From an uncultured Acidobacteriota bacterium (GTDB lineage: Bacteria; Acidobacteriota; Polarisedimenticolia; J045), in contig CAVPDB010000013.1 in the NCBI GenBank assembly GCA_963702545.1, positions 90,118 through 154,117 of the forward strand: DNA of 64,000 nucleotides, written 5' to 3'. Below are positions 1 through 64,000 of the stretch, in pieces. Below the pieces are notes generated by a model. It searched no databases. It was not told where the DNA came from and saw nothing but the letters and a program-made list of their open reading frames with translations. Numbering within the stretch: the stretch's first letter is position 1; every line of letters begins with the position of its first letter. The position numbers were made by a program, and so were the translations under genes.

Positions 1-1
1 T

Positions 2-1666
2 CCCGCGCCGGCGCGCCGACCGTCCGCCCCGCCGCCGCCCGCCGCCTCGCCGCCCCGTCCGGCTCCGCAGCCGGAGGCGATCGTCGACCTCCTTGAAGCA
101 GCGGAGCTGCTTCCGGAGGAGGAGAAAAACCCGTTCGGCGACGGGGGCCCGCAGCCCGCTGCGACACGGGCTCCGGAAAGGGAGGCCGCGCTGCTGGCTC
201 AGCAGGCCCGTCGGCACCTGTTCCAGGGGGACCTCGCCCGCGCCACGGAGATGGCCTCGCGGGCGCTGGCCATGCACGAGGGGTGCGACGGCGCGCAGGA
301 GGTGCTGGAGGAGGCTCGCACCGAGGCGTCGCGCCGCGCGACGACCGCCGAGCGCCTGCTCTCCGACGCGATCTCCGCGATCGAGCGCGGGTCCGCCCCG
401 CAGGCGATTCCGATGCTGCAGCAGGTCCTTGGCCTGGCGCCCGAGCACCCCGAAGCGCTGGAGTGGCTCGCCCGGGCCCGCCAGTCGATCCAGGAAGGGC
501 GGAACACGCACGGTGCCGCCCCCGCGACCAGCCCGGCCCCGGGGTTCACGCCCACCTCGCTCGCGCCCCCGCGACCCGCCCCGACCGGTCCGATCGCCGG
601 TCCCACGGCCGCCCCGACCGCGGCGCCGACCCCCACCGAGCCGGGCGCCGACGCGCACCACGAGACGGGGTTCCAGTCGAACGCCACCCCCGAGCCGACC
701 GCTGCGACGACTTCGGCCCCCGGCAGCGCGGGCCGCTACGCCGCCGGCGTGGCCCGCGAGCGGGCGCCCGTCGACACGCCCCTCGCCGTCACGGCGGCGA
801 CCAAGCCGCCCCGCGCGCCCATCGCCGTTGCCGGGTCGGCCGCGGGCGACACCGCGGCCGCCGAACCCACCGCGCCTGAGCCGCCGGTCATGACTCCGCC
901 GCCGGTGCCGCGCCCGGCCAGCGCGCCCGCTGCGGCGCGCCCGCTCAAGGGGAAGGCCGCGAAGGCCGCGAAGGCCCCGCGGGGCCGCCGCCTCCTGCTG
1001 CCGCTCGCGGCGCTCGCCGTCCTCGCCCTGCTCGGGGGCGGGGGATGGTGGTTGGGCGACGCCCTCGGGTGGTGGGGCAGCGACGCCGGGTCGGCGCAGG
1101 CCGCCGACGATCTGGCCAAGACCCGGTCCAGGAAGGCGGCGCCCGCGCCCGCCGCTCCGCGTCTGACCAAGGCTGACGTGCCGCGGCTGCTGACCGAGGG
1201 GAAGCTCGCCGTCGCGCGCGGCGACGAGAAGACGGGCTTCGCGCTGATCCGCCAGGCCGCGCAACTCGACCCGGCGCACGCCGAGGCGAAGGCGCTCGCG
1301 GCCAAGGTCGAGCACGCGTCCGCCTCGCGGGCCGAGGCGGACGACCGGCACTCCCAGCTGGTCCGAAGCTACGGCGAACACGACTTCGCCTCGGTGCTGC
1401 GCATCCTCTATCGACTGCCGAAGGACGAGCAGCCCGCCGACTTCAACCGCGCGATCGCCAACGCGTCGTTCAACCTCGGGCTGCAGATGATGCGCGGCGG
1501 CGACCCGTACGGTGCGCGCGAGTACCTTAGGGACGCGCTCGAGCGCCGCTCCGGCGACGCCGAAACCAAGCGCCTGCTCGAGCTTGCGAAGCAGTACCGC
1601 AACCGGGAGCGGGACGACGTCTACTTCAAGGCGCTGGCGGAGATGCAGTTCCGGCCGCTGGAGTGA
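2..1666 (+). CDS. TPR-like, Pro/Ala-rich single-pass membrane protein (5' end probably outside the window)
   Basis: The frame is open from base 2, with no stop before the first ATG at 251. The upstream translation already reads as TPR-like helices (AALLAQQARRHLFQGDLARATEMASRALAM). The middle is a P/A/T-rich low-complexity linker, followed by one hydrophobic helix (LLLPLAALAVLALLGGGGWWL) and C-terminal TPR-like helices. Stop at 1664-1666. Confidence 0.6.
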   Translation, partial: PAPARRPSAPPPPAASPPRPAPQPEAIVDLLEAAELLPEEEKNPFGDGGPQPAATRAPEREAALLAQQARRHLFQGDLARATEMASRALAMHEGCDGAQEVLEEARTEASRRATTAERLLSDAISAIERGSAPQAIPMLQQVLGLAPEHPEALEWLARARQSIQEGRNTHGAAPATSPAPGFTPTSLAPPRPAPTGPIAGPTAAPTAAPTPTEPGADAHHETGFQSNATPEPTAATTSAPGSAGRYAAGVARERAPVDTPLAVTAATKPPRAPIAVAGSAAGDTAAAEPTAPEPPVMTPPPVPRPASAPAAARPLKGKAAKAAKAPRGRRLLLPLAALAVLALLGGGGWWLGDALGWWGSDAGSAQAADDLAKTRSRKAAPAPAAPRLTKADVPRLLTEGKLAVARGDEKTGFALIRQAAQLDPAHAEAKALAAKVEHASASRAEADDRHSQLVRSYGEHDFASVLRILYRLPKDEQPADFNRAIANASFNLGLQMMRGGDPYGAREYLRDALERRSGDAETKRLLELAKQYRNRERDDVYFKALAEMQFRPLE

Positions 1667-1676
1667 CGCGGCGTGC

Positions 1677-1699
1677 CGGCCGGGCTTCCGGCCCGGCCG
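1677..1699. terminator. GC-rich hairpin in the 39-bp gap between convergent genes
   Basis: CGGCCGGGC (1677-1685), loop TTCCG, GCCCGGCCG (1691-1699): a 9-bp perfect stem. There is no U-tract on either strand, so a terminator role is inferred from position only. Confidence 0.35.
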
Positions 1700-1705
1700 C
1701 GCGCC

Positions 1706-3301
1706 TCAATGCCGGAAGTGCCGGCGGCCGGTGAAGAGCATCGCCAGCCCCAGCCGGTCGACGGCCGCCACGACCTCCTCGTCGCGGATGCTGCCGCCGG
1801 GCTGGATCACCGCGGTCACGCCCGCCCGCGCCGCTTCCTCGACGCCGTCGGGGAACGGGAAGAAGGCGTCCGAGGCCATCACCGAGCCGCGCGCCTCCTC
1901 GCCCGCCTTGACGACCGCGATCCGCACCGAGTCGACGCGGCTCATCTGTCCGGCTCCGATGCCGACCGTGCGGTTGTCCTTCGCCAGGACGATCGCGTTG
2001 GAGCGGACGTGGCGGCAGATCCGCCAGGCGAACCGCAGCGCCGCCCACTCCTCTTCGGTCGGGGCGCGGCGCGCGGCGATCTTCACCTCGTCGAGGCTGT
2101 CGTCGGAGTCCCACTCCTGGAGCAGGTAGCCCCCCGAGACGCGGCGTACGTCGAGGCCGGGCCGGCCCGCCCGGGCAGCGCCCAGCTCGAGCACGCGCAG
2201 CTTCTTCTTCTTTCGCAACGCCTCGCGCGCCTCGGCTGTGTAGCCGGGGGCGATCACGCCCTCGAAGAAGGTCTCGCCCAGCGCCAGCGCGGCGTCCTCG
2301 TCGACCGTCCGGTTGAAGGCGACGACTCCGCCGTAGGCGCTGACGGGGTCGGCATCGCGCGCCAGCCGGAAGGCCTCCGCCGCATCTTCGCCCACGGCCG
2401 CGCCCGACGGGTTGCTGTGCTTGACGACCACGCAGCCCGGCCCGTCGAGCGACGAGACCGCGGCGAAGGCGGCGTCGAAATCGAGCAGGTTGTTGAACGA
2501 CAGCTCCGAGCCGTGGAGCTGCGCCGCGTGCGCGAGCGTTGCGCCGTTCCCCTGGACCTCCGCGTAGAAGGCGGCCTTCTGGTGCGGGTTCTCGCCGTAG
2601 CGAAGGTCCTGGATCTTGTCGACCGTCAGGCTGATCTTCTGCGGGAACGGCGAGTCGGCCGCCCGGCGCGTGCCGTCGGGCGCGAGCTGCGCCATGAAGG
2701 TGTAGACGGCGCTGTCGTACGAGGCGGTGTGCTGGAAGGCCTTGCGGGAGAGCGCCAGCCGCGTCGCGTCGGACAGGCCGCCGTGCTCGCGGACCTCGTC
2801 CACCACCGGGCCGTAGTCCGCCGGGTCGACGACGACGCCGACGTCACGGAAGTTCTTGGCCGCGGCGCGGACCATCGTCGGGCCGCCGATGTCGATCATC
2901 TCGATGATCTCGCCCAGCCCGATCCCCTCCATCCGGGCGGTCATCTCGAACGGGTAGAGGTTGGCCACGACGAGGTCGATCGGCTCCGCCCCGAAGGCCG
3001 CGAGGTCTTTCTGGTGCCGCGGGTTGTCGCGCACCGCCAGGATCCCGGCGTGGACCTTGGGGTGCAGCGTCTTGACCCGGCCGTCGAGCATCTCGGGCGT
3101 GCCCGTGACTTCCGAGATCCGACGGATCGGCAGGCCGGCCTCGAGCAGCATCCGAGCCGTCCCCCCGGTCGAGAGGACCTCGATCCCCGCGTCGTGCAGG
3201 GCGCGGGCGAGGTCGACGACGCCGTACTTGTCGTAGACCGAGATCAGCGCGCGGCGGACGGGGGTGCGGCGGACTGGGGCGGCGCCGGACGGGGTATTCA
3301 T
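1706..3301 (-). CDS. purH: bifunctional AICAR transformylase / IMP cyclohydrolase
   Basis: 531-aa ORF. The N-terminal MGS-like cyclohydrolase region (ALISVYDKYGVVDLARAL, LSTGGTARML, KTLHPKVHAGILA) and the C-terminal AICARFT region (GGSIRDEEVVAAVDRLGLAMLFTGRRHFRH) are typical of PurH. Confidence 0.95.
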   Translation of the reverse strand: MNTPSGAAPVRRTPVRRALISVYDKYGVVDLARALHDAGIEVLSTGGTARMLLEAGLPIRRISEVTGTPEMLDGRVKTLHPKVHAGILAVRDNPRHQKDLAAFGAEPIDLVVANLYPFEMTARMEGIGLGEIIEMIDIGGPTMVRAAAKNFRDVGVVVDPADYGPVVDEVREHGGLSDATRLALSRKAFQHTASYDSAVYTFMAQLAPDGTRRAADSPFPQKISLTVDKIQDLRYGENPHQKAAFYAEVQGNGATLAHAAQLHGSELSFNNLLDFDAAFAAVSSLDGPGCVVVKHSNPSGAAVGEDAAEAFRLARDADPVSAYGGVVAFNRTVDEDAALALGETFFEGVIAPGYTAEAREALRKKKKLRVLELGAARAGRPGLDVRRVSGGYLLQEWDSDDSLDEVKIAARRAPTEEEWAALRFAWRICRHVRSNAIVLAKDNRTVGIGAGQMSRVDSVRIAVVKAGEEARGSVMASDAFFPFPDGVEEAARAGVTAVIQPGGSIRDEEVVAAVDRLGLAMLFTGRRHFRH

Positions 3302-4116
3302 CGGGCTGACTCCTGGCGGCTGGGGGAGGGAGGGCCGCCGGACAGGCGTGAGAACGGATTATGGACGAGTCCGGGGTCGAGATGGGGGGTGCCGGCCAGG
3401 TCGCCGTGGGCGCGCCACCAGGCGTAGAGCCAGGACTTGGCGGTCGAGCCCAGGGCCAGCGAGGCCTCCAGCGAGGCCGAGGCGAAGGCGATCGACCGCT
3501 CGTCAAAATCCTGCGCGCTGCGCTGGCGCCCCTCCGGGTAGTAGCTGCGGGCGATCGCGTCCGCGTCGCGCCGGGCCGCTGCCGCGGTGCGCCGCGCGAA
3601 CGCGGGCAGGTCGCGCTTCGCGAGGTCGTCGTCGGCCCAGCCGGGGAAGGTCAGACGCGCCTTGGGGAGCACCTTCTCGACGTAGAGCGCGAACTCCCGG
3701 TAGTACGACGCCTCGCGCGGGTCGTCCGGGCCGGAGTTGAGCGCGAACGAGAGGTCGGCCGCCGCATGCGCCACCCGGCCGAGCGCCTGCGCGACATCCG
3801 CCATCCGCTCGCGGCGGTCGATCATCGCCACCGTCTCGTCGATCGCCGCGGCGAGCCGGGCCTCGGCGTCGCCTGGCGCAGCCCCGTGAGCGCCGGTCCC
3901 GTTGCACTGCTCCATCCCCTCGAGCGCCCCCTGCAGCAGCCGCTGCTGGTGCTTGCGGAGTTGCCGCGCCAGGGACGGGGGCATCAGCGAGATCGCGCGC
4001 TTGACCAGTTCGCTCCGGGTCGCCGGCGAGAAAGCGGCCGCCGGGGGCGGCGCCAGCAGGGCCAGGGACAGCGCGGCGGCCATCACGGCGAGGGCAGGGC
4101 GGCGGCAGGGGGGCAT
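3298..4116 (-). CDS. hypothetical secreted protein
   Basis: 272-aa ORF with a signal-peptide-like N-terminus (ALAVMAAALSLALLAPPPAAA). It overlaps the purH start by 4 bp, and GGAG lies 8 nt upstream of the ATG. I recognise no family. Confidence 0.55.
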   Translation of the reverse strand: MPPCRRPALAVMAAALSLALLAPPPAAAFSPATRSELVKRAISLMPPSLARQLRKHQQRLLQGALEGMEQCNGTGAHGAAPGDAEARLAAAIDETVAMIDRRERMADVAQALGRVAHAAADLSFALNSGPDDPREASYYREFALYVEKVLPKARLTFPGWADDDLAKRDLPAFARRTAAAARRDADAIARSYYPEGRQRSAQDFDERSIAFASASLEASLALGSTAKSWLYAWWRAHGDLAGTPHLDPGLVHNPFSRLSGGPPSPSRQESAR

Positions 4117-4140
4117 GGGTGCTCCGGAGGCGGGAATTCT

Positions 4141-4263
4141 AATCGGAGACAGCTACCGTAAGTCAGTAAGCCGCGATTTCCCCAGTTTCTTCGGCTTACC
4201 GACTTACGGCAGCTGTCCCCGATTTCCCGGCTTACCGACTTACGGTAGCTGTCCCCGATTCCC
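4141..4263. repeat. composite palindromic repeat: one inverted plus two tandem copies of a 33-36-bp unit
   Basis: Unit CGGCTTACCGACTTACGG[C/T]AGCTGTCCCCGATT[T]CC occurs at 4192-4227 and 4228-4263 (34/36 identical, head to tail). An inverted copy lies at 4141-4173 (31/33 identical after reverse complement), separated by an 18-nt spacer. The repeat fills the gap between two minus-strand genes and abuts the TAG stop at 4263-4265. Confidence 0.85.
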
Positions 4264-5009
4264 TAGCGCACCGGCTCGACCTGGGAGCGGGCCGAGTTCG
4301 CGCCGGTGAAGACGCGCATCAGGTCGTCGAGCAGCGCCGACGGCGCGTCGCCCGCCGCAAGCCGGTCGTGGAAGCGCTGCAGCCCCTCGAAGAGCAGGAT
4401 CTGCGAGCCGGCGAAGATGTCGGCGGGGTGGTCGGGGAAGACGCTCACGCGGAAGACCGGCAGGTCGTTGAAGGTGGCGATCACGTAGCCGGGCCCGCTG
4501 CGCCAGCCAACCAGCTCCGCCCCGCCCGCCGGGAGCGTGACGCTGAACGAGGGCCGGCCCAGGCAGCGGCGCATCGCCTCGCGAGCCTCGTCCGCGCCGG
4601 CCGGGGACTCGAGCAGGAACGTGGCCTCGACCAGCTTCTCGCCGTCGTGAAAGAAGAAATCGCCGTCCAGCACGGGCAGGCCCGCCGGGCCCCGGAACGA
4701 GGCCGCGCCCAGCGCGTCGGCCGCGGTCATCCCGAGGTGGACGTAGCGCTCGCGGTGGGAGCGCAGCTCGCCGCGCACCTCGGCCGCCGTGACGCGCGCG
4801 ACCTGGGACATCGAGGCGCCGAGTTCGAGGTGGAACGGCACCAGCGGGTCGCGAGCAGCTTCGGGGAGGCGCGCGCCGGCAACGGTAAGATCGGTCAGCG
4901 GCGAACGGGGGACGGGGGAGGTCGTCCCGGCAGCGGCTGCGCCGGTGGCAAGCGCCCCCGCCACGGCCAGGGCGATCGACCTGCGGACCCGCGCGCTCGC
5001 TGCGTGCAT
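4263..5009 (-). CDS. hypothetical secreted protein
   Basis: The only plausible part of the 441-aa ORF begins at the ATG at 5009 (MHAASARVRRSIALAVAGALATGAAAAG, signal-like). The upstream 190 codons are Arg/Pro junk typical of out-of-frame GC-rich sequence. No family recognised. Confidence 0.5.
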   Translation of the reverse strand: MHAASARVRRSIALAVAGALATGAAAAGTTSPVPRSPLTDLTVAGARLPEAARDPLVPFHLELGASMSQVARVTAAEVRGELRSHRERYVHLGMTAADALGAASFRGPAGLPVLDGDFFFHDGEKLVEATFLLESPAGADEAREAMRRCLGRPSFSVTLPAGGAELVGWRSGPGYVIATFNDLPVFRVSVFPDHPADIFAGSQILLFEGLQRFHDRLAAGDAPSALLDDLMRVFTGANSARSQVEPVR

Positions 5010-5194
5010 CCCGGCCTCCTTGCGGCGGTCTCCCCGATCGCCGACCGGCCCCCGCAAGCTACGGGCAATCGTCCGGAGCGCAACGCGCAAATCCCGCGCC
5101 GGCCGCGCGGAAACGCGCCGGACGGCCGCGAACGGCGGCGTCCGACTTGGTCCCGGCGCCGGGACGCGGCACAATCCCCGGCGAAGGAGCCGCA

Positions 5195-6223
5195 ATGAAC
5201 GCCCGCCCCCCGCGCCGCCTCCCGCCCCTCCCGCTCGCGCTCGTCGCCGCCCTGCTCGGCGGACTCGCCGCGCCCTGCGCGGCCGAGGTGCCGGACGGCA
5301 CGGCCGCCGCCGCGGCGCCGGGCACGCCCGGACGGATCGCGGTCTCGCTGCTGGACCGCGCCGAGGTCGTCTTCCTGGACACCGGCGGCCAGATCGTCGG
5401 GCGCGCGCCGACCGCGCACGGGCCGCGCGGGCTGGCGCTGCACGGCGGCCGCCTCTACGCCGCGGCCCGCGGGGTCGAAGACATCCCCGGCTCGACGATC
5501 GCCGAGATCGACGCGGTGCGGATGCTGAAGCTGCGCGACATCTCGGCCTGCGCGCGCTGCGCCCCGCGCGCGCTGGCCTTCGACGCAAACGGAACGATGT
5601 GGCTCAGCGCGCAGGCGCACAACGCGGTCTACATCATGCGCCCGCCCTACGACGCGCCGCTGGGCTCGATCGTCGTGGCCTGGGGCTGGCCGACGCAGAT
5701 CGTCGCGCTGGCCGGGCGCGAGGCCGTCGCGGTCGCGTTCCGGGGCACCGCCAGTGCGGGGGTGCTCGACACGAAGCACGCGACGCCGGTCGAGCTGGGC
5801 CCGACGCCGGAAGTGGTGGCGGCGCGGCCCGGCAGCGCCGAGGCGTGGTTCGCGCTCAACCCCGCCGGCCAGCTGGCCGTGGTCACGCTGCCCGAGGGTG
5901 GGACGCCGGCGGCCGAGCGCTTCGGGAAGGTCCCGTTCCCGCAGGGGATCGCGTTCACGCCCGACGGCCGCCGGGCGCTCGTGACCAGCGGCGGCGCGAA
6001 GGCGCTGCTCGTCTTCGACGCCGCGACCCGCGCCGAGGGCGGCCGACTTGTCTTCGAGTCCGCGCCGCGCGAGGTCGCGGCCAGCCCGGACGGGACCCGC
6101 GCCGCGCTCTACTTCCCGGAAACCAAGCGGATCGCGGTCGTGCGGCTCGACGGGCCGGCGCCGGTCCGCGAGAACGAGTTCGTGCTGTCCGGCACGCCCG
6201 GCGACCTGCTCTGGATTCCCTGA
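5195..6223 (+). CDS. secreted YVTN/YncE-like beta-propeller repeat protein
   Basis: The ATG at 5195 is preceded by GAAGGAG. There is a signal peptide (LPLALVAALLGGLAAPCAA). Repeated motifs of the form GIAFTPDGRRALVTSGG.. / EVAASPDGTRAALYF are typical of YVTN-type propeller blades. Confidence 0.55.
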   Translation: MNARPPRRLPPLPLALVAALLGGLAAPCAAEVPDGTAAAAAPGTPGRIAVSLLDRAEVVFLDTGGQIVGRAPTAHGPRGLALHGGRLYAAARGVEDIPGSTIAEIDAVRMLKLRDISACARCAPRALAFDANGTMWLSAQAHNAVYIMRPPYDAPLGSIVVAWGWPTQIVALAGREAVAVAFRGTASAGVLDTKHATPVELGPTPEVVAARPGSAEAWFALNPAGQLAVVTLPEGGTPAAERFGKVPFPQGIAFTPDGRRALVTSGGAKALLVFDAATRAEGGRLVFESAPREVAASPDGTRAALYFPETKRIAVVRLDGPAPVRENEFVLSGTPGDLLWIP

Positions 6224-6273
6224 ACGGGGCCTCCCGCCCGCTGCGACGCCACGCCCCCGGAGGTGCTCCTCCC

Positions 6274-7743
6274 ATGTGCGGATTCCTCGGGATCATCGGA
6301 ACCGAAGACCCGGTGCGCGAGGTCCACGACGGACTGCTCGCGATCCAGCACCGCGGGCAGGACGCCGCCGGGATCGTGACCTGGAACGGCCGGTTCCACC
6401 TGCGCAAGGCGATGGGCCTGGTGCGCGACGTCTTCACGCCCGAGACGATGGCCGGCGTCGGCGGCGAGTATGCGATCGGCCACGTGCGCTATCCCACCGT
6501 GGGGGCCGGCGGCGTGGAGGACGCGCAACCGTTCGTCGCCACGCACCCCTTCGGGATCGCGATGGCGCACAACGGCAACGTCGCCAACTACGCCGACCTG
6601 AAGCACCACCTGCAGCAGCGGGTCCGGCGCCAGCTGCTCTCGAGCTGCGACGTCGAGGTGATCCTCTCGGTCTTCGCCGACGCGCTGGCGCGGCAGAGCG
6701 CGGGGGGCGCGTTCTCGACCGAGGTCTACTGGGCGGCCGTGGCCGAGGTCTTCGCCCAGGTCAAGGGGGCCTACTCGGTCGTCGGCTTCATCGCCGGGGA
6801 GGGGCTCTTCGCCTTCCGCGATCCCTACGGGATCAAGCCGATCTGCTTCGGGCGCCGCGTCCGGCCCGACGGCCGGACGGTCTATGCCGTGGCCTCCGAG
6901 AGCGTCGTGCTCGAGACGCTGGGCTACGAGATCGAGCACCGGCCGCGCGCCGGCGAGGCGGTCTTCGTGCGCCCCGACGGCGAGGTGCTGATCGAGCGGG
7001 TCGCCCCGGTCGCGACCTTCCGCCCCTGCATCTTCGAGCACGTCTACTTCGCCCGGCCCGACAGCACGCTCGACGGGGTCTCGGTCTACCGCGCCCGCGA
7101 GCGGATGGGGCGCGCACTCGCGGACAAGGCGCGGCGGCTGGGGATCACGGCCGACATCGTCGTCCCCGTGCCGGAATCGTCCCGTTCGGCGGCGCTGGAG
7201 ATGGCGCGGGCGCTGGAGCTGCCGTTCCGCGAGGCGTTGGTCAAGAACCGCTACGTGGGCCGGACCTTCATCATGCCCGGCGACGCGGCCCGCCGGCGCT
7301 CGGTGCGGCACAAGCTCAACGTGATCGGGTCCGAGGTGCGCGGCCGCGCCGTGCTGCTGGTCGACGATTCGATCGTGCGCGGCACGACCGCGCGGCAGAT
7401 CATCGAGATGGTCCGCGAGGCGGGCGCGAAGCGGGTGATCCTGGCCTCGACCGCGCCGCCGCTCCTGCACCCGTGCGTCTACGGGATCGACATGTCGACC
7501 CGCAGAGAGTTCGTGGCGCGGGGCCGGACGGTCGAGCAGGTGGCGGAGTTGCTGGGGGCGGACGCGGTGATCTACCAGGAGCTGGACGAGCTCGTCCGCT
7601 CGGTGCGTTCGGAGTCGCCCGAGCCGCTCGACGACACCTGCCACGCCTGCTTCTCCGGCCTCTACCCGACCGGCGACATCGACGAGCGCGAGCTGCTCCA
7701 GGTCGAGGAGGAGCGGCTGACGGCGAATCCGGAGGGAGCCTGA
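6274..7743 (+). CDS. purF: amidophosphoribosyltransferase
   Basis: Starts MCGFLGIIG (N-terminal Cys nucleophile of class II glutamine amidotransferases). PRPP-binding loop VLLVDDSIVRGTTARQIIEMVREAG. The long 984-aa ORF upstream of this Met is non-coding-looking. Confidence 0.95.
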   Translation: MCGFLGIIGTEDPVREVHDGLLAIQHRGQDAAGIVTWNGRFHLRKAMGLVRDVFTPETMAGVGGEYAIGHVRYPTVGAGGVEDAQPFVATHPFGIAMAHNGNVANYADLKHHLQQRVRRQLLSSCDVEVILSVFADALARQSAGGAFSTEVYWAAVAEVFAQVKGAYSVVGFIAGEGLFAFRDPYGIKPICFGRRVRPDGRTVYAVASESVVLETLGYEIEHRPRAGEAVFVRPDGEVLIERVAPVATFRPCIFEHVYFARPDSTLDGVSVYRARERMGRALADKARRLGITADIVVPVPESSRSAALEMARALELPFREALVKNRYVGRTFIMPGDAARRRSVRHKLNVIGSEVRGRAVLLVDDSIVRGTTARQIIEMVREAGAKRVILASTAPPLLHPCVYGIDMSTRREFVARGRTVEQVAELLGADAVIYQELDELVRSVRSESPEPLDDTCHACFSGLYPTGDIDERELLQVEEERLTANPEGA

Positions 7744-7928
7744 CCCGCTGCCGCCGCGCGGTTAGCCCCTCGCCCCCCCGATCCGTCCCTCCGATTCGCC
7801 GTTCCGGCCGGCTTATCGAGAAAAATAGGCGTGTTTCCGTTGAACCCCGCTCCCTCCCGGGAGTACGGTTTCCCTGCAGAGGAGTCAACCGGCCGACCGG
7901 GGGGCAGTTCGGGCAGGGAGGAGGGTCC

Positions 7929-8357
7929 ATGCCGGAACTGGTATTCGACGAGGTTCTCGAGCAGGCCGGGTTCCGGCCCACTCGACAAAGACGGGCCGTC
8001 TACGAGCACCTCGAGGCGATGCACGGTCATCCCACCGCGGAGGACGTCTTCCACGCGGTGCGGATCGAGTTGCCGCGGATCAGCCTGGCGACCGTGTACA
8101 AGGCGCTCGACTCGCTCGTGGAGTCGGGCGTGGCGCAGAAGATGAGCGGCGCCGACGGGACGGCGCACTTCGAGTCCCGCGTCGACGAGCACTTCCACGC
8201 CCGCTGCCGCGCGTGCAACCGAATCGTCGACGTCGAGGCGCTGCCCGAGTTCCACCGCTGCGTCGACAAGATCCGCACCGCGGGCTTCACGATCGAGCGG
8301 GCCCGGCTCGAGCTGACCGGGGTCTGCGAAGTCTGCGCGCGTCAGCACCACAACTGA
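7929..8357 (+). CDS. Fur-family metalloregulator (Fur/Zur/PerR type, subfamily not assignable)
   Basis: 142 aa. Winged-helix N-terminus (RPTRQRRAVYEHLEAMHGHPTAEDVFHAV..ISLATVYKALDSLVESG) and two CxxC pairs (CRACN, CEVCA), as in Fur-family proteins. Confidence 0.85.
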   Translation: MPELVFDEVLEQAGFRPTRQRRAVYEHLEAMHGHPTAEDVFHAVRIELPRISLATVYKALDSLVESGVAQKMSGADGTAHFESRVDEHFHARCRACNRIVDVEALPEFHRCVDKIRTAGFTIERARLELTGVCEVCARQHHN

Positions 8358-8477
8358 CGCGGCGCCGCGCGTCGCGCCGGGGCGTCCCGGGCCGGCCTGG
8401 CGCCGGCGGGTGCGGCTGTTTCGGGTGACCCGCGCAACCGATCCGGGTTAAAGTCCCCGCCTCCCGGGAGGCGAAGG

Positions 8478-9761
8478 GTGGCGCAGCCGCTGCACGTCCG
8501 GATGCTCGTCGGCGCCGCCGCCGGCCTTGCGCTGGGGGTGGCCGCGCACCTGCTGCTCGACGGCACCCCGTTCCTCGACGCCGCGATCCGCTTCGTCGCC
8601 CAGCCGGTCGGCCAGGTCTTCCTGCGGCTGCTCTTCATGCTGGTCCTGCCGCTCGTCTTTTCGTCGCTGGTGCTCGGCGTGACGGAGCTGGGGGACGTGC
8701 GGCGCGTCGGTCGGGTCGGCCTCAGGACGCTGGCCGTGACGGTCGTGGCCTCGACGATCGCGGTCGGGATCGGGGTCACGCTGGTCAACCTGCTGCGGCC
8801 CGGCGCGGGGCTGCCCCCCGAGACGCGGGCCCGCCTGCTGGAGGGGGCGGCCGAGCGCAGCGGCGCGCTGCCCGCCGTGACGGGCGCGCGCGGCGGGATC
8901 GACCTGCTCGTGCAGATGGTCCCGGACAACCCGCTCCGCGCCGCCGCCAACGGCGACATGCTGGCGGTGATGGTCTTCGCGCTGCTGTTCGGGATCGGCC
9001 TGTCGACGGTCCGGACCGAGGGGGCGCGCCGGCTGCTGGAGGTGATCCAGGGGCTCTACGACGTCACGATGCGGCTGATCGGCTGGGTGATCCGGCTGGC
9101 GCCCTACGGCGTGGCCGCGCTGCTGTTCGTGCTGGCAGCGCAGCTGGGCTACTCGGTGCTGGGGCAGTTGGCGCGCTACGTCGGCGTGGTCCTGCTGGCG
9201 CTCGGGCTGCAGCTCGTGGTGGTCTACTCGCTGCTGGTCCGGTTCGGCGGCGGGATGAGCCCGCGCGCCTTCTTCCGGGGGAGCGAGGAGGCGATGCTGA
9301 CCGCCTTCTCGACCGCCTCCAGCAACGCCACCCTGCCGACCGCGCTGCGCGTCGCCGAGACGGAACTGGGGCTCCCGCCGCGAATCAGCCGCTTCGTCCT
9401 GACGATCGGGTCGACGGCCAACCAGAACGGCACCGCGCTGTTCGAGGGGGTCACCGTCCTGTTCCTGGCGCAGTTCTACGGCGTCGAGCTGACGCTGGCG
9501 CAGCAGGTCCTGGTCAGCTTCGTGGCGATTCTGGGTGGGATCGGGACCGCGGGGGTGCCGGCCGGCTCGCTGCCGGTGGTGGCGATGATCCTGGGGATGG
9601 TCGGCATCCCGCCCGAGGGGATCGGCGTGATCCTGGGGGTCGATCGCTTCCTCGACATGTGCCGCACCACCGTCAACGTGACGGGGGATCTCGCCGTGGC
9701 GGTGGTGGTGGCGCGCGGCGAGCCGCGCGAGCCGGCGGCCGCGGTGCGGCCGGGCGCGTGA
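8478..9761 (+). CDS. dicarboxylate/amino acid:cation symporter (DAACS/GltP family)
   Basis: 427 aa, GTG start after GGGAGG. Family motifs SSNATLPTAL, NQNGTALFEG, GTAGVPAGSL and DRFLDMCRTTVNVTGD. Confidence 0.9.
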   Translation: MAQPLHVRMLVGAAAGLALGVAAHLLLDGTPFLDAAIRFVAQPVGQVFLRLLFMLVLPLVFSSLVLGVTELGDVRRVGRVGLRTLAVTVVASTIAVGIGVTLVNLLRPGAGLPPETRARLLEGAAERSGALPAVTGARGGIDLLVQMVPDNPLRAAANGDMLAVMVFALLFGIGLSTVRTEGARRLLEVIQGLYDVTMRLIGWVIRLAPYGVAALLFVLAAQLGYSVLGQLARYVGVVLLALGLQLVVVYSLLVRFGGGMSPRAFFRGSEEAMLTAFSTASSNATLPTALRVAETELGLPPRISRFVLTIGSTANQNGTALFEGVTVLFLAQFYGVELTLAQQVLVSFVAILGGIGTAGVPAGSLPVVAMILGMVGIPPEGIGVILGVDRFLDMCRTTVNVTGDLAVAVVVARGEPREPAAAVRPGA

Positions 9762-9898
9762 GCGGCGGGGCGGCGCGCCCCGCCCTGCTGCCGCGCGGCC
9801 GGCGCGGCGTGTTTCCGGCGGCGCTGCGGGTCGGTTAGACTCCATCCCCCGTCCGCTCCGGACGACGCGCCGACCCGGCGCAGGATCGGCCCGACCCG

Positions 9899-11245
9899 AT
9901 GCGTGGACCCGAGATCGACGCGAACGCCTCCGCGGCCCCGACCCCGGCCCGGCGCCCGTCCGGCTTCTCGAGCCTGGTGCTCCACCTCCACCCGCGCGCC
10001 GTCCCCGCCGCCGCGCTGCGCTTTTCGCTGACTTTCGGCCTCGGCGGGGCGGCGCTGGTGCTCTTCCTGCTGCTGGCGGCCAGCGGGGCGCTGCTGCTCG
10101 TGGCCTACGAGCCGTCGCCCGAGCGGGCCTACGGCACGGTGGCCGCGCTGGTCGACGAGGTCCGCTTCGGGGCCTTCATCCGCAACATGCACTACTGGTC
10201 CGCCAACGGGCTGGTTCTCGTGACGGTCCTGCACCTGCTCCGCGTCTTCTATCGCGGCGGCCACCTGCCACCGCGCCGCGGCAACTGGATCGTCGGCGTG
10301 CTGCTGCTGCTGCTGGTCGTCGCCAGCGCCTTCACCGGCTACCTTCTGCCGTGGGATCAGCTGGCCTTCTGGGCGGTGACGATCAGCACGGGGATGCTGG
10401 AGTACGTCCCGCTGGCCGGCAGTGTGCTGATGCGCGCCGCGCGCGGCGGCGCCGAGATCGGCCCGACGACGCTGGCGCGCTTCTTCGTGCTGCACGTCGC
10501 GATCCTGCCGATCGCGCTGCTGATGCTGCTGGCCTTCCATTTCTGGCTCGTGCGCAAGGTCGGCGGCGTGATCCTGCCGCGGGGCGTCGGGACCGACGCC
10601 GCGCCGCGCGGCCCGCTGGTCCCGACCTCGCCCGGCCTGACGCAGCGCGAGGGGGTCGTCGCGCTGGTGGTCGTGGCCGCCGTGCTGCTGCTCGCCGCGG
10701 TCGCCAACGCGCCGCTGCTGGCCGAGGCCAACCCGGGGATGAGCCCCAACCCGGCCAAGGCGCCGTGGTACTTCATGGGGGTGCAGGAGCTGCTGGTCCA
10801 CCTCCACCCGCTGTTCGCGGCCTTCGTGATCCCGCTGGCGGCGCTGGTCCTGCTCTTCGCCCTGCCCTCGCTGGCGGGCGGGGCGAGCCCGTCGGGGCTC
10901 TGGTTCGAGTCGCCGCTCGGCGCGCGGCTCGCCGGCTGGTCGGCCCTCGCGGGTGCGCTGCTCTGCGGCGCGGCGATCGTGCTCAACGAGCCGCTCCGCC
11001 GCGCGCCGCCGTGGATCCCGGCGCTGCCGCCGGAGTTGCGCGGCGGCCTGCTGCCGGCGCTCGCGCTGGCGGGCGCCGTCGCGGCCGTCGGCTTCGTGGC
11101 GAAGCGGCGGGGCGCGAACCGGATCGAGTCGATCCAGGCGATGTTCAGCTTCGTGCTGGCCGCGTTCGTGGTGCTCACCGCGACCGGCGTCCTGTTCCGC
11201 GGCCAGGGGATGGCGTTGAGCTGGCCGTGGACGCCGCCGGCGTAG
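9899..11245 (+). CDS. cytochrome b (fused b6-like N-terminal domain plus subunit-IV-like C-terminal domain)
   Basis: 448 aa. Two His pairs on transmembrane helices (RNMHYWSANGLVLVTVLHLL and FFVLHVAILPIALLMLLAFHFW) and the PWDQLAFWAV motif of bc/b6f-type cytochrome b. Confidence 0.9.
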   Translation: MRGPEIDANASAAPTPARRPSGFSSLVLHLHPRAVPAAALRFSLTFGLGGAALVLFLLLAASGALLLVAYEPSPERAYGTVAALVDEVRFGAFIRNMHYWSANGLVLVTVLHLLRVFYRGGHLPPRRGNWIVGVLLLLLVVASAFTGYLLPWDQLAFWAVTISTGMLEYVPLAGSVLMRAARGGAEIGPTTLARFFVLHVAILPIALLMLLAFHFWLVRKVGGVILPRGVGTDAAPRGPLVPTSPGLTQREGVVALVVVAAVLLLAAVANAPLLAEANPGMSPNPAKAPWYFMGVQELLVHLHPLFAAFVIPLAALVLLFALPSLAGGASPSGLWFESPLGARLAGWSALAGALLCGAAIVLNEPLRRAPPWIPALPPELRGGLLPALALAGAVAAVGFVAKRRGANRIESIQAMFSFVLAAFVVLTATGVLFRGQGMALSWPWTPPA

Positions 11246-11278
11246 GAGGGCGCGTGACCGCACGCGGCGTGCACCCGG

Positions 11279-11773
11279 ATGGCCCCCTCCCGGCTCCTGC
11301 CGACGCCGGGGCGCCGGCGCTTTCTCGGGCGGCTGTGGCAGGCGCTCGGTTTGCTGGCCCTGGTCGAGTTCGCGGCCGTCGTCGCGAGCTTCCTCGCCCC
11401 GCGCAAGGAGGGCGGCGCGCGCGGGACCGGCGTGATCGAGGCCGGCCCGGTCGGCGAGTTCACGCCGGCCACGGTGCGCGCCTTCCCGGCCGGACGCTTC
11501 TACCTGGCCCGCCTCGCCGACGGCGGCTTCCTCGCGCTCTCCTCGCGCTGCACGCACCTCGGCTGCACCGTCCCCTGGGACGAGAAGACGAAGACCTTCC
11601 CCTGCCCCTGCCACGCCTCCTCGTTCGACCTCCAGGGGAACGTCCTGTCGCCGCCCGCGCCGCGCGCGCTCGACCTGTTCCCGGTCGCGATCGAGAACGG
11701 GATCGTCAAGGTCGACACGTCCCGCCGGATCGAGCGCCAGCGCTTCGAGCCGGGCCAGGTCACCTACCTCTAG
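11279..11773 (+). CDS. Rieske [2Fe-2S] protein
   Basis: Twin-arginine-like N-terminus (GRRRFLG) and Rieske boxes CTHLGC ... CPCHAS. Confidence 0.9.
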   Translation: MAPSRLLPTPGRRRFLGRLWQALGLLALVEFAAVVASFLAPRKEGGARGTGVIEAGPVGEFTPATVRAFPAGRFYLARLADGGFLALSSRCTHLGCTVPWDEKTKTFPCPCHASSFDLQGNVLSPPAPRALDLFPVAIENGIVKVDTSRRIERQRFEPGQVTYL

Positions 11774-11781
11774 GCGCCGCG

Positions 11782-14145
11782 ATGACCGACCCCGAGACCA
11801 TGCGCGACCCCGAACGGCCCGAGGCGGCCGACCCGCTGCGCCGCTGGCGCGCCGCCGGCGTCGCCGCGACCGCGCTGATCGCGCTGTCGGTCCCGCTGCA
11901 CCTCGCGATGCGCGCGCTGGGCTCGCCGCGCACCGTGCCGGCGCCGTCCGCGCAGTACGTCGGCAGCGAGCGCTGCCGGAGCTGCCACCAGCAGGAGTAC
12001 GACCGCTGGAAGGGCTCGAACCACGCGCTCGCGATGCAGGCGGCGAAGGACGGGACGGTGCTGGGCGACTTCCGCGACGCCACGTTCGAGCACCGCGGCA
12101 AGACCTGGCGTTTCTTCCGGAAGGACGGCCTGTTCATGGTCCACGCCGAGGGCCCGGACGGGGCGATGCGCGACTTCGAGATCGCCTACACCTTCGGCGT
12201 CCGGCCGCTGCAGCAGTACCTGGTCGTCTTCCCGGGCGGCCGGCTGCAGACGCTCTCCGCGGCCTGGGACACGGAGCGGCGGCGCTGGTTCTACGCCAAC
12301 CCCGGGCCCGACGCGCCGCCCGGCGACTGGCTGCACTGGACCCGGCCGGGCCAGAACTGGAACGCGATGTGCTCGGACTGCCACTCGACCGCGGTCCGCA
12401 AGCGCTACGACCCGGAAACCGACGCCTACCAGACGACCTGGTCCGAGATCATGGTCGGCTGCGAGGCCTGCCACGGGGCCGGCTCGCTGCACGCGGCCTG
12501 GGCCGAGCAGCCGGCGATGGGACGCCCGGCGGTGGAAAACGCGGCCCTCCCCGCCCGCACCGCGAAGCTGAGCGGGCCGGAGCTGGTCGGGCTCTGCGCG
12601 CCGTGCCACGCGCGGCGCGCGCAGTTCGAGGACCAGGGGACGCCCGGCGGCGAGTTCCTCGATCGCTACCTGCCGGTCCTGCTGGCGCCCGGGGTCTTTC
12701 ACGCCGACGGCCAGATCCTGGACGAGGATTTCGAGTGGCACGCCTTCACGCAGAGCAAGATGTACGCCAACGGCGTGCGCTGCAGCGACTGCCACGACGT
12801 CCACTCGGTGCGGCGGCACAAGGAGGGGAACGAGCTGTGCACCCGCTGCCACCGCGCCGACACCTACGACACGCCGACCACCACTTCCATCAGAAGGAGT
12901 GGAAGGGGCGGCCCAGCGCGGGCGTGCTGTGCGTCTCGTGCCACATGCCGGGGCAGAACTTCATGGTCGTCCACTTCCGCCGCGACCACTCGATGCGCGT
13001 GCCGCGCCCCGACCTGACCGCGGAGCTGGGGGTTCCCAACGCCTGCAGCGCGTCGGGCTGCCACGACGACAAGCCGATCGGCTGGGTCCAGGCGAAGTAC
13101 GACGGGTGGTACGGGAAGAAGCGCAAACCGCACTACGGCACCGTCCTCGAGGGGGGCCGGAGGCAGGCGCCCGAGGCCGAGGCGGAACTGGTCGCGCTGG
13201 CGCAGGACCAGTTGCGCCCGATGGTGGCGCGGGCCACGGCGATCAGCCTGCTGGCCGGCTACCCCGGCGCGCCCGCGCGGGCCGCGGTGGAGAAGGCGCT
13301 GGCCGATCCCGAGCCGCTGCTGCGCGCGACCGCGGTGCAGGCGCTCCCCGAGGGCGACGCGGCGCGGCTGGCGCGCCTGCTGGGGCCGCTGCTGCAGGAC
13401 CCGGTCCGCGCGGTCCGCGCCGAGGCGGCGGCGCGGTTGGCCGGGTCGCCCCCGGAATCCCTGCCTGAATCGCAGCGCAAGGCCCACGCGGCGGCGCTCG
13501 ACGAGTACGTCGCCGGGCAGCGCTACATGTCCGACCTGCCGTCGGGGCCCTACAACCTCGGGAACCTCTACGCCGCGCAGGGGCAAGCCGGCCGAGGCCG
13601 AGCGGCAGTACCGTCGCGCGCTGGAGATCGACGATCAGCTCTTCCTGGCGAAGGCCAACCTGGCGATGCTGCTGGCCACGACCGGACGCCTCGACGAGGC
13701 CGAGACGCTGCTGCGCGAGGCCCACGCCGAGCAGCCGGCCAACGCCGCGCTGGCCTTCAACTTCGGGCTCCTGCTGGCCGAGCGGAACAAGCCGGCCGAG
13801 GCCGAGGCCGCGCTGCGGGCCGCGCTGGCCGCCGACCCGCGGATGGCCCCGGCGGCCCTCAACCTGGCCGTGCTGATCGGCGAGACGCGCCCCGCGGAGG
13901 CGGTTCCCCTGGCGCGCCGGGCCGCCGCGCTGCGGCCGGACGACCCGCGCAGCGCCTGGACGCTGGCCTACTACCAGCAGCGCGCAGGCGACCTGCGCGG
14001 CGCCGAGAGCACGCTCGACGCACTGCTGCGGGCCCACCCCGACTACGCCGACGCCCACGGCCTGCTGGCCGAGATCTACGCCCGGCAGGGCCGGGCCGCG
14101 GAGGCGCAGGAACTGCTCCGGCGGCGGCCCGCGGCGCCGAGATAG
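11782..14145 (+). CDS. membrane-anchored octahaem c-type cytochrome fused to HEAT/TPR repeats (reading frame broken twice)
   Basis: Three consecutive frames join into one protein.
- 11782 to ~12874 carries an N-terminal TM helix and CRSCH, CSDCH, CEACH, CAPCH, CSDCH, CTRCH.
- ~12876 to ~13580 carries DHHFHQKEW, CVSCH and CSASGCH (a CX4CH site), then HEAT-like repeats.
- ~13582 to 14145 carries TPR repeats.
- Junction 1: ACG CC|GAC CAC CAC (one base missing near 12874-12875).
- Junction 2: one extra G in the G run at 13580-13583. Confidence 0.8.
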
Positions 14146-14196
14146 CGGGACGGGAGCGCCGGGCGCCGGCGGGATCCTGGGCCGGGGGAGCGCCGG

Positions 14197-14228
14197 CCGG
14201 GGGACCGGCCCGGCCGCCGGTCCCCCGG
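14197..14228. terminator. 13-bp-stem hairpin between convergent genes
   Basis: CCGGGGGACCGGC (14197-14209), loop CCGGCC, GCCGGTCCCCCGG (14216-14228): a perfect stem. It lies in the 103-bp gap between the cytochrome-TPR gene and the M16 gene. No U-tract. Confidence 0.45.
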
Positions 14229-14248
14229 CCCGTCGAGGAACTCCCGCC

Positions 14249-15766
14249 CTACGGCAGCGGCTTCAGCGTCAGCGGGTCGCGCAGCGGCAGACGGGTGACC
14301 TTGCCGTCGAAGAACTGCTTCATCGAAGCCTTGCCGTCGGCGTCGCCCTTCTCGATTTCGGCCCACTTGCCGACCACGAGGAACGCCATCTCCGGCTGCT
14401 TCAGGTACTGCTTGGCAACGCGCTGCACGTCGGCCGAGGTGACCTTGCCGATCGCCGCGCGGTAGTTCTGCCAGTAGGCGTGCGGCCGGCCGATGTACTC
14501 GTCGGCGGCGAAGATCCCGGCGATGTCCGCCGGCGACTCGAAGTTCTGCGGGAAGGTCTCGACGAACTGGTTCCGGCTGGTCGCCAGCTCCTCGGCCGTC
14601 ACGCCCTTCTCCTGTACCGACGCGATCTCCTCCAGCGCGATCTCGGAGGCGAAGGCGACGGTCGGGTTCTTGGTCTGGAAGAAGACCGAGAAGGCGCCCG
14701 GCCAGTAGTTGCCGATCCCCAGCGAAGAGCCGGCGCTGTAGGCCAGCCCCTCGTCGGAGCGTACGCGCTTGGTGATGCGGGAGGTGAAGCCGCCGCCGCC
14801 CAGCACGTCGTTCATGACCTGCAGCGCGTAGGCGTCGGGGATCTCCCACTTCGCGTCCCACTGGATCGTGCGGTGTCCGATCAGGACCTTGGCCTGCGGG
14901 ATGTCCTTCTCGACGTGGTAGAGCCCCGGCTTGACGGCGTGGGCCGGCAGCGCGGGCGGCCAGGGGACCTTCGGCCCCGCCGGCTTCCAGCCGGCGAAGC
15001 GCTGGTCGAGCTTCGCGATCAGCTCCTGCGCCTTCACCGCCCCGGACGCGGCCACGATCATGTTGCCCGGCTCGGGGCGCCACCACTGGCGGTGGAAGGC
15101 GACCAGGTCGTCGCGGGTGATCGCGTCGAGTTCCGCCTTCGTCGCCTTGCGACTGGAGAAGGCCGACTCGCCGTACAGCAGCCAGCCCCACTCGCGCGAG
15201 AGGATCGTCTGGGCGTCGTCGTTGCGCTGCTTCATCGCCTCCAGGTTCTGGTCCTTCTCGACCCGGATCCGGTCCTCCTGGAAGCGCGGGGTCTTCAGCA
15301 TCGCGAACATCAGGTCCAGGCAGGCGTCGAGCTGCGTCACGATGCAGTTCATGCTGACGCCGGCCTCGGTGTCACCGGCCGAGCTGCCGATCTCGGCGGC
15401 GAGGAAGTCGGCCCGCTCGTCGAACTGCTCGGCCGTCAGGTCGCCGGCGCCCCCCTGGCGCATCAGGGTGCCGGTCAGCCCGGCCAGGCCCGGCCGGTCG
15501 GGCGCCAGGAACTGCCCGGCGCGGATCTTGATCGAGACGCTGACCAGCGGGAGCGAGAAGTCCTCGGCGATCCAGGCCGAGAGCCCGTTCTTCAGCTTGA
15601 ACTGGTATTTCTCGGCCTTCGGGACCTCGAACTTCAGCGGCGCGTACTGGAGATCGCGCGGGTGGCGCGGAAGCTCGGCGGTGGCGGCCGCCGGGGCGGC
15701 GAGCGCGAGGCTCGCGGCGCCGCACAGGGCGGCGCTAGCGATGAGGATGTGGGTGACGGTCTTCAC
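14249..15766 (-). CDS. M16-family peptidase, non-catalytic (no HxxEH) subunit
   Basis: 505 aa from the GTG at 15766, preceded by GGGAGGTG. Signal peptide present. Shows the M16 fold pattern but no HxxEH zinc motif. The start overlaps the stop of the upstream M16 gene (GTGA). Confidence 0.8.
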   Translation of the reverse strand: MKTVTHILIASAALCGAASLALAAPAAATAELPRHPRDLQYAPLKFEVPKAEKYQFKLKNGLSAWIAEDFSLPLVSVSIKIRAGQFLAPDRPGLAGLTGTLMRQGGAGDLTAEQFDERADFLAAEIGSSAGDTEAGVSMNCIVTQLDACLDLMFAMLKTPRFQEDRIRVEKDQNLEAMKQRNDDAQTILSREWGWLLYGESAFSSRKATKAELDAITRDDLVAFHRQWWRPEPGNMIVAASGAVKAQELIAKLDQRFAGWKPAGPKVPWPPALPAHAVKPGLYHVEKDIPQAKVLIGHRTIQWDAKWEIPDAYALQVMNDVLGGGGFTSRITKRVRSDEGLAYSAGSSLGIGNYWPGAFSVFFQTKNPTVAFASEIALEEIASVQEKGVTAEELATSRNQFVETFPQNFESPADIAGIFAADEYIGRPHAYWQNYRAAIGKVTSADVQRVAKQYLKQPEMAFLVVGKWAEIEKGDADGKASMKQFFDGKVTRLPLRDPLTLKPLP

Positions 15767-17604
15767 TTCGCACCTCCCGCTGCCTTCAGCTCGGCCAGTC
15801 GGCCTTCCACGGTCTTCTGCAGGTACTCGAGAGCCGGCTTGAACTCCGGAGGCACCGCGCCGGCCTGCTGCTGGATCTGGGCCAGCGCCTGCTCGAGCCG
15901 CGCGGCGTCGGTCTCGGCCTGGATCTTCTTCGCCTGGCCCACGATCCCAGCCCGCACCTCCGGCGGCAGCGCCGCCAGCTCGGGCGGCACGACCTCCGCC
16001 GTCGACCCGGCCTTGCGGGTGTAGACGCCGACCGTGCGGTTCTCCTTCGTCAGGTAGGCCTTGGCGACGCGCTGCACGTCGTCCGCCGTCACCGCCAGCG
16101 TGCGGTCGGCCCAGCCGTTCAGGTAGCGCCAGTCGCCCAGCCCCTCGTAGTAGAGCAGCTGGACCATCAGGAAGAACGGGTTCTCCAGCCGCCGGAAGGC
16201 GTCGGCCGCGATCTGGTTCTTGACCTTCTGCAACTCCTCGGCCGGGACCGTCTCGTTCTGGATCCTCGCGGCCTCGGCGTACCAGGCCTGCTCGAGCTGC
16301 TCGGGGGTCGCGTCCCCCCTGGTCTCGGCGTAGAAGGTGAAGACGCCGGCCCACTTGCGAGAGTCCTGGCTGGCCGTCGCCGAGGTCGCCAGCTGGTCCT
16401 TCAGGACCAGCTGCTTCTCCAGCCGCCCGGTGGGGCCGTTCATCAGCCCGGCCAGCACGTCGAGCGGGTACGAGTCCTTGTGCATGAAGGGGACCGTCTG
16501 GTAGGCGATCTGGACCTGCGGCTGGCAGTCGCACTCGGCCACCATCCGCTGCTCGGCGAGCTGAGGCATTTCCTCGGTCACGACCGGCGGCGGGGCCGGG
16601 GCGCGCTCGGTCGTGCGGCCGAAGTAGCGCTGCGCCAACGCCCGCACCTGGGCCGGGTCGAAGTTCCCGACCATCGCGACCGTGATGTTCGAGGGCGAGT
16701 AGTAGGTCCGATAGTAGTCCTCAGCCTGCTTCTTCGAGATCACCTTGAGATCGGACGGCCAGCCGATCACCGGCCAGCCGTAAGGGTGCGACTGCCAGAC
16801 CAGCGACTCGAACTGCTCGTCGAACTTCCCGGTCGGCGTCGAGTCGGTCCGCAGCCGGCGCTCTTCCATCACGACGTCGCGCTCGGAGTAGAACTCGCGC
16901 GGGACCAGGTTGAAGAGCCGGTCCGACTCCATCCAGAACCAGAGCTCGAGCTTGTTGGCCGGGACGGTGATGAAGTAGACCGTCATGTCGCTGTTGGTGA
17001 AGGCGTTCATCCCCGAGCCGCCGGCCTCGGTGTAGATCTTGTCGAACTCGTCCTTGACCATCAGCGCGCGCTGCTCGTCGACCAGCGCCTGGAACCTCTT
17101 CTCAAGCTCGATCTGCTCCGGCGTGCGGGCCCCCGGGTCCCAGGGGTCGGCGATCTCGCCGCGGCGCCAGCGCTCCTGCTGGCGGGCGTAGATCGCGCGG
17201 ATCTGCTCCTGCAGCTGCTCCTGCTCGGCCAGGATCTGCAGGTCGCGCTCGATGTTGGTGGTGCCGATCGCGCGCGAGCCCTTGAACATCATGTGCTCGA
17301 ACAGGTGGGTCAGCCCGGTGATCCCGGGCCGCTCGTTGGAGGAGCCGACGTGCGCCACCCAGCCGGCGGTGACGGTGGTCAGCTCCGGCTTGCGGACCAG
17401 GAGGAAGGTCAGTCCGTTGTCGAGCGTGAAGCTGTCGACCTGGACCTGGGCCGACGCGGCCGGCGCGGCGGCCGCAGCTCCGGCGGCAAGGGCCGGCGGC
17501 GCGGTGAGCGCCGCGAGTGCGAGCGCGAGCGCGGCGAAGGCCGCGAACGCCGCACGGCGGGCGGGGAGGCCGCGTGGGATGGAACGCGAGACCAGCGGGA
17601 TCAT
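15763..17604 (-). CDS. M16-family zinc peptidase, catalytic subunit
   Basis: 613 aa from the ATG at 17604, preceded by AAGGAGAG. Signal peptide present. Inverted zinc motif HLFEHMMFKG. The rest of the 1619-aa ORF upstream is out-of-frame overlap with the SNF2 gene. Confidence 0.9.
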   Translation of the reverse strand: MIPLVSRSIPRGLPARRAAFAAFAALALALAALTAPPALAAGAAAAAPAASAQVQVDSFTLDNGLTFLLVRKPELTTVTAGWVAHVGSSNERPGITGLTHLFEHMMFKGSRAIGTTNIERDLQILAEQEQLQEQIRAIYARQQERWRRGEIADPWDPGARTPEQIELEKRFQALVDEQRALMVKDEFDKIYTEAGGSGMNAFTNSDMTVYFITVPANKLELWFWMESDRLFNLVPREFYSERDVVMEERRLRTDSTPTGKFDEQFESLVWQSHPYGWPVIGWPSDLKVISKKQAEDYYRTYYSPSNITVAMVGNFDPAQVRALAQRYFGRTTERAPAPPPVVTEEMPQLAEQRMVAECDCQPQVQIAYQTVPFMHKDSYPLDVLAGLMNGPTGRLEKQLVLKDQLATSATASQDSRKWAGVFTFYAETRGDATPEQLEQAWYAEAARIQNETVPAEELQKVKNQIAADAFRRLENPFFLMVQLLYYEGLGDWRYLNGWADRTLAVTADDVQRVAKAYLTKENRTVGVYTRKAGSTAEVVPPELAALPPEVRAGIVGQAKKIQAETDAARLEQALAQIQQQAGAVPPEFKPALEYLQKTVEGRLAELKAAGGAK

Positions 17605-17621
17605 GAGGCTCTCCTTCGGAG

Positions 17622-17647
17622 GGAAAAGGGCGGCCAGGCGGGCCGCC
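17622..17647 (-). terminator. possible intrinsic terminator after SNF2 helicase 1
   Basis: On the minus strand: GGCGGCC, loop CGCCU, GGCCGCC, followed by CUUUUCCC. It sits 65 nt after the helicase stop and about 20 nt before the M16 RBS. Confidence 0.4.
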
Positions 17648-17711
17648 GGCCGGAAGGATAGCCCGGCGCCGGGGCGGGCGCCGACCGCGCCGGCCCGCGG
17701 CCGGACCGGCG

Positions 17712-20693
<2,982 letters not shown>

Positions 20694-20699
20694 AAGCGC

Positions 20700-21845
20700 A
20701 TGTTCTCCCGCCGGTTGCCCCCCGATCTCGCGCCGAACCGGCTCGCGCTCCGCCGCGCCGCGCTCCCCCCGCGCTACGACCTCACCGGCTCCGATCCCAC
20801 CCGCGCCGGGATCGCCTACCCGGCGGCACTGCTGCGTCCGCTCGGCGAGCCCCGCGGCCTCGTCCACGAGCCCGACCCGCGCGGCCATCCCGCGGCCCGC
20901 GCCGCGGTCGCCGCCGAGGCCCGGCGGCGGGGCCAGCCCGCCGACCCGGACGCGGTCCTGCTGACCGCTTCGACCAGCGAGGCCTACGCGCTGCTGTTCA
21001 AGCTGCTCTGCGACCCGGGGGAGGCGGTGCTGGTCCCGGTCCCGTCCTACCCGCTGTTCGAGCACCTCGCGGCGCTCGAAGGGGTGCGGGCCGAGCCCTA
21101 CCGCCTGGACCCGGACCAGCGCTTCCAGCCCGTACTGCCCGACGAGCCGCCGCCCGGCGCGCGGGCGCTCGTCGCGGTCCACCCGAACAACCCGACCGGC
21201 ACGCTGCTCGACGCGGCCTCCGGCGCGGCGCTGGCCGGATGGTGCGCGCGGCACGGGCTGGCGCTGATCGTCGACGAGGTCTTCCTCGACTACCCGCTCG
21301 ACCCGGCGCGCGCGCCGCGGAGCCTTGCCGGGGCCGGCGACGCGCTGACCTTCGTGCTCGGCGGGCTGTCCAAGTCGTGCGGCCTGCCGCAGCTCAAGCT
21401 GGCCTGGACGATCGTCTCGGGGCCGGAGCCGGAGCGGGCGCGCGCGCTCGAGGCCCTGGCCTTCGCAGCCGACAGCTACCTCTCGGTCGGGACGCCGGTC
21501 CAGCTTGCGCTGGGCGAGCTGCTGGTCGCCGCGCGGCCGGTGCGCGAGGCGATCCTCGCGCGCTGCCGCGCCCACCTCGCGCTCCTGCGCGCGGCGCTGG
21601 CGCCGCTGCCCGGCGCGTCGCTGGTCGAGCCGGACGGCGGCTGGTCGGCAGTGATCCGCTACCCGGCCGTCGCCGATGGCGAGGATCTCGCGCTCGCGCT
21701 GCTCGAGGAGGACCGCGTCGCAGTGCACCCGGGCTGGTTCTTCGACCTGCCGGCCGCGGGCTGGCTGGTCGTCAGCCTGCTGCCGGAGCCGGCGGAGTTC
21801 GCCGAAGGGGTCGCGCGCCTGGTCCGCCGGCTCGCGCGCGTGTGA
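20700..21845 (+). CDS. class I/II pyridoxal-phosphate aminotransferase
   Basis: 381 aa. N-terminus [27 protein letters not shown] and PLP-lysine context [17 protein letters not shown]. Confidence 0.8.
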
Positions 21846-21867
21846 CCACCGCCCGCGCGGGCGCATC

Positions 21868-23304
21868 CTACGCGGGCAGCAGCACCTCGAAGACCGCCCC
21901 CTCGCCGGGCGCCGAGCGGACGCGGATCGTGCCGCCGTGCAGTTCGACGAGCTGGCGGGCGATCGAGAGCCCGAGCCCGGTCCCCTCGTCGCGCGAGCGC
22001 TTGTCGTGGGCCAGCGGGGAGAAGCGCTCGAACAGCCGCTCGGCCTGCTCCGGGGCGATCCCCGGCCCGCGGTCGGCCACGGCCAGCGCAACCCGGTGCT
22101 CCTCGCGACGCGTCGCGAGCCTCACCGCGCTGCCGGCGGGCGCGTGCTTGATCGCGTTGGAGAGCAGGTTGTTGACGACGCGCAGCAGCATCAGCCGGTC
22201 GGCCTCGACGAGCGCCGGCCCGCCTTCGCCCCGCTCCAGCTCGATCGCCACCCCGCGCGTCGCGGCGTAGCGCCGCGCCCCGGCCGCGGCCTCCTCGGCC
22301 AGCGCCGCGAGGTCGAGCGGCGCCCGGTGCGGCGCGTCGACGCCGGCCTCGATCCGCGCCAGGTCGAGAAGGCTGTCGACGAGGTGGATCACCGTCTCGG
22401 CGCTGCGCAGGTTCTCGTGCAGGATCTCGGCCGCGGCCCCGGTCTCCGGAGCCCCGCGCAGCAGCAGCTTGCAGCCGGCGTGGACCGCCAGCAGCGGGCT
22501 GCGCAGGTCATGGCTGCAGACCGCCAGCACCTCGTCCTTCCGGAGGTGCAGCGCGACCAGCTCGGCGTTGCGCCGCAGGAGCTCGCGCTGCGCCTGCTCG
22601 ATCGTCTCGCCCTGGGCGCGGATCAGGCGCGCCGCGCGCCGGATCAGGAACCACAGCAGGCCGAAGATCGTCAGCGTGGCCAGCCCCGCCAGCGTCACCA
22701 GCCAGGGGACGACGCGCAGCTCGACGCCCAGCGCCGGCGCGACCGTGCGCCGGACGGTCGCGACCCCGACGATCCTCCCCCCCTCGCGGACGGGCGTCGC
22801 GACCTCGGCCTGGCCCAGCGAGCCGAGGCCGAGCATCGCCAGGGGCCAGGGCGCAGCCTCCAGCCGGCGCAGCGCGATCCGGCCCTGCGCCGCCTCGCGG
22901 AACCCCTCCTGCCAGAGCGGCTCGGGCGGCGCCGAGCCGTCGCCGAAGCGCTGCAGCTCGGTGCCGTCGAGCGCGAACAGCCGGAACTCGCTCAGCGTGA
23001 AGTTGGTCAGCTCGGCCGCGACTGCGTCACGCAGCGCTTCGGGCGGTGGCGTGCCCCAGCGGGTGCGGTCGTAGCCCCGCTCGCGGGCCAGCACGACCAG
23101 GTCCTCCACGATGCTGTCGGCCTGGTCCTTGGCGACGCTGACGAAGGCCTGGTGGACGAGCCACGAGCTGGCGGTCGAGAAGGCGAGGAAGACCGCGAGC
23201 AGCACGGCCAGGCTGCCGCCTGTGAAGTAGCGCAGCAGATCGAACGAGGGGCGCGGCGCGCCGGCGCCGCCCGCATCGGTCCCGGGGATCGTGGTTGGCC
23301 GCAT
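21868..23304 (-). CDS. sensor histidine kinase (no cognate regulator adjacent)
   Basis: 478 aa. Two TM helices, H-box CSHDLRSPL, and ATPase G-boxes DRGPGI and [18 protein letters not shown]. Confidence 0.9.
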
Positions 23305-23410
23305 TCCCGTCTCTCGCCAGAGGAACGCGATTGTAGGGGGCGGTGTGCGGTCGCGCCCGTCGTGCGGGCCGCGCCGAGGCCGCAGCGGCCGCGCCAGGGC
23401 CGCGCCGAGG

Positions 23411-24172
<762 letters not shown>

Positions 24173-24223
24173 GCCGAAACGGTAGCACCGGCGCGCGTCC
24201 GCGGGGACGCGGCCGTCCGCGGG

Positions 24224-24583
24224 CTAAGGCGCCGCGCGCGCTCGCGCCTCGGCTTCGACCACGCCGGCGGCCCGGAGCAGCGCCAGGCAGATCGCGTGCG
24301 GCAGCGCGTCCTCGCAGATGTAGGCCGCGGGGACCCAGCCCGATGAGAACTGCTCGGCCGAGCGCTTCACCCAGACCTCGGGGAAGGGGTACTCGATCGT
24401 CAGCTTGACGTTGCGGTGGACCGCGGCGAAGGCGTCGACGGCCTCGAAGGCCAGCTTGAGGTCGGTGCTGTAGGCCGGGTAGCTCGCGTCCGGAAGCCCC
24501 CCCGTGTGGCCGCAGATCAGCGTCGCCACCAGCCGGTTCAGCTTCGGCCCGGCGGCAGTCCTGTCCTTTGAGAGAGCATCCAT
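24224..24583 (-). CDS. hypothetical small protein
   Basis: About 119 aa if started at the ATG at 24583 (MDALSKDR...); the ORF is open up to 24652. No family recognised with confidence. Confidence 0.4.
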   Translation of the reverse strand: MDALSKDRTAAGPKLNRLVATLICGHTGGLPDASYPAYSTDLKLAFEAVDAFAAVHRNVKLTIEYPFPEVWVKRSAEQFSSGWVPAAYICEDALPHAICLALLRAAGVVEAEARARAAP

Positions 24584-24799
24584 CGACGGGCCCACGAGGG
24601 AAAACTGTGGCCCAGGGCGGGGAAAGGCAAGCCGCGGCGGGCAACCCCGCAAACCTTCTGACCCAAGGTCAAATCCGGCATCCGGAGGGGCGACCCGGGC
24701 GCTCTACGAGGCGAAGGAGCCGGCGGCCGCCGGCGAGGGGGTTCTCGAGGTTGACCTGGCCCAGGCCGGGGCCAGGCGCGGGAGGGGAGCCGTCTGCCG

Positions 24800-24833
24800 A
24801 AAAAGAAGGGGGCCGGCCCGCAGGCCGGCCCCC
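24800..24833 (-). terminator. canonical rho-independent terminator of hppA
   Basis: On the minus strand, 22 nt after the hppA stop: GGGGGCCGGCC, loop UGCG, GGCCGGCCCCC (11-bp perfect stem), followed directly by UUCUUUUU. Confidence 0.8.
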
Positions 24834-24855
24834 GGTGGCCCCGCGTGCGGCCGCG

Positions 24856-27354
<2,499 letters not shown>

Positions 27355-27404
27355 CCTCTCCTGGCGGGAAGGCGAACACTGCGGGTTTCTGCGAGGGACG
27401 TCGC

Positions 27405-27433
27405 CTTATAGCAAAGGGCGGGGGCGGTGTCGA
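27405..27433 (-). promoter_or_regulatory. sigma70-like promoter for hppA
   Basis: On the minus strand: TCGACA (27433-27428), 17 nt spacer, TATAAG (27410-27405). This predicts a leader of roughly 45 nt containing AGGAGAGG before the ATG at 27354. Confidence 0.5.
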
Positions 27434-27490
27434 CACAGAGCGGGCGACCCTAAACCGTAAGCCCGGTTCGGCTTATCGCTCCGAATCCGT

Positions 27491-30454
27491 ATGCTGTCGG
27501 GGATGTTCCGCGACCCCCTGCCGCCCGGCGCCCGTCTGCCGCGCCTCTTCACCGAGCGGCGGGGGCTGGCATGGGCCCTCTTCGGCCTCTGCCTGGCGGC
27601 CGGGACCTGGGCCTTTCTGGACATGCCGCACCGCAAGAACCCCGCGATCCAGGCCGGGATCGCGATCGTCGTCGCTCCCTGGGCCGGGCACCCGGTGGCG
27701 GAGGTCGAGGCCTCGGTCGCGGCGCCGATCGAGGCGGCGCTGGCGTCCGATCCCGACGTCGGGGTGATCCGGACCTACGTCCGGCCGGGGCTCGCGATCT
27801 TCGAGGCCGAGCTGGACGAATACGGCGGTCCCGCCCCCCCGTTCCTGGCGCGGATGCGCGACCGGGTGGCGGAGGCGGCCCCCGGGCTGCCCCCCGGCGT
27901 CGGGCCGCTCTTCGTGGCGCTGGACGCGGGCGAGGCCGCCTCGCTGCTGCTGGCCGTGGCCGGACCCGAGGGGCCGGAGGGGGCCCGCGCGATCGACGCC
28001 GCGGCCCGGGGGCTGGCGGGCGTGCTGGCCGGCGCCCCGGGGGTATCCCGGGTCGAGCGCAGCGGGGCCGGCGGCGAGCAACTGCTGCTCGAGATCGACC
28101 CCCAGCGCCGGATCGACCTGGGCCTGCCCGAGCCGGCGATCCGGGACCTGCTGGTCGAGCGCGGCCTGGCCGCCCCCGGCGGGGTGGTCGAGTACCGCGC
28201 CGAGCCCGGGCCGCTGCCGTTCCGCGATGCCGACGAGCTGGCGAACGCGCCGCTGGGGCTCGGGCCCTTCGGGACGCCCCTCCTGGTGCGCGACCTGGCC
28301 GACCTGCGGGTCGACCCGGGCCCCGGGCCGCGGCAGCTGCTCGGCCGGCGCGACCCGGCGAGCGGCGCGTGGGTCCGCACCCCGGCGGCGACGCTGGCGG
28401 TCTACCGCGATCCGTCGGTCGGGGCGGGGTCGTTCCGCCGCGCGGTCGGCGAGGCGCTCGCCGCCGCGGCCCCGGGGCTGCCGGCCGGGGTGACCGTGCG
28501 GATCGTGACGGACGAGGCGCGCGAGGTGGGCGGCGCGCTCCAGCTCTTCTCGTTCAGTCTGCTCGAGGCGGTGCTGCTGGTCGTGGCGGTCGCGCTGGTC
28601 GGCTTCCGCGGCTGGCGCAGCGCGGCCGTGCTGGCGCTCTCGATCCCGGTCACGCTGGCCCTGACCTTCGTCCTGATGCGGCTGGTCGGCGTCGACCTGC
28701 AGCAGGTTTCGATCGGCGCCCTGATCCTGGCGCTCGGCCTGCTGGTCGACGATCCCGTCGTGGCGGCCGACGCCGCCCAGCGCCGCGTCGAGCAGGGCGA
28801 GCCGGCGCGCGAGGCGGCCTGGCGGGGCCCGGTCGAGCTGTCGCGCGCGATCCTCTACGCGACCCTGACCAACGTCGTCGCCTACCTGCCGCTGCTGGTG
28901 GTGCAGGGGCTCCTGGGCCGCTTCATCTGGGCGATCCCGGTCGTCGTGACCGCCTCGCTCGTCGCCTCGCGCTTCGTCTCGATGAGCTTCGTGCCGCTGT
29001 TCGCGAGCCACTTCGGCGCCGGGGCCCGCGTCCGGGGGGACGCGGCCCGCGCGCAAGGACGGCTCGACGCCGCGGTGCGGGAGATCGTCGCGCGGCGCTG
29101 GGCCGTGCTGGGCGTCGTGACGCTGCTGCTCGCCACGGCCGGCGGCTGGGCTCTTTCCGGCCTGCGCTCGCAGTTCTTCCCGCGCGATCCCAGCCGGCAC
29201 TTCTTCGTCGACATCGTGGCGCCGACCGACGCGCGGATGCGCGAGCTGGCCGACGAGGTGGAGCAGCAGGTGCGAACGGATGCGGTCGCGACGCTGAGCT
29301 TCCTCGGCCGCGCCGCCCCGCGCTTCTGGTTCTCGATGTTCCGCGAGCTGCCGCGGCCGGGCCGCGCGCAGGTCGTGGTCGAGGCCGAGAGCGCCGCGGT
29401 GGTCGACCGCGCGGTCGTGCCGGCGCGGCAGGCGCTCCCGGCGGAGCCCGACGCGTTCGTCGATCTGCGCGAGCTGGAGATCGGCAAGCCGGTCGGGCCG
29501 CCGGTGCAGGTCCGGATCGCGGGCCCCGACCCGGCGCGGCTCCGCGAACTGGGCGCCCGCGCGGCGGCCGCGCTGCAGGCGACGGGCCGGGCCGTCGGCG
29601 TGCGCGACGACTGGGGGATCCTCGACGGTCCGGATCGCGAGCCCGGTCCGGTCGAACTGACCGTCGGGACGATCGGCGAGGGGACCGCGACGCGGGACCT
29701 CACGCTGCGCCTGGTCACCCCGCCCGCGGCGGCCGAGGGCGGGCCGCCCCTGGCCCGCCGCGACGGGCAGCCGGCCGTGACCGTCGCCGCCTTTGCGGCG
29801 CCGGGGCTCTACCCGTCGGAGGTGCTGGCCGCGGCGCGGCCCGCGCTCGACGCGCTCGAGGCCGCGCTGCCCGCCGGCTACCGGCTCGAGTACGGCGGCG
29901 AGGCCGAGGAGCAGGCGAAGGGGTTCCGGCAGCTGGCGTGGGCGCTGATCGTCTCCGTGCTGCTGATCGCGCTGGCGCTCGTGGTCCAGTTCCGGAGCGC
30001 GCGCAAGCCGCTCCTGGTCTTCGCCACGATTCCGTTCGGCGTCGTCGGGGCCTTCGTCGCGCTGCGTCTGGCGAACGCGCCGTTCGGTTTCATGGCCTTT
30101 CTCGGGATCGCCAGCCTGATCGGGGTGATCGTCAGCCACCTGATCGTGCTGTTCGACCGGATCGAGGCGCTCGAACGGGAAGGGCGCGCGCTCGAGCCGG
30201 CGCTGGTCGAGGCGGTCCGCTCGCGGGCGCGGCCCGTCGTCGTCACCGTCGCCGCGACGGTGATCGCGCTGGTGCCCCTGGCGCGCCGCGGCGGCCCGCT
30301 GTGGGAACCCCTCTGCTACGCGCAGATGGGCGGGCTGACCCTGGCGACGGTCGTGACCTTCGTGCTGGTCCCGGCGCTCTACGCGGTGGCCGTGCGGGAC
30401 CTGCGGCTGATCCCGTGGGGCCCGGCCGCGCCGCCCCGGCGGGCCCGGGATTAA
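27491..30454 (+). CDS. RND-family efflux transporter permease (AcrB-like)
   Basis: 987 aa. Twelve-TM, two-large-loop architecture and ACR_tran-like sequence (LFTERRGLAWALFG..., GALILALGLLVDDPVV, AFLGIASLIGVIVSHLIVLFD). Confidence 0.85.
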   Translation: MLSGMFRDPLPPGARLPRLFTERRGLAWALFGLCLAAGTWAFLDMPHRKNPAIQAGIAIVVAPWAGHPVAEVEASVAAPIEAALASDPDVGVIRTYVRPGLAIFEAELDEYGGPAPPFLARMRDRVAEAAPGLPPGVGPLFVALDAGEAASLLLAVAGPEGPEGARAIDAAARGLAGVLAGAPGVSRVERSGAGGEQLLLEIDPQRRIDLGLPEPAIRDLLVERGLAAPGGVVEYRAEPGPLPFRDADELANAPLGLGPFGTPLLVRDLADLRVDPGPGPRQLLGRRDPASGAWVRTPAATLAVYRDPSVGAGSFRRAVGEALAAAAPGLPAGVTVRIVTDEAREVGGALQLFSFSLLEAVLLVVAVALVGFRGWRSAAVLALSIPVTLALTFVLMRLVGVDLQQVSIGALILALGLLVDDPVVAADAAQRRVEQGEPAREAAWRGPVELSRAILYATLTNVVAYLPLLVVQGLLGRFIWAIPVVVTASLVASRFVSMSFVPLFASHFGAGARVRGDAARAQGRLDAAVREIVARRWAVLGVVTLLLATAGGWALSGLRSQFFPRDPSRHFFVDIVAPTDARMRELADEVEQQVRTDAVATLSFLGRAAPRFWFSMFRELPRPGRAQVVVEAESAAVVDRAVVPARQALPAEPDAFVDLRELEIGKPVGPPVQVRIAGPDPARLRELGARAAAALQATGRAVGVRDDWGILDGPDREPGPVELTVGTIGEGTATRDLTLRLVTPPAAAEGGPPLARRDGQPAVTVAAFAAPGLYPSEVLAAARPALDALEAALPAGYRLEYGGEAEEQAKGFRQLAWALIVSVLLIALALVVQFRSARKPLLVFATIPFGVVGAFVALRLANAPFGFMAFLGIASLIGVIVSHLIVLFDRIEALEREGRALEPALVEAVRSRARPVVVTVAATVIALVPLARRGGPLWEPLCYAQMGGLTLATVVTFVLVPALYAVAVRDLRLIPWGPAAPPRRARD

Positions 30455-30502
30455 GATGGCCCGCGCCGCCCCCGGCCCGGGGGCGGAAAGGAGCCGCGGC
30501 CC

Positions 30503-31778
30503 GTGGCCGACCAGCTCGACCTGCTCGTCTTCCGGAACTTCGCGATCGCGCTGGCGATCGGCGCACTGGTCGGCCTCGAGCGCGAGAAGAAGAAGGAGCT
30601 CGAAGGGGACATCGGGGTCGGCGGGCTCCGGACCTTCATCCTGATCGCGATGACCGGCGCGGTCGGCGGGTGGCTGTCGCAGGTGCTCGGCTCGCCCTGG
30701 GTGCTGGTCGCGGCGCTGCTCGCGGTGGCGGCCGGCGTGGTCGCCGGCTACGCGATCCAGGGGCTGCGCAACCCCCGCTTCTACGGGATGACGACCGAGG
30801 TCGCGGCGGTCGTGGTCTGCCTGCTCGGCAGCGTCTGCATGCTCGGCCACCCCGAGGTCGCGATCGCGCTCGGGATCGCCACCTCGGCCGTGCTGGCCTT
30901 CAAAGAGCCGCTCCACCGGCTGGTGGCCCGGATCGGGACCGAGGACATCTACGCCGGCGTCAAGCTGCTGATCGCGTCGTTCATCGTGCTGCCGCTGCTC
31001 CCGGACCGGACGGTCGACCCGTGGGGCGCGATCAACCCCTACAAGCTGTGGCTGCTGGTGGTCCTGATCTCGGCGCTCTCGCTGGTCGGCTACATCGCGG
31101 TGCGCTGGCTGGGGCCCGAGCGCGGCACGGCCGTCACCGGCCTGTTCGGCGGCGTCGTCTCCTCGACCGCGGTGACGCTGACCTTCGCGAAGCAGAGCCG
31201 GGACGAGCCGCACGAGGCCTCGACCTTCTCGCTGGGGATCCTGATCGCCTGGCTCGTGATGGCGGTGCGGATCGTGGTCCTGGTCGCGATCGTCGACGCG
31301 ACGCTGGTCCCGGCGATCCTGCCGCCCTTCATCGGGGCCGCGCCTGGCGACCCTCGCGATGGCGGGGCTGGCCTGGCGGAAGAGCGTGACCGAGGAGACG
31401 GCGCACCCGCAGGAGGTCCCGCTGAAAAACCCCTTCAGCCTGACCGAGGCGATCAAGTTCGCGCTCTTCTTCGCGGCCGTGCTGCTGGTCGTGCGGCTGG
31501 TCGAGCTCTACGCGCCCGGCCGCGGCTTCTACGCCGTCGCCGCGCTGGCCGGGCTGACCGACGTCGACGCGATCACGCTCTCGATGACCAAGTACGCCGG
31601 CGAGAGCGGCGACACCCGCACCGCGGCGCTGGCGATCGCGATCGGGGCGCTGTCCAACACGCTGGTCAAGGGGGGGTACGTCGTCGCGCTCGGCGCCCCG
31701 GCGCTCCGGCGTCGGATCGTCGTGGCGACGGTGGTGATCGCCGCGGCGGTCGTGATCGGGATGCTGCTGGTGCGGTAG
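30503..31778 (+). CDS. MgtC/SapB-like membrane protein with DUF4010-type C-terminal half (one frame break)
   Basis: N-terminus FRNFAIALAIGALVGLEREKKK...GGLRTFILIAMTG matches the MgtC family. The frame breaks at about 31343, where there is one extra C in GCG C CTG. The continuation LATLAMAGLAWRKS...GLTDVDAITLSMTK runs to the stop at 31778. Confidence 0.75.
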
Positions 31779-31870
31779 CAGGTCCGGCGGGCGGTCACCG
31801 CCCGGTGCGAGCCGGCCCGGTCATGGTGTCCCGATCTGCCCGAGGAGCTTCCGGATGCGCGGCGCAGGAC

Positions 31871-32431
31871 CTACCGCCGCGTCACCGGGATGTGCACCTC
31901 GGCGCGCTTGAGGAACCAGGGCTTGAAGGGGCCGTCCCAGTAGACCGCGTACGGCTCGCCGGACGGCTCGTACTCCGGGCGCTCCGCCAGCCAGGCCCGC
32001 AGCTTCGCCAGCCCCTCGTCGTAGTTCTCGCGCGAGTAGGCGCCGCGCTGGCCGATCGCCACGACGAGCTGCGCGGGGCGCTCGTAGACCTGGACCGCGC
32101 CCTCCTTCGACGGCAGTTCGCCGGTGCGGTCGCGCTCGACGAAGAAACGCATCCGCGCCGGGCGCGGGTCCGCTTCGACCGGGACCGTCATCGCCAGGTC
32201 GTTGGCGCGGATGTAGTCGAACAGCACCATGAACGGCCCGTTCCGGCTCTCGAAGTAGTCGCTGCCGCCGGTGGCCTCCATCACGCGGGCCGGCGGGAGC
32301 TCCTTCACCTCGATCACGTCCACCTCGGTCGGCGGGTAGTTGGACTCGTAGGCCATGGCGGGGCCCCCTGCGAGGGCGATCAGGACGGCCACGAAAGAGA
32401 GCGGCCGGGGTGCGACGCGACGAATGGTCAT
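31871..32431 (-). CDS. SOUL/HBP-type haem-binding-like protein, secreted
   Basis: 186 aa with a signal peptide. The overall pattern (YESNYPP.EV..IEV.ELP..RV.E........F..LF.YI......I.MT.PV) resembles SOUL haem-binding family proteins. Confidence 0.6.
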   Translation of the reverse strand: MTIRRVAPRPLSFVAVLIALAGGPAMAYESNYPPTEVDVIEVKELPPARVMEATGGSDYFESRNGPFMVLFDYIRANDLAMTVPVEADPRPARMRFFVERDRTGELPSKEGAVQVYERPAQLVVAIGQRGAYSRENYDEGLAKLRAWLAERPEYEPSGEPYAVYWDGPFKPWFLKRAEVHIPVTRR

Positions 32432-32623
32432 ACCGCGAGAGTAGACAAGGCCCCGCGCCGCCGCAAATGCGGCGCGGCGGTGTAGGATCGCGTCCCCGTC
32501 GCGGGGACGCAGGGAGGCTTACCGGTGGGACAGGGCGCGCGCGCGCGATCGACGGGCCGGGGACGCCTCGGAGCCGCCCTGCGGGCGGCGGGCCCGGTCG
32601 TCGTGCTGCGCGAGGAGCACCTG

Positions 32624-33388
32624 ATGCCCGGGGCGCGGATCAAGTCCGCCCCGGCGCCCGACAGCGTGCGGCTCGAAATCCCGGTCGCGCCCGGCGTCAC
32701 GCTGCGCGGCATCACGGCCCGGCGTCCGGACGCGCAGCTGGCCGTGGTCTACTTCGGGGGCAACGGGGAGATCATCGGACCCGAGGCCGGCATCGCCTGG
32801 CTGGCGGGCAGGCACCCGTTCGATCTCTACGCGGTGAACTACCGCGGCTTCGGGCCGAGCGACGGCAAGGCCTCCCTGGACGCGGTGGTCGGCGACGGCG
32901 TGGCGATCTTCGACGCGGTCGCGGCGCGGCCGGAGATCGCCGGAAAGCCGATCCTGGTCTACGGCTTCTCGCTCGGCTCGTGGCCGGCCCTGGCGGTGGC
33001 CGGAGTGCGCGGGGTCGCGGGAATCGTGCTGCAGAGCCCGCCCAACGCGGCGGCGGAGGTCGTGCCGCACCTGACGAGCCTGCTGCCGTGGTACCTGCGG
33101 CCCTTCGTGCGCATCGCGCTGGCGCCCGAGGTCGCCGCGCGCGAAGATCAGCCCGTGCACCTCGCGCCGCGGGTCCGGGCGCCGCTCCTCGTGCTGCACG
33201 GCGACGCTGACCTGTCGGTGCCGATCGCCTGCGGTCGCACGGTCCTCGCGGAGGCAGGGTCGGAGGACAAGGAGTTCGTCACGGTTCCGGGCGGGGGGCA
33301 CATCGATCTGTGGACGGTGGGAGGCGAGGCACTGCACGCGCGTCTTGCGGGTTTCCTGGAGAAGGTCACGAGGAGAGGGACGGCATGA
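32624..33388 (+). CDS. alpha/beta-fold hydrolase
   Basis: The ATG at 32624 follows GAGGAG. Nucleophile elbow GFSLGS, LVLHGDAD, and a C-terminal GGGH catalytic-His context. Confidence 0.75.
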   Translation: MPGARIKSAPAPDSVRLEIPVAPGVTLRGITARRPDAQLAVVYFGGNGEIIGPEAGIAWLAGRHPFDLYAVNYRGFGPSDGKASLDAVVGDGVAIFDAVAARPEIAGKPILVYGFSLGSWPALAVAGVRGVAGIVLQSPPNAAAEVVPHLTSLLPWYLRPFVRIALAPEVAAREDQPVHLAPRVRAPLLVLHGDADLSVPIACGRTVLAEAGSEDKEFVTVPGGGHIDLWTVGGEALHARLAGFLEKVTRRGTA

Positions 33389-33814
33389 TGAAACAGATCA
33401 ACACCAAGCGGGTGGTCATCGGTGGGGTGCTGGGCGCGGTCGCCTGGGTCGCGTGGGGAGTCGTCATCCAGCTGACGGTACTCGGCAAGATGTACCCCGA
33501 GGCACAGCAGGCCGGCTATTTCCTCCAGCAGCCGCGCTACGGCTTCTTTCCCTTCGCCTGGATCGGGCTCGAGCTGGTGCTGGCACTGATCTGCGCCGCG
33601 CTCTACGCCGCGGTGCGCGAGGGCTGGGGCCCCGGCCCCGGGACCGCGCTCCGGCTGGGCCTGATGGTCGGTTTCGCGGCCGGCTTCCCGCTCTCGTTCG
33701 CGATGGCGACCTGGTCGCCCGCGCCGCGCGACTTTCCCGCTGTGGTGGATGCTCGAGCTGTGGGTCGGCGCGGTCGCCGCGACCCTGATCGCGGGGTGGT
33801 ACTACCGCGAGTGA
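33385..33814 (+). CDS. small integral membrane protein (one frame break)
   Basis: The start ATGATGA overlaps the stop of the hydrolase. Three or four hydrophobic helices. The frame breaks in the C run at 33736-33738; the corrected C-terminus PLWWMLELWVGAVAATLIAGWYYRE ends at the TGA at 33812-33814. Confidence 0.55.
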
Positions 33815-35001
33815 GCGGGCGCAGCGACGCGGCTCAGGAGAGCCGCGGACGCCAGTCCCAGCCCGAGCATCGCCGGCCACAGCACGCCGCCGCCGTAGTG
33901 GTCGAGCAGGAAGGTCCCGATCGGCGGGGCGAGGACCAGCGCGAAGCCGAAAGTCATCGTGAACAGGCCCATGTACTCGCCCGATCGGTGCTCCGGGGCG
34001 ATGTCGCCGACGTAGGCGGCCATCGCGGGCAGCAGGACCATCTCGCCGAAAGTCCAGACCACGACCGTGACCGCGATCCCGACCCGGCCGTGCGTCAGCG
34101 CCATTCCGCCGAAGCCAAGGGCGACGAGGGCCGCGCCGAGCGCGAGCTGCCGGCCGGCCCGCCAGCCCGCCATCGCGACGTTCAGCGGCACCTCGAGCAC
34201 GACGATGATCAGGGTGTTGAGCGTGAACAGCGCCCCGTAGAAGGCGGCCGTGTAGCCGAGGTCGCGGACCAGGAAGAGCGGCAGGGCGGCCGTGAGCTGG
34301 AAGAAGACGACCAGCGCCGGGAGTGAGGCGAGGAGGAAGTAGAGCAGCCGGCGGTCGCGCCACGCCTCGCCGAGCAGCGGGGAGCGAGACGCGCCGTCGG
34401 CGGCCGGTGCCGCGGCGCCCGCCTCGCTCCTCGCGGCGCCTACGGGAACCCACGCCAGCAGCGCCGCGGCGGCCAGCGACGAGGCGCCATCGACCCAGAA
34501 CAGCGCCTTGTACGACCAGGCCGCGAGGAACCCCCCCAGCGCCGGCCCGACGCTCATCCCGAGGTTGATCGCCAGGCGGTTCAGCGCGAAGGCGGCCTTG
34601 CGCTGTTCCGGCCCGGCCGCGAGCGAGACCGCCGAGAGGCTCGCGGGCCGGTAGGCCTCCGAGACCGCCGCGAACAGCACCGTCGCGGCGATCACCGGGG
34701 CCACGCCGCGCACGAACGGGTAGAGCGCCAGCACCGCGGCCGAGAGCACCAGCGAGCTGCCCATCACGCGCGTCGCGCCGAAGCGGTCCGCGAGCCGGCC
34801 CGAGATCGGGGCGGCGACGATCGAGGCCGCGCCGAAGACGCCGACGATCGCGCCCGCCAACGCGCTCGAGAACCCGAGCGGCCCGGTCAGGTAGAGCACC
34901 AGGAACGGGATGACCATCGTCCCCACGCGGTTGACGAAGGTCGTCGCCGCCAGCGCCCAGACCTCGCGCGGCAGATCGGCGACGCCGCGCCAGGGGTTCA
35001 T
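33802..35001 (-). CDS. MFS transporter
   Basis: 399 aa from the ATG at 35001, which overlaps the ggt stop (ATGA). Twelve predicted helices and MFS motif A-like GRLADRFGATRV. Confidence 0.85.
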   Translation of the reverse strand: MNPWRGVADLPREVWALAATTFVNRVGTMVIPFLVLYLTGPLGFSSALAGAIVGVFGAASIVAAPISGRLADRFGATRVMGSSLVLSAAVLALYPFVRGVAPVIAATVLFAAVSEAYRPASLSAVSLAAGPEQRKAAFALNRLAINLGMSVGPALGGFLAAWSYKALFWVDGASSLAAAALLAWVPVGAARSEAGAAAPAADGASRSPLLGEAWRDRRLLYFLLASLPALVVFFQLTAALPLFLVRDLGYTAAFYGALFTLNTLIIVVLEVPLNVAMAGWRAGRQLALGAALVALGFGGMALTHGRVGIAVTVVVWTFGEMVLLPAMAAYVGDIAPEHRSGEYMGLFTMTFGFALVLAPPIGTFLLDHYGGGVLWPAMLGLGLASAALLSRVAAPAHSR

Positions 35002-36716
35002 CAGTAGCCGATCGCCGCGCCGTCCTTGCGCGACTCCGACGCGCCCGCCCGCACGCCGGTGGCAGGGTCGATGCAGACCGCCTGGTAGCCGCCGAACTGC
35101 CCGGGGAGCGCGGTCAGCTGGTGCCCGCGCCGCGCCAGCTCGCGCAGCACCTCGGGCGGGACGCCGGACTCCAGGGCGAGCCGGCCGCCGTCGGTCATCG
35201 GCGTGCCGGTCGGCTCCTGCGAGCCGTCGTGCACGAAGCGCGGCGCGTCGCCGGCCTCCTGCAGGTTCATCCCGAAGTCGACCAGGTTGACGACGATCTG
35301 CGCGTGCCCCTGCGGCTGGGTCGCGCCCCCCATCACGCCGAAGGCGCACCAGGGCTTGCCGTCGCGCGTCAGGAAGGCCGGGATGATCGTGTGGAACGGC
35401 CGCTTGCCGGGCTCCAGCCGGTTGGGGTGCCGCGGGTCGAGCGAGAACTGGGCGCCGCGGCTGTGCAGCCCGAAGCCCAGCTCGGGGATCGCGTAGCCGG
35501 AGCCGAAGCCGGTGTAGTTGCTCTGGATCAGCGAGACCATGTTGCCGTCGGCGTCGGCCACGGCCAGGTAGGTCGTGTCGCCGCGCTGGAGTTCCTTCGG
35601 GTCTCCCGGCGGCACCGTGCGCGCCGCGCGGGCCATGTCGATCGACTTCGCACGCGCCGCGGCGTAACCCTTGTCGAGCAGCCCGGCGACCGGGACCGAC
35701 TCGAACGCCGGGTCGGCGTAGAAGCGCGCGCGGTCGGCGAAGGCCAGCTTCTTGGCCTCGGCCAGCACGTGCCAGAAGTCGGCCGAGTCGCGCCCCATCC
35801 CCCTGAGGTCGAAGTTCTCGAGGATGTTCAGCATCTGCAGCGCCGCGAGGCCCTGCCCGTTGGGGGGCAGCTCGTGGAGCGTGACGCCGCGATAGGTCGT
35901 GGCGATCGGCTCGACCCACGGCGCGCGGTAGGTCTTGAAGTCGTCGAGCGCGAAGAATCCGCCGTTGGCGGCGGAGTAGCGCACGATCGCCTGCGCGATC
36001 GACCCCTCGCGGATCGCGGGAGGGCCCTCCTTCGCGAGGGTCTCGAACGTCCGGGCGAGCGCCGGGTTCGCAAAGAGCTGGCCTTCCCGCGGCGCTCTGC
36101 CGTCCGGAAGGAAGACCGCCGCGAAGCCCGGCTTGTCCTTGAACGCGCGCCCCCCACGCTCCCAGGCCGCGGCGATCGCCTGCGGCACCGGGGCCCCCTC
36201 GCGCGCCAGCCGGATCGCCGGGGCGAGGACCTCGGCCAGCGGCAGCCGGCCGAGCTTCGCGTGCAGCTCGAACCAGCCTTCCATCGCCCCGGGCACGGTC
36301 CAGGCGTAGGGGCTGTAGAGCGGGATCGTCCCGTCCTTCTCGGGCGGGACCTTCTCGCGCGTCAGCGCGCGCGGCGCCGGCCCCGAGGCGTTGAGGCCGA
36401 GCAGCTTCCCCTGTTTCGCGTCCCAGGCGATCGCGAACAGGTCGCCGCCCGGGCCGCACGCCACCGGCTCCAGCACGGCGAGCGCGGCATTGACGGCGAT
36501 CGCCGCGTCGGCCGCGCTGCCGCCCCGCTTCAGGATCTCGATCCCGGCCTGCGAGGCGAGCGGGTGCGCCGACGCGACCATCCCGTGCTTCGCGTAGACG
36601 ACCGAGCGGGTTGCGAACAGCTTCCCCTCGGTCCGGTCCGCGGCGCGTGCCGCCGCCGCGCCCGCGAGGGCGGCGACGACGAGCGCCAGGAACCACGCGG
36701 CGGTCGTGCGGCGCAC
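35001..36716 (-). CDS. ggt: gamma-glutamyltransferase
   Basis: 571 aa with a signal peptide. Autoprocessing/catalytic Thr context GDTTYLAVADADGNMV. C-terminal GGATQPQGHAQIVVNLVDFGMNLQEA. Confidence 0.95.
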   Translation of the reverse strand: MRRTTAAWFLALVVAALAGAAAARAADRTEGKLFATRSVVYAKHGMVASAHPLASQAGIEILKRGGSAADAAIAVNAALAVLEPVACGPGGDLFAIAWDAKQGKLLGLNASGPAPRALTREKVPPEKDGTIPLYSPYAWTVPGAMEGWFELHAKLGRLPLAEVLAPAIRLAREGAPVPQAIAAAWERGGRAFKDKPGFAAVFLPDGRAPREGQLFANPALARTFETLAKEGPPAIREGSIAQAIVRYSAANGGFFALDDFKTYRAPWVEPIATTYRGVTLHELPPNGQGLAALQMLNILENFDLRGMGRDSADFWHVLAEAKKLAFADRARFYADPAFESVPVAGLLDKGYAAARAKSIDMARAARTVPPGDPKELQRGDTTYLAVADADGNMVSLIQSNYTGFGSGYAIPELGFGLHSRGAQFSLDPRHPNRLEPGKRPFHTIIPAFLTRDGKPWCAFGVMGGATQPQGHAQIVVNLVDFGMNLQEAGDAPRFVHDGSQEPTGTPMTDGGRLALESGVPPEVLRELARRGHQLTALPGQFGGYQAVCIDPATGVRAGASESRKDGAAIGY

Positions 36717-36726
36717 GGCCGGCCGC

Positions 36727-39700
36727 CTACCGCGCGCGCTTCAGCGCCGGCGGCGCCAGGTCGGGCGGAACCGGGACTCTTCGGCGCGACCCGCGGGTTC
36801 TTCGCCAGCTCGAGCATCAGCACCTCGACCGCCTTCTCCACCGACGGGTCGCCCCCCTGCGTCATCACCTCGGGCAGGTCGATCACCTCGATGTCCGGCT
36901 CGACCCCTTCGTTCTCGATGACCCACTGGCCGGCCGCGTCGTAGATCCGGAAGGTCGGGACCTGGACCGCGCCGCCGTCGGCCAGCGCCGGGTTGCCCGA
37001 CAGCCCGATCAGTCCGCCCCAGGTCCGCGTGCCGATCAGCGGCCCGAGGCCCCGCGCCTTGAACCAGTAGGGAAGGGCGTCGCCGCCCGAGGACGAGTAG
37101 CCGTTCATCAGCATCGCCTTCGGGCCGTCGTGCGCGAAGCCGGGCGAGCGCATCGCCTCGACGTTGCGCCGGGCCCACCAGGCCATCGTGTTGCGCTCGA
37201 GGTAGTCGATCATCCGGACCGGGATGAAGCCGCCGCCGTTGTAGCGGTCGTCGATGATCAGCGCGGGCTTGGTGACCTGCGCGTAAAACAACTTCTGCAG
37301 CATCCGGTTCCCCTCGCCCGCGGTGTTGGGGAGGTGGATGTAGCCGACCTTGCCGCCCGAGAGCTTGTCGGCCAGCGCCATCCGGGTCCGGACCCAGTCG
37401 AGGTAGCGCAGGTTCAACTCGCTGTCGATCGTGCGCACGGTGACCTGGCGCGCCCCCTCCGCGGCCGGCTTGCCGTTCACGCTCAGCACGACCTGCCGGT
37501 TCGCCTTCCCCTCGAGCAGGCGGTAGGGGTTGTCGGCGGTCGTCAGGTCGACGCCGTCGATCGCGACCAGGAACTCGCCCTCCTTGATGTTCACGCCGGG
37601 CTCGGAGAGCGGGCCGCGCCAAGCCTCGTCCCAGTTCTCGCCGGCGTAGATCTTGTCGATCCGGTAGCGGCCCGAAGGGTCGGCGAGCAGCTCGGCCCCG
37701 AGCATCCCGCCCTCGACCCTCTCCACCGTCGGCTCGTCGCCGGGGGCGACGTAGGTGTGGCCGGCCTCGAGCTCGCTCATCATCTCGCCCAGCAGCCAGT
37801 CGACCTCGGCCCGGTGCGCGACGAACGGGACCAGCGCGTCGTAGCGCTCGTAGAGCGCCTTCCAGTCGTAGCCGTGCATCGCCGGGTCGTAGAACCAGTC
37901 GCGGGTGATGCGCCAGCCGTCGGTGAACATCTGCTGCCACTCGGCCCGCGGGTCGAGCTTCATGCGCAGGCCGGAAAGGTCGAGTTTCCCCTCGCTGCCG
38001 GAGAGGCTGGCCTTGGCGTCGGTCAGGCCCCAGTTCGGACCCTGGCGGTAGAGCAGCTTCTTGCCGTCGGCCGTCAGCAGGTAGCCGCCGGGGTTGTCGA
38101 GGACCTTCTCTTCCTTGCGCTCCTTGAGGTCGAAACGGTAGAGCGCCCGCGAGCCGCCGTCGGCGTTGCGGACGTAGTAGACGAAGCCAGGGACGGCGGC
38201 CAGGTTGCCGTACTCGCCGGCGGGGAGGCCGGGGAGGGCGATGGTGCGGGCGGCGAAGCCCTCGGGGACGATCGTCGTGGTGGGGGGAGCCTTGTCGGCG
38301 TCCTTCTTGGCGTCGTCGTCCTTCTTCGGGCCGGCACGGAGGCCGGCCCCTACGGGGTCATCCTTCTTCGGGCCGGCACTGAGGCCGGCCCCTGCGGCTT
38401 CGCCTTTCTCCTCGTCCGACTTGAGCGGGAAGAGCGGGTCGGCGGCCGGGTCGAGCGCGGCGGCGTAGACGCGCCCCGCATTGCGGTAGAGGTAGTCGAA
38501 CTCGAAGGCGCTCGTGACGAAGTTGAAGTCGCGCAGGCTGGTGAAGAACAGGTACTTGCCGTCGGCCGAGAAGACCGGGTCGCCGTCCATCGTCGCCCCG
38601 TCGCCCAGGAAGAAGCTCTTCCCCTGCTCGACCGACCAGACCGCGATCCCGGGCATCCGGTTCGGGTGGCTCTTCTCGTAGGCCAGCCAGCGCGAGTCGG
38701 GGGACCAGCCGTAGCTGACCAGGTCCTCCTGGTCGCTCCGGTCGGCGACCGTCACCTCGCCGCTGGCGACGTCGACGACCAGCAGCCGCTGCTGGCGGTC
38801 CGCGAACGCCAGCTTCTTTCCGTCCGGGCTGAAGGCGGGAGCGTAGTACCAGCTGACGGCGTCCTTCGTCAGCTGCCGGGGCGTGCCGCTGCCGTCCTGG
38901 TTGCCGAGGTAGATCTCGTACTCGCCCGTCCGGTCGGACAGGTACGCGATCGTCTTCCCGTCCGGCGACCAGGCCGGCGCGCGCTCGCGCACCCCCTGGC
39001 TGGGAAAGAGGGCCCGCGTCGCGCCGTCTTTGGCCGGGACCGAGAACAGGTCGCCGCGGGCGTCGAACGCGACGCGCGCGCCGGACGGCGAGAGGGCCGC
39101 GCCGCCGACGTTCGCGGCGACCGCCTTGAAGGCCGGCAGCGCGTAGGGCTGCTCGGCGCCGAGTGCGATCGGGATCTTCGCCGCCTGGCCGCTGGCCAGG
39201 TCGTAGCGGTAGAGGAACCCGCCGTTCATGAAGACGATCGCGCCCGGCCCGGCCGCCGGCCAGAGGACGTCGAACTCGGTGAACTGCGTCAGCTTGCGCG
39301 TCGCCTTCGTCTTCAGGTCGCAGGCGAACAGGTTGAGCGTGTCGTCGCGGTCCGAGGTGAAGTAGATCGTGTCGCCGATCCAGATCGGGAAGTTGTCGGT
39401 GACGCGGCTGTCGGTCACGCGCTCGGACCGCGCGGCCACCAGGTCGTAGATCCAGATGTCCTGGGCCCGGCCGCCGCGGGTCCGCTTCCAGGTTCGGAAC
39501 TCGCGGTCGATCGGCGTGTAGGCCAGCTTCGTGCCGGACGGGTCGAACGAGGCGCTGCCGCCGTGGGGCAGGGGGAGCGGCCGCTCGAGGCCCCCCTTGG
39601 GGTCGACCAGGAAATAGGTCCCCATCCGCTCGCCGAAGGCGGTCCGGTTCATCCGCACCAGGATCCGCCCGTCCTTCGTCCAGTCCATCACCCAGTTGTC

Positions 39701-40117
39701 GAAGCCGCCGCGCGGCGGCATCGCGCCGACGTCGGTGTAGTAGGTCAACTGCCGCGGCTCGCCTCCGGCCAGCGGCATCACGTAGACCTGGCGCGAGCCG
39801 GTGTACTCGGCCGTGTAGGCGATCCACAGCCCATCCTGCGAGATCTTCGGGAACAGCTCCTGGCCGGGGTGAGCCGTCAGCCGCATCGCCGGGCCGCCCG
39901 CCGATGGAGCGCGCCAGATGTCGCCGCCGTGGACGAAGACGACCGTGTCGCCGTGGATGTCGGGGAAACGCAGGAGGCGCCCTTCGGGTGCCGCGGGACC
40001 GGGCTCGGCGGCGCGGGCCGGCCCGGCGACCAGCGCCAGCAGCACGAGCAGCGCCAGCAGGCAGGCGAAGCAGAGCGGGGTGGGGGTGGCCGGGACGAGC
40101 GAACGGAGCGTGCGCAC
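36727..40117 (-). CDS. tricorn-type protease homologue (beta-propellers + PDZ + S41 peptidase); C-terminus probably frame-shifted
   Basis: The GTG at 40117 lies 6 nt after GGAGG; the ORF track starts at a TTG at 40156. Signal peptide present. PD40/TolB-like propeller repeats. S41 core YNGGGF and MLMNGYSSSGGDALPYWF..GTRTWGGLIG. As written, the frame runs on to 36530 as Arg/Ser/Pro junk overlapping ggt by 187 bp. A shift at about 36778 gives ...NPRVAPK/VPVPPDLAPPALKRAR and a TAG at 36727-36729, 11 bp from the ggt start. Confidence 0.8.
38328..38395. repeat. two REP-like hairpin elements inside the tricorn-type protease CDS
   Basis: GGGCCGGCACGGAGGCCGGCCCCTAC (38328-38353) and GGGCCGGCACTGAGGCCGGCCCCTGC (38370-38395). 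These are the same element as the intergenic copies at 55968, 56014, 63260, 63307 and 63362. Confidence 0.85.
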
Positions 40118-40208
40118 GGAGGACCTCCGGAGGGCGTTGAGGCGCCAGATTGCCAAAACGGGAGCGGCAAGACAAACGATAGCGGCCGCGGGGTATCCTT
40201 AGGTCCTC

Positions 40209-41357
40209 ATGCGCCCCCCGCTCACCCCGCGCCTGGCACCGTTCGGCACGACGATCTTCACCGAGATGACCGAGCTGGCGGCGCGGCACGGCGCGGTCAA
40301 CCTGGGGCAGGGGTTCCCCGACTTCGACGGGCCGGAGTTCGTCAAGGAGGCCGCGCTCCGGGCGATCCGGGACGGCCGCAACCAGTACGTGCGGATGTTC
40401 GGCCTGCCGGAGCTGAACCGCGCGGTTTCGGCGCACCGGCGGCGTTTCTACGGCCTGGACTACGACCCCGACGGCGAGATCACCGTCTTCTCGGGTGCGA
40501 CCGAGGCGCTCTTCGCCACCTTCCAGGCGCTGTTCGACGCCGGCGACGAGGCGATCCTGTTCGAGCCGTTCTACGACTCCTACCGGCCGGGGCTGGCCAA
40601 CGCCGGGGCGCGGGCGGTCGTGGTACCGCTGACTCCGCCCGGCTTCACGCTGGACGCCGAGGCGCTGGCGCGCGCAGTCACGCCGCGGACCCGCGCGATC
40701 GTCCTCAACTCCCCGCTCAACCCGGTCGGGAAGGTCTTCGCGCGAGCGGAGCTGGAGGCCGTGGCGGAGGTCTGCCGGCGCCACGACCTGCTGGCGGTCA
40801 CGGACGAGGTCTACGAGCACCTTGTCTTCGACGGCGAGCACCTGCCGCTGGCGACGCTCCCCGGGATGCGCGAGAGGACCGTGATGATCTCGTCGGCCGG
40901 GAAGACCTTCAGCCTGACCGGCTGGAAGGTCGGCTACGCCTGCGCGCCGGAGCCGCTGACCCGAGCGCTGCGGGCGGCGCACCAGTTCGTCACTTTCTGC
41001 ACCCCCGGGCCGTTCCAGCTCGCCGTCGCCGCGGGGCTCGAGGCCGACGACGAGTTCTTTGCGCGCTTCGTCGCCGACTACCGGGCGCGGCGCGACCGGC
41101 TGTGTGCCGGGCTGGCCGCGGCCGGCTACGGCGTGCTGGTCCCGCAGGGGACCTACTTCGCCGTTGCCGACATCCGGCCGCTGGGATGGGACGACGACCT
41201 GGCCTACTGCCGTGCGCTGCCGGAGACGAAGGGGGTCGCGGCGATCCCGGTCTCGGCCTTCTGCGAGGAACCGGCGCGGGTGCGGCACCTCGTCCGCTTC
41301 GCGTTCTGCAAGTCGGACGCCACGCTCGATGCGGCGCTGGGGCGGCTCGGCGGCTGA
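40209..41357 (+). CDS. class I aminotransferase (YbdL / kynurenine-aminotransferase-like)
   Basis: 382 aa. TTIFTEMTELAARHGAVNLGQGFPDF and PLP-lysine context SSAGKTFSLTGWKVGY. Confidence 0.85.
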   Translation: MRPPLTPRLAPFGTTIFTEMTELAARHGAVNLGQGFPDFDGPEFVKEAALRAIRDGRNQYVRMFGLPELNRAVSAHRRRFYGLDYDPDGEITVFSGATEALFATFQALFDAGDEAILFEPFYDSYRPGLANAGARAVVVPLTPPGFTLDAEALARAVTPRTRAIVLNSPLNPVGKVFARAELEAVAEVCRRHDLLAVTDEVYEHLVFDGEHLPLATLPGMRERTVMISSAGKTFSLTGWKVGYACAPEPLTRALRAAHQFVTFCTPGPFQLAVAAGLEADDEFFARFVADYRARRDRLCAGLAAAGYGVLVPQGTYFAVADIRPLGWDDDLAYCRALPETKGVAAIPVSAFCEEPARVRHLVRFAFCKSDATLDAALGRLGG

Positions 41358-41389
41358 GCGGTAGCGCGGGCCGCCACGGAGGGCGGCCG

Positions 41390-42925
41390 CTACGGCGTCA
41401 CGGTCTCGCGGTCGTAGGCGCCGTCCGAGACCGAGCGCGCCGTGCGGAAGGCCAGCCGCGCGATCTTCTCGAGCAGCGCCGGGTTCAGCGTTTCCGGCCG
41501 GTCGCTGGCCTGGTGCAGGTGCGTGTAGCTCTTCGTCGACGCGAAGTAGAGCGTCGGGATCCCCTTCTCGTGGAACGGTGTCGCGTCGGCGCCGCCACCG
41601 GCCCAGGTGTCCGCGATCGTGATCCGCTCCCCGCCGGCGTCGAGCGTGCGGGCCAGCTCCCAGAGGTGCGGCGCGCTCTTGCCGCCGCCCAGTTGCAGCC
41701 CGTCGCCGTGCCCGACGCAGTCGATGTTGAGCATCGCCACGACCTGGTCCGGCGGGTAGGGCATCCGCTCGGCGAACCAGCGCGAGCCGTTCAGCCCCTG
41801 CTCCTCCGCGGCGAACAGCACGAAGACCAGCGTCTGTCGGGGCGGGCGGTGGCTCTTCGCGAAGGCCTCGGCGACCGCGAGCAGCGCGGCCGTGCCGGAG
41901 GCGTTGTCGTTGGCCCCCGGCCAGAGCACCCCTTCCTGCGTTCCGACGTGGTCGAGGTGCGCCCCCAGCACGACGACCCGGCCACGCAGCTCCGGGTCGC
42001 CGCCGGGCAGGACCGCAACCACGTTGGCCGCGGGCTGGTCGGGGCGGTACTTCGCCACGACCGTCATCGCGGCCTTCGAGCCGAGCGGGCGCGAGCGCGG
42101 CGCCTTCGCCTCGGCGAGTTCCTTCGCGAGCGACTCGAGCGTGGCCCCGCTCCCGGCCAGCAGTTGCGCCGCCACCGCCCCGCTGACGTGCTGCTGCGGG
42201 AAGCTGGCCGGCTGCTCGCCGGGCCCGTGCATCACGCTGGCGATCGGCGGCCCGATCTTGCCGTCCTTCGGCAGCGAGACCATCAGCAGCCCCACCGCGC
42301 CGCGGGCCTGCGCCGCGAGCGCCTTCGGCCGCGGCAGGGTCGCGTCGCCCCAGCCCTTGACCCCCTCCGCGGCGCGCGGCGGGTCGAACGGCGGCGCGTC
42401 CTTGAAGACCAGCACGATCTTGCCGGCGACGTCCAGGCCGGCGTAATCGTCCCAGCCGCGGTCGGACAGCGACAGGCCGAACCCCGCGAACACCACGGGG
42501 GCCGAGACGGTGCCCGAGCCGGTGAAGCCGCGGCAGGTGAAGTCCTCCGGGATCGCCAGCGCGCGCGGCGCGCCGCCGGCCGGCGTGATCGACAGCCGGC
42601 AGCTCTCGATCGCGTTGTACTCGAGCGGGAAGACCTGCAGGTAGCCGCCTGCGTCGCCGCCCGGCCGCAGGCCCAGCTTCTCGAACCGCTTGGCGGCCCA
42701 GCGCGCGGCCTCGTCGTAGCCGGGGCTCCCCGCCAGCCGCCCGCCGAACTTGGGCGAGGCCAGGGTCCGCACGTCCTTCATCATGGACTCGGCCTCGATC
42801 CCCGGGACCGCGTCCGGATTCCCCTTCTTCTCGGCGAACGCGGCGGCGGCGGCGAGCCCGATCGCCGCGCCCGCCAGGATCCATGCGCCGGCCCGTGCCC
42901 GGGCCGTTCCGCGATCGCGCCTCAT
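41390..42925 (-). CDS. M28-family aminopeptidase with PA domain, secreted
   Basis: 511 aa from the ATG at 42925, preceded by GGAGGA. Signal peptide present. PA-domain insert (GKIVLVFKD). M28 metal-ligand contexts GAHLDHVG, NDNASGTA, FAAEEQGLNGSRWF and NIDCVGHG. Confidence 0.85.
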   Translation of the reverse strand: MRRDRGTARARAGAWILAGAAIGLAAAAAFAEKKGNPDAVPGIEAESMMKDVRTLASPKFGGRLAGSPGYDEAARWAAKRFEKLGLRPGGDAGGYLQVFPLEYNAIESCRLSITPAGGAPRALAIPEDFTCRGFTGSGTVSAPVVFAGFGLSLSDRGWDDYAGLDVAGKIVLVFKDAPPFDPPRAAEGVKGWGDATLPRPKALAAQARGAVGLLMVSLPKDGKIGPPIASVMHGPGEQPASFPQQHVSGAVAAQLLAGSGATLESLAKELAEAKAPRSRPLGSKAAMTVVAKYRPDQPAANVVAVLPGGDPELRGRVVVLGAHLDHVGTQEGVLWPGANDNASGTAALLAVAEAFAKSHRPPRQTLVFVLFAAEEQGLNGSRWFAERMPYPPDQVVAMLNIDCVGHGDGLQLGGGKSAPHLWELARTLDAGGERITIADTWAGGGADATPFHEKGIPTLYFASTKSYTHLHQASDRPETLNPALLEKIARLAFRTARSVSDGAYDRETVTP

Positions 42926-43028
42926 CCGGTCCTCCGTCCGCGGGCGGCCGTTGACGGCGCGCCGCGGGCGCTGAGATCCTACACGGATGGCGCCCTTCCG
43001 CCCCGGCCCGCCCCCGCCCCGGCCGCCG

Positions 43029-43785
43029 ATGTCCGCGCGGCTGCTGTTCGCGGACGAGCGGCTGGTGGCGCTCGACAAGCCGGCGGGGCTCTCGCTCGCC
43101 ACGCCGGCCCGCGATCCGGGCGCGCGCGGTCCGGCGGCTGGTCGAGGCGCTTCCGGCCGCGGTGCGCCGCGAGGAGGCGCTCGAGCCGGACGCGCTGTAC
43201 CTGGTGCACCGGCTCGACGTCGGCACGACCGGCGTCGTCCTGCTCGCGCGCGACGCCGCGACGCACCGCGCGCTGGCGGTGGCGCTCGGCGGCCGGCGGA
43301 TCGGGAAGCTCTACCTCGCGCTCTGCTGGGGGCACCCGCGGCCGCGCGACGGGCGGTACGACGCGCCGCTCGGCCCCGACCGCGCCGACCGGCGGAAGAT
43401 GCGCGTCGATCCGGCGGGACGGCCCGCCGCGACCCGCTACCGCGTGCTGGCCGCGCCGCCGCACGCGGCGCTGGTCGAGCTGCGGCCGGAGACCGGGCGG
43501 ACGCACCAGATCCGCGTCCACCTCGCCCACGCCGGCCACCCGATCGTGGGAGACGACTTCTACGGGGGGCCGCGCCACCGCGGCCTGCGGGACGCCGCGC
43601 TGCGCGCCGCGCTCGCGCCGGACCACACCTTCCTGCACGCGTGGCGGCTGGAACTGCCGGAGGACCTGGGGCCGGTGATCACGGCACCGCTGCCGGCGGA
43701 CTTTGCGGCGGCGCTCGACCTGCTGGGAGTTCCGCCGCCAGCGCTGCCGCCCGGCGTCAGGCCGGAAGGGCCAACCGCCCGCTGA
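43029..43785 (+). CDS. RluA-family pseudouridine synthase (one frame break)
   Basis: The N-terminus MSARLLFADERLVALDKPAGLSLA is in one frame (an alternative start lies at 42987). The catalytic core LYLVHRLDVGTTGVVLLARD...GRTHQIRVHLAHAGHPIVGD is in the next frame. The junction is in the GCGCGCG stretch near 43125. Confidence 0.8.
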
Positions 43786-43851
43786 CGGCCGTGCGGAAAC
43801 CCCAGCGAACCAACAAATCGGGACGAGGAAAGAGGGACAGCGACCGATTCC

Positions 43852-44493
43852 CTACTCGGACGAGATCAGTCCGGAGCGGATCGCGAACCGCACCAGGCCC
43901 GGGACGTCGTGGATCCCGAGCCGCTCCATGATCTGGGCGCGGTGGGTCTCGACCGTCTTGATCGACAACTCCAGGTCGGCCGCGATCTCCTTGGTCGAGC
44001 GCCCCTCGGCGATCAGCTGCAGGACCTCGCGCTGGCGCGGGCTCAGGCCCCCGAGCGGGTCGGCCGCGGGGAGTTCGCCCCGCAGGTAGGAGCTGACGAC
44101 CTGCTGGGAGATCGACGGGCTGAGGAACGTCCCGCCCCGGCCGACGGCCTCCAGCGCGGCCTGCAGGTCCGACGCGGCCGAGTCCTTCAGCAGGTAGCCC
44201 GCCACGCCGGCCCGCAGCGCCTGGGCGACGTAGGTCTCGCCGGCGTGCATGGAGAGCACGATGACGCGGGTGCGGGGCGAGGACTCCCGGACCCGCGCCG
44301 CGACCTCGAGCCCGTTGAGGCCGGGCATCGTGATGTCGAGCAGGGCGATGTCGGGGTGGTGCCGCTCGATCAGCTCGAGCGCCTCGCGCCCGTCGCCCGC
44401 CTCGGCGACCACGAGCACGCCGGTGATCGACTCCAGCAGCGCGCGGATCCCGCTGCGCACCAGGTGGTGGTCGTCGGCGAGGATCACCTTCAC
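43852..44493 (-). CDS. NarL/FixJ-family response regulator
   Basis: 213 aa. Receiver domain (MKVILADDHHLV...LLDITMPGLNG) and LuxR-type HTH (LSPRQREVLQLIAEGRSTKEIAADLELSIKTVETHR). Confidence 0.95.
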   Translation of the reverse strand: MKVILADDHHLVRSGIRALLESITGVLVVAEAGDGREALELIERHHPDIALLDITMPGLNGLEVAARVRESSPRTRVIVLSMHAGETYVAQALRAGVAGYLLKDSAASDLQAALEAVGRGGTFLSPSISQQVVSSYLRGELPAADPLGGLSPRQREVLQLIAEGRSTKEIAADLELSIKTVETHRAQIMERLGIHDVPGLVRFAIRSGLISSE

Positions 44494-44503
44494 GAAGGCC
44501 TCC

Positions 44504-47500
44504 TCAGGCGCTCCATGGTAGCTCAGCCCGGATCGCCGTCCCCCGCCCCCGCGCCGAAGACAATGTGACCCGTCCGCCGAGGGCCTCGGCCCGCTCCCGC
44601 ATCCCCGTGATCCCGAAGTGCTCGCCGCCGGTCGCGGCGGCGGCGGCGTCCGGATCGAAGCCCTGTCCGTCGTCCTCCACCTCGATCCACAGGCGCCGGT
44701 CCTCGGCCCGCAGCCGGACCGCGACCCGCGTCGCGCCGGCGTGCCGGACCACGTTCGTCATCGCCTCCTGCACGATCCGGAAGGCGGCGATCTCCAGCTC
44801 CGCGGGCAGCCGCTCGGGCAGGCCGTCGTCCGAGAAGGTGACCGCCAGCCCGGTCCGGTCGGCCTGGGCTGCGAGGTGCCCGCGCAGCGCCGCGATCAGC
44901 CCCAGCTCGTCCATCAGCGGCGGGCGCAGTTCGAACGAGAGCGCGCGCACCAGCTTGATCATCCGGTCCAGCAGCCCGACCGTGTCGGCCAGTCGCCGCG
45001 GCGCCGTGCCGTCGGGCCCCAGCTTCTGCAGCAGCTGGATGTTGATCTTGGCGGCGGTCAGCAGCTGGCCCATCTCGTCGTGCAGCTCGCGGGCGATCGC
45101 CTTGCGCTCCTCCTCCTTGGCCGCCTCGAGCCGCCGCGTCAGGGCCTGCAGCCGCTCGAAGGCGGACTGCAACTCCTCCTCCTTGGATCGCGCGACGCGC
45201 AGCGCGGCCTCGCGCTGGACCTGCAGCTCGGCCAGCTCGCGATTGCGGCGCTCGAGGCGCCGGGTCCGGACCTGGTGCCAGGTGATCGCTCCCGCGGCCA
45301 GCGCGACCGCGCTGAGGATCCGGAACCAGGCGGTACGGTAGAAGGGGGGGACGACCTGGACCGTCAGCGCCAGCGGCGGGTCGCTCCATTCGCCGCGGGC
45401 GCCGCGGGCGCGCAGTTCCAGCCGGTGCGCGCCCGGCGCCAGGTCGGTGAAGGTCAGCTCGCGCCGTGCGCCGAGATCGAGCCATTCGCCCCCGGCCACG
45501 CGGTACGCATAGCGGTGGCGCCGGTGCGAGTCGTAGTCGACGACCGCGAACGAGACCGTCAGCGGTTCGCCGTGGCGGATCGAGACCGAGGCGGGCGGCC
45601 ACGGCGATCCCGGCGCCGCGGCCGGCCCCTTCAGCGTGCGCAGCGCGGTCAGCGCGAGCCGCGCCGGTGGCGGGGTGGGGAAGGGCGTGCCGCGCGGGAT
45701 CGCGACCAGGCCGTTGAGCAGGCCGACGTAGATCGCGTCGTGGGCCCGGACCGCGGCGGACAGGTTCCCCTCGGAAGAGGGCAGCCCGTCGGCGACGTCG
45801 TAGCTGACGAAGGTGCGGCGCAGCGGGTCGAAGCGTGTCAGGCCGCGCCGCGTCGCGAGCCACAGGCTCCCGTCGTCGTCCTCGACGATCGACATCACGT
45901 TGTCGTTGACCAGGCCGTCGCGGGCGGTGATTCGCTCGAAGCGGGCGCCGCGCTCCGGGTCCAGGCGCAGCAGCCGCGCCAGCCCGCCGCCGGCGCTGCC
46001 GATCCAGATGTTGCCGGCGCGGTCCTCCAGGATCGAGGTGACGTACTGGTGGGCCAGCGCCTCGGGGTCCTGCGGGTCGACCGGGATCCGCTGCACCCGC
46101 AACGTGGCCCGGTCGACCAGGTTCACGCCGCCGGAGCGGGTCCCCATCCAGAGCCGCCCGGCACGGTCCTCGTACAGCGTCGTGACGAAGTTGTCGCTCG
46201 GCGTCGCCGGGTCGTCCGGCCGGTTCACGATCCGCTCGAAGCCGCGCCCGTCCTCCCGCAGGCGCGCCAGCCCGCCGCCGCCGGTCCCGATCCAGACCCG
46301 GTCGTCGCGGTCGATCAGCAGGGCGTAGGCGTAGCCGCGCGGCAGCGAAGCGGGATCGGACGGGTCGTGGATGAAGCGCGTCAACGCGCCCGAGGCCGGG
46401 TCGAAGCGCGTCACGCCGTCGGTCGCCGCGAGCCAGAGCCTCCCGGCACGATCCTCGCCGATCCGCAGCGTTCCGTCCGCGACCGGCCGCCCCTGATCGC
46501 GCAGCGGGATGCTCTGGAACCCCGGGCCGCCCGGCTCGAAGACCTCGATCCCGCCGCCGAAGGAGCCGATCCAGAGCCGCTGCCGCCGGTCCTCGAACAG
46601 CGCGGTGATGTCGCCGTAGCTGGGCGAGCCGGCGCCGCTCCGGGCGCGGATCGCGCGGAACGGGCCGGCCGGCTGGAGCAGGCGTGCGAGCCCTCCGCTC
46701 GTCGTGCCGAGCCAGAGCGAGCCGCCCGCGTCCAGGGCCAGGGCGGTGATCCGCTCCTCGGTCTGCGCGTCCTCCTGCCGCTCCCCCGTGGAAGCGGATC
46801 CGGTACTCGACGAACGGCGGCTCGTCCACCCGCAGCAGCCCGACGAACGTGCCCAGCCAGACCGGGCCGGCCGGCGTCGCGGCCAGCGCCGGGACCACGC
46901 TCTCGAGCAGCGAATCGTCCTGTCCCGGCCGCACCGCCGCGCGCAGGGTCGAGCCCGTCCGCGGATCGTGCACCACCGCGCCGAAACGCCCCCCGATCCA
47001 GAGCCGCCCGCTCGCGTCGAAGGCCAGCGCGAAGGCGTCGGCCGACGCGGCAGCGCGCTCGCTGCCCGGCGGGATCGGGAGCGGCCGGGCCGTCCCGGAC
47101 GCGGGGTCGAAGCGCAGGACCCAGTCGCCGATCGTCGCGATCCAGAGCGAACCGTCCGGTGCGGGCAGCAGCGCGCAGATGTACTCCGCGCCGGAGCGCG
47201 GGTTCGGCTTCGGCAGGACGGGCACCCGCTGCGCGCGGCCGGTCGCCGGATCGAAGAGGTTGAGGCCCGATTGCGTCCCGACCCACAGCCGGCCCTCCCC
47301 GGCCTCGGCGATCGCATAGACGCTGTCGTGGCTGAGCGTGCCGGCGTCCCCCCGTCGTGGCGGAAGGCGGTGACGCCGCCCGAGGCGCGGTCGAGCCGGT
47401 TCAGGCCGCCGGCGTTGGTCCCGACCCACAGGTTGCCCGCGCGGTCCTCGAAGACGGTCCGGACCCAGTTGTCGGCGAGCGAGGCCGGGTCGCCGACGAC

Positions 47501-47761
47501 GTGCTGGTGAAGGTCGAAGGCGTAGCCGTCGAACGAGAACAGCCCCTCGCGCGTTCCGACCCAGAGCAGCCCGCTGCGGTCGAAGTAGAGCGCGTTGATC
47601 GTCTCGGCGAACAGCCCTTCGCGCGGGCCGTGGCGCTCGAGCGGTGGGGTCGGGAGGGTCGGCTGCGCGAGCGCCGCCGCGGGCGCCGCGAGCACGGCCA
47701 GGGCCAGCGCCAGCACGACGGGCGCGAGGCCCGCGAACTGCCGCCGCGCCGCGCCGCGCAT
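44504..47761 (-). CDS. propeller-type (Y_Y_Y-like) sensor histidine kinase, HisKA_3 class (two compensating frame breaks)
   Basis: Signal peptide, then many repeats of the type EDRAGNLWVGT..GGL.R. TM helix, H-box ELHDEMGQLLTAAK, and ATPase domain. The true reading is frame A 47761 to ~47350, frame B ~47350 to ~46786, then frame A to 44504. The breaks lie in the C run at 47348-47353 and the C run at 46783-46787 (plus-strand coordinates). Confidence 0.85.
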   Translation of the reverse strand: MRGAARRQFAGLAPVVLALALAVLAAPAAALAQPTLPTPPLERHGPREGLFAETINALYFDRSGLLWVGTREGLFSFDGYAFDLHQHVVGDPASLADNWVRTVFEDRAGNLWVGTNAGGLNRLDRASGGVTAFRHDGGTPARSATTASMRSPRPGRAGCGSGRNRASTSSIRRPAARSGCPSCRSRTRAPARSTSARCCPHRTVRSGSRRSATGSCASTPRPGRPGRSRSRRAASALPRRPTPSRWPSTRAGGSGSGGVSARWCTIRGRARPCARRCGRDRTIRCSRAWSRRWPRRRPARSGWARSSGCCGWTSRRSSSTGSASTGERQEDAQTEERITALALDAGGSLWLGTTSGGLARLLQPAGPFRAIRARSGAGSPSYGDITALFEDRRQRLWIGSFGGGIEVFEPGGPGFQSIPLRDQGRPVADGTLRIGEDRAGRLWLAATDGVTRFDPASGALTRFIHDPSDPASLPRGYAYALLIDRDDRVWIGTGGGGLARLREDGRGFERIVNRPDDPATPSDNFVTTLYEDRAGRLWMGTRSGGVNLVDRATLRVQRIPVDPQDPEALAHQYVTSILEDRAGNIWIGSAGGGLARLLRLDPERGARFERITARDGLVNDNVMSIVEDDDGSLWLATRRGLTRFDPLRRTFVSYDVADGLPSSEGNLSAAVRAHDAIYVGLLNGLVAIPRGTPFPTPPPARLALTALRTLKGPAAAPGSPWPPASVSIRHGEPLTVSFAVVDYDSHRRHRYAYRVAGGEWLDLGARRELTFTDLAPGAHRLELRARGARGEWSDPPLALTVQVVPPFYRTAWFRILSAVALAAGAITWHQVRTRRLERRNRELAELQVQREAALRVARSKEEELQSAFERLQALTRRLEAAKEEERKAIARELHDEMGQLLTAAKINIQLLQKLGPDGTAPRRLADTVGLLDRMIKLVRALSFELRPPLMDELGLIAALRGHLAAQADRTGLAVTFSDDGLPERLPAELEIAAFRIVQEAMTNVVRHAGATRVAVRLRAEDRRLWIEVEDDGQGFDPDAAAAATGGEHFGITGMRERAEALGGRVTLSSARGRGTAIRAELPWSA

Positions 47762-47765
47762 CGCC

Positions 47766-50267
47766 CTAGCCCTCGAACTGCACCCGGCCGCCCTGCAGCC
47801 GCTCCTCGATCAGCGCCCGGACCCGCCGGTTGAAACTCTCCGCGGCCTCCCCCTCGCGCGGCGTCACGGGCTCGAGGTAGGTCACGCGGACGCGGCGCAG
47901 CAGGCGCGGGAACCAGCGGCCGGCCGGCAGCACGCGGTGGGTGCCGTCGATCACGACCGGGACGACCGGGACGTTGAGCTCGCGGGCCAGGATCGCGTAG
48001 CTCTCCTTGAAGGTGCCGAGCTGGCCGCCGGCCGAGCGCGTCCCTTCCGGGAAGATCACGACGTTGTTGCCGCGCCGCAGCGCCGCGGCGACCTTCTGCA
48101 GCGACTGCAGGATCCCCTCGTCGGGCGTCGCCACGATCACGTTGCTGCGGTCGGCCAGGAACTTCTTCCAGGCCCCGCCGAAGTGCTTGGCCTTGGCGTA
48201 GTAGATCGTGCGCCAGACGGCGCTCTTGCGCATCGCGGCGTTGACGAACATCCCGTCGAAGAAGCTCTGGTGGTTGGGGGCGATGATGCAGGGCCCCTCG
48301 GGCAGGCGATCGCCGCCCTGCGCGTCGGTGCGGAACGCGAGGCGCACGAAGAGGTCGGAGGTGAAGACGATCAGGCGGTGCAGCAGGCTGCTGTGCGGCA
48401 GCGCGGGCGGCCGCGCCGGCTTCAGGATCTCGGACCACGAGAAGGCCGGCCCATCGCCCTTGTCGGTCTTGTACTGGGCGACGAAGCCGGCCAGGTCGCC
48501 GGCGGTCGCGAACTCGCCCAGCCGCGCCTCCGGGATCGCGACCCCGAACGCCTGCGTCAGGAAGGCGGCCAGCTCGACGCGCCCCAGCGAGTCGACGCCC
48601 AGATCGGCGTCGAGGCGGCTCGCGGCGCGCACCGGCTGGCGGTACTGCCGCTCGAGGAACGCGGCGATCTTCGCCAGCGTCGGGTCGCCGCTGTCGGCGG
48701 CGGCGGCGTCCGGCGCGGCCGCGGCCTCGCGGATCGCGCCCGCGATCGCCGCGAGCTGGTGGCGCCGCAGCTTGCCCAGCCGGGTGCGCGGCAGCTCTTC
48801 GCGCGCCAGCGTGACCCTCGTGACGCGCTTGTAGGGCGCCACGGTCGCGTTGTACGGCTCGAGCACCTCGCGCCGCAGCCACGCCTCGGCGGCGCCGCGG
48901 TCGGCGATCGGCAGCCCATCCCAGTTGGGCACCACCAGCGCGTGGAGCGTCTCGCCGTCGAGGAACACGCCGGCCTCGCGCACGGCCCCGGTCGCGCCCT
49001 GCAGCGCGGCCTCGATCGGCTGCGGGTTCACGTTCTTCCCGCTCGGCAGGATGATGATCTCCTTCAGCCGCCCGGTGATCGTCAGGAACCCCTCGTCGTC
49101 GAACTGGCCCAGGTCGCCGGTGTGCAGCCAGCCGTCGCGGATGATCGCCGCGGTCTCCTCCGGCCGGTTGTAGTAGCCCAGCATCATGTTCGGGCCGCGG
49201 GTCACGATCTCGCCGTCGACCGTCTTCACCTCGGTGCCGAAAAGGGCCTGGCCGCAGGTCCCCAGCTTGATCCTGCCGATCCGCGGGAAGGTGATCATCG
49301 GCGCGCACTCGGTCATCCCGTAGCCTTCGCAGACCGTGAAACCCAGGACGTCGAAGATCCGCGCGGTTTCCCGGCTCAGCGCGGCGCCGCCGCTGATCAG
49401 GTGCTGCAGCTTCCCACCCAGCTTGCGGTGGACCGAGCCGAAGATCAGCCGCGAGAAGCGCGGCGAGCCGACCTTCGCCGCCAGTGCGAACAGCGTGCGG
49501 GCCAGGCCGCTGGCCTCGATCCGGTCGCGGAAGGCGTGGCCCAGCACGTCGTAGAAGCGCGGCACGCCGACGATCGTCGTGACCTGGTTGCGCTTGAGCG
49601 TCGCGACCAGCTCCTCGCCGGCCAGCGAGGTCGCGAAGACGATCGTCGAGCCGCCGTAGAGCGGCGCGACCAGGCAGCCGGCCAGCGGCAGGACGTGGTG
49701 CAGAGGGAGCAGCAGGAAGATCCGCGAGTCGGGGGTGTAGTAGCCCTCGTTCACGACCGCGGTCACGTTGGCCAGGATGTTGCCGAAGGAGAGCATCACC
49801 CCCTTGGGGCTGCCGGTCGTGCCCGAGGTGTAGACGATCGCCGCCAGCGCGGCCGGGTCGGCCCCGACCGGCTCGGCGTCGGTCCGCCCGTCCGCCGCGG
49901 GCTCGTGCGGACGCTCCAGGTCGAGCAGCAGCGGCTTGTGCCCGGCCAGCGCCAGCGCCTTCTCGACGACCGGCCGCGTCTTCGCCGAGCAGTAGATCGC
50001 GCCCGGCGTGCAGTCGTCGAGGACGTAGGCGACCTCCTCCGCCGTCGACATGAAGTCGACCGGGACCAGGACCTTCTTCGCGCCCCAGATCGCGTAGGCG
50101 GCGTAGACCCACTCGAGCCGGTTCTCGGAGAAGACGACGATGCGCTCGCCGGCGCCGTCGAGGTCCTTCGCCCAGGCCCGGGCGCGGCGCAGCAGGACGT
50201 CGTAGGAGACGCGCTCGTCGCCCCAGACCAGGGCGGTCGTCGGGCGGGACTCGAGGAGAGTGGGCAT
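47766..50267 (-). CDS. three-domain fusion: acyl-AMP/CoA ligase + carrier (ACP-like) domain + lysophospholipid (AGPAT/PlsC-type) acyltransferase
   Basis: 833 aa.
- Adenylation motifs YTSGTTGSPKGV, EGYGMTEC, TGDLG and GRLKEIIILPSGKNVNP.
- Phosphopantetheine site context DADLGVDSLGRVELAAFL.
- Acyltransferase HX4D box APNHQSFFDG and the FPEGTRS box.
- The stop lies 4 bp from the kinase start. Confidence 0.85.
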   Translation of the reverse strand: MPTLLESRPTTALVWGDERVSYDVLLRRARAWAKDLDGAGERIVVFSENRLEWVYAAYAIWGAKKVLVPVDFMSTAEEVAYVLDDCTPGAIYCSAKTRPVVEKALALAGHKPLLLDLERPHEPAADGRTDAEPVGADPAALAAIVYTSGTTGSPKGVMLSFGNILANVTAVVNEGYYTPDSRIFLLLPLHHVLPLAGCLVAPLYGGSTIVFATSLAGEELVATLKRNQVTTIVGVPRFYDVLGHAFRDRIEASGLARTLFALAAKVGSPRFSRLIFGSVHRKLGGKLQHLISGGAALSRETARIFDVLGFTVCEGYGMTECAPMITFPRIGRIKLGTCGQALFGTEVKTVDGEIVTRGPNMMLGYYNRPEETAAIIRDGWLHTGDLGQFDDEGFLTITGRLKEIIILPSGKNVNPQPIEAALQGATGAVREAGVFLDGETLHALVVPNWDGLPIADRGAAEAWLRREVLEPYNATVAPYKRVTRVTLAREELPRTRLGKLRRHQLAAIAGAIREAAAAPDAAAADSGDPTLAKIAAFLERQYRQPVRAASRLDADLGVDSLGRVELAAFLTQAFGVAIPEARLGEFATAGDLAGFVAQYKTDKGDGPAFSWSEILKPARPPALPHSSLLHRLIVFTSDLFVRLAFRTDAQGGDRLPEGPCIIAPNHQSFFDGMFVNAAMRKSAVWRTIYYAKAKHFGGAWKKFLADRSNVIVATPDEGILQSLQKVAAALRRGNNVVIFPEGTRSAGGQLGTFKESYAILARELNVPVVPVVIDGTHRVLPAGRWFPRLLRRVRVTYLEPVTPREGEAAESFNRRVRALIEERLQGGRVQFEG

Positions 50268-50388
50268 CGGCGGGCGCTCCCGGGGGCGGCGGGAGTATGG
50301 AGCGGGGCCGAACGGCGGTCTATCGCGCGGGGCGGATACGGCCCGGCCCGGGGACCGTGGGGATGTTAAGACCCTTCAGATGAGGAAC

Positions 50389-50417
50389 TTGACCGATGTT
50401 CGACGACGCCGTACTAT
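50389..50417 (+). promoter_or_regulatory. sigma70-like promoter predicting a leaderless mRNA for the DUF4143 ATPase
   Basis: TTGACC (50389-50394), 17 nt spacer, TACTAT (50412-50417), in a locally AT-rich patch. The ATG at 50424 begins 7 nt after the -10 hexamer, and there is no Shine-Dalgarno sequence. Confidence 0.5.
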
Positions 50418-50423
50418 AGTCAT

Positions 50424-51647
50424 ATGTTCCTGCCGCGCCTGCTCGAAGCCCCGCTGCTCGAGATCTCCTCCGGCTTCCCGGCGCTCCTCCTCACGGGGGC
50501 GCGGCAGGTCGGGAAGACCACCCTGCTCCGGCACGCCGCGGAGCGGGAAGGCCGCGCCCGGCGCGTCGTCTCGCTCGACGAGTTCGGACCGCGCGGCGCC
50601 GCGCTCGAGGACCCCGAGCTCTTCCTTCAGAGGTATCCGCCGCCCGTGCTGATCGACGAGGTCCAGCACGCGCCCCGGCTGCTCGAGGCCCTCAAGCCGG
50701 CGATCGACCGCGGCGCGCCCGCTGGATCCTACTGGCTGAGCGGATCGCAGCCCCTTCCCCTGATGCGCGGCGTCTCCGAGTCGCTGGCGGGGCGGGTCGG
50801 CGTGCTCGCGCTGCTCGGGCTGTCGCTGGCCGAGCGCTCCGGATGGCCGCTGTCCGGGCCCCCCTTCCGTCCCGATCGCCCGCGGCGCGGCGCGCTGCCG
50901 CGGCTCGGGCTGCTCGAAGTGTTCGAGCGGATCCTGCAGGGGGGGCTGCCCCGGCTCACGCACGCCGACGCTCCGCCGCGCGAGGTCTTCCTCGATTCCT
51001 ACCTGCAGACGTACATCGAGCGCGACGTGCGCCTGCTGTCCCCGATCGGCGACCTCGCACGGTTCCAGCGCTTCCTCCGGGTGGCGGCCTCCCGCGTCGG
51101 GCAGCTCCTGAACGTCGCGGACATGGCCCGCGACGTGGGCGTGGCCCCGAGCACGGCCCACGAGTGGCTGCACCTGCTCGAGGCGACGGGCCAGGTCTAC
51201 CTCCTGCGCCCCTACTTCGAGAAGATCGGCAAGCGGCAGATCAAGTCGCCGAAGCTCTACTTCCTCGACACCGGCATCGCGGCCCACCTGGCCGGATGGA
51301 GCGCACCGGAGCCCGCCTCGCGGGGCGCGATGGCGGGGGCGCTGTTCGAGAACCTCGTCGTCACCGAGATCCTGAAGAGCTACCGCCATCGGGCCCGCGA
51401 GGCGCCGATCTGGTACTTCCGCGACAAGGAGCGGCACGAGGTCGACCTGCTGGTCGCCGAGGACGGGTTGCTGTTTCCGGTGGAGGCGAAGCTGACCGCC
51501 TCCCCGGGGCCGGACGACTTCGCGGGTTATCGGGCGCTCCAGCGGGCCGGGGCGCCGCTCGGTCCGGGCGCGGTGATCTGCCTGGTGCCCGAGCGCACCC
51601 CGCTGGGACGCGACCTGGATGCCGTGCCGGTGACGGAGCTGGGCTAG
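50424..51647 (+). CDS. AAA-family ATPase with DUF4143-type C-terminal domain
   Basis: 407 aa. Walker A LLLTGARQVGKTTLL, Walker B-like PPVLIDEVQ, and a C-terminal region typical of AAA_14/DUF4143 proteins (KLYFLDTGIAAHL...). Confidence 0.8.
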   Translation: MFLPRLLEAPLLEISSGFPALLLTGARQVGKTTLLRHAAEREGRARRVVSLDEFGPRGAALEDPELFLQRYPPPVLIDEVQHAPRLLEALKPAIDRGAPAGSYWLSGSQPLPLMRGVSESLAGRVGVLALLGLSLAERSGWPLSGPPFRPDRPRRGALPRLGLLEVFERILQGGLPRLTHADAPPREVFLDSYLQTYIERDVRLLSPIGDLARFQRFLRVAASRVGQLLNVADMARDVGVAPSTAHEWLHLLEATGQVYLLRPYFEKIGKRQIKSPKLYFLDTGIAAHLAGWSAPEPASRGAMAGALFENLVVTEILKSYRHRAREAPIWYFRDKERHEVDLLVAEDGLLFPVEAKLTASPGPDDFAGYRALQRAGAPLGPGAVICLVPERTPLGRDLDAVPVTELG

Positions 51648-51704
51648 CGCACGTCGCGCGCGGCCGGCCGGTTGGCGAGCCCGGCGGTGCGCTCCGGCCG
51701 GCGC

Positions 51705-52310
51705 TCAGGGCGCCGCGCCGTACTCCCGCGCCAGCGCCTCGAGCGCCTGCAGCAGCTCGGTCTTCGAGGCGTAGCGCGCCGGGGGACCGCCCTTCGCCAG
51801 CGCGGCATCGGCCGCGCGCCGGCCGGCGGGGGCGATCGCGGCGCGGGCCGCCAGGCCGCGCTCGGCGCGCGCCGTCGCGGCGTCGACCTGCTCGGGCAGG
51901 CCGGGCGTCCCGAACCAGACCGGGTCGGACGCCAGGTCGACCGGGCCCGGGACCAGCACCACCACGCGGCCCGACTCGAAGGCGCGCGTGACGCGCTGCG
52001 CGGGGAGCGAGCCGACGAACAGCACCGGCTCCTGCGTCTCGCGCGGGCGCAGCAGCGCGGGGTCGGCCTCGAGCACCAGCACCAGGCCCGACGAGACCTC
52101 CGGGTGCTCGGCCGACCAGTCGTAGCGGAACGGCGTGTCGAGCGTGAACGGCCGCGCGTAGAGCACGCCGCGCACCGGGGCCGGGGTCTCCGGCAGCGGC
52201 GGCGTGGCGAGCGCCGGGATCGCCAGCGCGAGCGCGGCAGCCGCGGCGAGCGCCGCGAGCGCGCGCCGGGCGGGGCGCGCGAGGGTCGGGACGGGCGGGC
52301 GTCGGCTCAT
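51705..52310 (-). CDS. hypothetical secreted protein
   Basis: 201 aa with a signal peptide (ALAALAAAAALALAIPALA). Starts 4 nt after the stop of the upstream hydrolase gene. No family recognised. Confidence 0.5.
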   Translation of the reverse strand: MSRRPPVPTLARPARRALAALAAAAALALAIPALATPPLPETPAPVRGVLYARPFTLDTPFRYDWSAEHPEVSSGLVLVLEADPALLRPRETQEPVLFVGSLPAQRVTRAFESGRVVVLVPGPVDLASDPVWFGTPGLPEQVDAATARAERGLAARAAIAPAGRRAADAALAKGGPPARYASKTELLQALEALAREYGAAP

Positions 52311-52314
52311 CGCG

Positions 52315-54853
52315 CTACTCCTTCACCAGCTCGATGTCGTCGAGCGCGACCCGCCCCTCGGCCGAGCCGTAGACCGCGCCGAAGTCGAAGCGGATCGAGA
52401 GCACGTTCCCCAGGTCGAGATTCGCGCCGTCGCGCAGGAAGTCGGTCAGCCGGATGCGGACCGTCTCGAACTCGTTCTGCCAGCCGGTCCCGGCGCCGTA
52501 GCCGGTGCGCTGGTACGGCTCCTCGATCCCGCCGCCGAAGGCCCCGATCCCGATCGCGCTGCGGCGGCCGCCGGTGTCGGCCAGCGTGACCGTGAAGGTC
52601 AGGTCGCCCAGCGCCGCGATCGTCCGCGGGTGCCGCGTCATCTGCGTCGCCCGGAACGACAGGAAGGTGTCGTCGCGGAAGTCGCGCGCCACGGGGATCA
52701 CGTCCAGCTCGTAGAAGCCGGGGCTGCCCTTGGGCGAACTCGAAGACCGCGCCGCGGCCCAGGTCTTCGCTCCGCCCGCGGGTCATCCCGTTCATCGGCT
52801 CGCTGCCGGTCCACTCGAACGAGCCGCCGGTCTCCTGCTCGCGCTGCTCGGCCAGCGCGGCGACGGTGGCGGTCACCGCGCCCCCCGAGCTGCTCGTGCC
52901 CGGCGCGGGCTGGGACTGGTAGTCGTCGACCACGAAGCTGCGCCGGGCCGGCGGCTCGCGCAGCTCGTTGACGACCACCGTCCCGGCCGCGACGCCCAGC
53001 GGCCGGAACGCCTCCCACTGGCGCCAGAAGATGTCCTTGGCCGGCGCGAAGCGCTCGACGAACTGCTTGAGCAGCGCCAGCTGGACGACCTTCTGGACGC
53101 GCTGGGCCTCCTCGCGCCCGATCGCGCTGCCGGCCGGGCCGCTGAAGTCCTCGAACCCGCAGCAGTTGAAGTCGTTGTGGTCGGCGCCGTGGACGTAGGT
53201 CGACTGCCGCGCGCCGGTCGCCCGCTCGTAGAGCCCGAACGACTGCGCGACCGCGTTGTTGGGGCAGCCGCAGACGTCGCCGTCGGCCGAGCCGTAGAGC
53301 AGGTGGTAGGGGACGCCGTGCGGGTCGGACTGCGCCGGCCCGAGGAAATCGGTCGGCGCGATGCTGCTGATCACCGCGATGTCCCGCGCGCTGTACTGCG
53401 CCGCCGGCCAGGCCTCGTCGACCAGCCGGTCGTAGGCCCGCGCCACCCCCTCGCCGCCGCGGCTGTGGCCGATCCAGGCGATCCGGGTGTCGTCGATGTG
53501 GCCGTTCAGGACCCCGCCGCCCAGCGTGGCCTGCTGCGCCAGGATCTTGTCCGTGAAGGTCAGCGTGGTGGTGGAGGCGGTCTCGATCCCGGGGCCGGTG
53601 TTGTTGTCGTGCGACATCGCGATGAAGCCGTAGGACGCGAGGTGCCGGCCCAGGAAGTCGTACCAGTCGTAGCAGTGGCCGTTGCCGTGGCTGATCACGG
53701 CCAGCGGGTAGGTCCCCGTCGCGCCCGGATCGTTCAGGACCGAGGGGTAGTAGATCCGCATGTCGTCGTTGCCGCTGCCCGAGCAGTGGGGCGGCTCGGG
53801 GCCGAGGTCGTCGAACTGCGAGACCGCCAACGGGCCGGGCTGGGTCAGGTCGCGCAGCACCGTGAACCCCGGGCCGTCGGACAGGCCGTCGGCCAGTTCG
53901 CCGGAGTCCAGCGTCCCGTTGCGGTTGCAGTCGAGCGCCAGGTCGTAGCCGCGGCCGATCGCGGTGCCGTCGACCGCCGAGAGCGACGCGCTGCCGGACA
54001 GCGCGAAGGTGTTGTCGCGCACCCCGCCGGCCACGAAGGTCCGCGTCTCGGGGGCGCCGCGCACGTCGGCCAGCGCGGTGCCGGCGCACCATGCGGCGGC
54101 CGAGCGCTTGGCCAGGACGTAGACGTCGCAGGTCTGTCCCGTCACGGCCGGGTGCGTCGTCGGGTCGACCGCCAGCTCGACCGGCGTCCCCTGGTTCGCG
54201 GCGGCCGTGAACTCGAAGTGCGGGTAAGAGAGGAGGCTGCGCCCGGCCAGCTCGGCGGCGGCGCCGACCCCGGCGTCGGGGTCGACGACCGCGAAGCAGC
54301 CGCCGCCCGGCCGGCAGCTGTCGATCGTGCACGGGTCGCCGTCGTCGCAGCCGATGCTGGCGTACTCGCAGCCGCCGGTCGCCTCGACGCAGCGGTCGGC
54401 GGTGCAGTCGTCACCGTCGTTGCAGGTGATCGGCGCGCCGGCGACGCAGACCGGGGTCACGGTGCCGCAGGTCTCGACGCCGTCGCAGTTGATCCCGTTG
54501 TCGCACTCGGCGTTGCTGACGCAGCGCTGCGGGTCGTCGACCAGGTAGAAGCTGATCGGGGCGATCCCGGCCGCGACCGGCTCCTCGTAGAAGGTCTGCT
54601 GGGTCGCGCCGGCCAGCCACGCCGGCCGCACGATGTCGGTCGGGTCGGGGGAGCGGTAGACGCCGTAGGGCCCCGATCCGGCCTGCCAACTGACCCGGAC
54701 GGTGCTGCCGGTCCGGGTCACGCGGACCGAGCCGGGGGCGGGGTCGGCCAGGGCGGCCGGGGGGCCGGCCAGGAGCAGCGCGGCCAGCGGGAACACGAGC
54801 AAACAGCGGGCGTTCCGGCCGGACGGCGCGGCCGGGGCGCGGTGACGGGTCAC
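52315..54853 (-). CDS. secreted Cys-rich-repeat / alpha-beta hydrolase (PAF-acetylhydrolase/chlorophyllase-like) protein (one frame break)
   Basis: The GTG at 54853 follows GGGAGAG. Signal peptide present. Cys-rich repeats (CDNGINCDGVETC, CNDGDDCTADRC, CDDGDPCTIDSC). Ca-loop-like DCNRNGTLDSGE. Hydrolase core PLAVISHGNGH and nucleophile elbow IGHSRGGEG. The frame breaks in the G run at 52720-52723 (plus-strand coordinates). The corrected sequence reads ...FEFAQGQPGFYELDVIPVARDF... and runs to the stop at 52315. Confidence 0.75.
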
Positions 54854-54912
54854 GGCATTCTCTCCCGGGGGTGGGCGGGAATATACGGCGAACAGCGGCG
54901 CTCGGGGTGGCG

Positions 54913-54944
54913 GGAATTACCGTGCTGGCTATAGTGGTAATTCC
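54913..54944. promoter_or_regulatory. operator-like 9-bp perfect inverted repeat in a divergent promoter region
   Basis: GGAATTACC (54913-54921), 14 nt containing TATAGT, GGTAATTCC (54936-54944). The right half-site ends 27 nt upstream of the nmrA-like ATG, just before its AGGAGGA. Confidence 0.45.
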
Positions 54945-54970
54945 AATTGGAACGATAGGAGGACGAGCTC

Positions 54971-55922
54971 ATGGCCGACAAGAAAATCATCGCCGTCATC
55001 GGCGCCACGGGCGCCCAGGGCAGCGGGCTGGTTCGGGCGATCCTCGCCGACCCCAGCGGCGAATTCGCCGCCCGTGCGATCACCCGCGACGCGAACAGCG
55101 ACAAGGCGAAGGAACTGGCGAAGCTCGGCGCCGAGGTCGTGGCCGCCGACGTCAACGACCTGGAGAGCCTGAAGCGGGCCTTCGCCGGCGCCTACGGCGC
55201 GTTCTGCGTCACCTTCTTCTGGGAGCACTTCTCCGCCGAGAAGGAGACCGCTCAGGCCACCGCGATGGCCGAGGCGGCCAAGGCCGCCGGCGTCCAGCAC
55301 GTGATCTGGTCGACGCTCGAGGACACGCGCAAGTGGGTCCCGCTGTCCGACGACCGGATGCCGACGCTGCAGGGGAAGTACAAGGTCCCGCACTTCGACG
55401 CCAAGGGCGAGGCCGACGCGGTCTTCGCGCGGCTCGGCGTGCCGACGACCTACCTGCTGACGTCGTTCTACTGGGAGAACTTGATCCACTTCGGGATGGG
55501 TCCAAAGAAGGGGCCGGACGGCGTGCTGGCCTTCACGATGCCGATGGGGGACGCGAAGCTCCCCGGGATCGCGGCCGAGGACATCGGGCGCTGTGCCTAC
55601 GGCATCCTCAAGGGTGGTCGGACGCTGGTCGGCCAGCGCGTCGGGATCGCGGGCGAGCACCTGACCGGCGCGGAGATGGCGGCTGGGTTGACCCGGGCGC
55701 TGGGCCAGGAGATCCGGTACGTCGCGGTCGAGCCCGACGGTCTACCGCGGCTTCGGCTTCCCGGGCGCCGACGACATCGGGAACATGTTCCAGTTCAACC
55801 GCGACTTCTCGAAGGACTTCTGCGCCGCGCGCCCGATCGACGGCTCGCGCGCGCTGAACCCGCAGCTGCAGTCGTTCGACACCTGGCTCGCGAAGAACAA
55901 GGACCGGATCCCGCTCGGCTGA
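54971..55922 (+). CDS. NmrA-like NAD(P)-binding protein (one frame break)
   Basis: Rossmann motif IAVIGATGAQGSGLVRA. The frame breaks at about 55739 (extra G after GAG CCC GAC). The continuation VYRGFGFPGADDIGNMFQFNRDF...LAKNKDRIPLG ends at the TGA at 55920-55922. Confidence 0.8.
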
Positions 55923-55967
55923 GCGGGCCACGGTCCGCCGCAGCGCGCCTTCCGCGTGGCGCGAACC

Positions 55968-56035
55968 GTAGGGGCCGGCCTCCGTGCCGGCCCGAAACGC
56001 ACCGGCGCGTTTCGGGCCGGCACGGAGGCCGGCCC
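55968..56035. repeat. REP-like element pair forming a long palindrome between convergent genes
   Basis: Forward copy GTAGGGGCCGGCCTCCGTGCCGGCCC (55968-55993) and inverted copy at 56014-56035, joined by GAAACGC-ACCGGC-GCGTTTC. Bases 55972-56000 pair perfectly with 56007-56035 (29-bp arms, 6-nt centre). Confidence 0.9.
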
Positions 56036-56095
56036 GGTCGGCGAGGCGAACGGCCAGCGCAGCGGACGAATCAGCCGGCCGGCGAGGCGGACGGA

Positions 56096-64000: not shown

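Follow-up and report, generated by a model that had tools for sequence, protein, structure and literature searches.

Rieske/cytochrome b complexes whose cytochrome b carries the Qo motif Ala-Pro-Trp-Tyr (APWY) form a clade that includes Geobacter ExtO/ExtP/ExtQ (GSU2933/2932/3620; PMC4122944, PMC2825233, PMC5877670). Their cytochrome b has a b6-like N-terminal half with H-x14-H in helix D, and their partners are multihaem c-type cytochromes, not cytochrome c1 or f. At most APWY loci the Rieske gene precedes the cytochrome b gene, and in Geobacter the split ExtP and ExtQ are accompanied by 4-, 5-, 10- and 12-haem proteins and a porin. No complex of the APWY clade has been characterised so far (Kao and Hunte 2014, PMC4122944). 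The Rieske/cytochrome b complexes of the anammox bacterium Kuenenia (PMC12954380) also contain multihaem c-type subunits, which are anchored by a transmembrane (TM) helix on the positive side. A separate set of multihaem cytochromes, OcwA (Thermincola potens, PDB 6I5B), OmhA, MccA and c554, makes up the 'clade 3' multihaem group (PMC6703420, PMC9250108).

The locus described here was found in a 64-kb stretch of DNA (the window) and shares with the APWY clade the Qo motif, the b6-like half with H-x14-H and a multihaem partner; its cytochrome b belongs to this clade. Three genes on the plus strand (9899-14145) encode a fused cytochrome b, a Rieske protein and a TM-anchored octahaem-TPR protein (Table 1), with intergenic gaps of 33 bases (b/Rieske) and 8 bases (Rieske/octahaem-TPR). 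An earlier note on this DNA had described three co-oriented, tightly spaced genes, a fusion of b6-like and subunit-IV-like parts, a Rieske protein with a Tat signal and the lack of a c1 or f subunit, and our analysis agrees on all these points. No c1 or f gene adjoins the trio or occurs elsewhere in the 64 kb, and a motif scan of the window found no further CxxCH in a coding context outside the third gene. In contrast to Geobacter, cytochrome b is fused, and the multihaem partner is one OcwA/MccA-like octahaem protein with a HEAT/TPR tail. In contrast to most APWY loci, b precedes Rieske.

Table 1. Positions of the genes, gene segments and frame breaks of the locus within the window
Feature	Position	Strand	Description
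Fused cytochrome b	9899..11245	+	448 aa; Pfam Cytochrome_B score 1e-43
Rieske [2Fe-2S] subunit	11279..11773	+	164 aa; Pfam PF00355 score 1e-10
Octahaem-TPR gene, whole	11782-14145	+	starts eight bases past the Rieske stop; read across frames
Octahaem gene segment 1	11782 to about 12879	+	frame 1; TM helix, beta-sheet domain, haem sites 1-6; GC3 0.98
First frame break (frame 1 to 0)	12870..12885, near 12,877	+	just before the invariant His-His-x-His cluster; short C run
Octahaem gene segment 2	about 12882 to 13580	+	frame 0; haem 7 (CVSCH), haem 8 (CSASGCH), HEAT-like repeats; GC3 0.97
Second frame break (frame 0 to 1)	13576..13586, near 13,581	+	run of G
Octahaem gene segment 3	about 13585 to 14145	+	frame 1; C-terminal TPR superhelix and stop; Pfam TPR_19 7e-21, TPR_16 4e-16

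The cofactor motifs of cytochrome b and the Rieske protein are complete. Within a single ORF, the N-terminal half of cytochrome b is b6-like, with four helices and two haem b sites, and the C-terminal half is subunit-IV-like. The four haem-ligand histidines (His98/112/199/214; spacing H-x13-H and H-x14-H) and the stretch AKAPWYFMG, which holds the APWY motif, are invariant in the alignment of the clade. The Rieske protein carries a twin-arginine motif (RRRFLG; signal or anchor) at its N-terminus and both cluster boxes (CTHLGC-12-CPCHASSF), of which the box II signature CPCH(A/S)SxF and the 12-residue spacing are kept across the clade. No alternative in-frame Rieske start exists between the upstream stop (11255-11257) and the ATG at 11279. 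An AF2 model of cytochrome b showed nine long helices, at low confidence (mean pLDDT 49.3).

The closest solved relatives of both proteins belong to b6f (cytochrome b6, 1.6e-42; b6f Rieske, 6e-15), followed by bc1 cytochrome b (1e-30) and the Kuenenia Rieske proteins (1e-14), and among curated NCBIfam families ExtP matched cytochrome b best (254 bits; ExtQ, 39 bits; both below their cut-offs). The module shares with b6f the 14-residue histidine spacing in helix D and the short spacer between the Rieske boxes. It differs in that b6 and subunit IV are fused and followed by two extra predicted C-terminal helices, the Qo motif is APWY and not PEWY, cytochrome f is missing and the last residue of Rieske box II is Phe, not Tyr. 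Moreover, the position of the b6f haem-cn cysteine is occupied by Gly, within a TFGLGG stretch; judged from its sequence, this cytochrome b is without that haem-cn ligand. The likeness to the Kuenenia complexes extends to a five-helix SUIV-like part and to a conserved N-terminal HLHP-type histidine. However, the anammox locus (L074) retains the haem-cn cysteine, and the anammox complexes have the order Rieske then b, a split cytochrome b, NAD(P) reductase modules, no TPR domain and 6- and 8-haem subunits that are unrelated in sequence.

The third gene is broken in the deposited sequence. Three-frame translation and a GC3 frame plot distributed it over three segments (frames 1/0/1), which together encode seven CxxCH sites and one CxxxxCH site (CSASGCH). 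As deposited, translation from 11782 stops at 13017 and yields six haem sites, without haems 7 and 8 and the entire HEAT/TPR part. The earlier note had these eight sites, the membrane anchor and the TPR repeats right; TPR matches are strong, but its HEAT repeats match only weakly (HEAT_2, 24 bits, 4e-5, below the Pfam cut-off). It had also counted the haems as in one ORF, without reporting the breaks across which this number is reached. Compared with a 96%-identical metagenome contig (L002), the window lacks one base in the C run and has one additional base at the G run. Relatives with 94-96% identity have a single intact 787-aa ORF, and the 94% homologues are continuous at the first break. 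At least six further frame breaks affect unrelated genes of the window, mostly of the housekeeping type, and one of them cuts a single DUF4010 domain (profile positions 1-92 and 96-210). Because of these other breaks, both breaks in the octahaem-TPR gene are most likely indel errors of the assembly, and the organism therefore probably makes the intact 787-aa protein. If both length changes were real, as the deposited sequence has them, the gene would be a genuine pseudogene giving at most a six-haem stump without haems 7/8 or TPR. This is improbable, as each of the segments has a GC3 of 0.96-0.98 (about 0.97) and the pair of changes restores the frame. Furthermore, breaks in about 12% of the genes in 64 kb are typical of long-read homopolymer errors, and long-read-style MAG loci (L044 and L025) fragment the trio likewise.

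The N-terminal hydrophobic TM helix of the octahaem-TPR protein was found in 20 diverse homologues. Its Trp22 and Pro38 are kept down to 41% identity, which argues for specific packing of the helix in the membrane. The first six CxxCH sites (read-through residues 65, 197, 227, 272, 334 and 353) belong to a haem domain whose profile matched OcwA (4e-23), OmhA (2e-12), c554 (8e-5) and MccA (5e-4). Seven haem sites are collinear with those of OcwA, and both proteins have an extra beta-sheet domain after haem 1; in the AF2 model, beta strands cover residues 85-171 (block-mean pLDDT 63-89). OcwA itself has nine haems and a bundle of three helices at its C-terminus, and is a surface protein of a Gram-positive bacterium. 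The module protein, by contrast, is anchored by its N-terminal TM helix, contains HEAT/TPR repeats of about 330 residues and is genetically linked to Rieske/cytochrome b. MccA has eight haems as well, but its variant site is CX15CH. The variant here is CX4CH, in some lineages only; as CxxxxCH or CxxCH, the eighth site occupies the same alignment column in all homologues. The AF2 model has helical repeats at residues 433-781, mostly with block-mean pLDDT of 80-97, and the Foldseek hits were TPR superhelices only. The haem region of the model is of low confidence (mean pLDDT 67.8) and unreliable.

In 27 genome loci, which represent at least eight phyla, the order b, Rieske, octahaem-TPR is kept, with carriers in Myxococcota, Acidobacteriota, Gemmatimonadota, Ignavibacteria, Bacteroidota, Calditrichota, Woeseiaceae, Desulfobacterota and Verrucomicrobiota. 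A. oryzae and Thermoanaerobaculaceae are among the carriers of trios in this order with exactly eight haem sites. The octahaem-TPR gene directly follows the b/Rieske pair in all relatives whose sequence reaches far enough. A reciprocal search with the haem domain alone gave 44 metagenome loci that had at least 2 kb of upstream sequence, and in 35 of these Rieske and cytochrome b immediately precede the haem-domain gene. Since the flanking genes differ from locus to locus, the trio travels as a unit.

In a neighbour-joining tree, all cytochrome b genes linked to octahaem-TPR formed one clade, sister to a Chloroflexota clade. The reversed gene order pointed out in the earlier note is real and specific to this octahaem-TPR-linked clade, of which the literature searched gives no description. 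The Rieske gene is followed by a gene for a TM-anchored three-haem class-I cytochrome c in the Chloroflexota sister clade, for a two-haem cytochrome c in Symbiobacteriaceae and for a one-haem cytochrome c in Gemmatimonas. Because sister lineages encode cytochromes c with one to three haems there, the position after Rieske is, by sequence comparison, the c-subunit slot.

On balance, the three genes probably form one operon for a three-subunit membrane-bound quinol:acceptor oxidoreductase of the Rieske/cytochrome b superfamily (APWY clade), and the three proteins would assemble as one complex. The conservation of the trio and the missing c1/f support the core idea of the earlier note, a non-canonical module in which an octahaem-TPR c-type partner replaces c1/f. 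In the mechanism that we infer, together with the type of quinone, the direction in which electrons flow and the function of the TPR repeats, menaquinol would be oxidised at a Qo site made by cytochrome b and the Rieske head. The first electron would pass to the [2Fe-2S] cluster and on into the octahaem cytochrome along its haem chain; this subunit would be held on the periplasmic face by its own TM helix in place of cytochrome c1/f. The second electron would cross the membrane through haems bL and bH to the Qi site (Q cycle), without a haem cn. The eight-haem domain, related to OcwA, MccA and c554, would conduct electrons away from the membrane, and the C-terminal HEAT/TPR superhelix may serve as a scaffold in the periplasm, either for holding a partner or for placing the complex within the envelope. 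A role of this part as a putative docking module for a periplasmic partner is plausible.

Bis-His multihaem cytochromes are often lower in potential than the Rieske cluster, which would make forward transfer uphill and counts against the forward direction. With the same subunits run in reverse, octahaem-TPR would take electrons from periplasmic or extracellular donors, and the core would drive them into the menaquinone pool using the proton-motive force. Kao and Hunte propose such reverse operation for the APWY clade (PMC4122944), arguing from the Pro that takes the place of Glu in the Qo motif and from the link of a G. metallireducens cluster to p-cresol methylhydroxylase; APWY is invariant in the module's cytochrome b clade. 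Their suggestion is itself only a proposal, however. The trio occurs in phylogenetically diverse heterotrophs and anaerobes and has no conserved enzyme beside it that would oxidise a donor, so that we give reverse operation a small chance. Instead of being a stable subunit, the octahaem-TPR protein could also be a redox partner that is co-transcribed but anchored separately and meets the core by collision, or its TPR part could be a cytochrome-maturation chaperone of the CcmI/NrfG type. Stand-alone octahaem-TPR paralogues without Rieske or cytochrome b exist, and thus the family is not exclusively a bc-complex subunit and the protein can work outside such a complex. The Pfam CcmH/CycH TPR domain also matched weakly (22.9 bits; cut-off, 42). 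Nevertheless, the protein sits exactly in the c-subunit slot of the sister clades, its TM helix is conserved in sequence and the core is otherwise without a c-type acceptor encoded nearby. Eight conserved haem sites of its own would be out of place in a maturation chaperone, and we find either variant very unlikely.

Within the same three-subunit arrangement, the octahaem subunit could itself be the terminal reductase, giving a complete quinol:substrate oxidoreductase without a soluble carrier. Its open-site haem would most likely be haem 2, as in c554/MccA/OcwA, and its substrate nitrite, hydroxylamine, sulfite, a metal or a shuttle. The homology of the haem domain to OcwA, OmhA, MccA and c554 speaks for this, as all three relatives that have been characterised have a five-coordinate or catalytic haem 2 (PMC6703420, PMC9250108). 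In addition, OcwA has aligned counterparts of seven of the eight haem sites, its HHPH stretch lines up with the HHFH cluster, haems 1 and 2 are separated by a beta-sheet domain just as they are in MccA and OcwA (PMC6703420) and no conserved partner gene adjoins the trio in the 27 loci. Only seven invariant non-motif histidines were found for eight haems, but seven His plus one of four invariant Met would suffice for eight six-coordinate haems, so that counting ligands leaves the question of an open haem undecided. OcwA haem 5 (pocket with HH380/381) appears to be without a counterpart here, the modelled haem region offers no reliable geometry and partner binding accounts more readily for the long TPR tail. 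Taken together, we regard a terminal reductase as possible but rather unlikely.

The earlier note had also linked a Fur gene upstream to the iron-rich module. Fur adjoins the trio only in the closest relative (L004) and is absent from the A. oryzae locus and every other locus compared; the iron link is therefore most likely a coincidence. The Fur gene itself is present in the window upstream of the trio, at 7929-8354.

The window has a GC content of 74%, and its third codon positions are ~97% G+C, so that the coding frame could be read directly from composition. Three co-oriented genes, separated by gaps of 33 and 8 bases, encode a cytochrome b, a Rieske protein and a multihaem protein with HEAT- and TPR-like repeats (see the table of features). 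A scan of positions 9600-14400, a region of 74% GC, detected no promoter or terminator. No other respiratory genes lie near this trio in the window, which also encodes an RND transporter, a tricorn-type protease and an acyl-CoA-synthetase/acyltransferase fusion. At L004, the locus most closely related to the window, an adenylate-kinase-like gene (7359-7979) lies between the symporter gene and the cytochrome b gene, and the same was seen at the related loci L002 and L003. The window has only a 138-base gap at this place (9762-9898), and tblastn with the relatives' adenylate-kinase-like protein gave no match in the whole window.

Features of the window and compared loci
Feature	Position or locus	Strand	Remark
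Fur-family gene	7929-8354		symporter gene between Fur and operon
Cytochrome b, 448 aa	9899-11245	+	Pfam 1e-43
Cytochrome b His29/His31	9980-9994		motif HLHP
Cytochrome b His301/His303	10799-10810		
Rieske protein, 164 aa	11279-11773	+	Pfam 1e-10
Multihaem/HEAT/TPR (octahaem) gene	11782-14145	+	translation and Pfam
Octahaem gene, segment 1	11782 to ~12879	+	frame 1; TM helix and haems 1-6
Octahaem gene, segment 2	~12882 to 13580	+	frame 0; haems 7 and 8, HEAT-like repeats
Eighth haem site	~13,044-13,064		read-through residue 422
Octahaem gene, segment 3	~13585 to 14145	+	frame 1; TPRs and stop
Two M16 peptidase genes	14249-17475	-	
SWIM/SNF2-family helicase	17715-20630	-	first of two paralogues
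H+-pyrophosphatase	24859-27318	-	
MgtC/DUF4010 gene, break	~31,335	+	single DUF4010 domain split, profile positions 1-92 and 96-210
Reg_prop/Y_Y_Y sensor kinase, breaks	~47,350 and ~46,790	-	two compensating breaks
Hydrolase-like gene, break	~52,735	-	
NmrA-like gene, break	~55,740	+	
SWIM/SNF2-family helicase	59164-62554	+	second paralogue
SWIM/SNF2 helicase, break	~59,500	+	
Stand-alone octahaem-HEAT/TPR paralogues	L108, L145, L148, L152, L153, L155, L156, L158, L160-L164		
Sulfatase-flanked loci	L001 (12352-14820), L007, L018, L044, L087, L088, L105, L106, L111, L116, L125, L152, L156, L161-L163		

An earlier note had pointed out the Fur-family gene upstream of this iron-rich module. The arrangement of Fur gene, symporter gene and operon is shared only with L004 (94-97% identity) and occurs neither in Anaeromyxobacter oryzae nor at other loci. 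Fur as a dedicated regulator was rejected as unsupported, the adjacency being limited to the nearest relative.

The cytochrome b joins a b6-like half to a subunit-IV-like C-terminal half. Its haem ligands are His98 and His112 in helix B (H-x13-H) and His199 and His214 in helix D (H-x14-H); the first pair is present in 85 of 87 compared sequences, the other two having gaps there, and the second pair in all 87. The Qo motif is A-P-W-Y, within a stretch (AKAPWYFMG) that is invariant in the close clade. APWY was found in 79 of the 87 sequences, the window's own included, and in three of these 79 it is followed by Leu instead of Phe; the non-APWY stretches were AAWY (4), SPWY (2) and PPWY (1). By this invariant motif, the protein is assigned to the APWY clade of Kao and Hunte. 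Among solved chains, cytochrome b6 came closest (1.6e-42, over the N-terminal half), ahead of bc1 cytochrome b. In cytochrome b6f, b6 and subunit IV are separate, the Cys that binds haem cn is present and the Qo motif is PEWY, whereas the window's cytochrome b is a fused protein of 448 aa with Gly at the place of this Cys (TFGLGG) and APWY; the H-x14-H spacing of helix D is common to both. More distant APWY members, e.g. those of Brocadiales and Nitrospina, have kept the haem-cn Cys.

The module had been likened beforehand to non-canonical Rieske/cytochrome b complexes. The closest curated family, the split cytochrome b ExtP/ExtQ of Geobacter, was matched below its cut-offs (NCBIfam ExtP: 254 bits, cut-off 290; ExtQ: 38.9 bits, cut-off 150), and membership was not accepted. 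ExtP was the best curated match, and the carrier taxa overlap those listed in PMC4122944. The AF2 model of the cytochrome b had a mean pLDDT of 49 and was used for the helix count only. His29, in an L-H-L-H-P stretch, is conserved in 81 of the 87 APWY-type sequences. In AlphaFold3 models of Kuenenia complexes, one N-terminal His per cytochrome b monomer has been proposed as a ligand of an additional b-type haem at the dimer interface (PMC12954380); His29 may be its counterpart.

The Rieske protein has a twin-arginine motif (RRRFLG) at its N-terminus and, with 12 residues between them, the boxes CTHLGC and CPCHASSF. The domains nearest to it are those of the b6f and Kuenenia Rieske proteins. 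Box II has the clade-specific form CPCH(A/S)SxF, with Phe at the position of the Tyr in high-potential Rieske proteins. From established mutational work on bc1, loss of this Tyr should lower the potential. A low potential would thus be expected here, which would fit menaquinol as the donor.

Seven CxxCH sites and one CxxxxCH site had been claimed for the third protein. Three-frame translation and a GC3 frame plot, by which the three segments of the gene were defined, recovered all of them, but only by reading through two frame changes; as deposited, translation from 11782 would stop at 13017. On the L002 metagenome contig, 96% identical across the operon, the gene is uninterrupted. Compared with L002, the window is short of one base in a C run near 12,877 and has one extra base at a G run near 13,581. 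Intact homologues of 787-788 aa were found at 94%, 84%, 77% identity and below.

These breaks could mean that the octahaem gene is a real pseudogene in this strain. At least six further frame breaks occur in at least five unrelated genes of the window, which together with those of the octahaem gene gives eight in 64 kb, and codon bias is intact on either side of every break. This pattern speaks for homopolymer-type assembly errors and against decay of the octahaem gene, and it suggests an error-prone assembly of the long-read type. We conclude that the organism itself probably has an intact gene. Programmed frameshifting was rejected: neither site has a slippery heptamer, the relatives' ORF is continuous and similar breaks occur in unrelated genes. 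At two other MAG loci the trio is broken up by several frame changes as well: at L044 the cytochrome b gene is split in two and the octahaem gene in four or more, and at L025 the cytochrome b gene is split in three. This is consistent with indel-rich assemblies and not biology. Gene calls in the window need care, given the many single-base frame errors of the assembly.

A haem-domain profile of 20 homologues matched the solved multihaem proteins OcwA (6I5B, 3.9e-23), OmhA (6QVM, 1.8e-12), c554 (1BVB, 8e-5) and MccA (4RKM, 5e-4). Collinearity with the sites of OcwA extends to seven of the eight haem sites, and an invariant HHFH cluster stands opposite the HHPH of OcwA. Haem 2 of OcwA, MccA and c554 is either five-coordinate or catalytic (PMC6703420, PMC9250108). 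The haem domain has seven invariant non-motif His and four invariant Met for eight haems, so that one haem of the octahaem subunit may possibly have an open site.

Three parts of the AF2 model of an intact, 94%-identical homologue were confident: the TM helix, a beta-sheet domain that lies between haems 1 and 2 and has counterparts in MccA and OcwA, and the HEAT/TPR helical repeats of ~350 residues. The core of the haem region was unreliable (pLDDT <50). Residues 433-560 were modelled as paired helices (block-mean pLDDT mostly 72-93), and residues 560-781 mostly reached 88-97, with few blocks lower. Pfam TPR_19 (74.9 bits, cut-off 25) and TPR_16 (59.7 bits, cut-off 32.7) were matched, and HEAT_2 scored 24.2 bits, below its cut-off of 27.7. 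As confidence was confined to these parts of the model, a Foldseek search of the PDB with the full-length model returned TPR superhelices only. The N-terminal helix, with a conserved Trp and Pro, was kept in 20 of 20 diverse homologues, as expected of packing in a membrane complex and not of a disposable signal peptide.

The cytochrome b is 97% identical to metagenome proteins and 78% identical to that of A. oryzae, its named relatives being Anaeromyxobacteraceae. The order cytochrome b, Rieske, ~790-aa octahaem-TPR ORF was found in A. oryzae, three metagenome contigs, a Thermoanaerobaculaceae MAG and a 58%-identity contig, and the genes around the trio vary among these loci. A cytochrome b alignment scan with one genome per species gave 80 loci; among these and six loci fetched earlier, the octahaem-TPR gene lies directly 3' of the Rieske gene in 27, from Myxococcota, Acidobacteriota, Gemmatimonadota, Ignavibacteria, Bacteroidota, Caldithrix, Woeseiaceae, Desulfobacterota and Verrucomicrobiota. 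The cassette spans at least eight phyla. All full-length copies agree in having exactly eight haem sites at conserved positions. The eighth is CxxxxCH in Myxococcota, several Acidobacteriota, Gemmatimonadota, Woeseiaceae, Verrucomicrobiota and Desulfobulbus and CxxCH in Bacteroidota, Ignavibacteria, Caldithrix, Desulfobacteraceae and Vicinamibacteria, at an unchanged alignment position.

In a reciprocal test, metagenomes were scanned with the haem domain as sole seed. Upstream sequence of at least 2 kb was available for 44 loci, and in 35 of these the Rieske and cytochrome b genes immediately precede the gene with the haem domain. The genome and metagenome loci agree with the earlier note, in which the octahaem-TPR gene was tied to the b/Rieske pair, and no canonical c1 or f gene is adjacent. 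The remaining nine loci, and four whose upstream sequence is 1.1-1.7 kb long, are more distant, stand-alone paralogues (43-52% haem-domain identity) with TM or lipoprotein-like N-termini and without Rieske/cytochrome b. The architecture is therefore a family broader than the bc-linked subclade. No gene family was found to recur in the flanks of the trio beyond closely related contigs.

All cytochrome b proteins linked to octahaem-TPR genes fall into one clade of an NJ tree. In the sister clade of Chloroflexota, a TM-anchored three-haem class-I cytochrome c is encoded after the Rieske protein; the gene at this position encodes a two-haem protein in Symbiobacteriaceae and a one-haem protein in a Gemmatimonas locus. 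These genes indicate that the post-Rieske position is the c-type subunit slot of the lineage. The absence of a c1- or f-type subunit, claimed beforehand, holds for the 64-kb window: no monohaem cytochrome c1 or f is encoded, and the octahaem gene is the sole CxxCH-containing coding sequence. Because of its position in this slot, its conserved TM helix and the lack of another CxxCH gene, we read the octahaem protein as the putative c subunit, replacing c1/f. Multihaem partners are the rule in the APWY clade. The partners have 1 to 10 haems across the compared loci, and the ext cluster of Geobacter has 4-, 5-, 10- and 12-haem proteins (PMC2825233, PMC5877670).

From their gene linkage, the three proteins are read as one membrane complex with predicted quinol oxidase and Q-cycle activity. 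Menaquinol would be oxidised by the Rieske/cytochrome b complex in a Q cycle without haem cn, and electrons would pass from the Rieske cluster to the membrane-anchored octahaem cytochrome and then outward, the HEAT/TPR arm serving as a periplasmic scaffold. Electrons could be accepted by a partner that the TPR arm recruits, or an open haem of the octahaem subunit could itself be catalytic. We consider it conceivable, though rather unlikely, that the trio is a self-sufficient enzyme, with a Q-cycle core, a catalytic octahaem reductase of the OcwA/MccA type in place of c1, and HEAT/TPR repeats that position it in the envelope. Such an enzyme would couple menaquinol oxidation directly to periplasmic reduction, with a proton-motive gain and no soluble carrier; candidate substrates would be nitrite, hydroxylamine, a sulfur oxyanion or a metal.

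Alternatively, the module may operate in reverse, as Kao and Hunte suggested for the APWY clade, of which no member is characterised (PMC4122944). The octahaem protein might also associate loosely and not be a stable subunit. Its paralogues occur without Rieske/cytochrome b; in the trio, the retained helix speaks for packing in a membrane complex.

In respiration and photosynthesis alike, Rieske/cytochrome b complexes are the principal quinol oxidases that conserve energy. To our knowledge, only the versions with c1, f and a few with di-haem subunits are understood. Since 2014, the APWY clade has been known from sequences only. The subclade described here is a fixed three-gene cassette with a single, well-conserved octahaem partner and no other conserved neighbours, and it occurs in A. 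oryzae, a named species with a complete genome, which makes the module accessible to experiment. If the octahaem subunit were catalytic, a new, energy-conserving path would lead from menaquinol to acceptors in the periplasm, and the cassette would be a widespread, overlooked branch of anaerobic respiration. The carriers are soil, sediment and wastewater bacteria relevant to nitrogen, sulfur and metal cycling.

Neither the superfamily, nor the APWY clade, nor the idea of multihaem partners is new. No description of the widespread cassette of fused APWY cytochrome b, Rieske protein and OcwA/MccA-like octahaem-HEAT/TPR protein was found in the literature searched. A survey of Desulfuromonadia cytochromes mentions neither TPR nor Rieske proteins, and the Ignavibacterium album genome paper reports ACIII only. 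A Rieske/cytochrome b pair has been described in a nap/eHao locus of Caldithrix (PMC5317091), which may be a different copy from that of the trio.

Sulfatase-family (PF00884-like) genes, of which the window has none, were found in the flanks of 16 of 107 octahaem-TPR loci, trio and stand-alone alike, and in 0 of 59 APWY cytochrome b loci without octahaem-TPR (Fisher p = 7e-4, uncorrected for phylogeny).

Follow-up and report, generated by a model that had tools for sequence, protein, structure and literature searches.

A tandemly duplicated, in-frame GTAG-type REP in the tricorn-type protease gene of an uncultured acidobacterium

The protease gene and its repeated segment

The window, i.e. the whole 64,000-nucleotide stretch of DNA from an uncultured Acidobacteriota bacterium that was analysed, harbors on its minus strand a tricorn-type protease gene (36530..40117) coding for a signal peptide, two beta-propellers, and C1, PDZ, and S41 domains. 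Pfam assigns PD40, Tricorn_C1, PDZ_Tricorn, and Peptidase_S41, the complete domain set, the tricorn protease structure PDB 1k32 matches with E=1.9e-82, and the columns of the catalytic Ser and His are invariant in a comparison with homologues. The surrounding open reading frame (ORF; 36530..40156, minus strand, 1208 codons) runs uninterrupted across the insert described below. Judging from the orthologues, translation probably starts at the GTG at 40117. Comparison of the C-terminus with that of orthologues also revealed a +1 frameshift near 36776, due to which the ORF extends to 36530 and the last ~20 residues of the protease are frameshifted in the window.

Within this gene lies a tandem duplication (38315..38404, minus strand) of a 42-bp unit, corresponding to 14 codons, each unit comprising one repetitive extragenic palindrome (REP) and a 16-nt spacer (GAAGAAGGAYGACSMC). 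Tandem Repeats Finder (TRF) reports a period-42 repeat at 38315-38397 with 2.0 copies, 92% matches, and no indels; the register was checked manually. With the unit boundaries of an initial sequence-only reading, which had proposed the 14-codon duplication, 38321-38362 and 38363-38404 agree in 36 of 42 bases. Every unit carries one 26-mer, which reads GTAGGGGCCGGCCTC[C/A]GTGCCGGCCC in coding (minus-strand) orientation and is translated as (A/V)GAGL(S/R)AGP; exact matches to this pattern in the protease gene are located at 38328-38353 and 38370-38395. Copy 1 (38370..38395, minus strand; GCAGGGGCCGGCCTCAGTGCCGGCCC) shows a head mutated to GCAG and loop variant A and reads AGAGLSAGP, while copy 2 (38328..38353, minus strand; GTAGGGGCCGGCCTCCGTGCCGGCCC) has the canonical sequence and reads VGAGLRAGP. 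The whole REP-bearing stretch translates as AGAGLSAGPKKDDPVGAGLRAGPKKDD. The third-position G+C content (GC3) amounts to 0.92-0.96 in one and the same frame on both sides of the insert, showing that the frame is preserved; five of the six reading frames of the element are devoid of stop codons. Together with the Pfam and 1k32 matches, the unbroken GC3 signal on both flanks bears out the proposal that the element is read in frame within a minus-strand tricorn-type protease.

The insert is hosted by a hypervariable charged loop of the second propeller, reaching from SDEEKG to PEGF (38251..38419, minus strand). Across 89 homologues this loop varies in sequence as well as in length (18-57 aa, median 36), with 47 aa in the window protease. 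It is predicted to be disordered: AlphaFold2 models residues 567-608 of the trimmed protein, which span the REP-coded residues, with pLDDT <50 and no secondary structure. The sequence-only reading had placed the peptide in a charged low-complexity linker, in agreement with these data, and had traced an otherwise ordinary-looking peptide to a REP, an origin now identified for the loop peptide.

The REP family in the window and in public genomes

The element is a GTAG-type REP, as characterized by its GTAG head, its G+C stem, its many copies, and their arrangement in inverted doublets and head-to-tail arrays; the initial assignment to REP-type hairpins was thus correct. In the 26-mer, the GTAG head is combined with a G+C stem of 8 bp that closes a 6-nt loop, and the DNA hairpin folds with -11.2 kcal/mol (z about -2.9). 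As RNA, both protease copies form hairpins of -19.4 kcal/mol each. The two mRNA hairpins that had been postulated nevertheless leave the local fold unexceptional, the 141-nt mRNA segment not being unusually stable for its composition (z = -1.4 versus shuffles). On the minus (mRNA) strand, neither protease REP is followed by the T-run (U-tract) of an intrinsic terminator. Terminator-like matches at these REPs are found in antisense orientation only and are weak (2 versus a shuffle mean of 0.8), and no Rfam family matched anywhere within the window.

Four further copies, at 55968, 63260, 63307, and 63362, agree with the 26-mer to within 0-1 mismatch; a fifth, at 56014, shows three mismatches and has lost the CTAC tail. 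The first (55968..55993, plus strand) is situated between convergent genes and constitutes the first arm of an inverted, REPIN-like doublet, the second arm of which (56014..56039, minus strand), likewise intergenic, has lost its GTAG head. A second intergenic inverted doublet comprises the copy at 63260..63285 (plus strand) and that at 63307..63332 (minus strand); the latter carries loop variant T and, together with the copy at 63362..63387 (minus strand), makes up a head-to-tail repeat of 55 bp. The GTAG head of this last copy provides the TAG stop (63384-63386) of the gene 63384..63998 on the minus strand. Hence, all five additional copies of the sequence-only reading were recovered, but its statement that they are always intergenic does not apply to the copy at 63362. 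The GTAG head is intact in six of the eight window copies, with one GCAG and one loss, and the density of 7-8 REP copies per 64 kb compares with 0 in 100 dinucleotide-preserving shuffles. A REP of a sister family (GTAGCGGCCGCCCTCCGTGGCGGCCC; 41368..41393, minus strand), overlooked before, is located between an aminotransferase gene and an M28 peptidase gene (41390..43102, minus strand), the stop codon of which is the TAG of the element. A palindrome at 24810 was rejected as a REP and represents an ordinary terminator.

Searches of public genomes detected the 26-mer in >102 stretches, mainly in Acidobacteriota metagenome-assembled genomes (MAGs) among the matches listed, so that the element is widely repeated beyond the window. 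Stretches carrying it numbered at least 22 in the related MAG MFD02979.bin.1.81, at least 23 in MFD00032.bin.3.232, and at least 16 in Prado002. Arrangement and gene context were surveyed for 156 REP copies from the retrieved loci. Many of them form inverted doublets or stand in head-to-tail arrays, the latter with a repeat period of 33-88 nt, and in 35 of the 156 the REP supplies the TAG stop of a gene. In-frame intragenic REPs account for ~4% of these copies; the same 26-mer is found in frame in a MetRS linker (L064) and in the C-terminal region of RsmI (L080). A YceI-like ORF that reads through a REPIN into the adjoining gene (L036) is doubtful and was left out of this count. In light of this share and of published cases (PMC3733652, PMC6006769), such coding insertions are less uncommon than had been supposed.

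Regular-expression and tblastn searches of the window and 114 loci yielded no RayT in the window or in the retrieved Acidobacteriota loci. The sole RayT-like Y1 transposase (Y1_Tnp) in this set is encoded in a Chloroflexia MAG (L031), where the gene is flanked by sister REPs and harbors the exact 26-mer in frame. ORFs between inverted REPs (L044, L100, L052, and L023) were considered as candidates and turned out to be ordinary genes.

Origin and history of the insert

REPs are thought to spread as single-stranded hairpins with the help of RayT/TnpA-REP tyrosine transposases. The protease segment probably goes back to a selfish GTAG-type REP that was inserted in frame, subsequently duplicated in tandem, and carried along as a neutral or nearly neutral passenger. 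According to this model, a REP would have landed in frame in the gene segment coding for the long, charged, disordered surface loop, and the REP and its 16-nt spacer would then have been duplicated once in tandem, as in intergenic REP arrays. Survival in a coding region would be limited to units divisible by three, here 42 nt, and the Gly/Ala/Pro-rich peptide resulting from the chosen frame would suit a flexible loop. Flexibility of the loop and suitability of the peptide may thus be the reason why the protease tolerates the insert. Insertion presumably preceded duplication, and mobilisation by RayT is likewise presumed for this lineage, as the searches for the transposase were negative in the window and the retrieved Acidobacteriota loci.

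Comparison with orthologues indicates that the insert is lineage-specific. L001, the closest orthologue (94% DNA identity), lacks it, as do L002 and L003, and the REP peptide is absent from all 120 of the 120 best protein homologues, none of which therefore carries the peptide without the palindrome. Querying protein sequences with the loop region (114 aa) yielded 56 candidates only and no matches, the word index probably being limiting; a metagenome scan with the conserved loop flank for further close orthologues gave 0 matches. Scanning metagenomes with the loop-A hairpin returned nine matches, mostly ordinary terminators without a GTAG head, and none of the nine lies in a tricorn gene. A G-x-G-x-x-A-G motif in the L001 loop is a mere resemblance to a decayed REP, because too many changes would be needed at 6% divergence. 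The second MAG with a like insert is L067 (88% identity, syntenic), which contains two copies 42 bp apart on the same strand and in the same frame within an intact gene. As the insert is shared by the window and the more distant L067 and is missing in the sister lineage L001, either one gain followed by a loss or two gains have to be assumed. Recombination with an L067-like donor was rejected, since the flanks are nearer to L001 throughout.

That the window lineage and L067 acquired their REPs independently, the loop being a recurrent REP target, is rather unlikely, yet it is the best-placed of the alternatives. The position of the insert within the loop differs between the two genomes, before PKKD in the window and after PKKDAAGKQSDA in L067, no trace of the element is found in L001, the sister of the window, and the REPs are near-identical, as fresh copies would be. 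However, both genomes share two copies with a 42-nt period on the same strand and in the same frame, and loop variant A is encountered in just 3 of the 156 surveyed copies, all three in the tricorn gene, which argues against two separate events.

It is improbable that selection keeps the hairpins as an RNA or DNA element that makes translation pause between the propeller and the C-terminal domains, stabilises the mRNA or directs its processing, or binds RayT. Such a role would fit the perfect stems in the window and L067, which show 0 changes at ~15 four-fold sites at an expected divergence of 26% (P about 0.01, if the inserts are orthologous), whereas the spacers and the remaining parts of the loop have diverged to ~70-80% identity; the RNA stability of each hairpin, given above, points in the same direction. 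Barring gene conversion or recent insertion, a purely neutral model would not predict these unchanged stems, yet gene conversion from many identical copies, or a recent independent insertion, would explain their conservation equally well. Moreover, the hairpins are missing in L001 and all other homologues and are consequently dispensable, the mRNA segment folds no better than its shuffles, and neither the strand-specific terminator analysis nor the Rfam search hints at a known RNA element. Slightly more doubtful still is the co-option of the REP, with both hairpins maintained by selection to pause translation before the catalytic half of the secreted protease or to serve as a protected RayT docking site. 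The term "domesticated" used in the sequence-only reading implies a function and is not adopted here, as the closest orthologue manages without the insert. Rather than an adaptation, the insert would most likely represent a passenger that is neutral or close to it.

It is very improbable that the segment is a palindrome evolved locally, of low-complexity or terminator-like nature, or that it results from misassembly. Bare hairpins without the GTAG head do occur at 24810 in the window and in unrelated contigs from metagenomes, in both cases as ordinary terminators, but the complete 26-mer with its head is identical to >150 copies elsewhere, the ORF and the GC3 signal are unbroken across the insert, and the like arrangement in the independent MAG L067 argues against an artefact of assembly.

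Relation to known palindromic repeats and significance

GTAG-tagged G+C palindromes were described as mostly extragenic, with some residing wholly within ORFs (Di Nocera et al., 2013; BMC Genomics 14:522, PMC3733652). More than half of these intragenic inserts are dimers or groups encoding 20-30 residues, GTAG ends often serve as TAG stop codons, and flexible linkers or loops are assumed to accommodate such insertions; the supplement lists REP-coded peptides, e.g. VGAGLPA. The present case resembles that report in the mostly extragenic location of the palindromes, the dimer within an ORF, the TAG stops, and the loop site. It differs in its host, an acidobacterial tricorn-type protease ("tricorn" has no match in the paper), in the nature of the window dimer, a head-to-tail duplication of REP plus spacer, and in the presence of a like insert in two diverged genomes, those of the window and L067.

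TnpA-REP subclass 2.4, equivalent to RAYT group 4, is known for REPs inside RayT genes, where long REPs of the canonical form, GTAG-headed and with a stem that has three G-C pairs at its foot, are read in frame in a peripheral variable region and leave the gene unbroken (Quentin et al., 2018; PMC6006769). An in-frame REP within a RayT-like gene was likewise found in L031 and its 1569 homologues, whereas the host in the searched window is an unrelated housekeeping-type protease with no RayT nearby. Rickettsia palindromic elements (RPE), cited in PMC3733652, are also small palindromic repeats in frame within ORFs, the products of which are probably still functional. They differ from the present element in the greater length of RPE-1, in the tag of the superfamily to which the short Rickettsia repeats are assigned, CGTC instead of GTAG, and in a host whose genome is reduced and unrelated. 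REPIN/BIME doublets and the RayT-driven spread of REPs (Nunvar, 2010, PMC2817692; Corneloup, 2021, PMC8266576) have their counterparts in the inverted window pairs 55968/56014 and 63260/63307, with ~20 nt between the partners. In contrast, the protease copies are direct repeats without an inverted pair and hence no REPIN.

In-frame insertion of REPs is thus already known, and the acidobacterial tricorn-type protease is a further instance; no new mechanism is involved, since in-frame REPs were described in 2013 (Di Nocera et al.) and 2018 (Quentin et al.). It provides a clean example of a selfish DNA hairpin lengthening a working protein, encountered in a poorly studied phylum, the Acidobacteriota, and in two diverged genomes. 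For annotation, REP-derived segments of the VGAGLRAGP type and REP-supplied TAG stops are to be expected in these high-G+C genomes. In evolutionary terms, disordered loops would offer REPs safe landing sites, which may grow by the tandem duplication that also builds intergenic REP arrays.

The duplicated element and its host gene

Tandem Repeats Finder reports a period-42 tandem repeat at 38315-38397 (2.0 copies, 92% matches, no indels), and the two 42-bp units, taken as 38321-38362 and 38363-38404, are identical at 36 of 42 bases. The 26-mer GGGCCGGCAC[G/T]GAGGCCGGCCCCT[A/G]C has exact matches at 38328 and 38370; the matches at 55968, 63260, 63307, and 63362 contain 0-1 mismatch and the one at 56014 contains 3, while 41368 marks a related copy. 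No match arises in 100 dinucleotide-preserving shuffles of the window. The duplication and the repeated 26-mer described in the sequence-only reading are borne out. Read on the opposite strand, the element is GTAG-GGGCCGGC-CTCCGT-GCCGGCCC, in which a GTAG head precedes an 8-bp G+C stem with a 6-nt loop. The hairpin has a folding energy of -11.2 kcal/mol (z ~ -2.9) when modeled as DNA and of -19.4 kcal/mol when modeled as RNA. Five of the six reading frames of this REP element are free of stop codons. Another palindrome at 24808-24835 (minus strand; GGGGGCCGGCC-TGCG-GGCCGGCCCCC, then TTCTTTTTC) has a stem resembling that of the REP; it carries no GTAG head and is the ordinary intrinsic terminator of the gene 24856..27405(-).

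The host ORF (36530..40156, minus strand) encodes a tricorn-type protease with PD40 repeats, Tricorn_C1, PDZ_Tricorn, and Peptidase_S41 domains (Pfam) and matches the Thermoplasma tricorn protease 1k32 (E=1.9e-82). An alignment of 33 homologues shows no variation in the columns of the catalytic Ser and His, and the orthologues point to the GTG at 40117 as the probable start. Both REP copies (copy 1, 38370-38395; copy 2, 38328-38353) have their GTAG orientation on the coding strand and are translated as AGAGLSAGP and VGAGLRAGP; the sequence to either side of the insert shares one frame, with a GC3 of 0.92-0.96. At the C-terminus, the window has one extra base at ~36770-36780 (minus strand; AGTCCC vs AG-CC) relative to three orthologous loci (L001, L002, and L067). 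Since this base shifts the frame, the ORF misses its normal TAG and continues for ~85 codons into the neighboring gamma-glutamyltranspeptidase gene (35001..36716). Taking out one base restores PKSPVPPDLAPPALKRAR plus stop, in agreement with the orthologues; either the extra base is an indel introduced by sequencing, or the last ~20 residues have undergone a genuine frameshift.

The insertion site is in all homologues a K/E/D/A/P-rich stretch of non-conserved sequence, 18-57 residues long (median 36; 89 homologues); the 47 residues of the window protein are inside this range. An AlphaFold2 model of the trimmed protein, based on the alignment (mean pLDDT 76), gives a pLDDT <50 for residues 567-608 and predicts no secondary structure between the strands 548-554 and 625-627. 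This low-pLDDT loop of the second propeller includes the REP-coded residues 575-583 and 589-597.

Each hairpin in the mRNA is strong by itself, and within the surrounding 141-nt segment the arms of one copy can also pair with those of the other. This segment folds no more stably than composition-matched shuffles (z = -1.4). Neither hairpin is followed by a U-run on the mRNA strand; terminator-like matches at the REPs are confined to the antisense strand and are almost as numerous in shuffles (2 found vs a mean of 0.8), and Rfam yields no family match anywhere in the window.

Orthologous loci and the history of the insert

The insert proves to be lineage-specific. The closest orthologous locus, L001 (GCA_025490975.1; 94% DNA and 91% protein identity, same neighboring genes), lacks the REP in its loop, as do L002 and L003 (82% identity); the hairpin is absent throughout all three loci, and the 120 best protein homologues are all free of a REP-type peptide. 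The genome scan with the 26-mer revealed a syntenic orthologous locus of 88% identity, L067, in the Acidobacteriota MAG MFD02979.bin.1.81. Its tricorn gene is intact and harbors two REPs at a 42-bp interval, which share both their orientation (coding strand) and their frame with the window copies (VGAGLSAGPKQAEA twice). Because of this matching two-copy arrangement in an intact gene, the insert is not an assembly artefact.

The tree derived from pairwise identities is ((window, L001), L067), with the window gene nearer to L001 than to L067 along its full length, loop flanks included. On this topology, the insert was either gained twice or gained once and then lost in L001. A single origin is probable: the window and L067 agree in copy number (two), period, strand, and frame, and the loop variant A (CTCAGT) is found in 3 of 156 surveyed REP copies, all three in tricorn genes. 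Independent gains in the two lineages would be consistent with the different REP position within the loop in the window and L067, and with the lack of a convincing REP remnant in L001. The nature of the feature is unaffected by whether it arose once or twice.

The REP family in other genomes

A scan of a genome collection with the exact 26-mer returned more than 102 stretches among the matches listed, confirming that it is repeated beyond the window. These include at least 22 stretches in MFD02979.bin.1.81, at least 23 in MFD00032.bin.3.232, at least 16 in Prado002, at least 7 in binchicken_co245_196, at least 5 in a Thermoanaerobaculia MAG (SMAG_U14494), at least 17 in two "delta proteobacterium" MAGs, and at least 12 scattered in other phyla. 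The arrangement was surveyed in 156 copies from the listed loci and the window. Many form inverted doublets ~20 nt apart, the REPIN/BIME pattern, and others head-to-tail arrays with periods of 33, 37, 42, 44, 47, 49, 55, 74, and 88 nt. In these arrays, REP and spacer are duplicated as one unit, and the 42-bp unit of the protease gene is an array of this kind.

In 35 of the 156 copies (22%), the GTAG head supplies the TAG stop of an upstream gene with a clear coding GC3 signal: two in the window (63384-63386 and, in a sister-family copy at 41368-41393 on the minus strand, 41390-41392) and the remaining 33 in loci between L004 and L098. In-frame REPs inside genes are found at the two tricorn loci and three other places (~4% of surveyed copies), one of them a RayT-like gene in L031. 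At ~6100 of L064 (Prado002 MAG), a REP in the MetRS linker that precedes the C-terminal tRNA-binding domain reads VGAGLRAGP, the same frame as in the protease; at ~3156 of L080 (binchicken_co245_196 MAG), a REP read from the opposite strand follows the TP_methylase domain of an RsmI-like protein. In L036 (5086-5158), a doubtful case left out of this count, a YceI-like ORF runs stop-free through an inverted doublet into the following gene, which may reflect a stop codon removed or replaced by the REPIN, or a chance shared frame of two genes.

The exact G+C-rich 26-mer, with its GTAG head, also occurs in intergenic A+T-rich DNA of MAGs from several distant phyla: Berkiella/Berkiellales (L020, L033, L096), Myxococcales (L043, L078), Bacillota (L048), Omnitrophica (L040), Elusimicrobia (L066, L087), and Lawsonibacter (L042). 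This could be due to horizontal spread of a REP/RayT system or to contamination of MAG bins. In the two "delta proteobacterium" MAGs, the 26-mer forms the central part of a longer repeat (~130 nt, conserved), which includes a further hairpin (GGCCGGCAGGGACGCCGGCC) and has CCACTACCC at each end. This composite element has 20 copies among the fetched loci (L017, L021, L034, L035, L037, L038, L049, L052, L055, L062, L079, L081, L082, L085, L090, L102, L103).

Neither the window nor the acidobacterial loci surveyed yielded a RayT gene. A RayT-like Y1 transposase (176-aa Y1_Tnp protein; Pfam 28.9 bits vs a cutoff of 23) is encoded at 857-1387 (minus strand) of L031, from the Chloroflexia MAG MFD02923.bin.1.97; many of its 1569 homologues are named "REP element-mobilizing transposase RayT". 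The gene is flanked by sister-family REPs. It lies in A+T-rich DNA and includes an exact, in-frame copy of the G+C-rich 26-mer (GPAQRPAPT), placed directly behind the HuH motif and ahead of the rest of the protein. At the same spot, nearly all homologues carry a hypervariable stretch of translated GTAG palindromes in arrays. Such arrays inside RayT-like genes are already published: TnpA-REP genes of subclass 2.4 (RAYT group 4) have REPs inserted in frame, and their canonical long REPs show GTAG and three G-C pairs at the stem foot (Quentin et al., 2018; PMC6006769). The window REP matches this description; a RayT link in its lineage is inferred.

Precedents and conservation of the stems

GTAG-type REPs are known to often provide TAG stops, and some are located wholly inside ORFs of known proteins (Di Nocera et al., 2013; PMC3733652); the rate of stop-supplying REPs among the surveyed copies is high. 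More than half of the intragenic inserts described there are dimers or groups encoding 20-30 residues, with clusters of up to 82, and are considered probably neutral in flexible linkers or loops; peptides such as VGAGLPA are listed in the supplement, and the in-frame Rickettsia palindromic elements are also mentioned (PMC3733652). The protease insert agrees with these cases on every testable point. The main proposal of the sequence-only reading, a REP-like hairpin duplicated in frame within a tricorn-type protease, is right; the phenomenon is already described, the case is not very uncommon, and "domesticated" goes beyond the evidence. The novelty relative to PMC3733652 lies in the acidobacterial tricorn-type host, the clear structure as a tandem duplication, and the occurrence of the insert in two diverged genomes.

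Provided that the copies are orthologous, the REP stems of the window and L067 show 0 changes at ~15 four-fold sites (P ~0.01), compared with differences at 26.4% of four-fold sites (149/565) between the two tricorn genes. The unchanged stems would be accounted for by gene conversion, given the many identical copies in the genome, by a recent insertion, or by selection acting on the hairpin; the first two are more likely than selection. The unexpected stem conservation between the two genomes is the one remaining lead, and it could mean that the hairpin is under selection.

Follow-up and report, generated by a model that had tools for sequence, protein, structure and literature searches.

A 64,000-nt stretch of DNA from an uncultured Acidobacteriota bacterium (hereafter, the window) encodes a protein in which a fatty-acid ligase, an acyl carrier and an acyltransferase are fused, and directly downstream of its gene lie those for a histidine kinase and a response regulator. 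This arrangement raises two questions: which reaction would such a fusion carry out, and does the two-component system belong to the way it works?

Domain organization of the fusion protein

Translated from its ATG, the minus-strand fusion gene specifies 833 amino acids, and profile searches recovered the ligase, the carrier and the PlsC-type acyltransferase that a first-pass annotation had read from the sequence, with all Pfam matches above their gathering cut-offs:

47766..50267, minus strand: ligase-carrier-acyltransferase fusion gene, 833 aa (ORF from ATG, translation, Pfam)
49170..50240, minus strand: AMP-binding N-terminal domain, aa 10-366 (Pfam, 231 bits)
48753..49061, minus strand: AMP-binding C-terminal subdomain, aa 403-505, with K499 (Pfam AMP-binding_C and AMP-binding_C_3)
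48471..48683, minus strand: acyl carrier domain, aa 529-599 (Pfam PP-binding, NCBIfam acyl_carrier)
48588-48590, minus strand: codon of the phosphopantetheine-attachment serine S560 (DSL motif)
47949..48320, minus strand: PlsC/LPLAT-type acyltransferase domain, aa 650-773 (Pfam PF01553, 80 bits)
48270-48272 and 48255-48257, minus strand: H666 and D671 of the acyltransferase HX4D dyad
48036-48053, minus strand: acyltransferase FPEGTR box

Compared with its relatives, the gene shows no frameshift and is intact; the corresponding protein of another locus (P0001, locus L001) is 97% identical over all 833 residues in one frame. In line with the carrier domain that the first-pass annotation had proposed, the carrier serine motif is recognized by the PP-binding model (residues 551-596; 30.2 bits, with the cut-off at 20.8), and NCBIfam acyl_carrier matched the same region (E 2.4e-7). 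AlphaFold models backed these domain assignments: the predicted carrier region superposed on many type II ACPs (TM about 0.8), and the ACP-acyltransferase half was modelled as one compact unit (pLDDT 87.8, pTM 0.84), with the acyltransferase fold extending from about aa 606 to 826. Among 18 homologues with 43-77% identity to the fusion, the DSL, HX4D and FPEGTR boxes (D559-S560-L561, N665-H666-Q667-S668...D671 and F739-P740-E741-G742-T743-R744) were invariant, as were the catalytic lysine K499 and the P-loop-like YTSGTTG.PKG box (YTSGTTGSPKG at aa 146-156 of the fusion).

No NAD-binding or reductase family was matched by the 833-aa protein in Pfam or NCBIfam. Given, in addition, that the carrier and the acyltransferase are only ~50 residues apart—and with the AMP-binding domain beginning at residue 10—the protein leaves no space for a reductase, whose absence had been correctly anticipated. 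Transmembrane helices were not predicted in the fusion.

The adenylating domain found its nearest solved relatives in CoA ligases (8wev, E 2.8e-41; FadD13, 3e-30) rather than in the fatty-acyl-AMP ligase FAAL 3pbk (E 5e-22), and its nearest NCBIfam models are CoA ligases as well. Judged by sequence it thus appears to resemble CoA ligases more than FAAL, and may therefore release acyl-CoA; the operation independent of CoA and soluble ACP that the first-pass annotation had suggested would be conjecture. Together with the name given to the family at JGI, 'long-chain acyl-CoA synthetase', this would be in line with an ordinary long-chain acyl-CoA synthetase joined to an acyltransferase that takes acyl-CoA or soluble acyl-ACP, the carrier being auxiliary or vestigial. 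We consider such an enzyme quite unlikely, however: the DSL serine and the carrier helices around S560 are unchanged from Acidobacteriota to Bacteroidales and Gammaproteobacteria, arguing for a working carrier, and the compact prediction of the ACP-acyltransferase pair also speaks against it.

A large tri-domain family

The fusion is a member of a large, already noticed, biochemically uncharacterized tri-domain family. All 120 homologues listed were near full length and carried the same domains (identity 43-97%, coverage 71-100%). At least 585 candidate stretches were confirmed in species-representative genomes, the ~820-aa architecture being present in hundreds of species from the Bacteroidales, Ignavibacteria, Calditrichia, Desulfobulbales and Acidobacteriota, and roughly 90 genomic loci were collinear with the fusion. 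Cultured carriers include Marinilabilia salmonicolor, Alkaliflexus imshenetskii, Thermophagus xiamenensis and Alkalitalea saponilacus; full-text searches of the literature turned up no assay of any family member.

A second tri-domain subfamily, of about 915-990 aa, occurs mainly in Pyrinomonadaceae (L036/P0121 type), a family of subdivision 4, from which elbD homologues have been reported. Its Pfam domains are the three of the fusion, identically ordered; however, its members are longer and only about 29% identical to it, go by no more specific names than 'AMP-binding protein' or 'long-chain acyl-CoA synthetase', and in the case of L036 adjoin a YegS/DAG-kinase-like gene. The Pyrinomonadaceae type is a branch separate from that of the fusion.

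The first-pass annotation had likened the protein to ElbD minus the reductase and had taken a link to the two-component genes to be undescribed for this architecture. The novelty was overstated: homologues lacking the fatty-acyl reductase (FAR) domain are already in the literature, and the architecture occurs in hundreds of species. In the part of PMC9131029 that cites Lorenzen 2014, almost all ElbD-like homologues in other phyla are described as having no FAR domain, and lysophospholipid acyltransferases fused to FAAL-like domains are listed in PMC8460268. Both sources place such proteins in several phyla and assign no function to them. Their architecture is exactly that of the protein in the window, which is distinguished from the published group solely by its lineage-specific neighbours.

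Comparison with Aas and PlsC

Escherichia coli Aas combines the same two kinds of catalytic domain—an ANL-type fatty-acid adenylating domain and an LPLAT acyltransferase with HX4D and PEG motifs—and both halves align with the fusion (28% identity, E 6e-28 for the AMP domain; 26%, E 6e-10 for the acyltransferase domain). As had been pointed out, the order is permuted, with the acyltransferase first in Aas. Aas lacks a covalent carrier and recruits AcpP; in the fusion, an ACP domain is inserted. Aas also lacks a helical segment of ~30-35 residues in the adenylating domain of the fusion (roughly aa 253-285; helices at 254-282 in the predicted model), and the fusion scored 126.9 bits against an equivalog cut-off of 886 for Aas (NCBIfam PRK08043). 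Unlike E. coli aas, which shares an operon with lplT, the fusion gene has no linked transporter gene: no LplT-like or MFS gene was found among its neighbours here or in L001 and L095. E. coli Aas keeps an ACP tightly bound, loads it with free fatty acid and works through it (PMC13170283); a covalently fused ACP is therefore a natural equivalent.

PlsC/AGPAT-type proteins are recognized by an HX4D dyad, an EGTR box and the alpha/beta fold of PlsC, and the fusion has all three. The best PDB fold match of its acyltransferase region was Thermotoga maritima PlsC (5KYM; E 1.9e-11, TM 0.68 on the target, rmsd 3.3 A, 22% identity), a 1-acyl-sn-glycerol-3-phosphate acyltransferase with the HX4D and EGTR motifs in common. 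PlsC is a stand-alone enzyme that takes acyl-ACP or acyl-CoA in trans, in contrast to the fusion with its own carrier. Among NCBIfam models, the best matches were the acyltransferase parts of Aas-type models (PRK08633, E 2.6e-18; PRK06814; PRK08043), with the E. coli PlsC-type model PRK15018 far weaker (E 5.6e-4).

At the motif II position the family differs from PlsC. Canonical motif II is F-x-x-R, whereas the family has a specific Y-A-K-x-x-H, with K692 and H695 invariant in the 18 homologues; the acceptor, therefore, need not be lysophosphatidic acid or lyso-PE. A different hydroxyl- or amine-bearing lipid, such as a lyso-aminolipid or a glycolipid, could take the place of a lysophospholipid, and this would agree with weak matches of the acyltransferase region to OlsA and GlsA (lyso-ornithine- and lyso-glycine-lipid O-acyltransferases) and with the many carriers among Bacteroidota, a group known for aminolipids. 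Yet Aas-type/AGPAT models outscored OlsA and GlsA by at least 10 orders of magnitude in NCBIfam, and PlsC was the best fold match, such that we regard an acceptor of this kind as a distinctly unlikely one.

Comparison with ElbD

ElbD of Myxococcus xanthus (Q1DC43), likened here by its published domain description, has the same acyl-CoA synthetase (ACS)-ACP-acyltransferase series as the fusion. The first-pass annotation had placed a reductase inside this series, between ACP and acyltransferase, which we correct here: the NAD(P)-dependent, FAR-like reductase of ElbD is N-terminal, followed by ACS, ACP and acyltransferase (PMC9131029; bioRxiv 10.64898/2026.06.23.733905). The ACS and ACP activities of ElbD have been confirmed in vitro, whereas acyltransferase activity was not detected in vitro (PMC9131029).

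The fusion might accordingly serve an ether-lipid pathway as its ligase-ACP-acyltransferase core, with a fatty-acyl reductase encoded elsewhere acting on the carrier-bound chain. Besides the three domains that ElbD has after its reductase, two reports would fit such a role: elbD variants whose split falls between the reductase and the adenylation domain occur in Acidobacteria, including soil members, and in Poribacteria (bioRxiv 10.64898/2026.06.23.733905), and some Acidobacteria make alkyl ether lipids (bioRxiv 10.64898/2026.06.23.733905; PMC11868695). Against it stand the lack of a reductase domain in the fusion itself and the low identity of the Pyrinomonadaceae-type subfamily to it. Moreover, while ElbD sits in an elbA-E operon, no gene resembling FAR, elbB (HAD-like phosphohydrolase), elbC or elbE (epimerase/dehydratase) adjoins the fusion, either in the window or in relatives, and in Pontiella, which has ElbD homologues, ether lipids were not detected (PMC11868695). 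We therefore hold an ElbD-like role to be very unlikely.

The neighbouring two-component system

The genes around the fusion are arranged as follows:

43852..44493, minus strand: NarL/LuxR-type regulator, 213 aa, Response_reg and GerE (Pfam, NCBIfam)
44504..47761, minus strand: sensor histidine kinase, 1085 aa (ORF, Pfam)
46775..46779, minus strand: second indel in the kinase gene, one base more than in L001 and L004; original frame restored
47348..47353, minus strand: first indel in the kinase gene, a 1-bp deletion; C6 on the plus strand (G6 coding), seven in L001, L004 and L005
47762..47765, minus strand: 4-bp spacer, GGCG, separating the TAG stop of the fusion gene from the ATG of the kinase (sequence)
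50268..50423, no strand assigned: divergent intergenic region, 156 bp, between the fusion gene and the AAA_14/DUF4143 gene (sequence, L001 gene calls)
50424..51647, plus strand: AAA_14/DUF4143 gene

The kinase comprises a signal peptide/TM segment, Reg_prop propellers, Y_Y_Y, a further TM segment, HisKA_3 and HATPase_c (Pfam). With HisKA_3 and HATPase_c in the kinase, and REC and a GerE/LuxR HTH in the regulator (98% identical to its L001 orthologue), the pair shows the features that define the NarL class. Although the kinase ORF is open, judging by three orthologues its residues about 137-328 are read in the wrong frame, and the alternative frame of this region encodes intact propeller blades. 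Comparison with a 95%-identical intact orthologue, along with the frame switch seen in a three-frame tblastn pattern, located the disruption between about 47351 and 46779, where two compensating 1-bp indels flank it; near the second of these, the gaps in a blastn alignment with L005, which is more divergent, do not amount to one clean 1-bp insertion. Frameshifts were present in four of ten genes matched to L001, and because three other nearby genes (NmrA-like, PETase-like and pseudouridine synthase) are also affected, the disruption of the kinase frame in the window is most likely an assembly artefact.

The close spacing noted earlier was borne out—4 bp from fusion to kinase (5 bp in L001) and 10 bp from the kinase stop to the regulator start, all on the minus strand—and a consensus scan of the minus strand from 43400 to 50800 yielded no terminator-like site. 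Because of the 4-bp gap in particular, fusion, kinase and regulator are probably co-transcribed in a narrow acidobacterial clade, and some regulatory coupling is therefore possible in this clade. The 156-bp intergenic region is likely the promoter region of the transcript; its sole sigma-70-like consensus match faces the plus-strand gene.

Could the fusion and the two-component system, then, work as a unit that remodels lipids under the control of a periplasmic or envelope signal? In addition to the tight, terminator-free spacing on a common strand, the three genes are neighbours in five distinct genomes, in two gene orders (fusion-kinase-regulator at 91-97% identity, kinase-regulator-REC-fusion at 77%). 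These five genomes, however, belong to one narrow clade that has kept flanking genes, too (M28 peptidase, pseudouridine synthase, aminotransferase and Tricorn). Adjacency to the kinase or regulator was confined to loci of at least 77% identity to the fusion: neither gene adjoined it in relatives at 66%, 61% and 58% identity, nor in any of about 70 loci at 66% identity or below. One clade in some 90 loci may be roughly what chance would produce in genomes rich in two-component genes. Periplasmic sensors with Reg_prop and Y_Y_Y modules, moreover, are best known as glycan sensors of Bacteroides, and the 'envelope sensing' of the first-pass annotation must be called speculation. Thus, the two-component link stands for the narrow clade and falls as a trait of the family; the adjacency is lineage-specific and not part of how the family works, and a dedicated regulatory unit seems to us unlikely.

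The fusion's neighbours in the window are AAA_14/DUF4143, kinase, regulator, pseudouridine synthase and M28 peptidase genes. Among 91 distinct loci, no neighbour was conserved across the tri-domain family, with the most widespread neighbour family at no more than 11. A lone gene without a conserved neighbour is in keeping with an enzyme that does not depend on a dedicated partner.

A proposed cis-carrier mechanism

On balance, and with a confidence slightly above even, we favour the fusion as a self-contained, Aas-like lysolipid-acylating enzyme with its own carrier, next to which the two-component genes are a lineage-specific feature. A mechanism in which the carrier acts in cis is a reasonable inference from the domains. 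The enzyme would be soluble or peripheral. Its N-terminal domain, of the long-chain acyl-CoA-synthetase type, would adenylate a free long-chain fatty acid; the acyl group would then move to the protein's own carrier domain, onto the phosphopantetheine arm at S560, from where the C-terminal domain, with its H666/D671 dyad, would pass it to a lyso-glycerolipid with a free hydroxyl group on the cytoplasmic side of the membrane. Functionally, such a protein would equal a circularly permuted Aas with a built-in ACP, acting in lysolipid repair or in the incorporation of scavenged fatty acids.

A more far-reaching version would make the whole family a CoA- and soluble-ACP-independent, cis-ACP analogue of Aas and the main fatty-acid salvage route in Bacteroidales, Ignavibacteria, Calditrichia, Desulfobulbales and some Acidobacteriota, with control by a periplasmic propeller-sensor two-component system added in the acidobacterial clade, so that the remodelling of membrane lipids would follow an external signal, possibly a glycan. 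We rate this combination as highly improbable.

Implications

The link to envelope sensing, which had made the finding look special, is unsupported beyond one narrow clade. Proteins with the tri-domain architecture are common in bacteria of sediment, gut and soil. BLAST surveys with ElbD as the query are used to infer the 'ether-lipid potential' of metagenomes (PMC11868695; bioRxiv 10.64898/2026.06.23.733905), and, going by the described domains of ElbD, may well pick up tri-domain proteins. If these are indeed Aas-like salvage enzymes with a built-in carrier, such surveys would overcount ether-lipid producers, and annotation would still be missing a widespread way of incorporating fatty acids that goes around FASII. 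Assigning the family biochemically would be useful, and, because cultured carriers exist, it is feasible.

Domain composition of the fusion protein

In the window, which has a G+C content of ~73%, the fusion gene and the two genes downstream of it share the minus strand.

47766..50267, minus strand, fusion gene (833 aa)
44504..47761, minus strand, ORF of the propeller-type histidine kinase (1085 aa)
43852..44493, minus strand, gene of the NarL-type response regulator (213 aa)

Pfam recognized four domains in the fusion protein, each scoring over its gathering cut-off.

Residues 10-366, AMP-binding (231 bits)
Residues 403-505, AMP-binding_C
Residues 551-596, PP-binding (30.2 bits; cut-off 20.8)
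Residues 650-773, Acyltransferase PF01553 (80 bits)

The PP-binding model thus identifies the carrier domain that the first-pass annotation had proposed from its DSL serine. A linker of ~50 residues joins it to the acyltransferase domain, no reductase family was matched by Pfam, and no transmembrane helix was predicted. In an alignment of the protein with 17 homologs (43–77% identity), the YTSGTTG.PKG box, K499, D559-S560-L561, N665-H666-Q667-S668..D671, and F739-R744 were invariant. The gene reads in a single frame across all 833 residues when compared with its relative at locus L001. This three-domain, reductase-less fusion is real, intact, and was correctly described at first pass.

ARAGORN made a single tRNA call, a 90-nt tRNA-Asp(GTC) at 48663-48752 (+), antisense inside the fusion gene. 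Since Rfam at gathering score detected no RNA family, tRNAs included, anywhere in the window, this call, made in GC-rich coding DNA, is probably spurious.

Comparison with ElbD and Aas

The fusion had been likened to ElbD, whose domain order was given as ligase-ACP-reductase-AGPAT. That order is wrong: the FAR1-like reductase of ElbD is N-terminal, with ACS, ACP, and an AGPAT-like acyltransferase coming after it, and in split variants the break falls between the reductase and the adenylation domain (PMC9131029; bioRxiv 10.64898/2026.06.23.733905). While ElbD has the same three-domain core, it also has the reductase and an elb context; our protein has neither and, failing on these two features, is set apart from ElbD by the description of the latter. 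Outside the phylum of ElbD itself, the FAR domain is missing from nearly every ElbD-like homolog (PMC9131029, citing Lorenzen 2014), FAAL-like domains fused with lysophospholipid acyltransferases have been listed (PMC8460268), and Pontiella possesses ElbD homologs although ether lipids were undetected (PMC11868695).

In its sequence, the adenylating domain is similar to CoA ligases. The best matches of known structure are feruloyl/fatty-acyl-CoA synthetases (8wev/8weu, E ~3e-41), with MenE, MatB, and FadD13 (the last at E 3e-30) among the others, as compared to E 5e-22 for the FAAL 3pbk. For the acyltransferase region, the top NCBIfam scores came from the acyltransferase parts of Aas-type models (PRK08633, E 2.6e-18; PRK06814, 6.5e-15; PRK08043, 1.1e-11); the generic AGPAT domain gave E 7e-17, whereas the E. 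coli PlsC-type model (5.6e-4), OlsA, and GlsA scored much lower. E. coli Aas aligns to the fusion protein over both halves, at 28% and 26% identity, with their order permuted. Relative to Aas the adenylating domain carries an extra helical segment (~residues 253-285), a feature characteristic of long-chain (FAA1/ACSL-type) synthetases. The E. coli enzyme binds ACP at a high-affinity site, charges it there with free fatty acid, and hands the acyl group on to lysophospholipids (PMC13170283).

The most economical model would therefore be a permuted Aas with its ACP fused in cis. By its domain chemistry, such an enzyme would adenylate a long-chain fatty acid, form a thioester on S560-phosphopantetheine and, at the membrane surface, transfer the acyl group to a lysolipid with H666 and D671 as catalytic residues. 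The motif II region has the sequence Y-A-K-x-x-H, in which K692 and H695 were invariant in the alignment, and for this reason the lysolipid acceptor is putative. Alternatively, the fusion enzyme might release acyl-CoA. For the steps of the permuted-Aas model, our full-text searches of the literature found no demonstration with any family member.

AlphaFold modeled the whole protein with moderate confidence (pLDDT 77.5, pTM 0.53). A fold search with this full-length model returned ANL enzymes and NRPS modules only and did not inform on the C-terminal half, so the ACP-acyltransferase half (residues 526-833; model mbb52a0930ed7) was modeled separately, with good confidence (pLDDT 87.8, pTM 0.84). 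In the latter, the carrier has the fold of type II ACPs (superposition at TM ~0.8), and the best fold match of the acyltransferase is Thermotoga maritima PlsC (5KYM, E 1.9e-11, rmsd 3.3 Å). The prediction places both domains in one compact unit, which hints at a docked ACP.

A widespread tri-domain family

A protein search with the fusion protein yielded 7956 matches at E ≤ 1e-10. The best 120 of these all possess AMP-binding and Acyltransferase domains (43–97% identity) and nearly all measure ~810–870 aa, a few being truncated or longer. A minority of the 120 lack a precomputed PP-binding match, and those of them that we aligned keep the invariant DSL. The databases give the proteins of this set no more specific name than 'AMP-binding protein' or 'long-chain acyl-CoA synthetase'. 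Judged by sequence, the fusion protein is a member of a known, functionally uncharacterized tri-domain family.

In a scan of species-representative genomes that used two acyltransferase motifs specific to the family, at least 585 stretches were confirmed, and the matches listed were family members only; a scan with generic motifs derived from the alignment returned mostly plain acyl-CoA synthetases. Among the matches listed are many from Bacteroidales (Marinilabiliaceae, Salinivirgaceae, Lentimicrobiaceae), as well as others from Ignavibacteria, Melioribacteraceae, Kapabacteria, Calditrichia, Desulfobulbales, some Gammaproteobacteria, and Acidobacteriota. Marinilabilia salmonicolor, Alkaliflexus imshenetskii, Thermophagus xiamenensis, and Alkalitalea saponilacus are cultured carriers.

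A second, distant branch (29–34% identity, 816–927 aa) has the same three domains. Its representative at locus L036 belongs to a large, mainly Pyrinomonadaceae subfamily, and a protein search with this member returned only that reductase-less subfamily. At L036, the tri-domain gene (7836-10619) immediately follows a YegS/DAG-kinase-like gene (6869-7814) that is split over two overlapping ORFs (DAGK_cat, YegS_C); a lipid-metabolism neighbor of this type is absent from the window's own family. In relatives at 61–66% identity, the fusion gene is preceded by a conserved gene for a 252–264-aa protein (loci L097, 7181-7939, and L098, 7189-7983; also L099), which lies 18–62 bp upstream of it and is adjoined by a divergent DUF4342 gene. 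The encoded protein has a hydrophobic, Ala-rich N-terminus and no Pfam match. No homologs of either gene were found in the window.

The two-component genes are neighbors in close relatives only

The fusion gene is separated from the kinase ORF by 4 bp (TAG-GGCG-ATG) and the kinase ORF from the regulator gene by 10 bp, bearing out the tight spacing reported at first pass; on the minus strand of 43400-50800, a consensus scan detected nothing resembling a terminator. Given this spacing, co-transcription of the three genes is likely in the window's clade. Their order is kept in relatives of 91–97% identity (L001/L002/L003, L004, L005), while a 77% identical relative (L095, 3401-10487) has, on a single strand, the kinase, the regulator, a standalone REC protein (127 aa), and then the fusion. 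The block has been rearranged inside the clade yet kept together. At L004 and L005, an extra receiver-like match follows the regulator, ~4.25 kb downstream of the fusion gene. A wider neighborhood—a Pel9A-like protein, an M28 peptidase, a pseudouridine synthase, an aminotransferase, and a Tricorn protease—is also common to these relatives, and the genomes with the adjacency therefore represent one clade with general synteny.

Two-component genes were absent near the fusion gene in relatives at 66%, 61%, and 58% identity, in Alkalitalea, in an Ignavibacteria MAG, and in another distant member. When the kinase core, the propeller region, and the regulator were searched by tblastn against all loci, no match adjoined the fusion gene in any of ~70 distinct loci of the family with ≤66% identity, a few of which had a receiver-like match >4.6 kb away. 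We also clustered every ORF that flanks the family member at 91 distinct loci: although a conserved partner was sought (phosphopantetheinyl transferase, LplT, reductase), no neighbor family occurred in more than 11 of the 91, arguing that the family member is a lone gene, and no LplT partner was linked to it. Hence, of the proposed operon link to envelope sensing, adjacency holds in close relatives (77–97%) and was seen at no locus at ≤66%. Functional coupling of the fusion gene with the two-component genes is possible, but finds no support here.

Frameshifts in the kinase and nearby genes

The kinase ORF is open over 1085 aa, but residues ~137-328 are R/S/P/G-rich nonsense, and a second minus-strand frame over the same DNA encodes proper propeller blades. 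The L001/L002 ortholog, 95% identical and of the same length, is in frame throughout. Through two 1-bp indels that compensate each other, the frame departs from that of relatives over ~190 residues of the propeller sensor, and three further genes are frameshifted.

47348-47353, C6 on the plus strand, kinase: G6 here versus G7 in L001, L004, and L005
~46777, kinase: one extra base versus L001 and L004; gaps versus the more divergent L005 are less clean
~55731-55738, plus strand, NmrA-like gene: single frameshift versus the L001 protein
~52721-52731, minus strand, PETase/chlorophyllase-like gene: single frameshift versus the L001 protein
~43124-43126, plus strand, pseudouridine synthase gene: single frameshift versus the L001 protein

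The L001 counterparts of the last three proteins are 94–97% identical. Frameshifts thus affect four of ten genes matched to L001, kinase included. As such a pseudogene density is unlikely for a free-living bacterium, they are probably assembly indel errors rather than biology. That the kinase is a true pseudogene with compensated frameshifts was judged less likely, since three more genes nearby are frameshifted.

Implications

The proposed envelope-sensing operon link, which had made this finding look special, is lineage-specific and confined to close relatives. Tri-domain proteins of this kind should not be taken as ether-lipid markers. The family is a candidate for cis-carrier fatty-acid salvage that is both widespread and accessible to assay.
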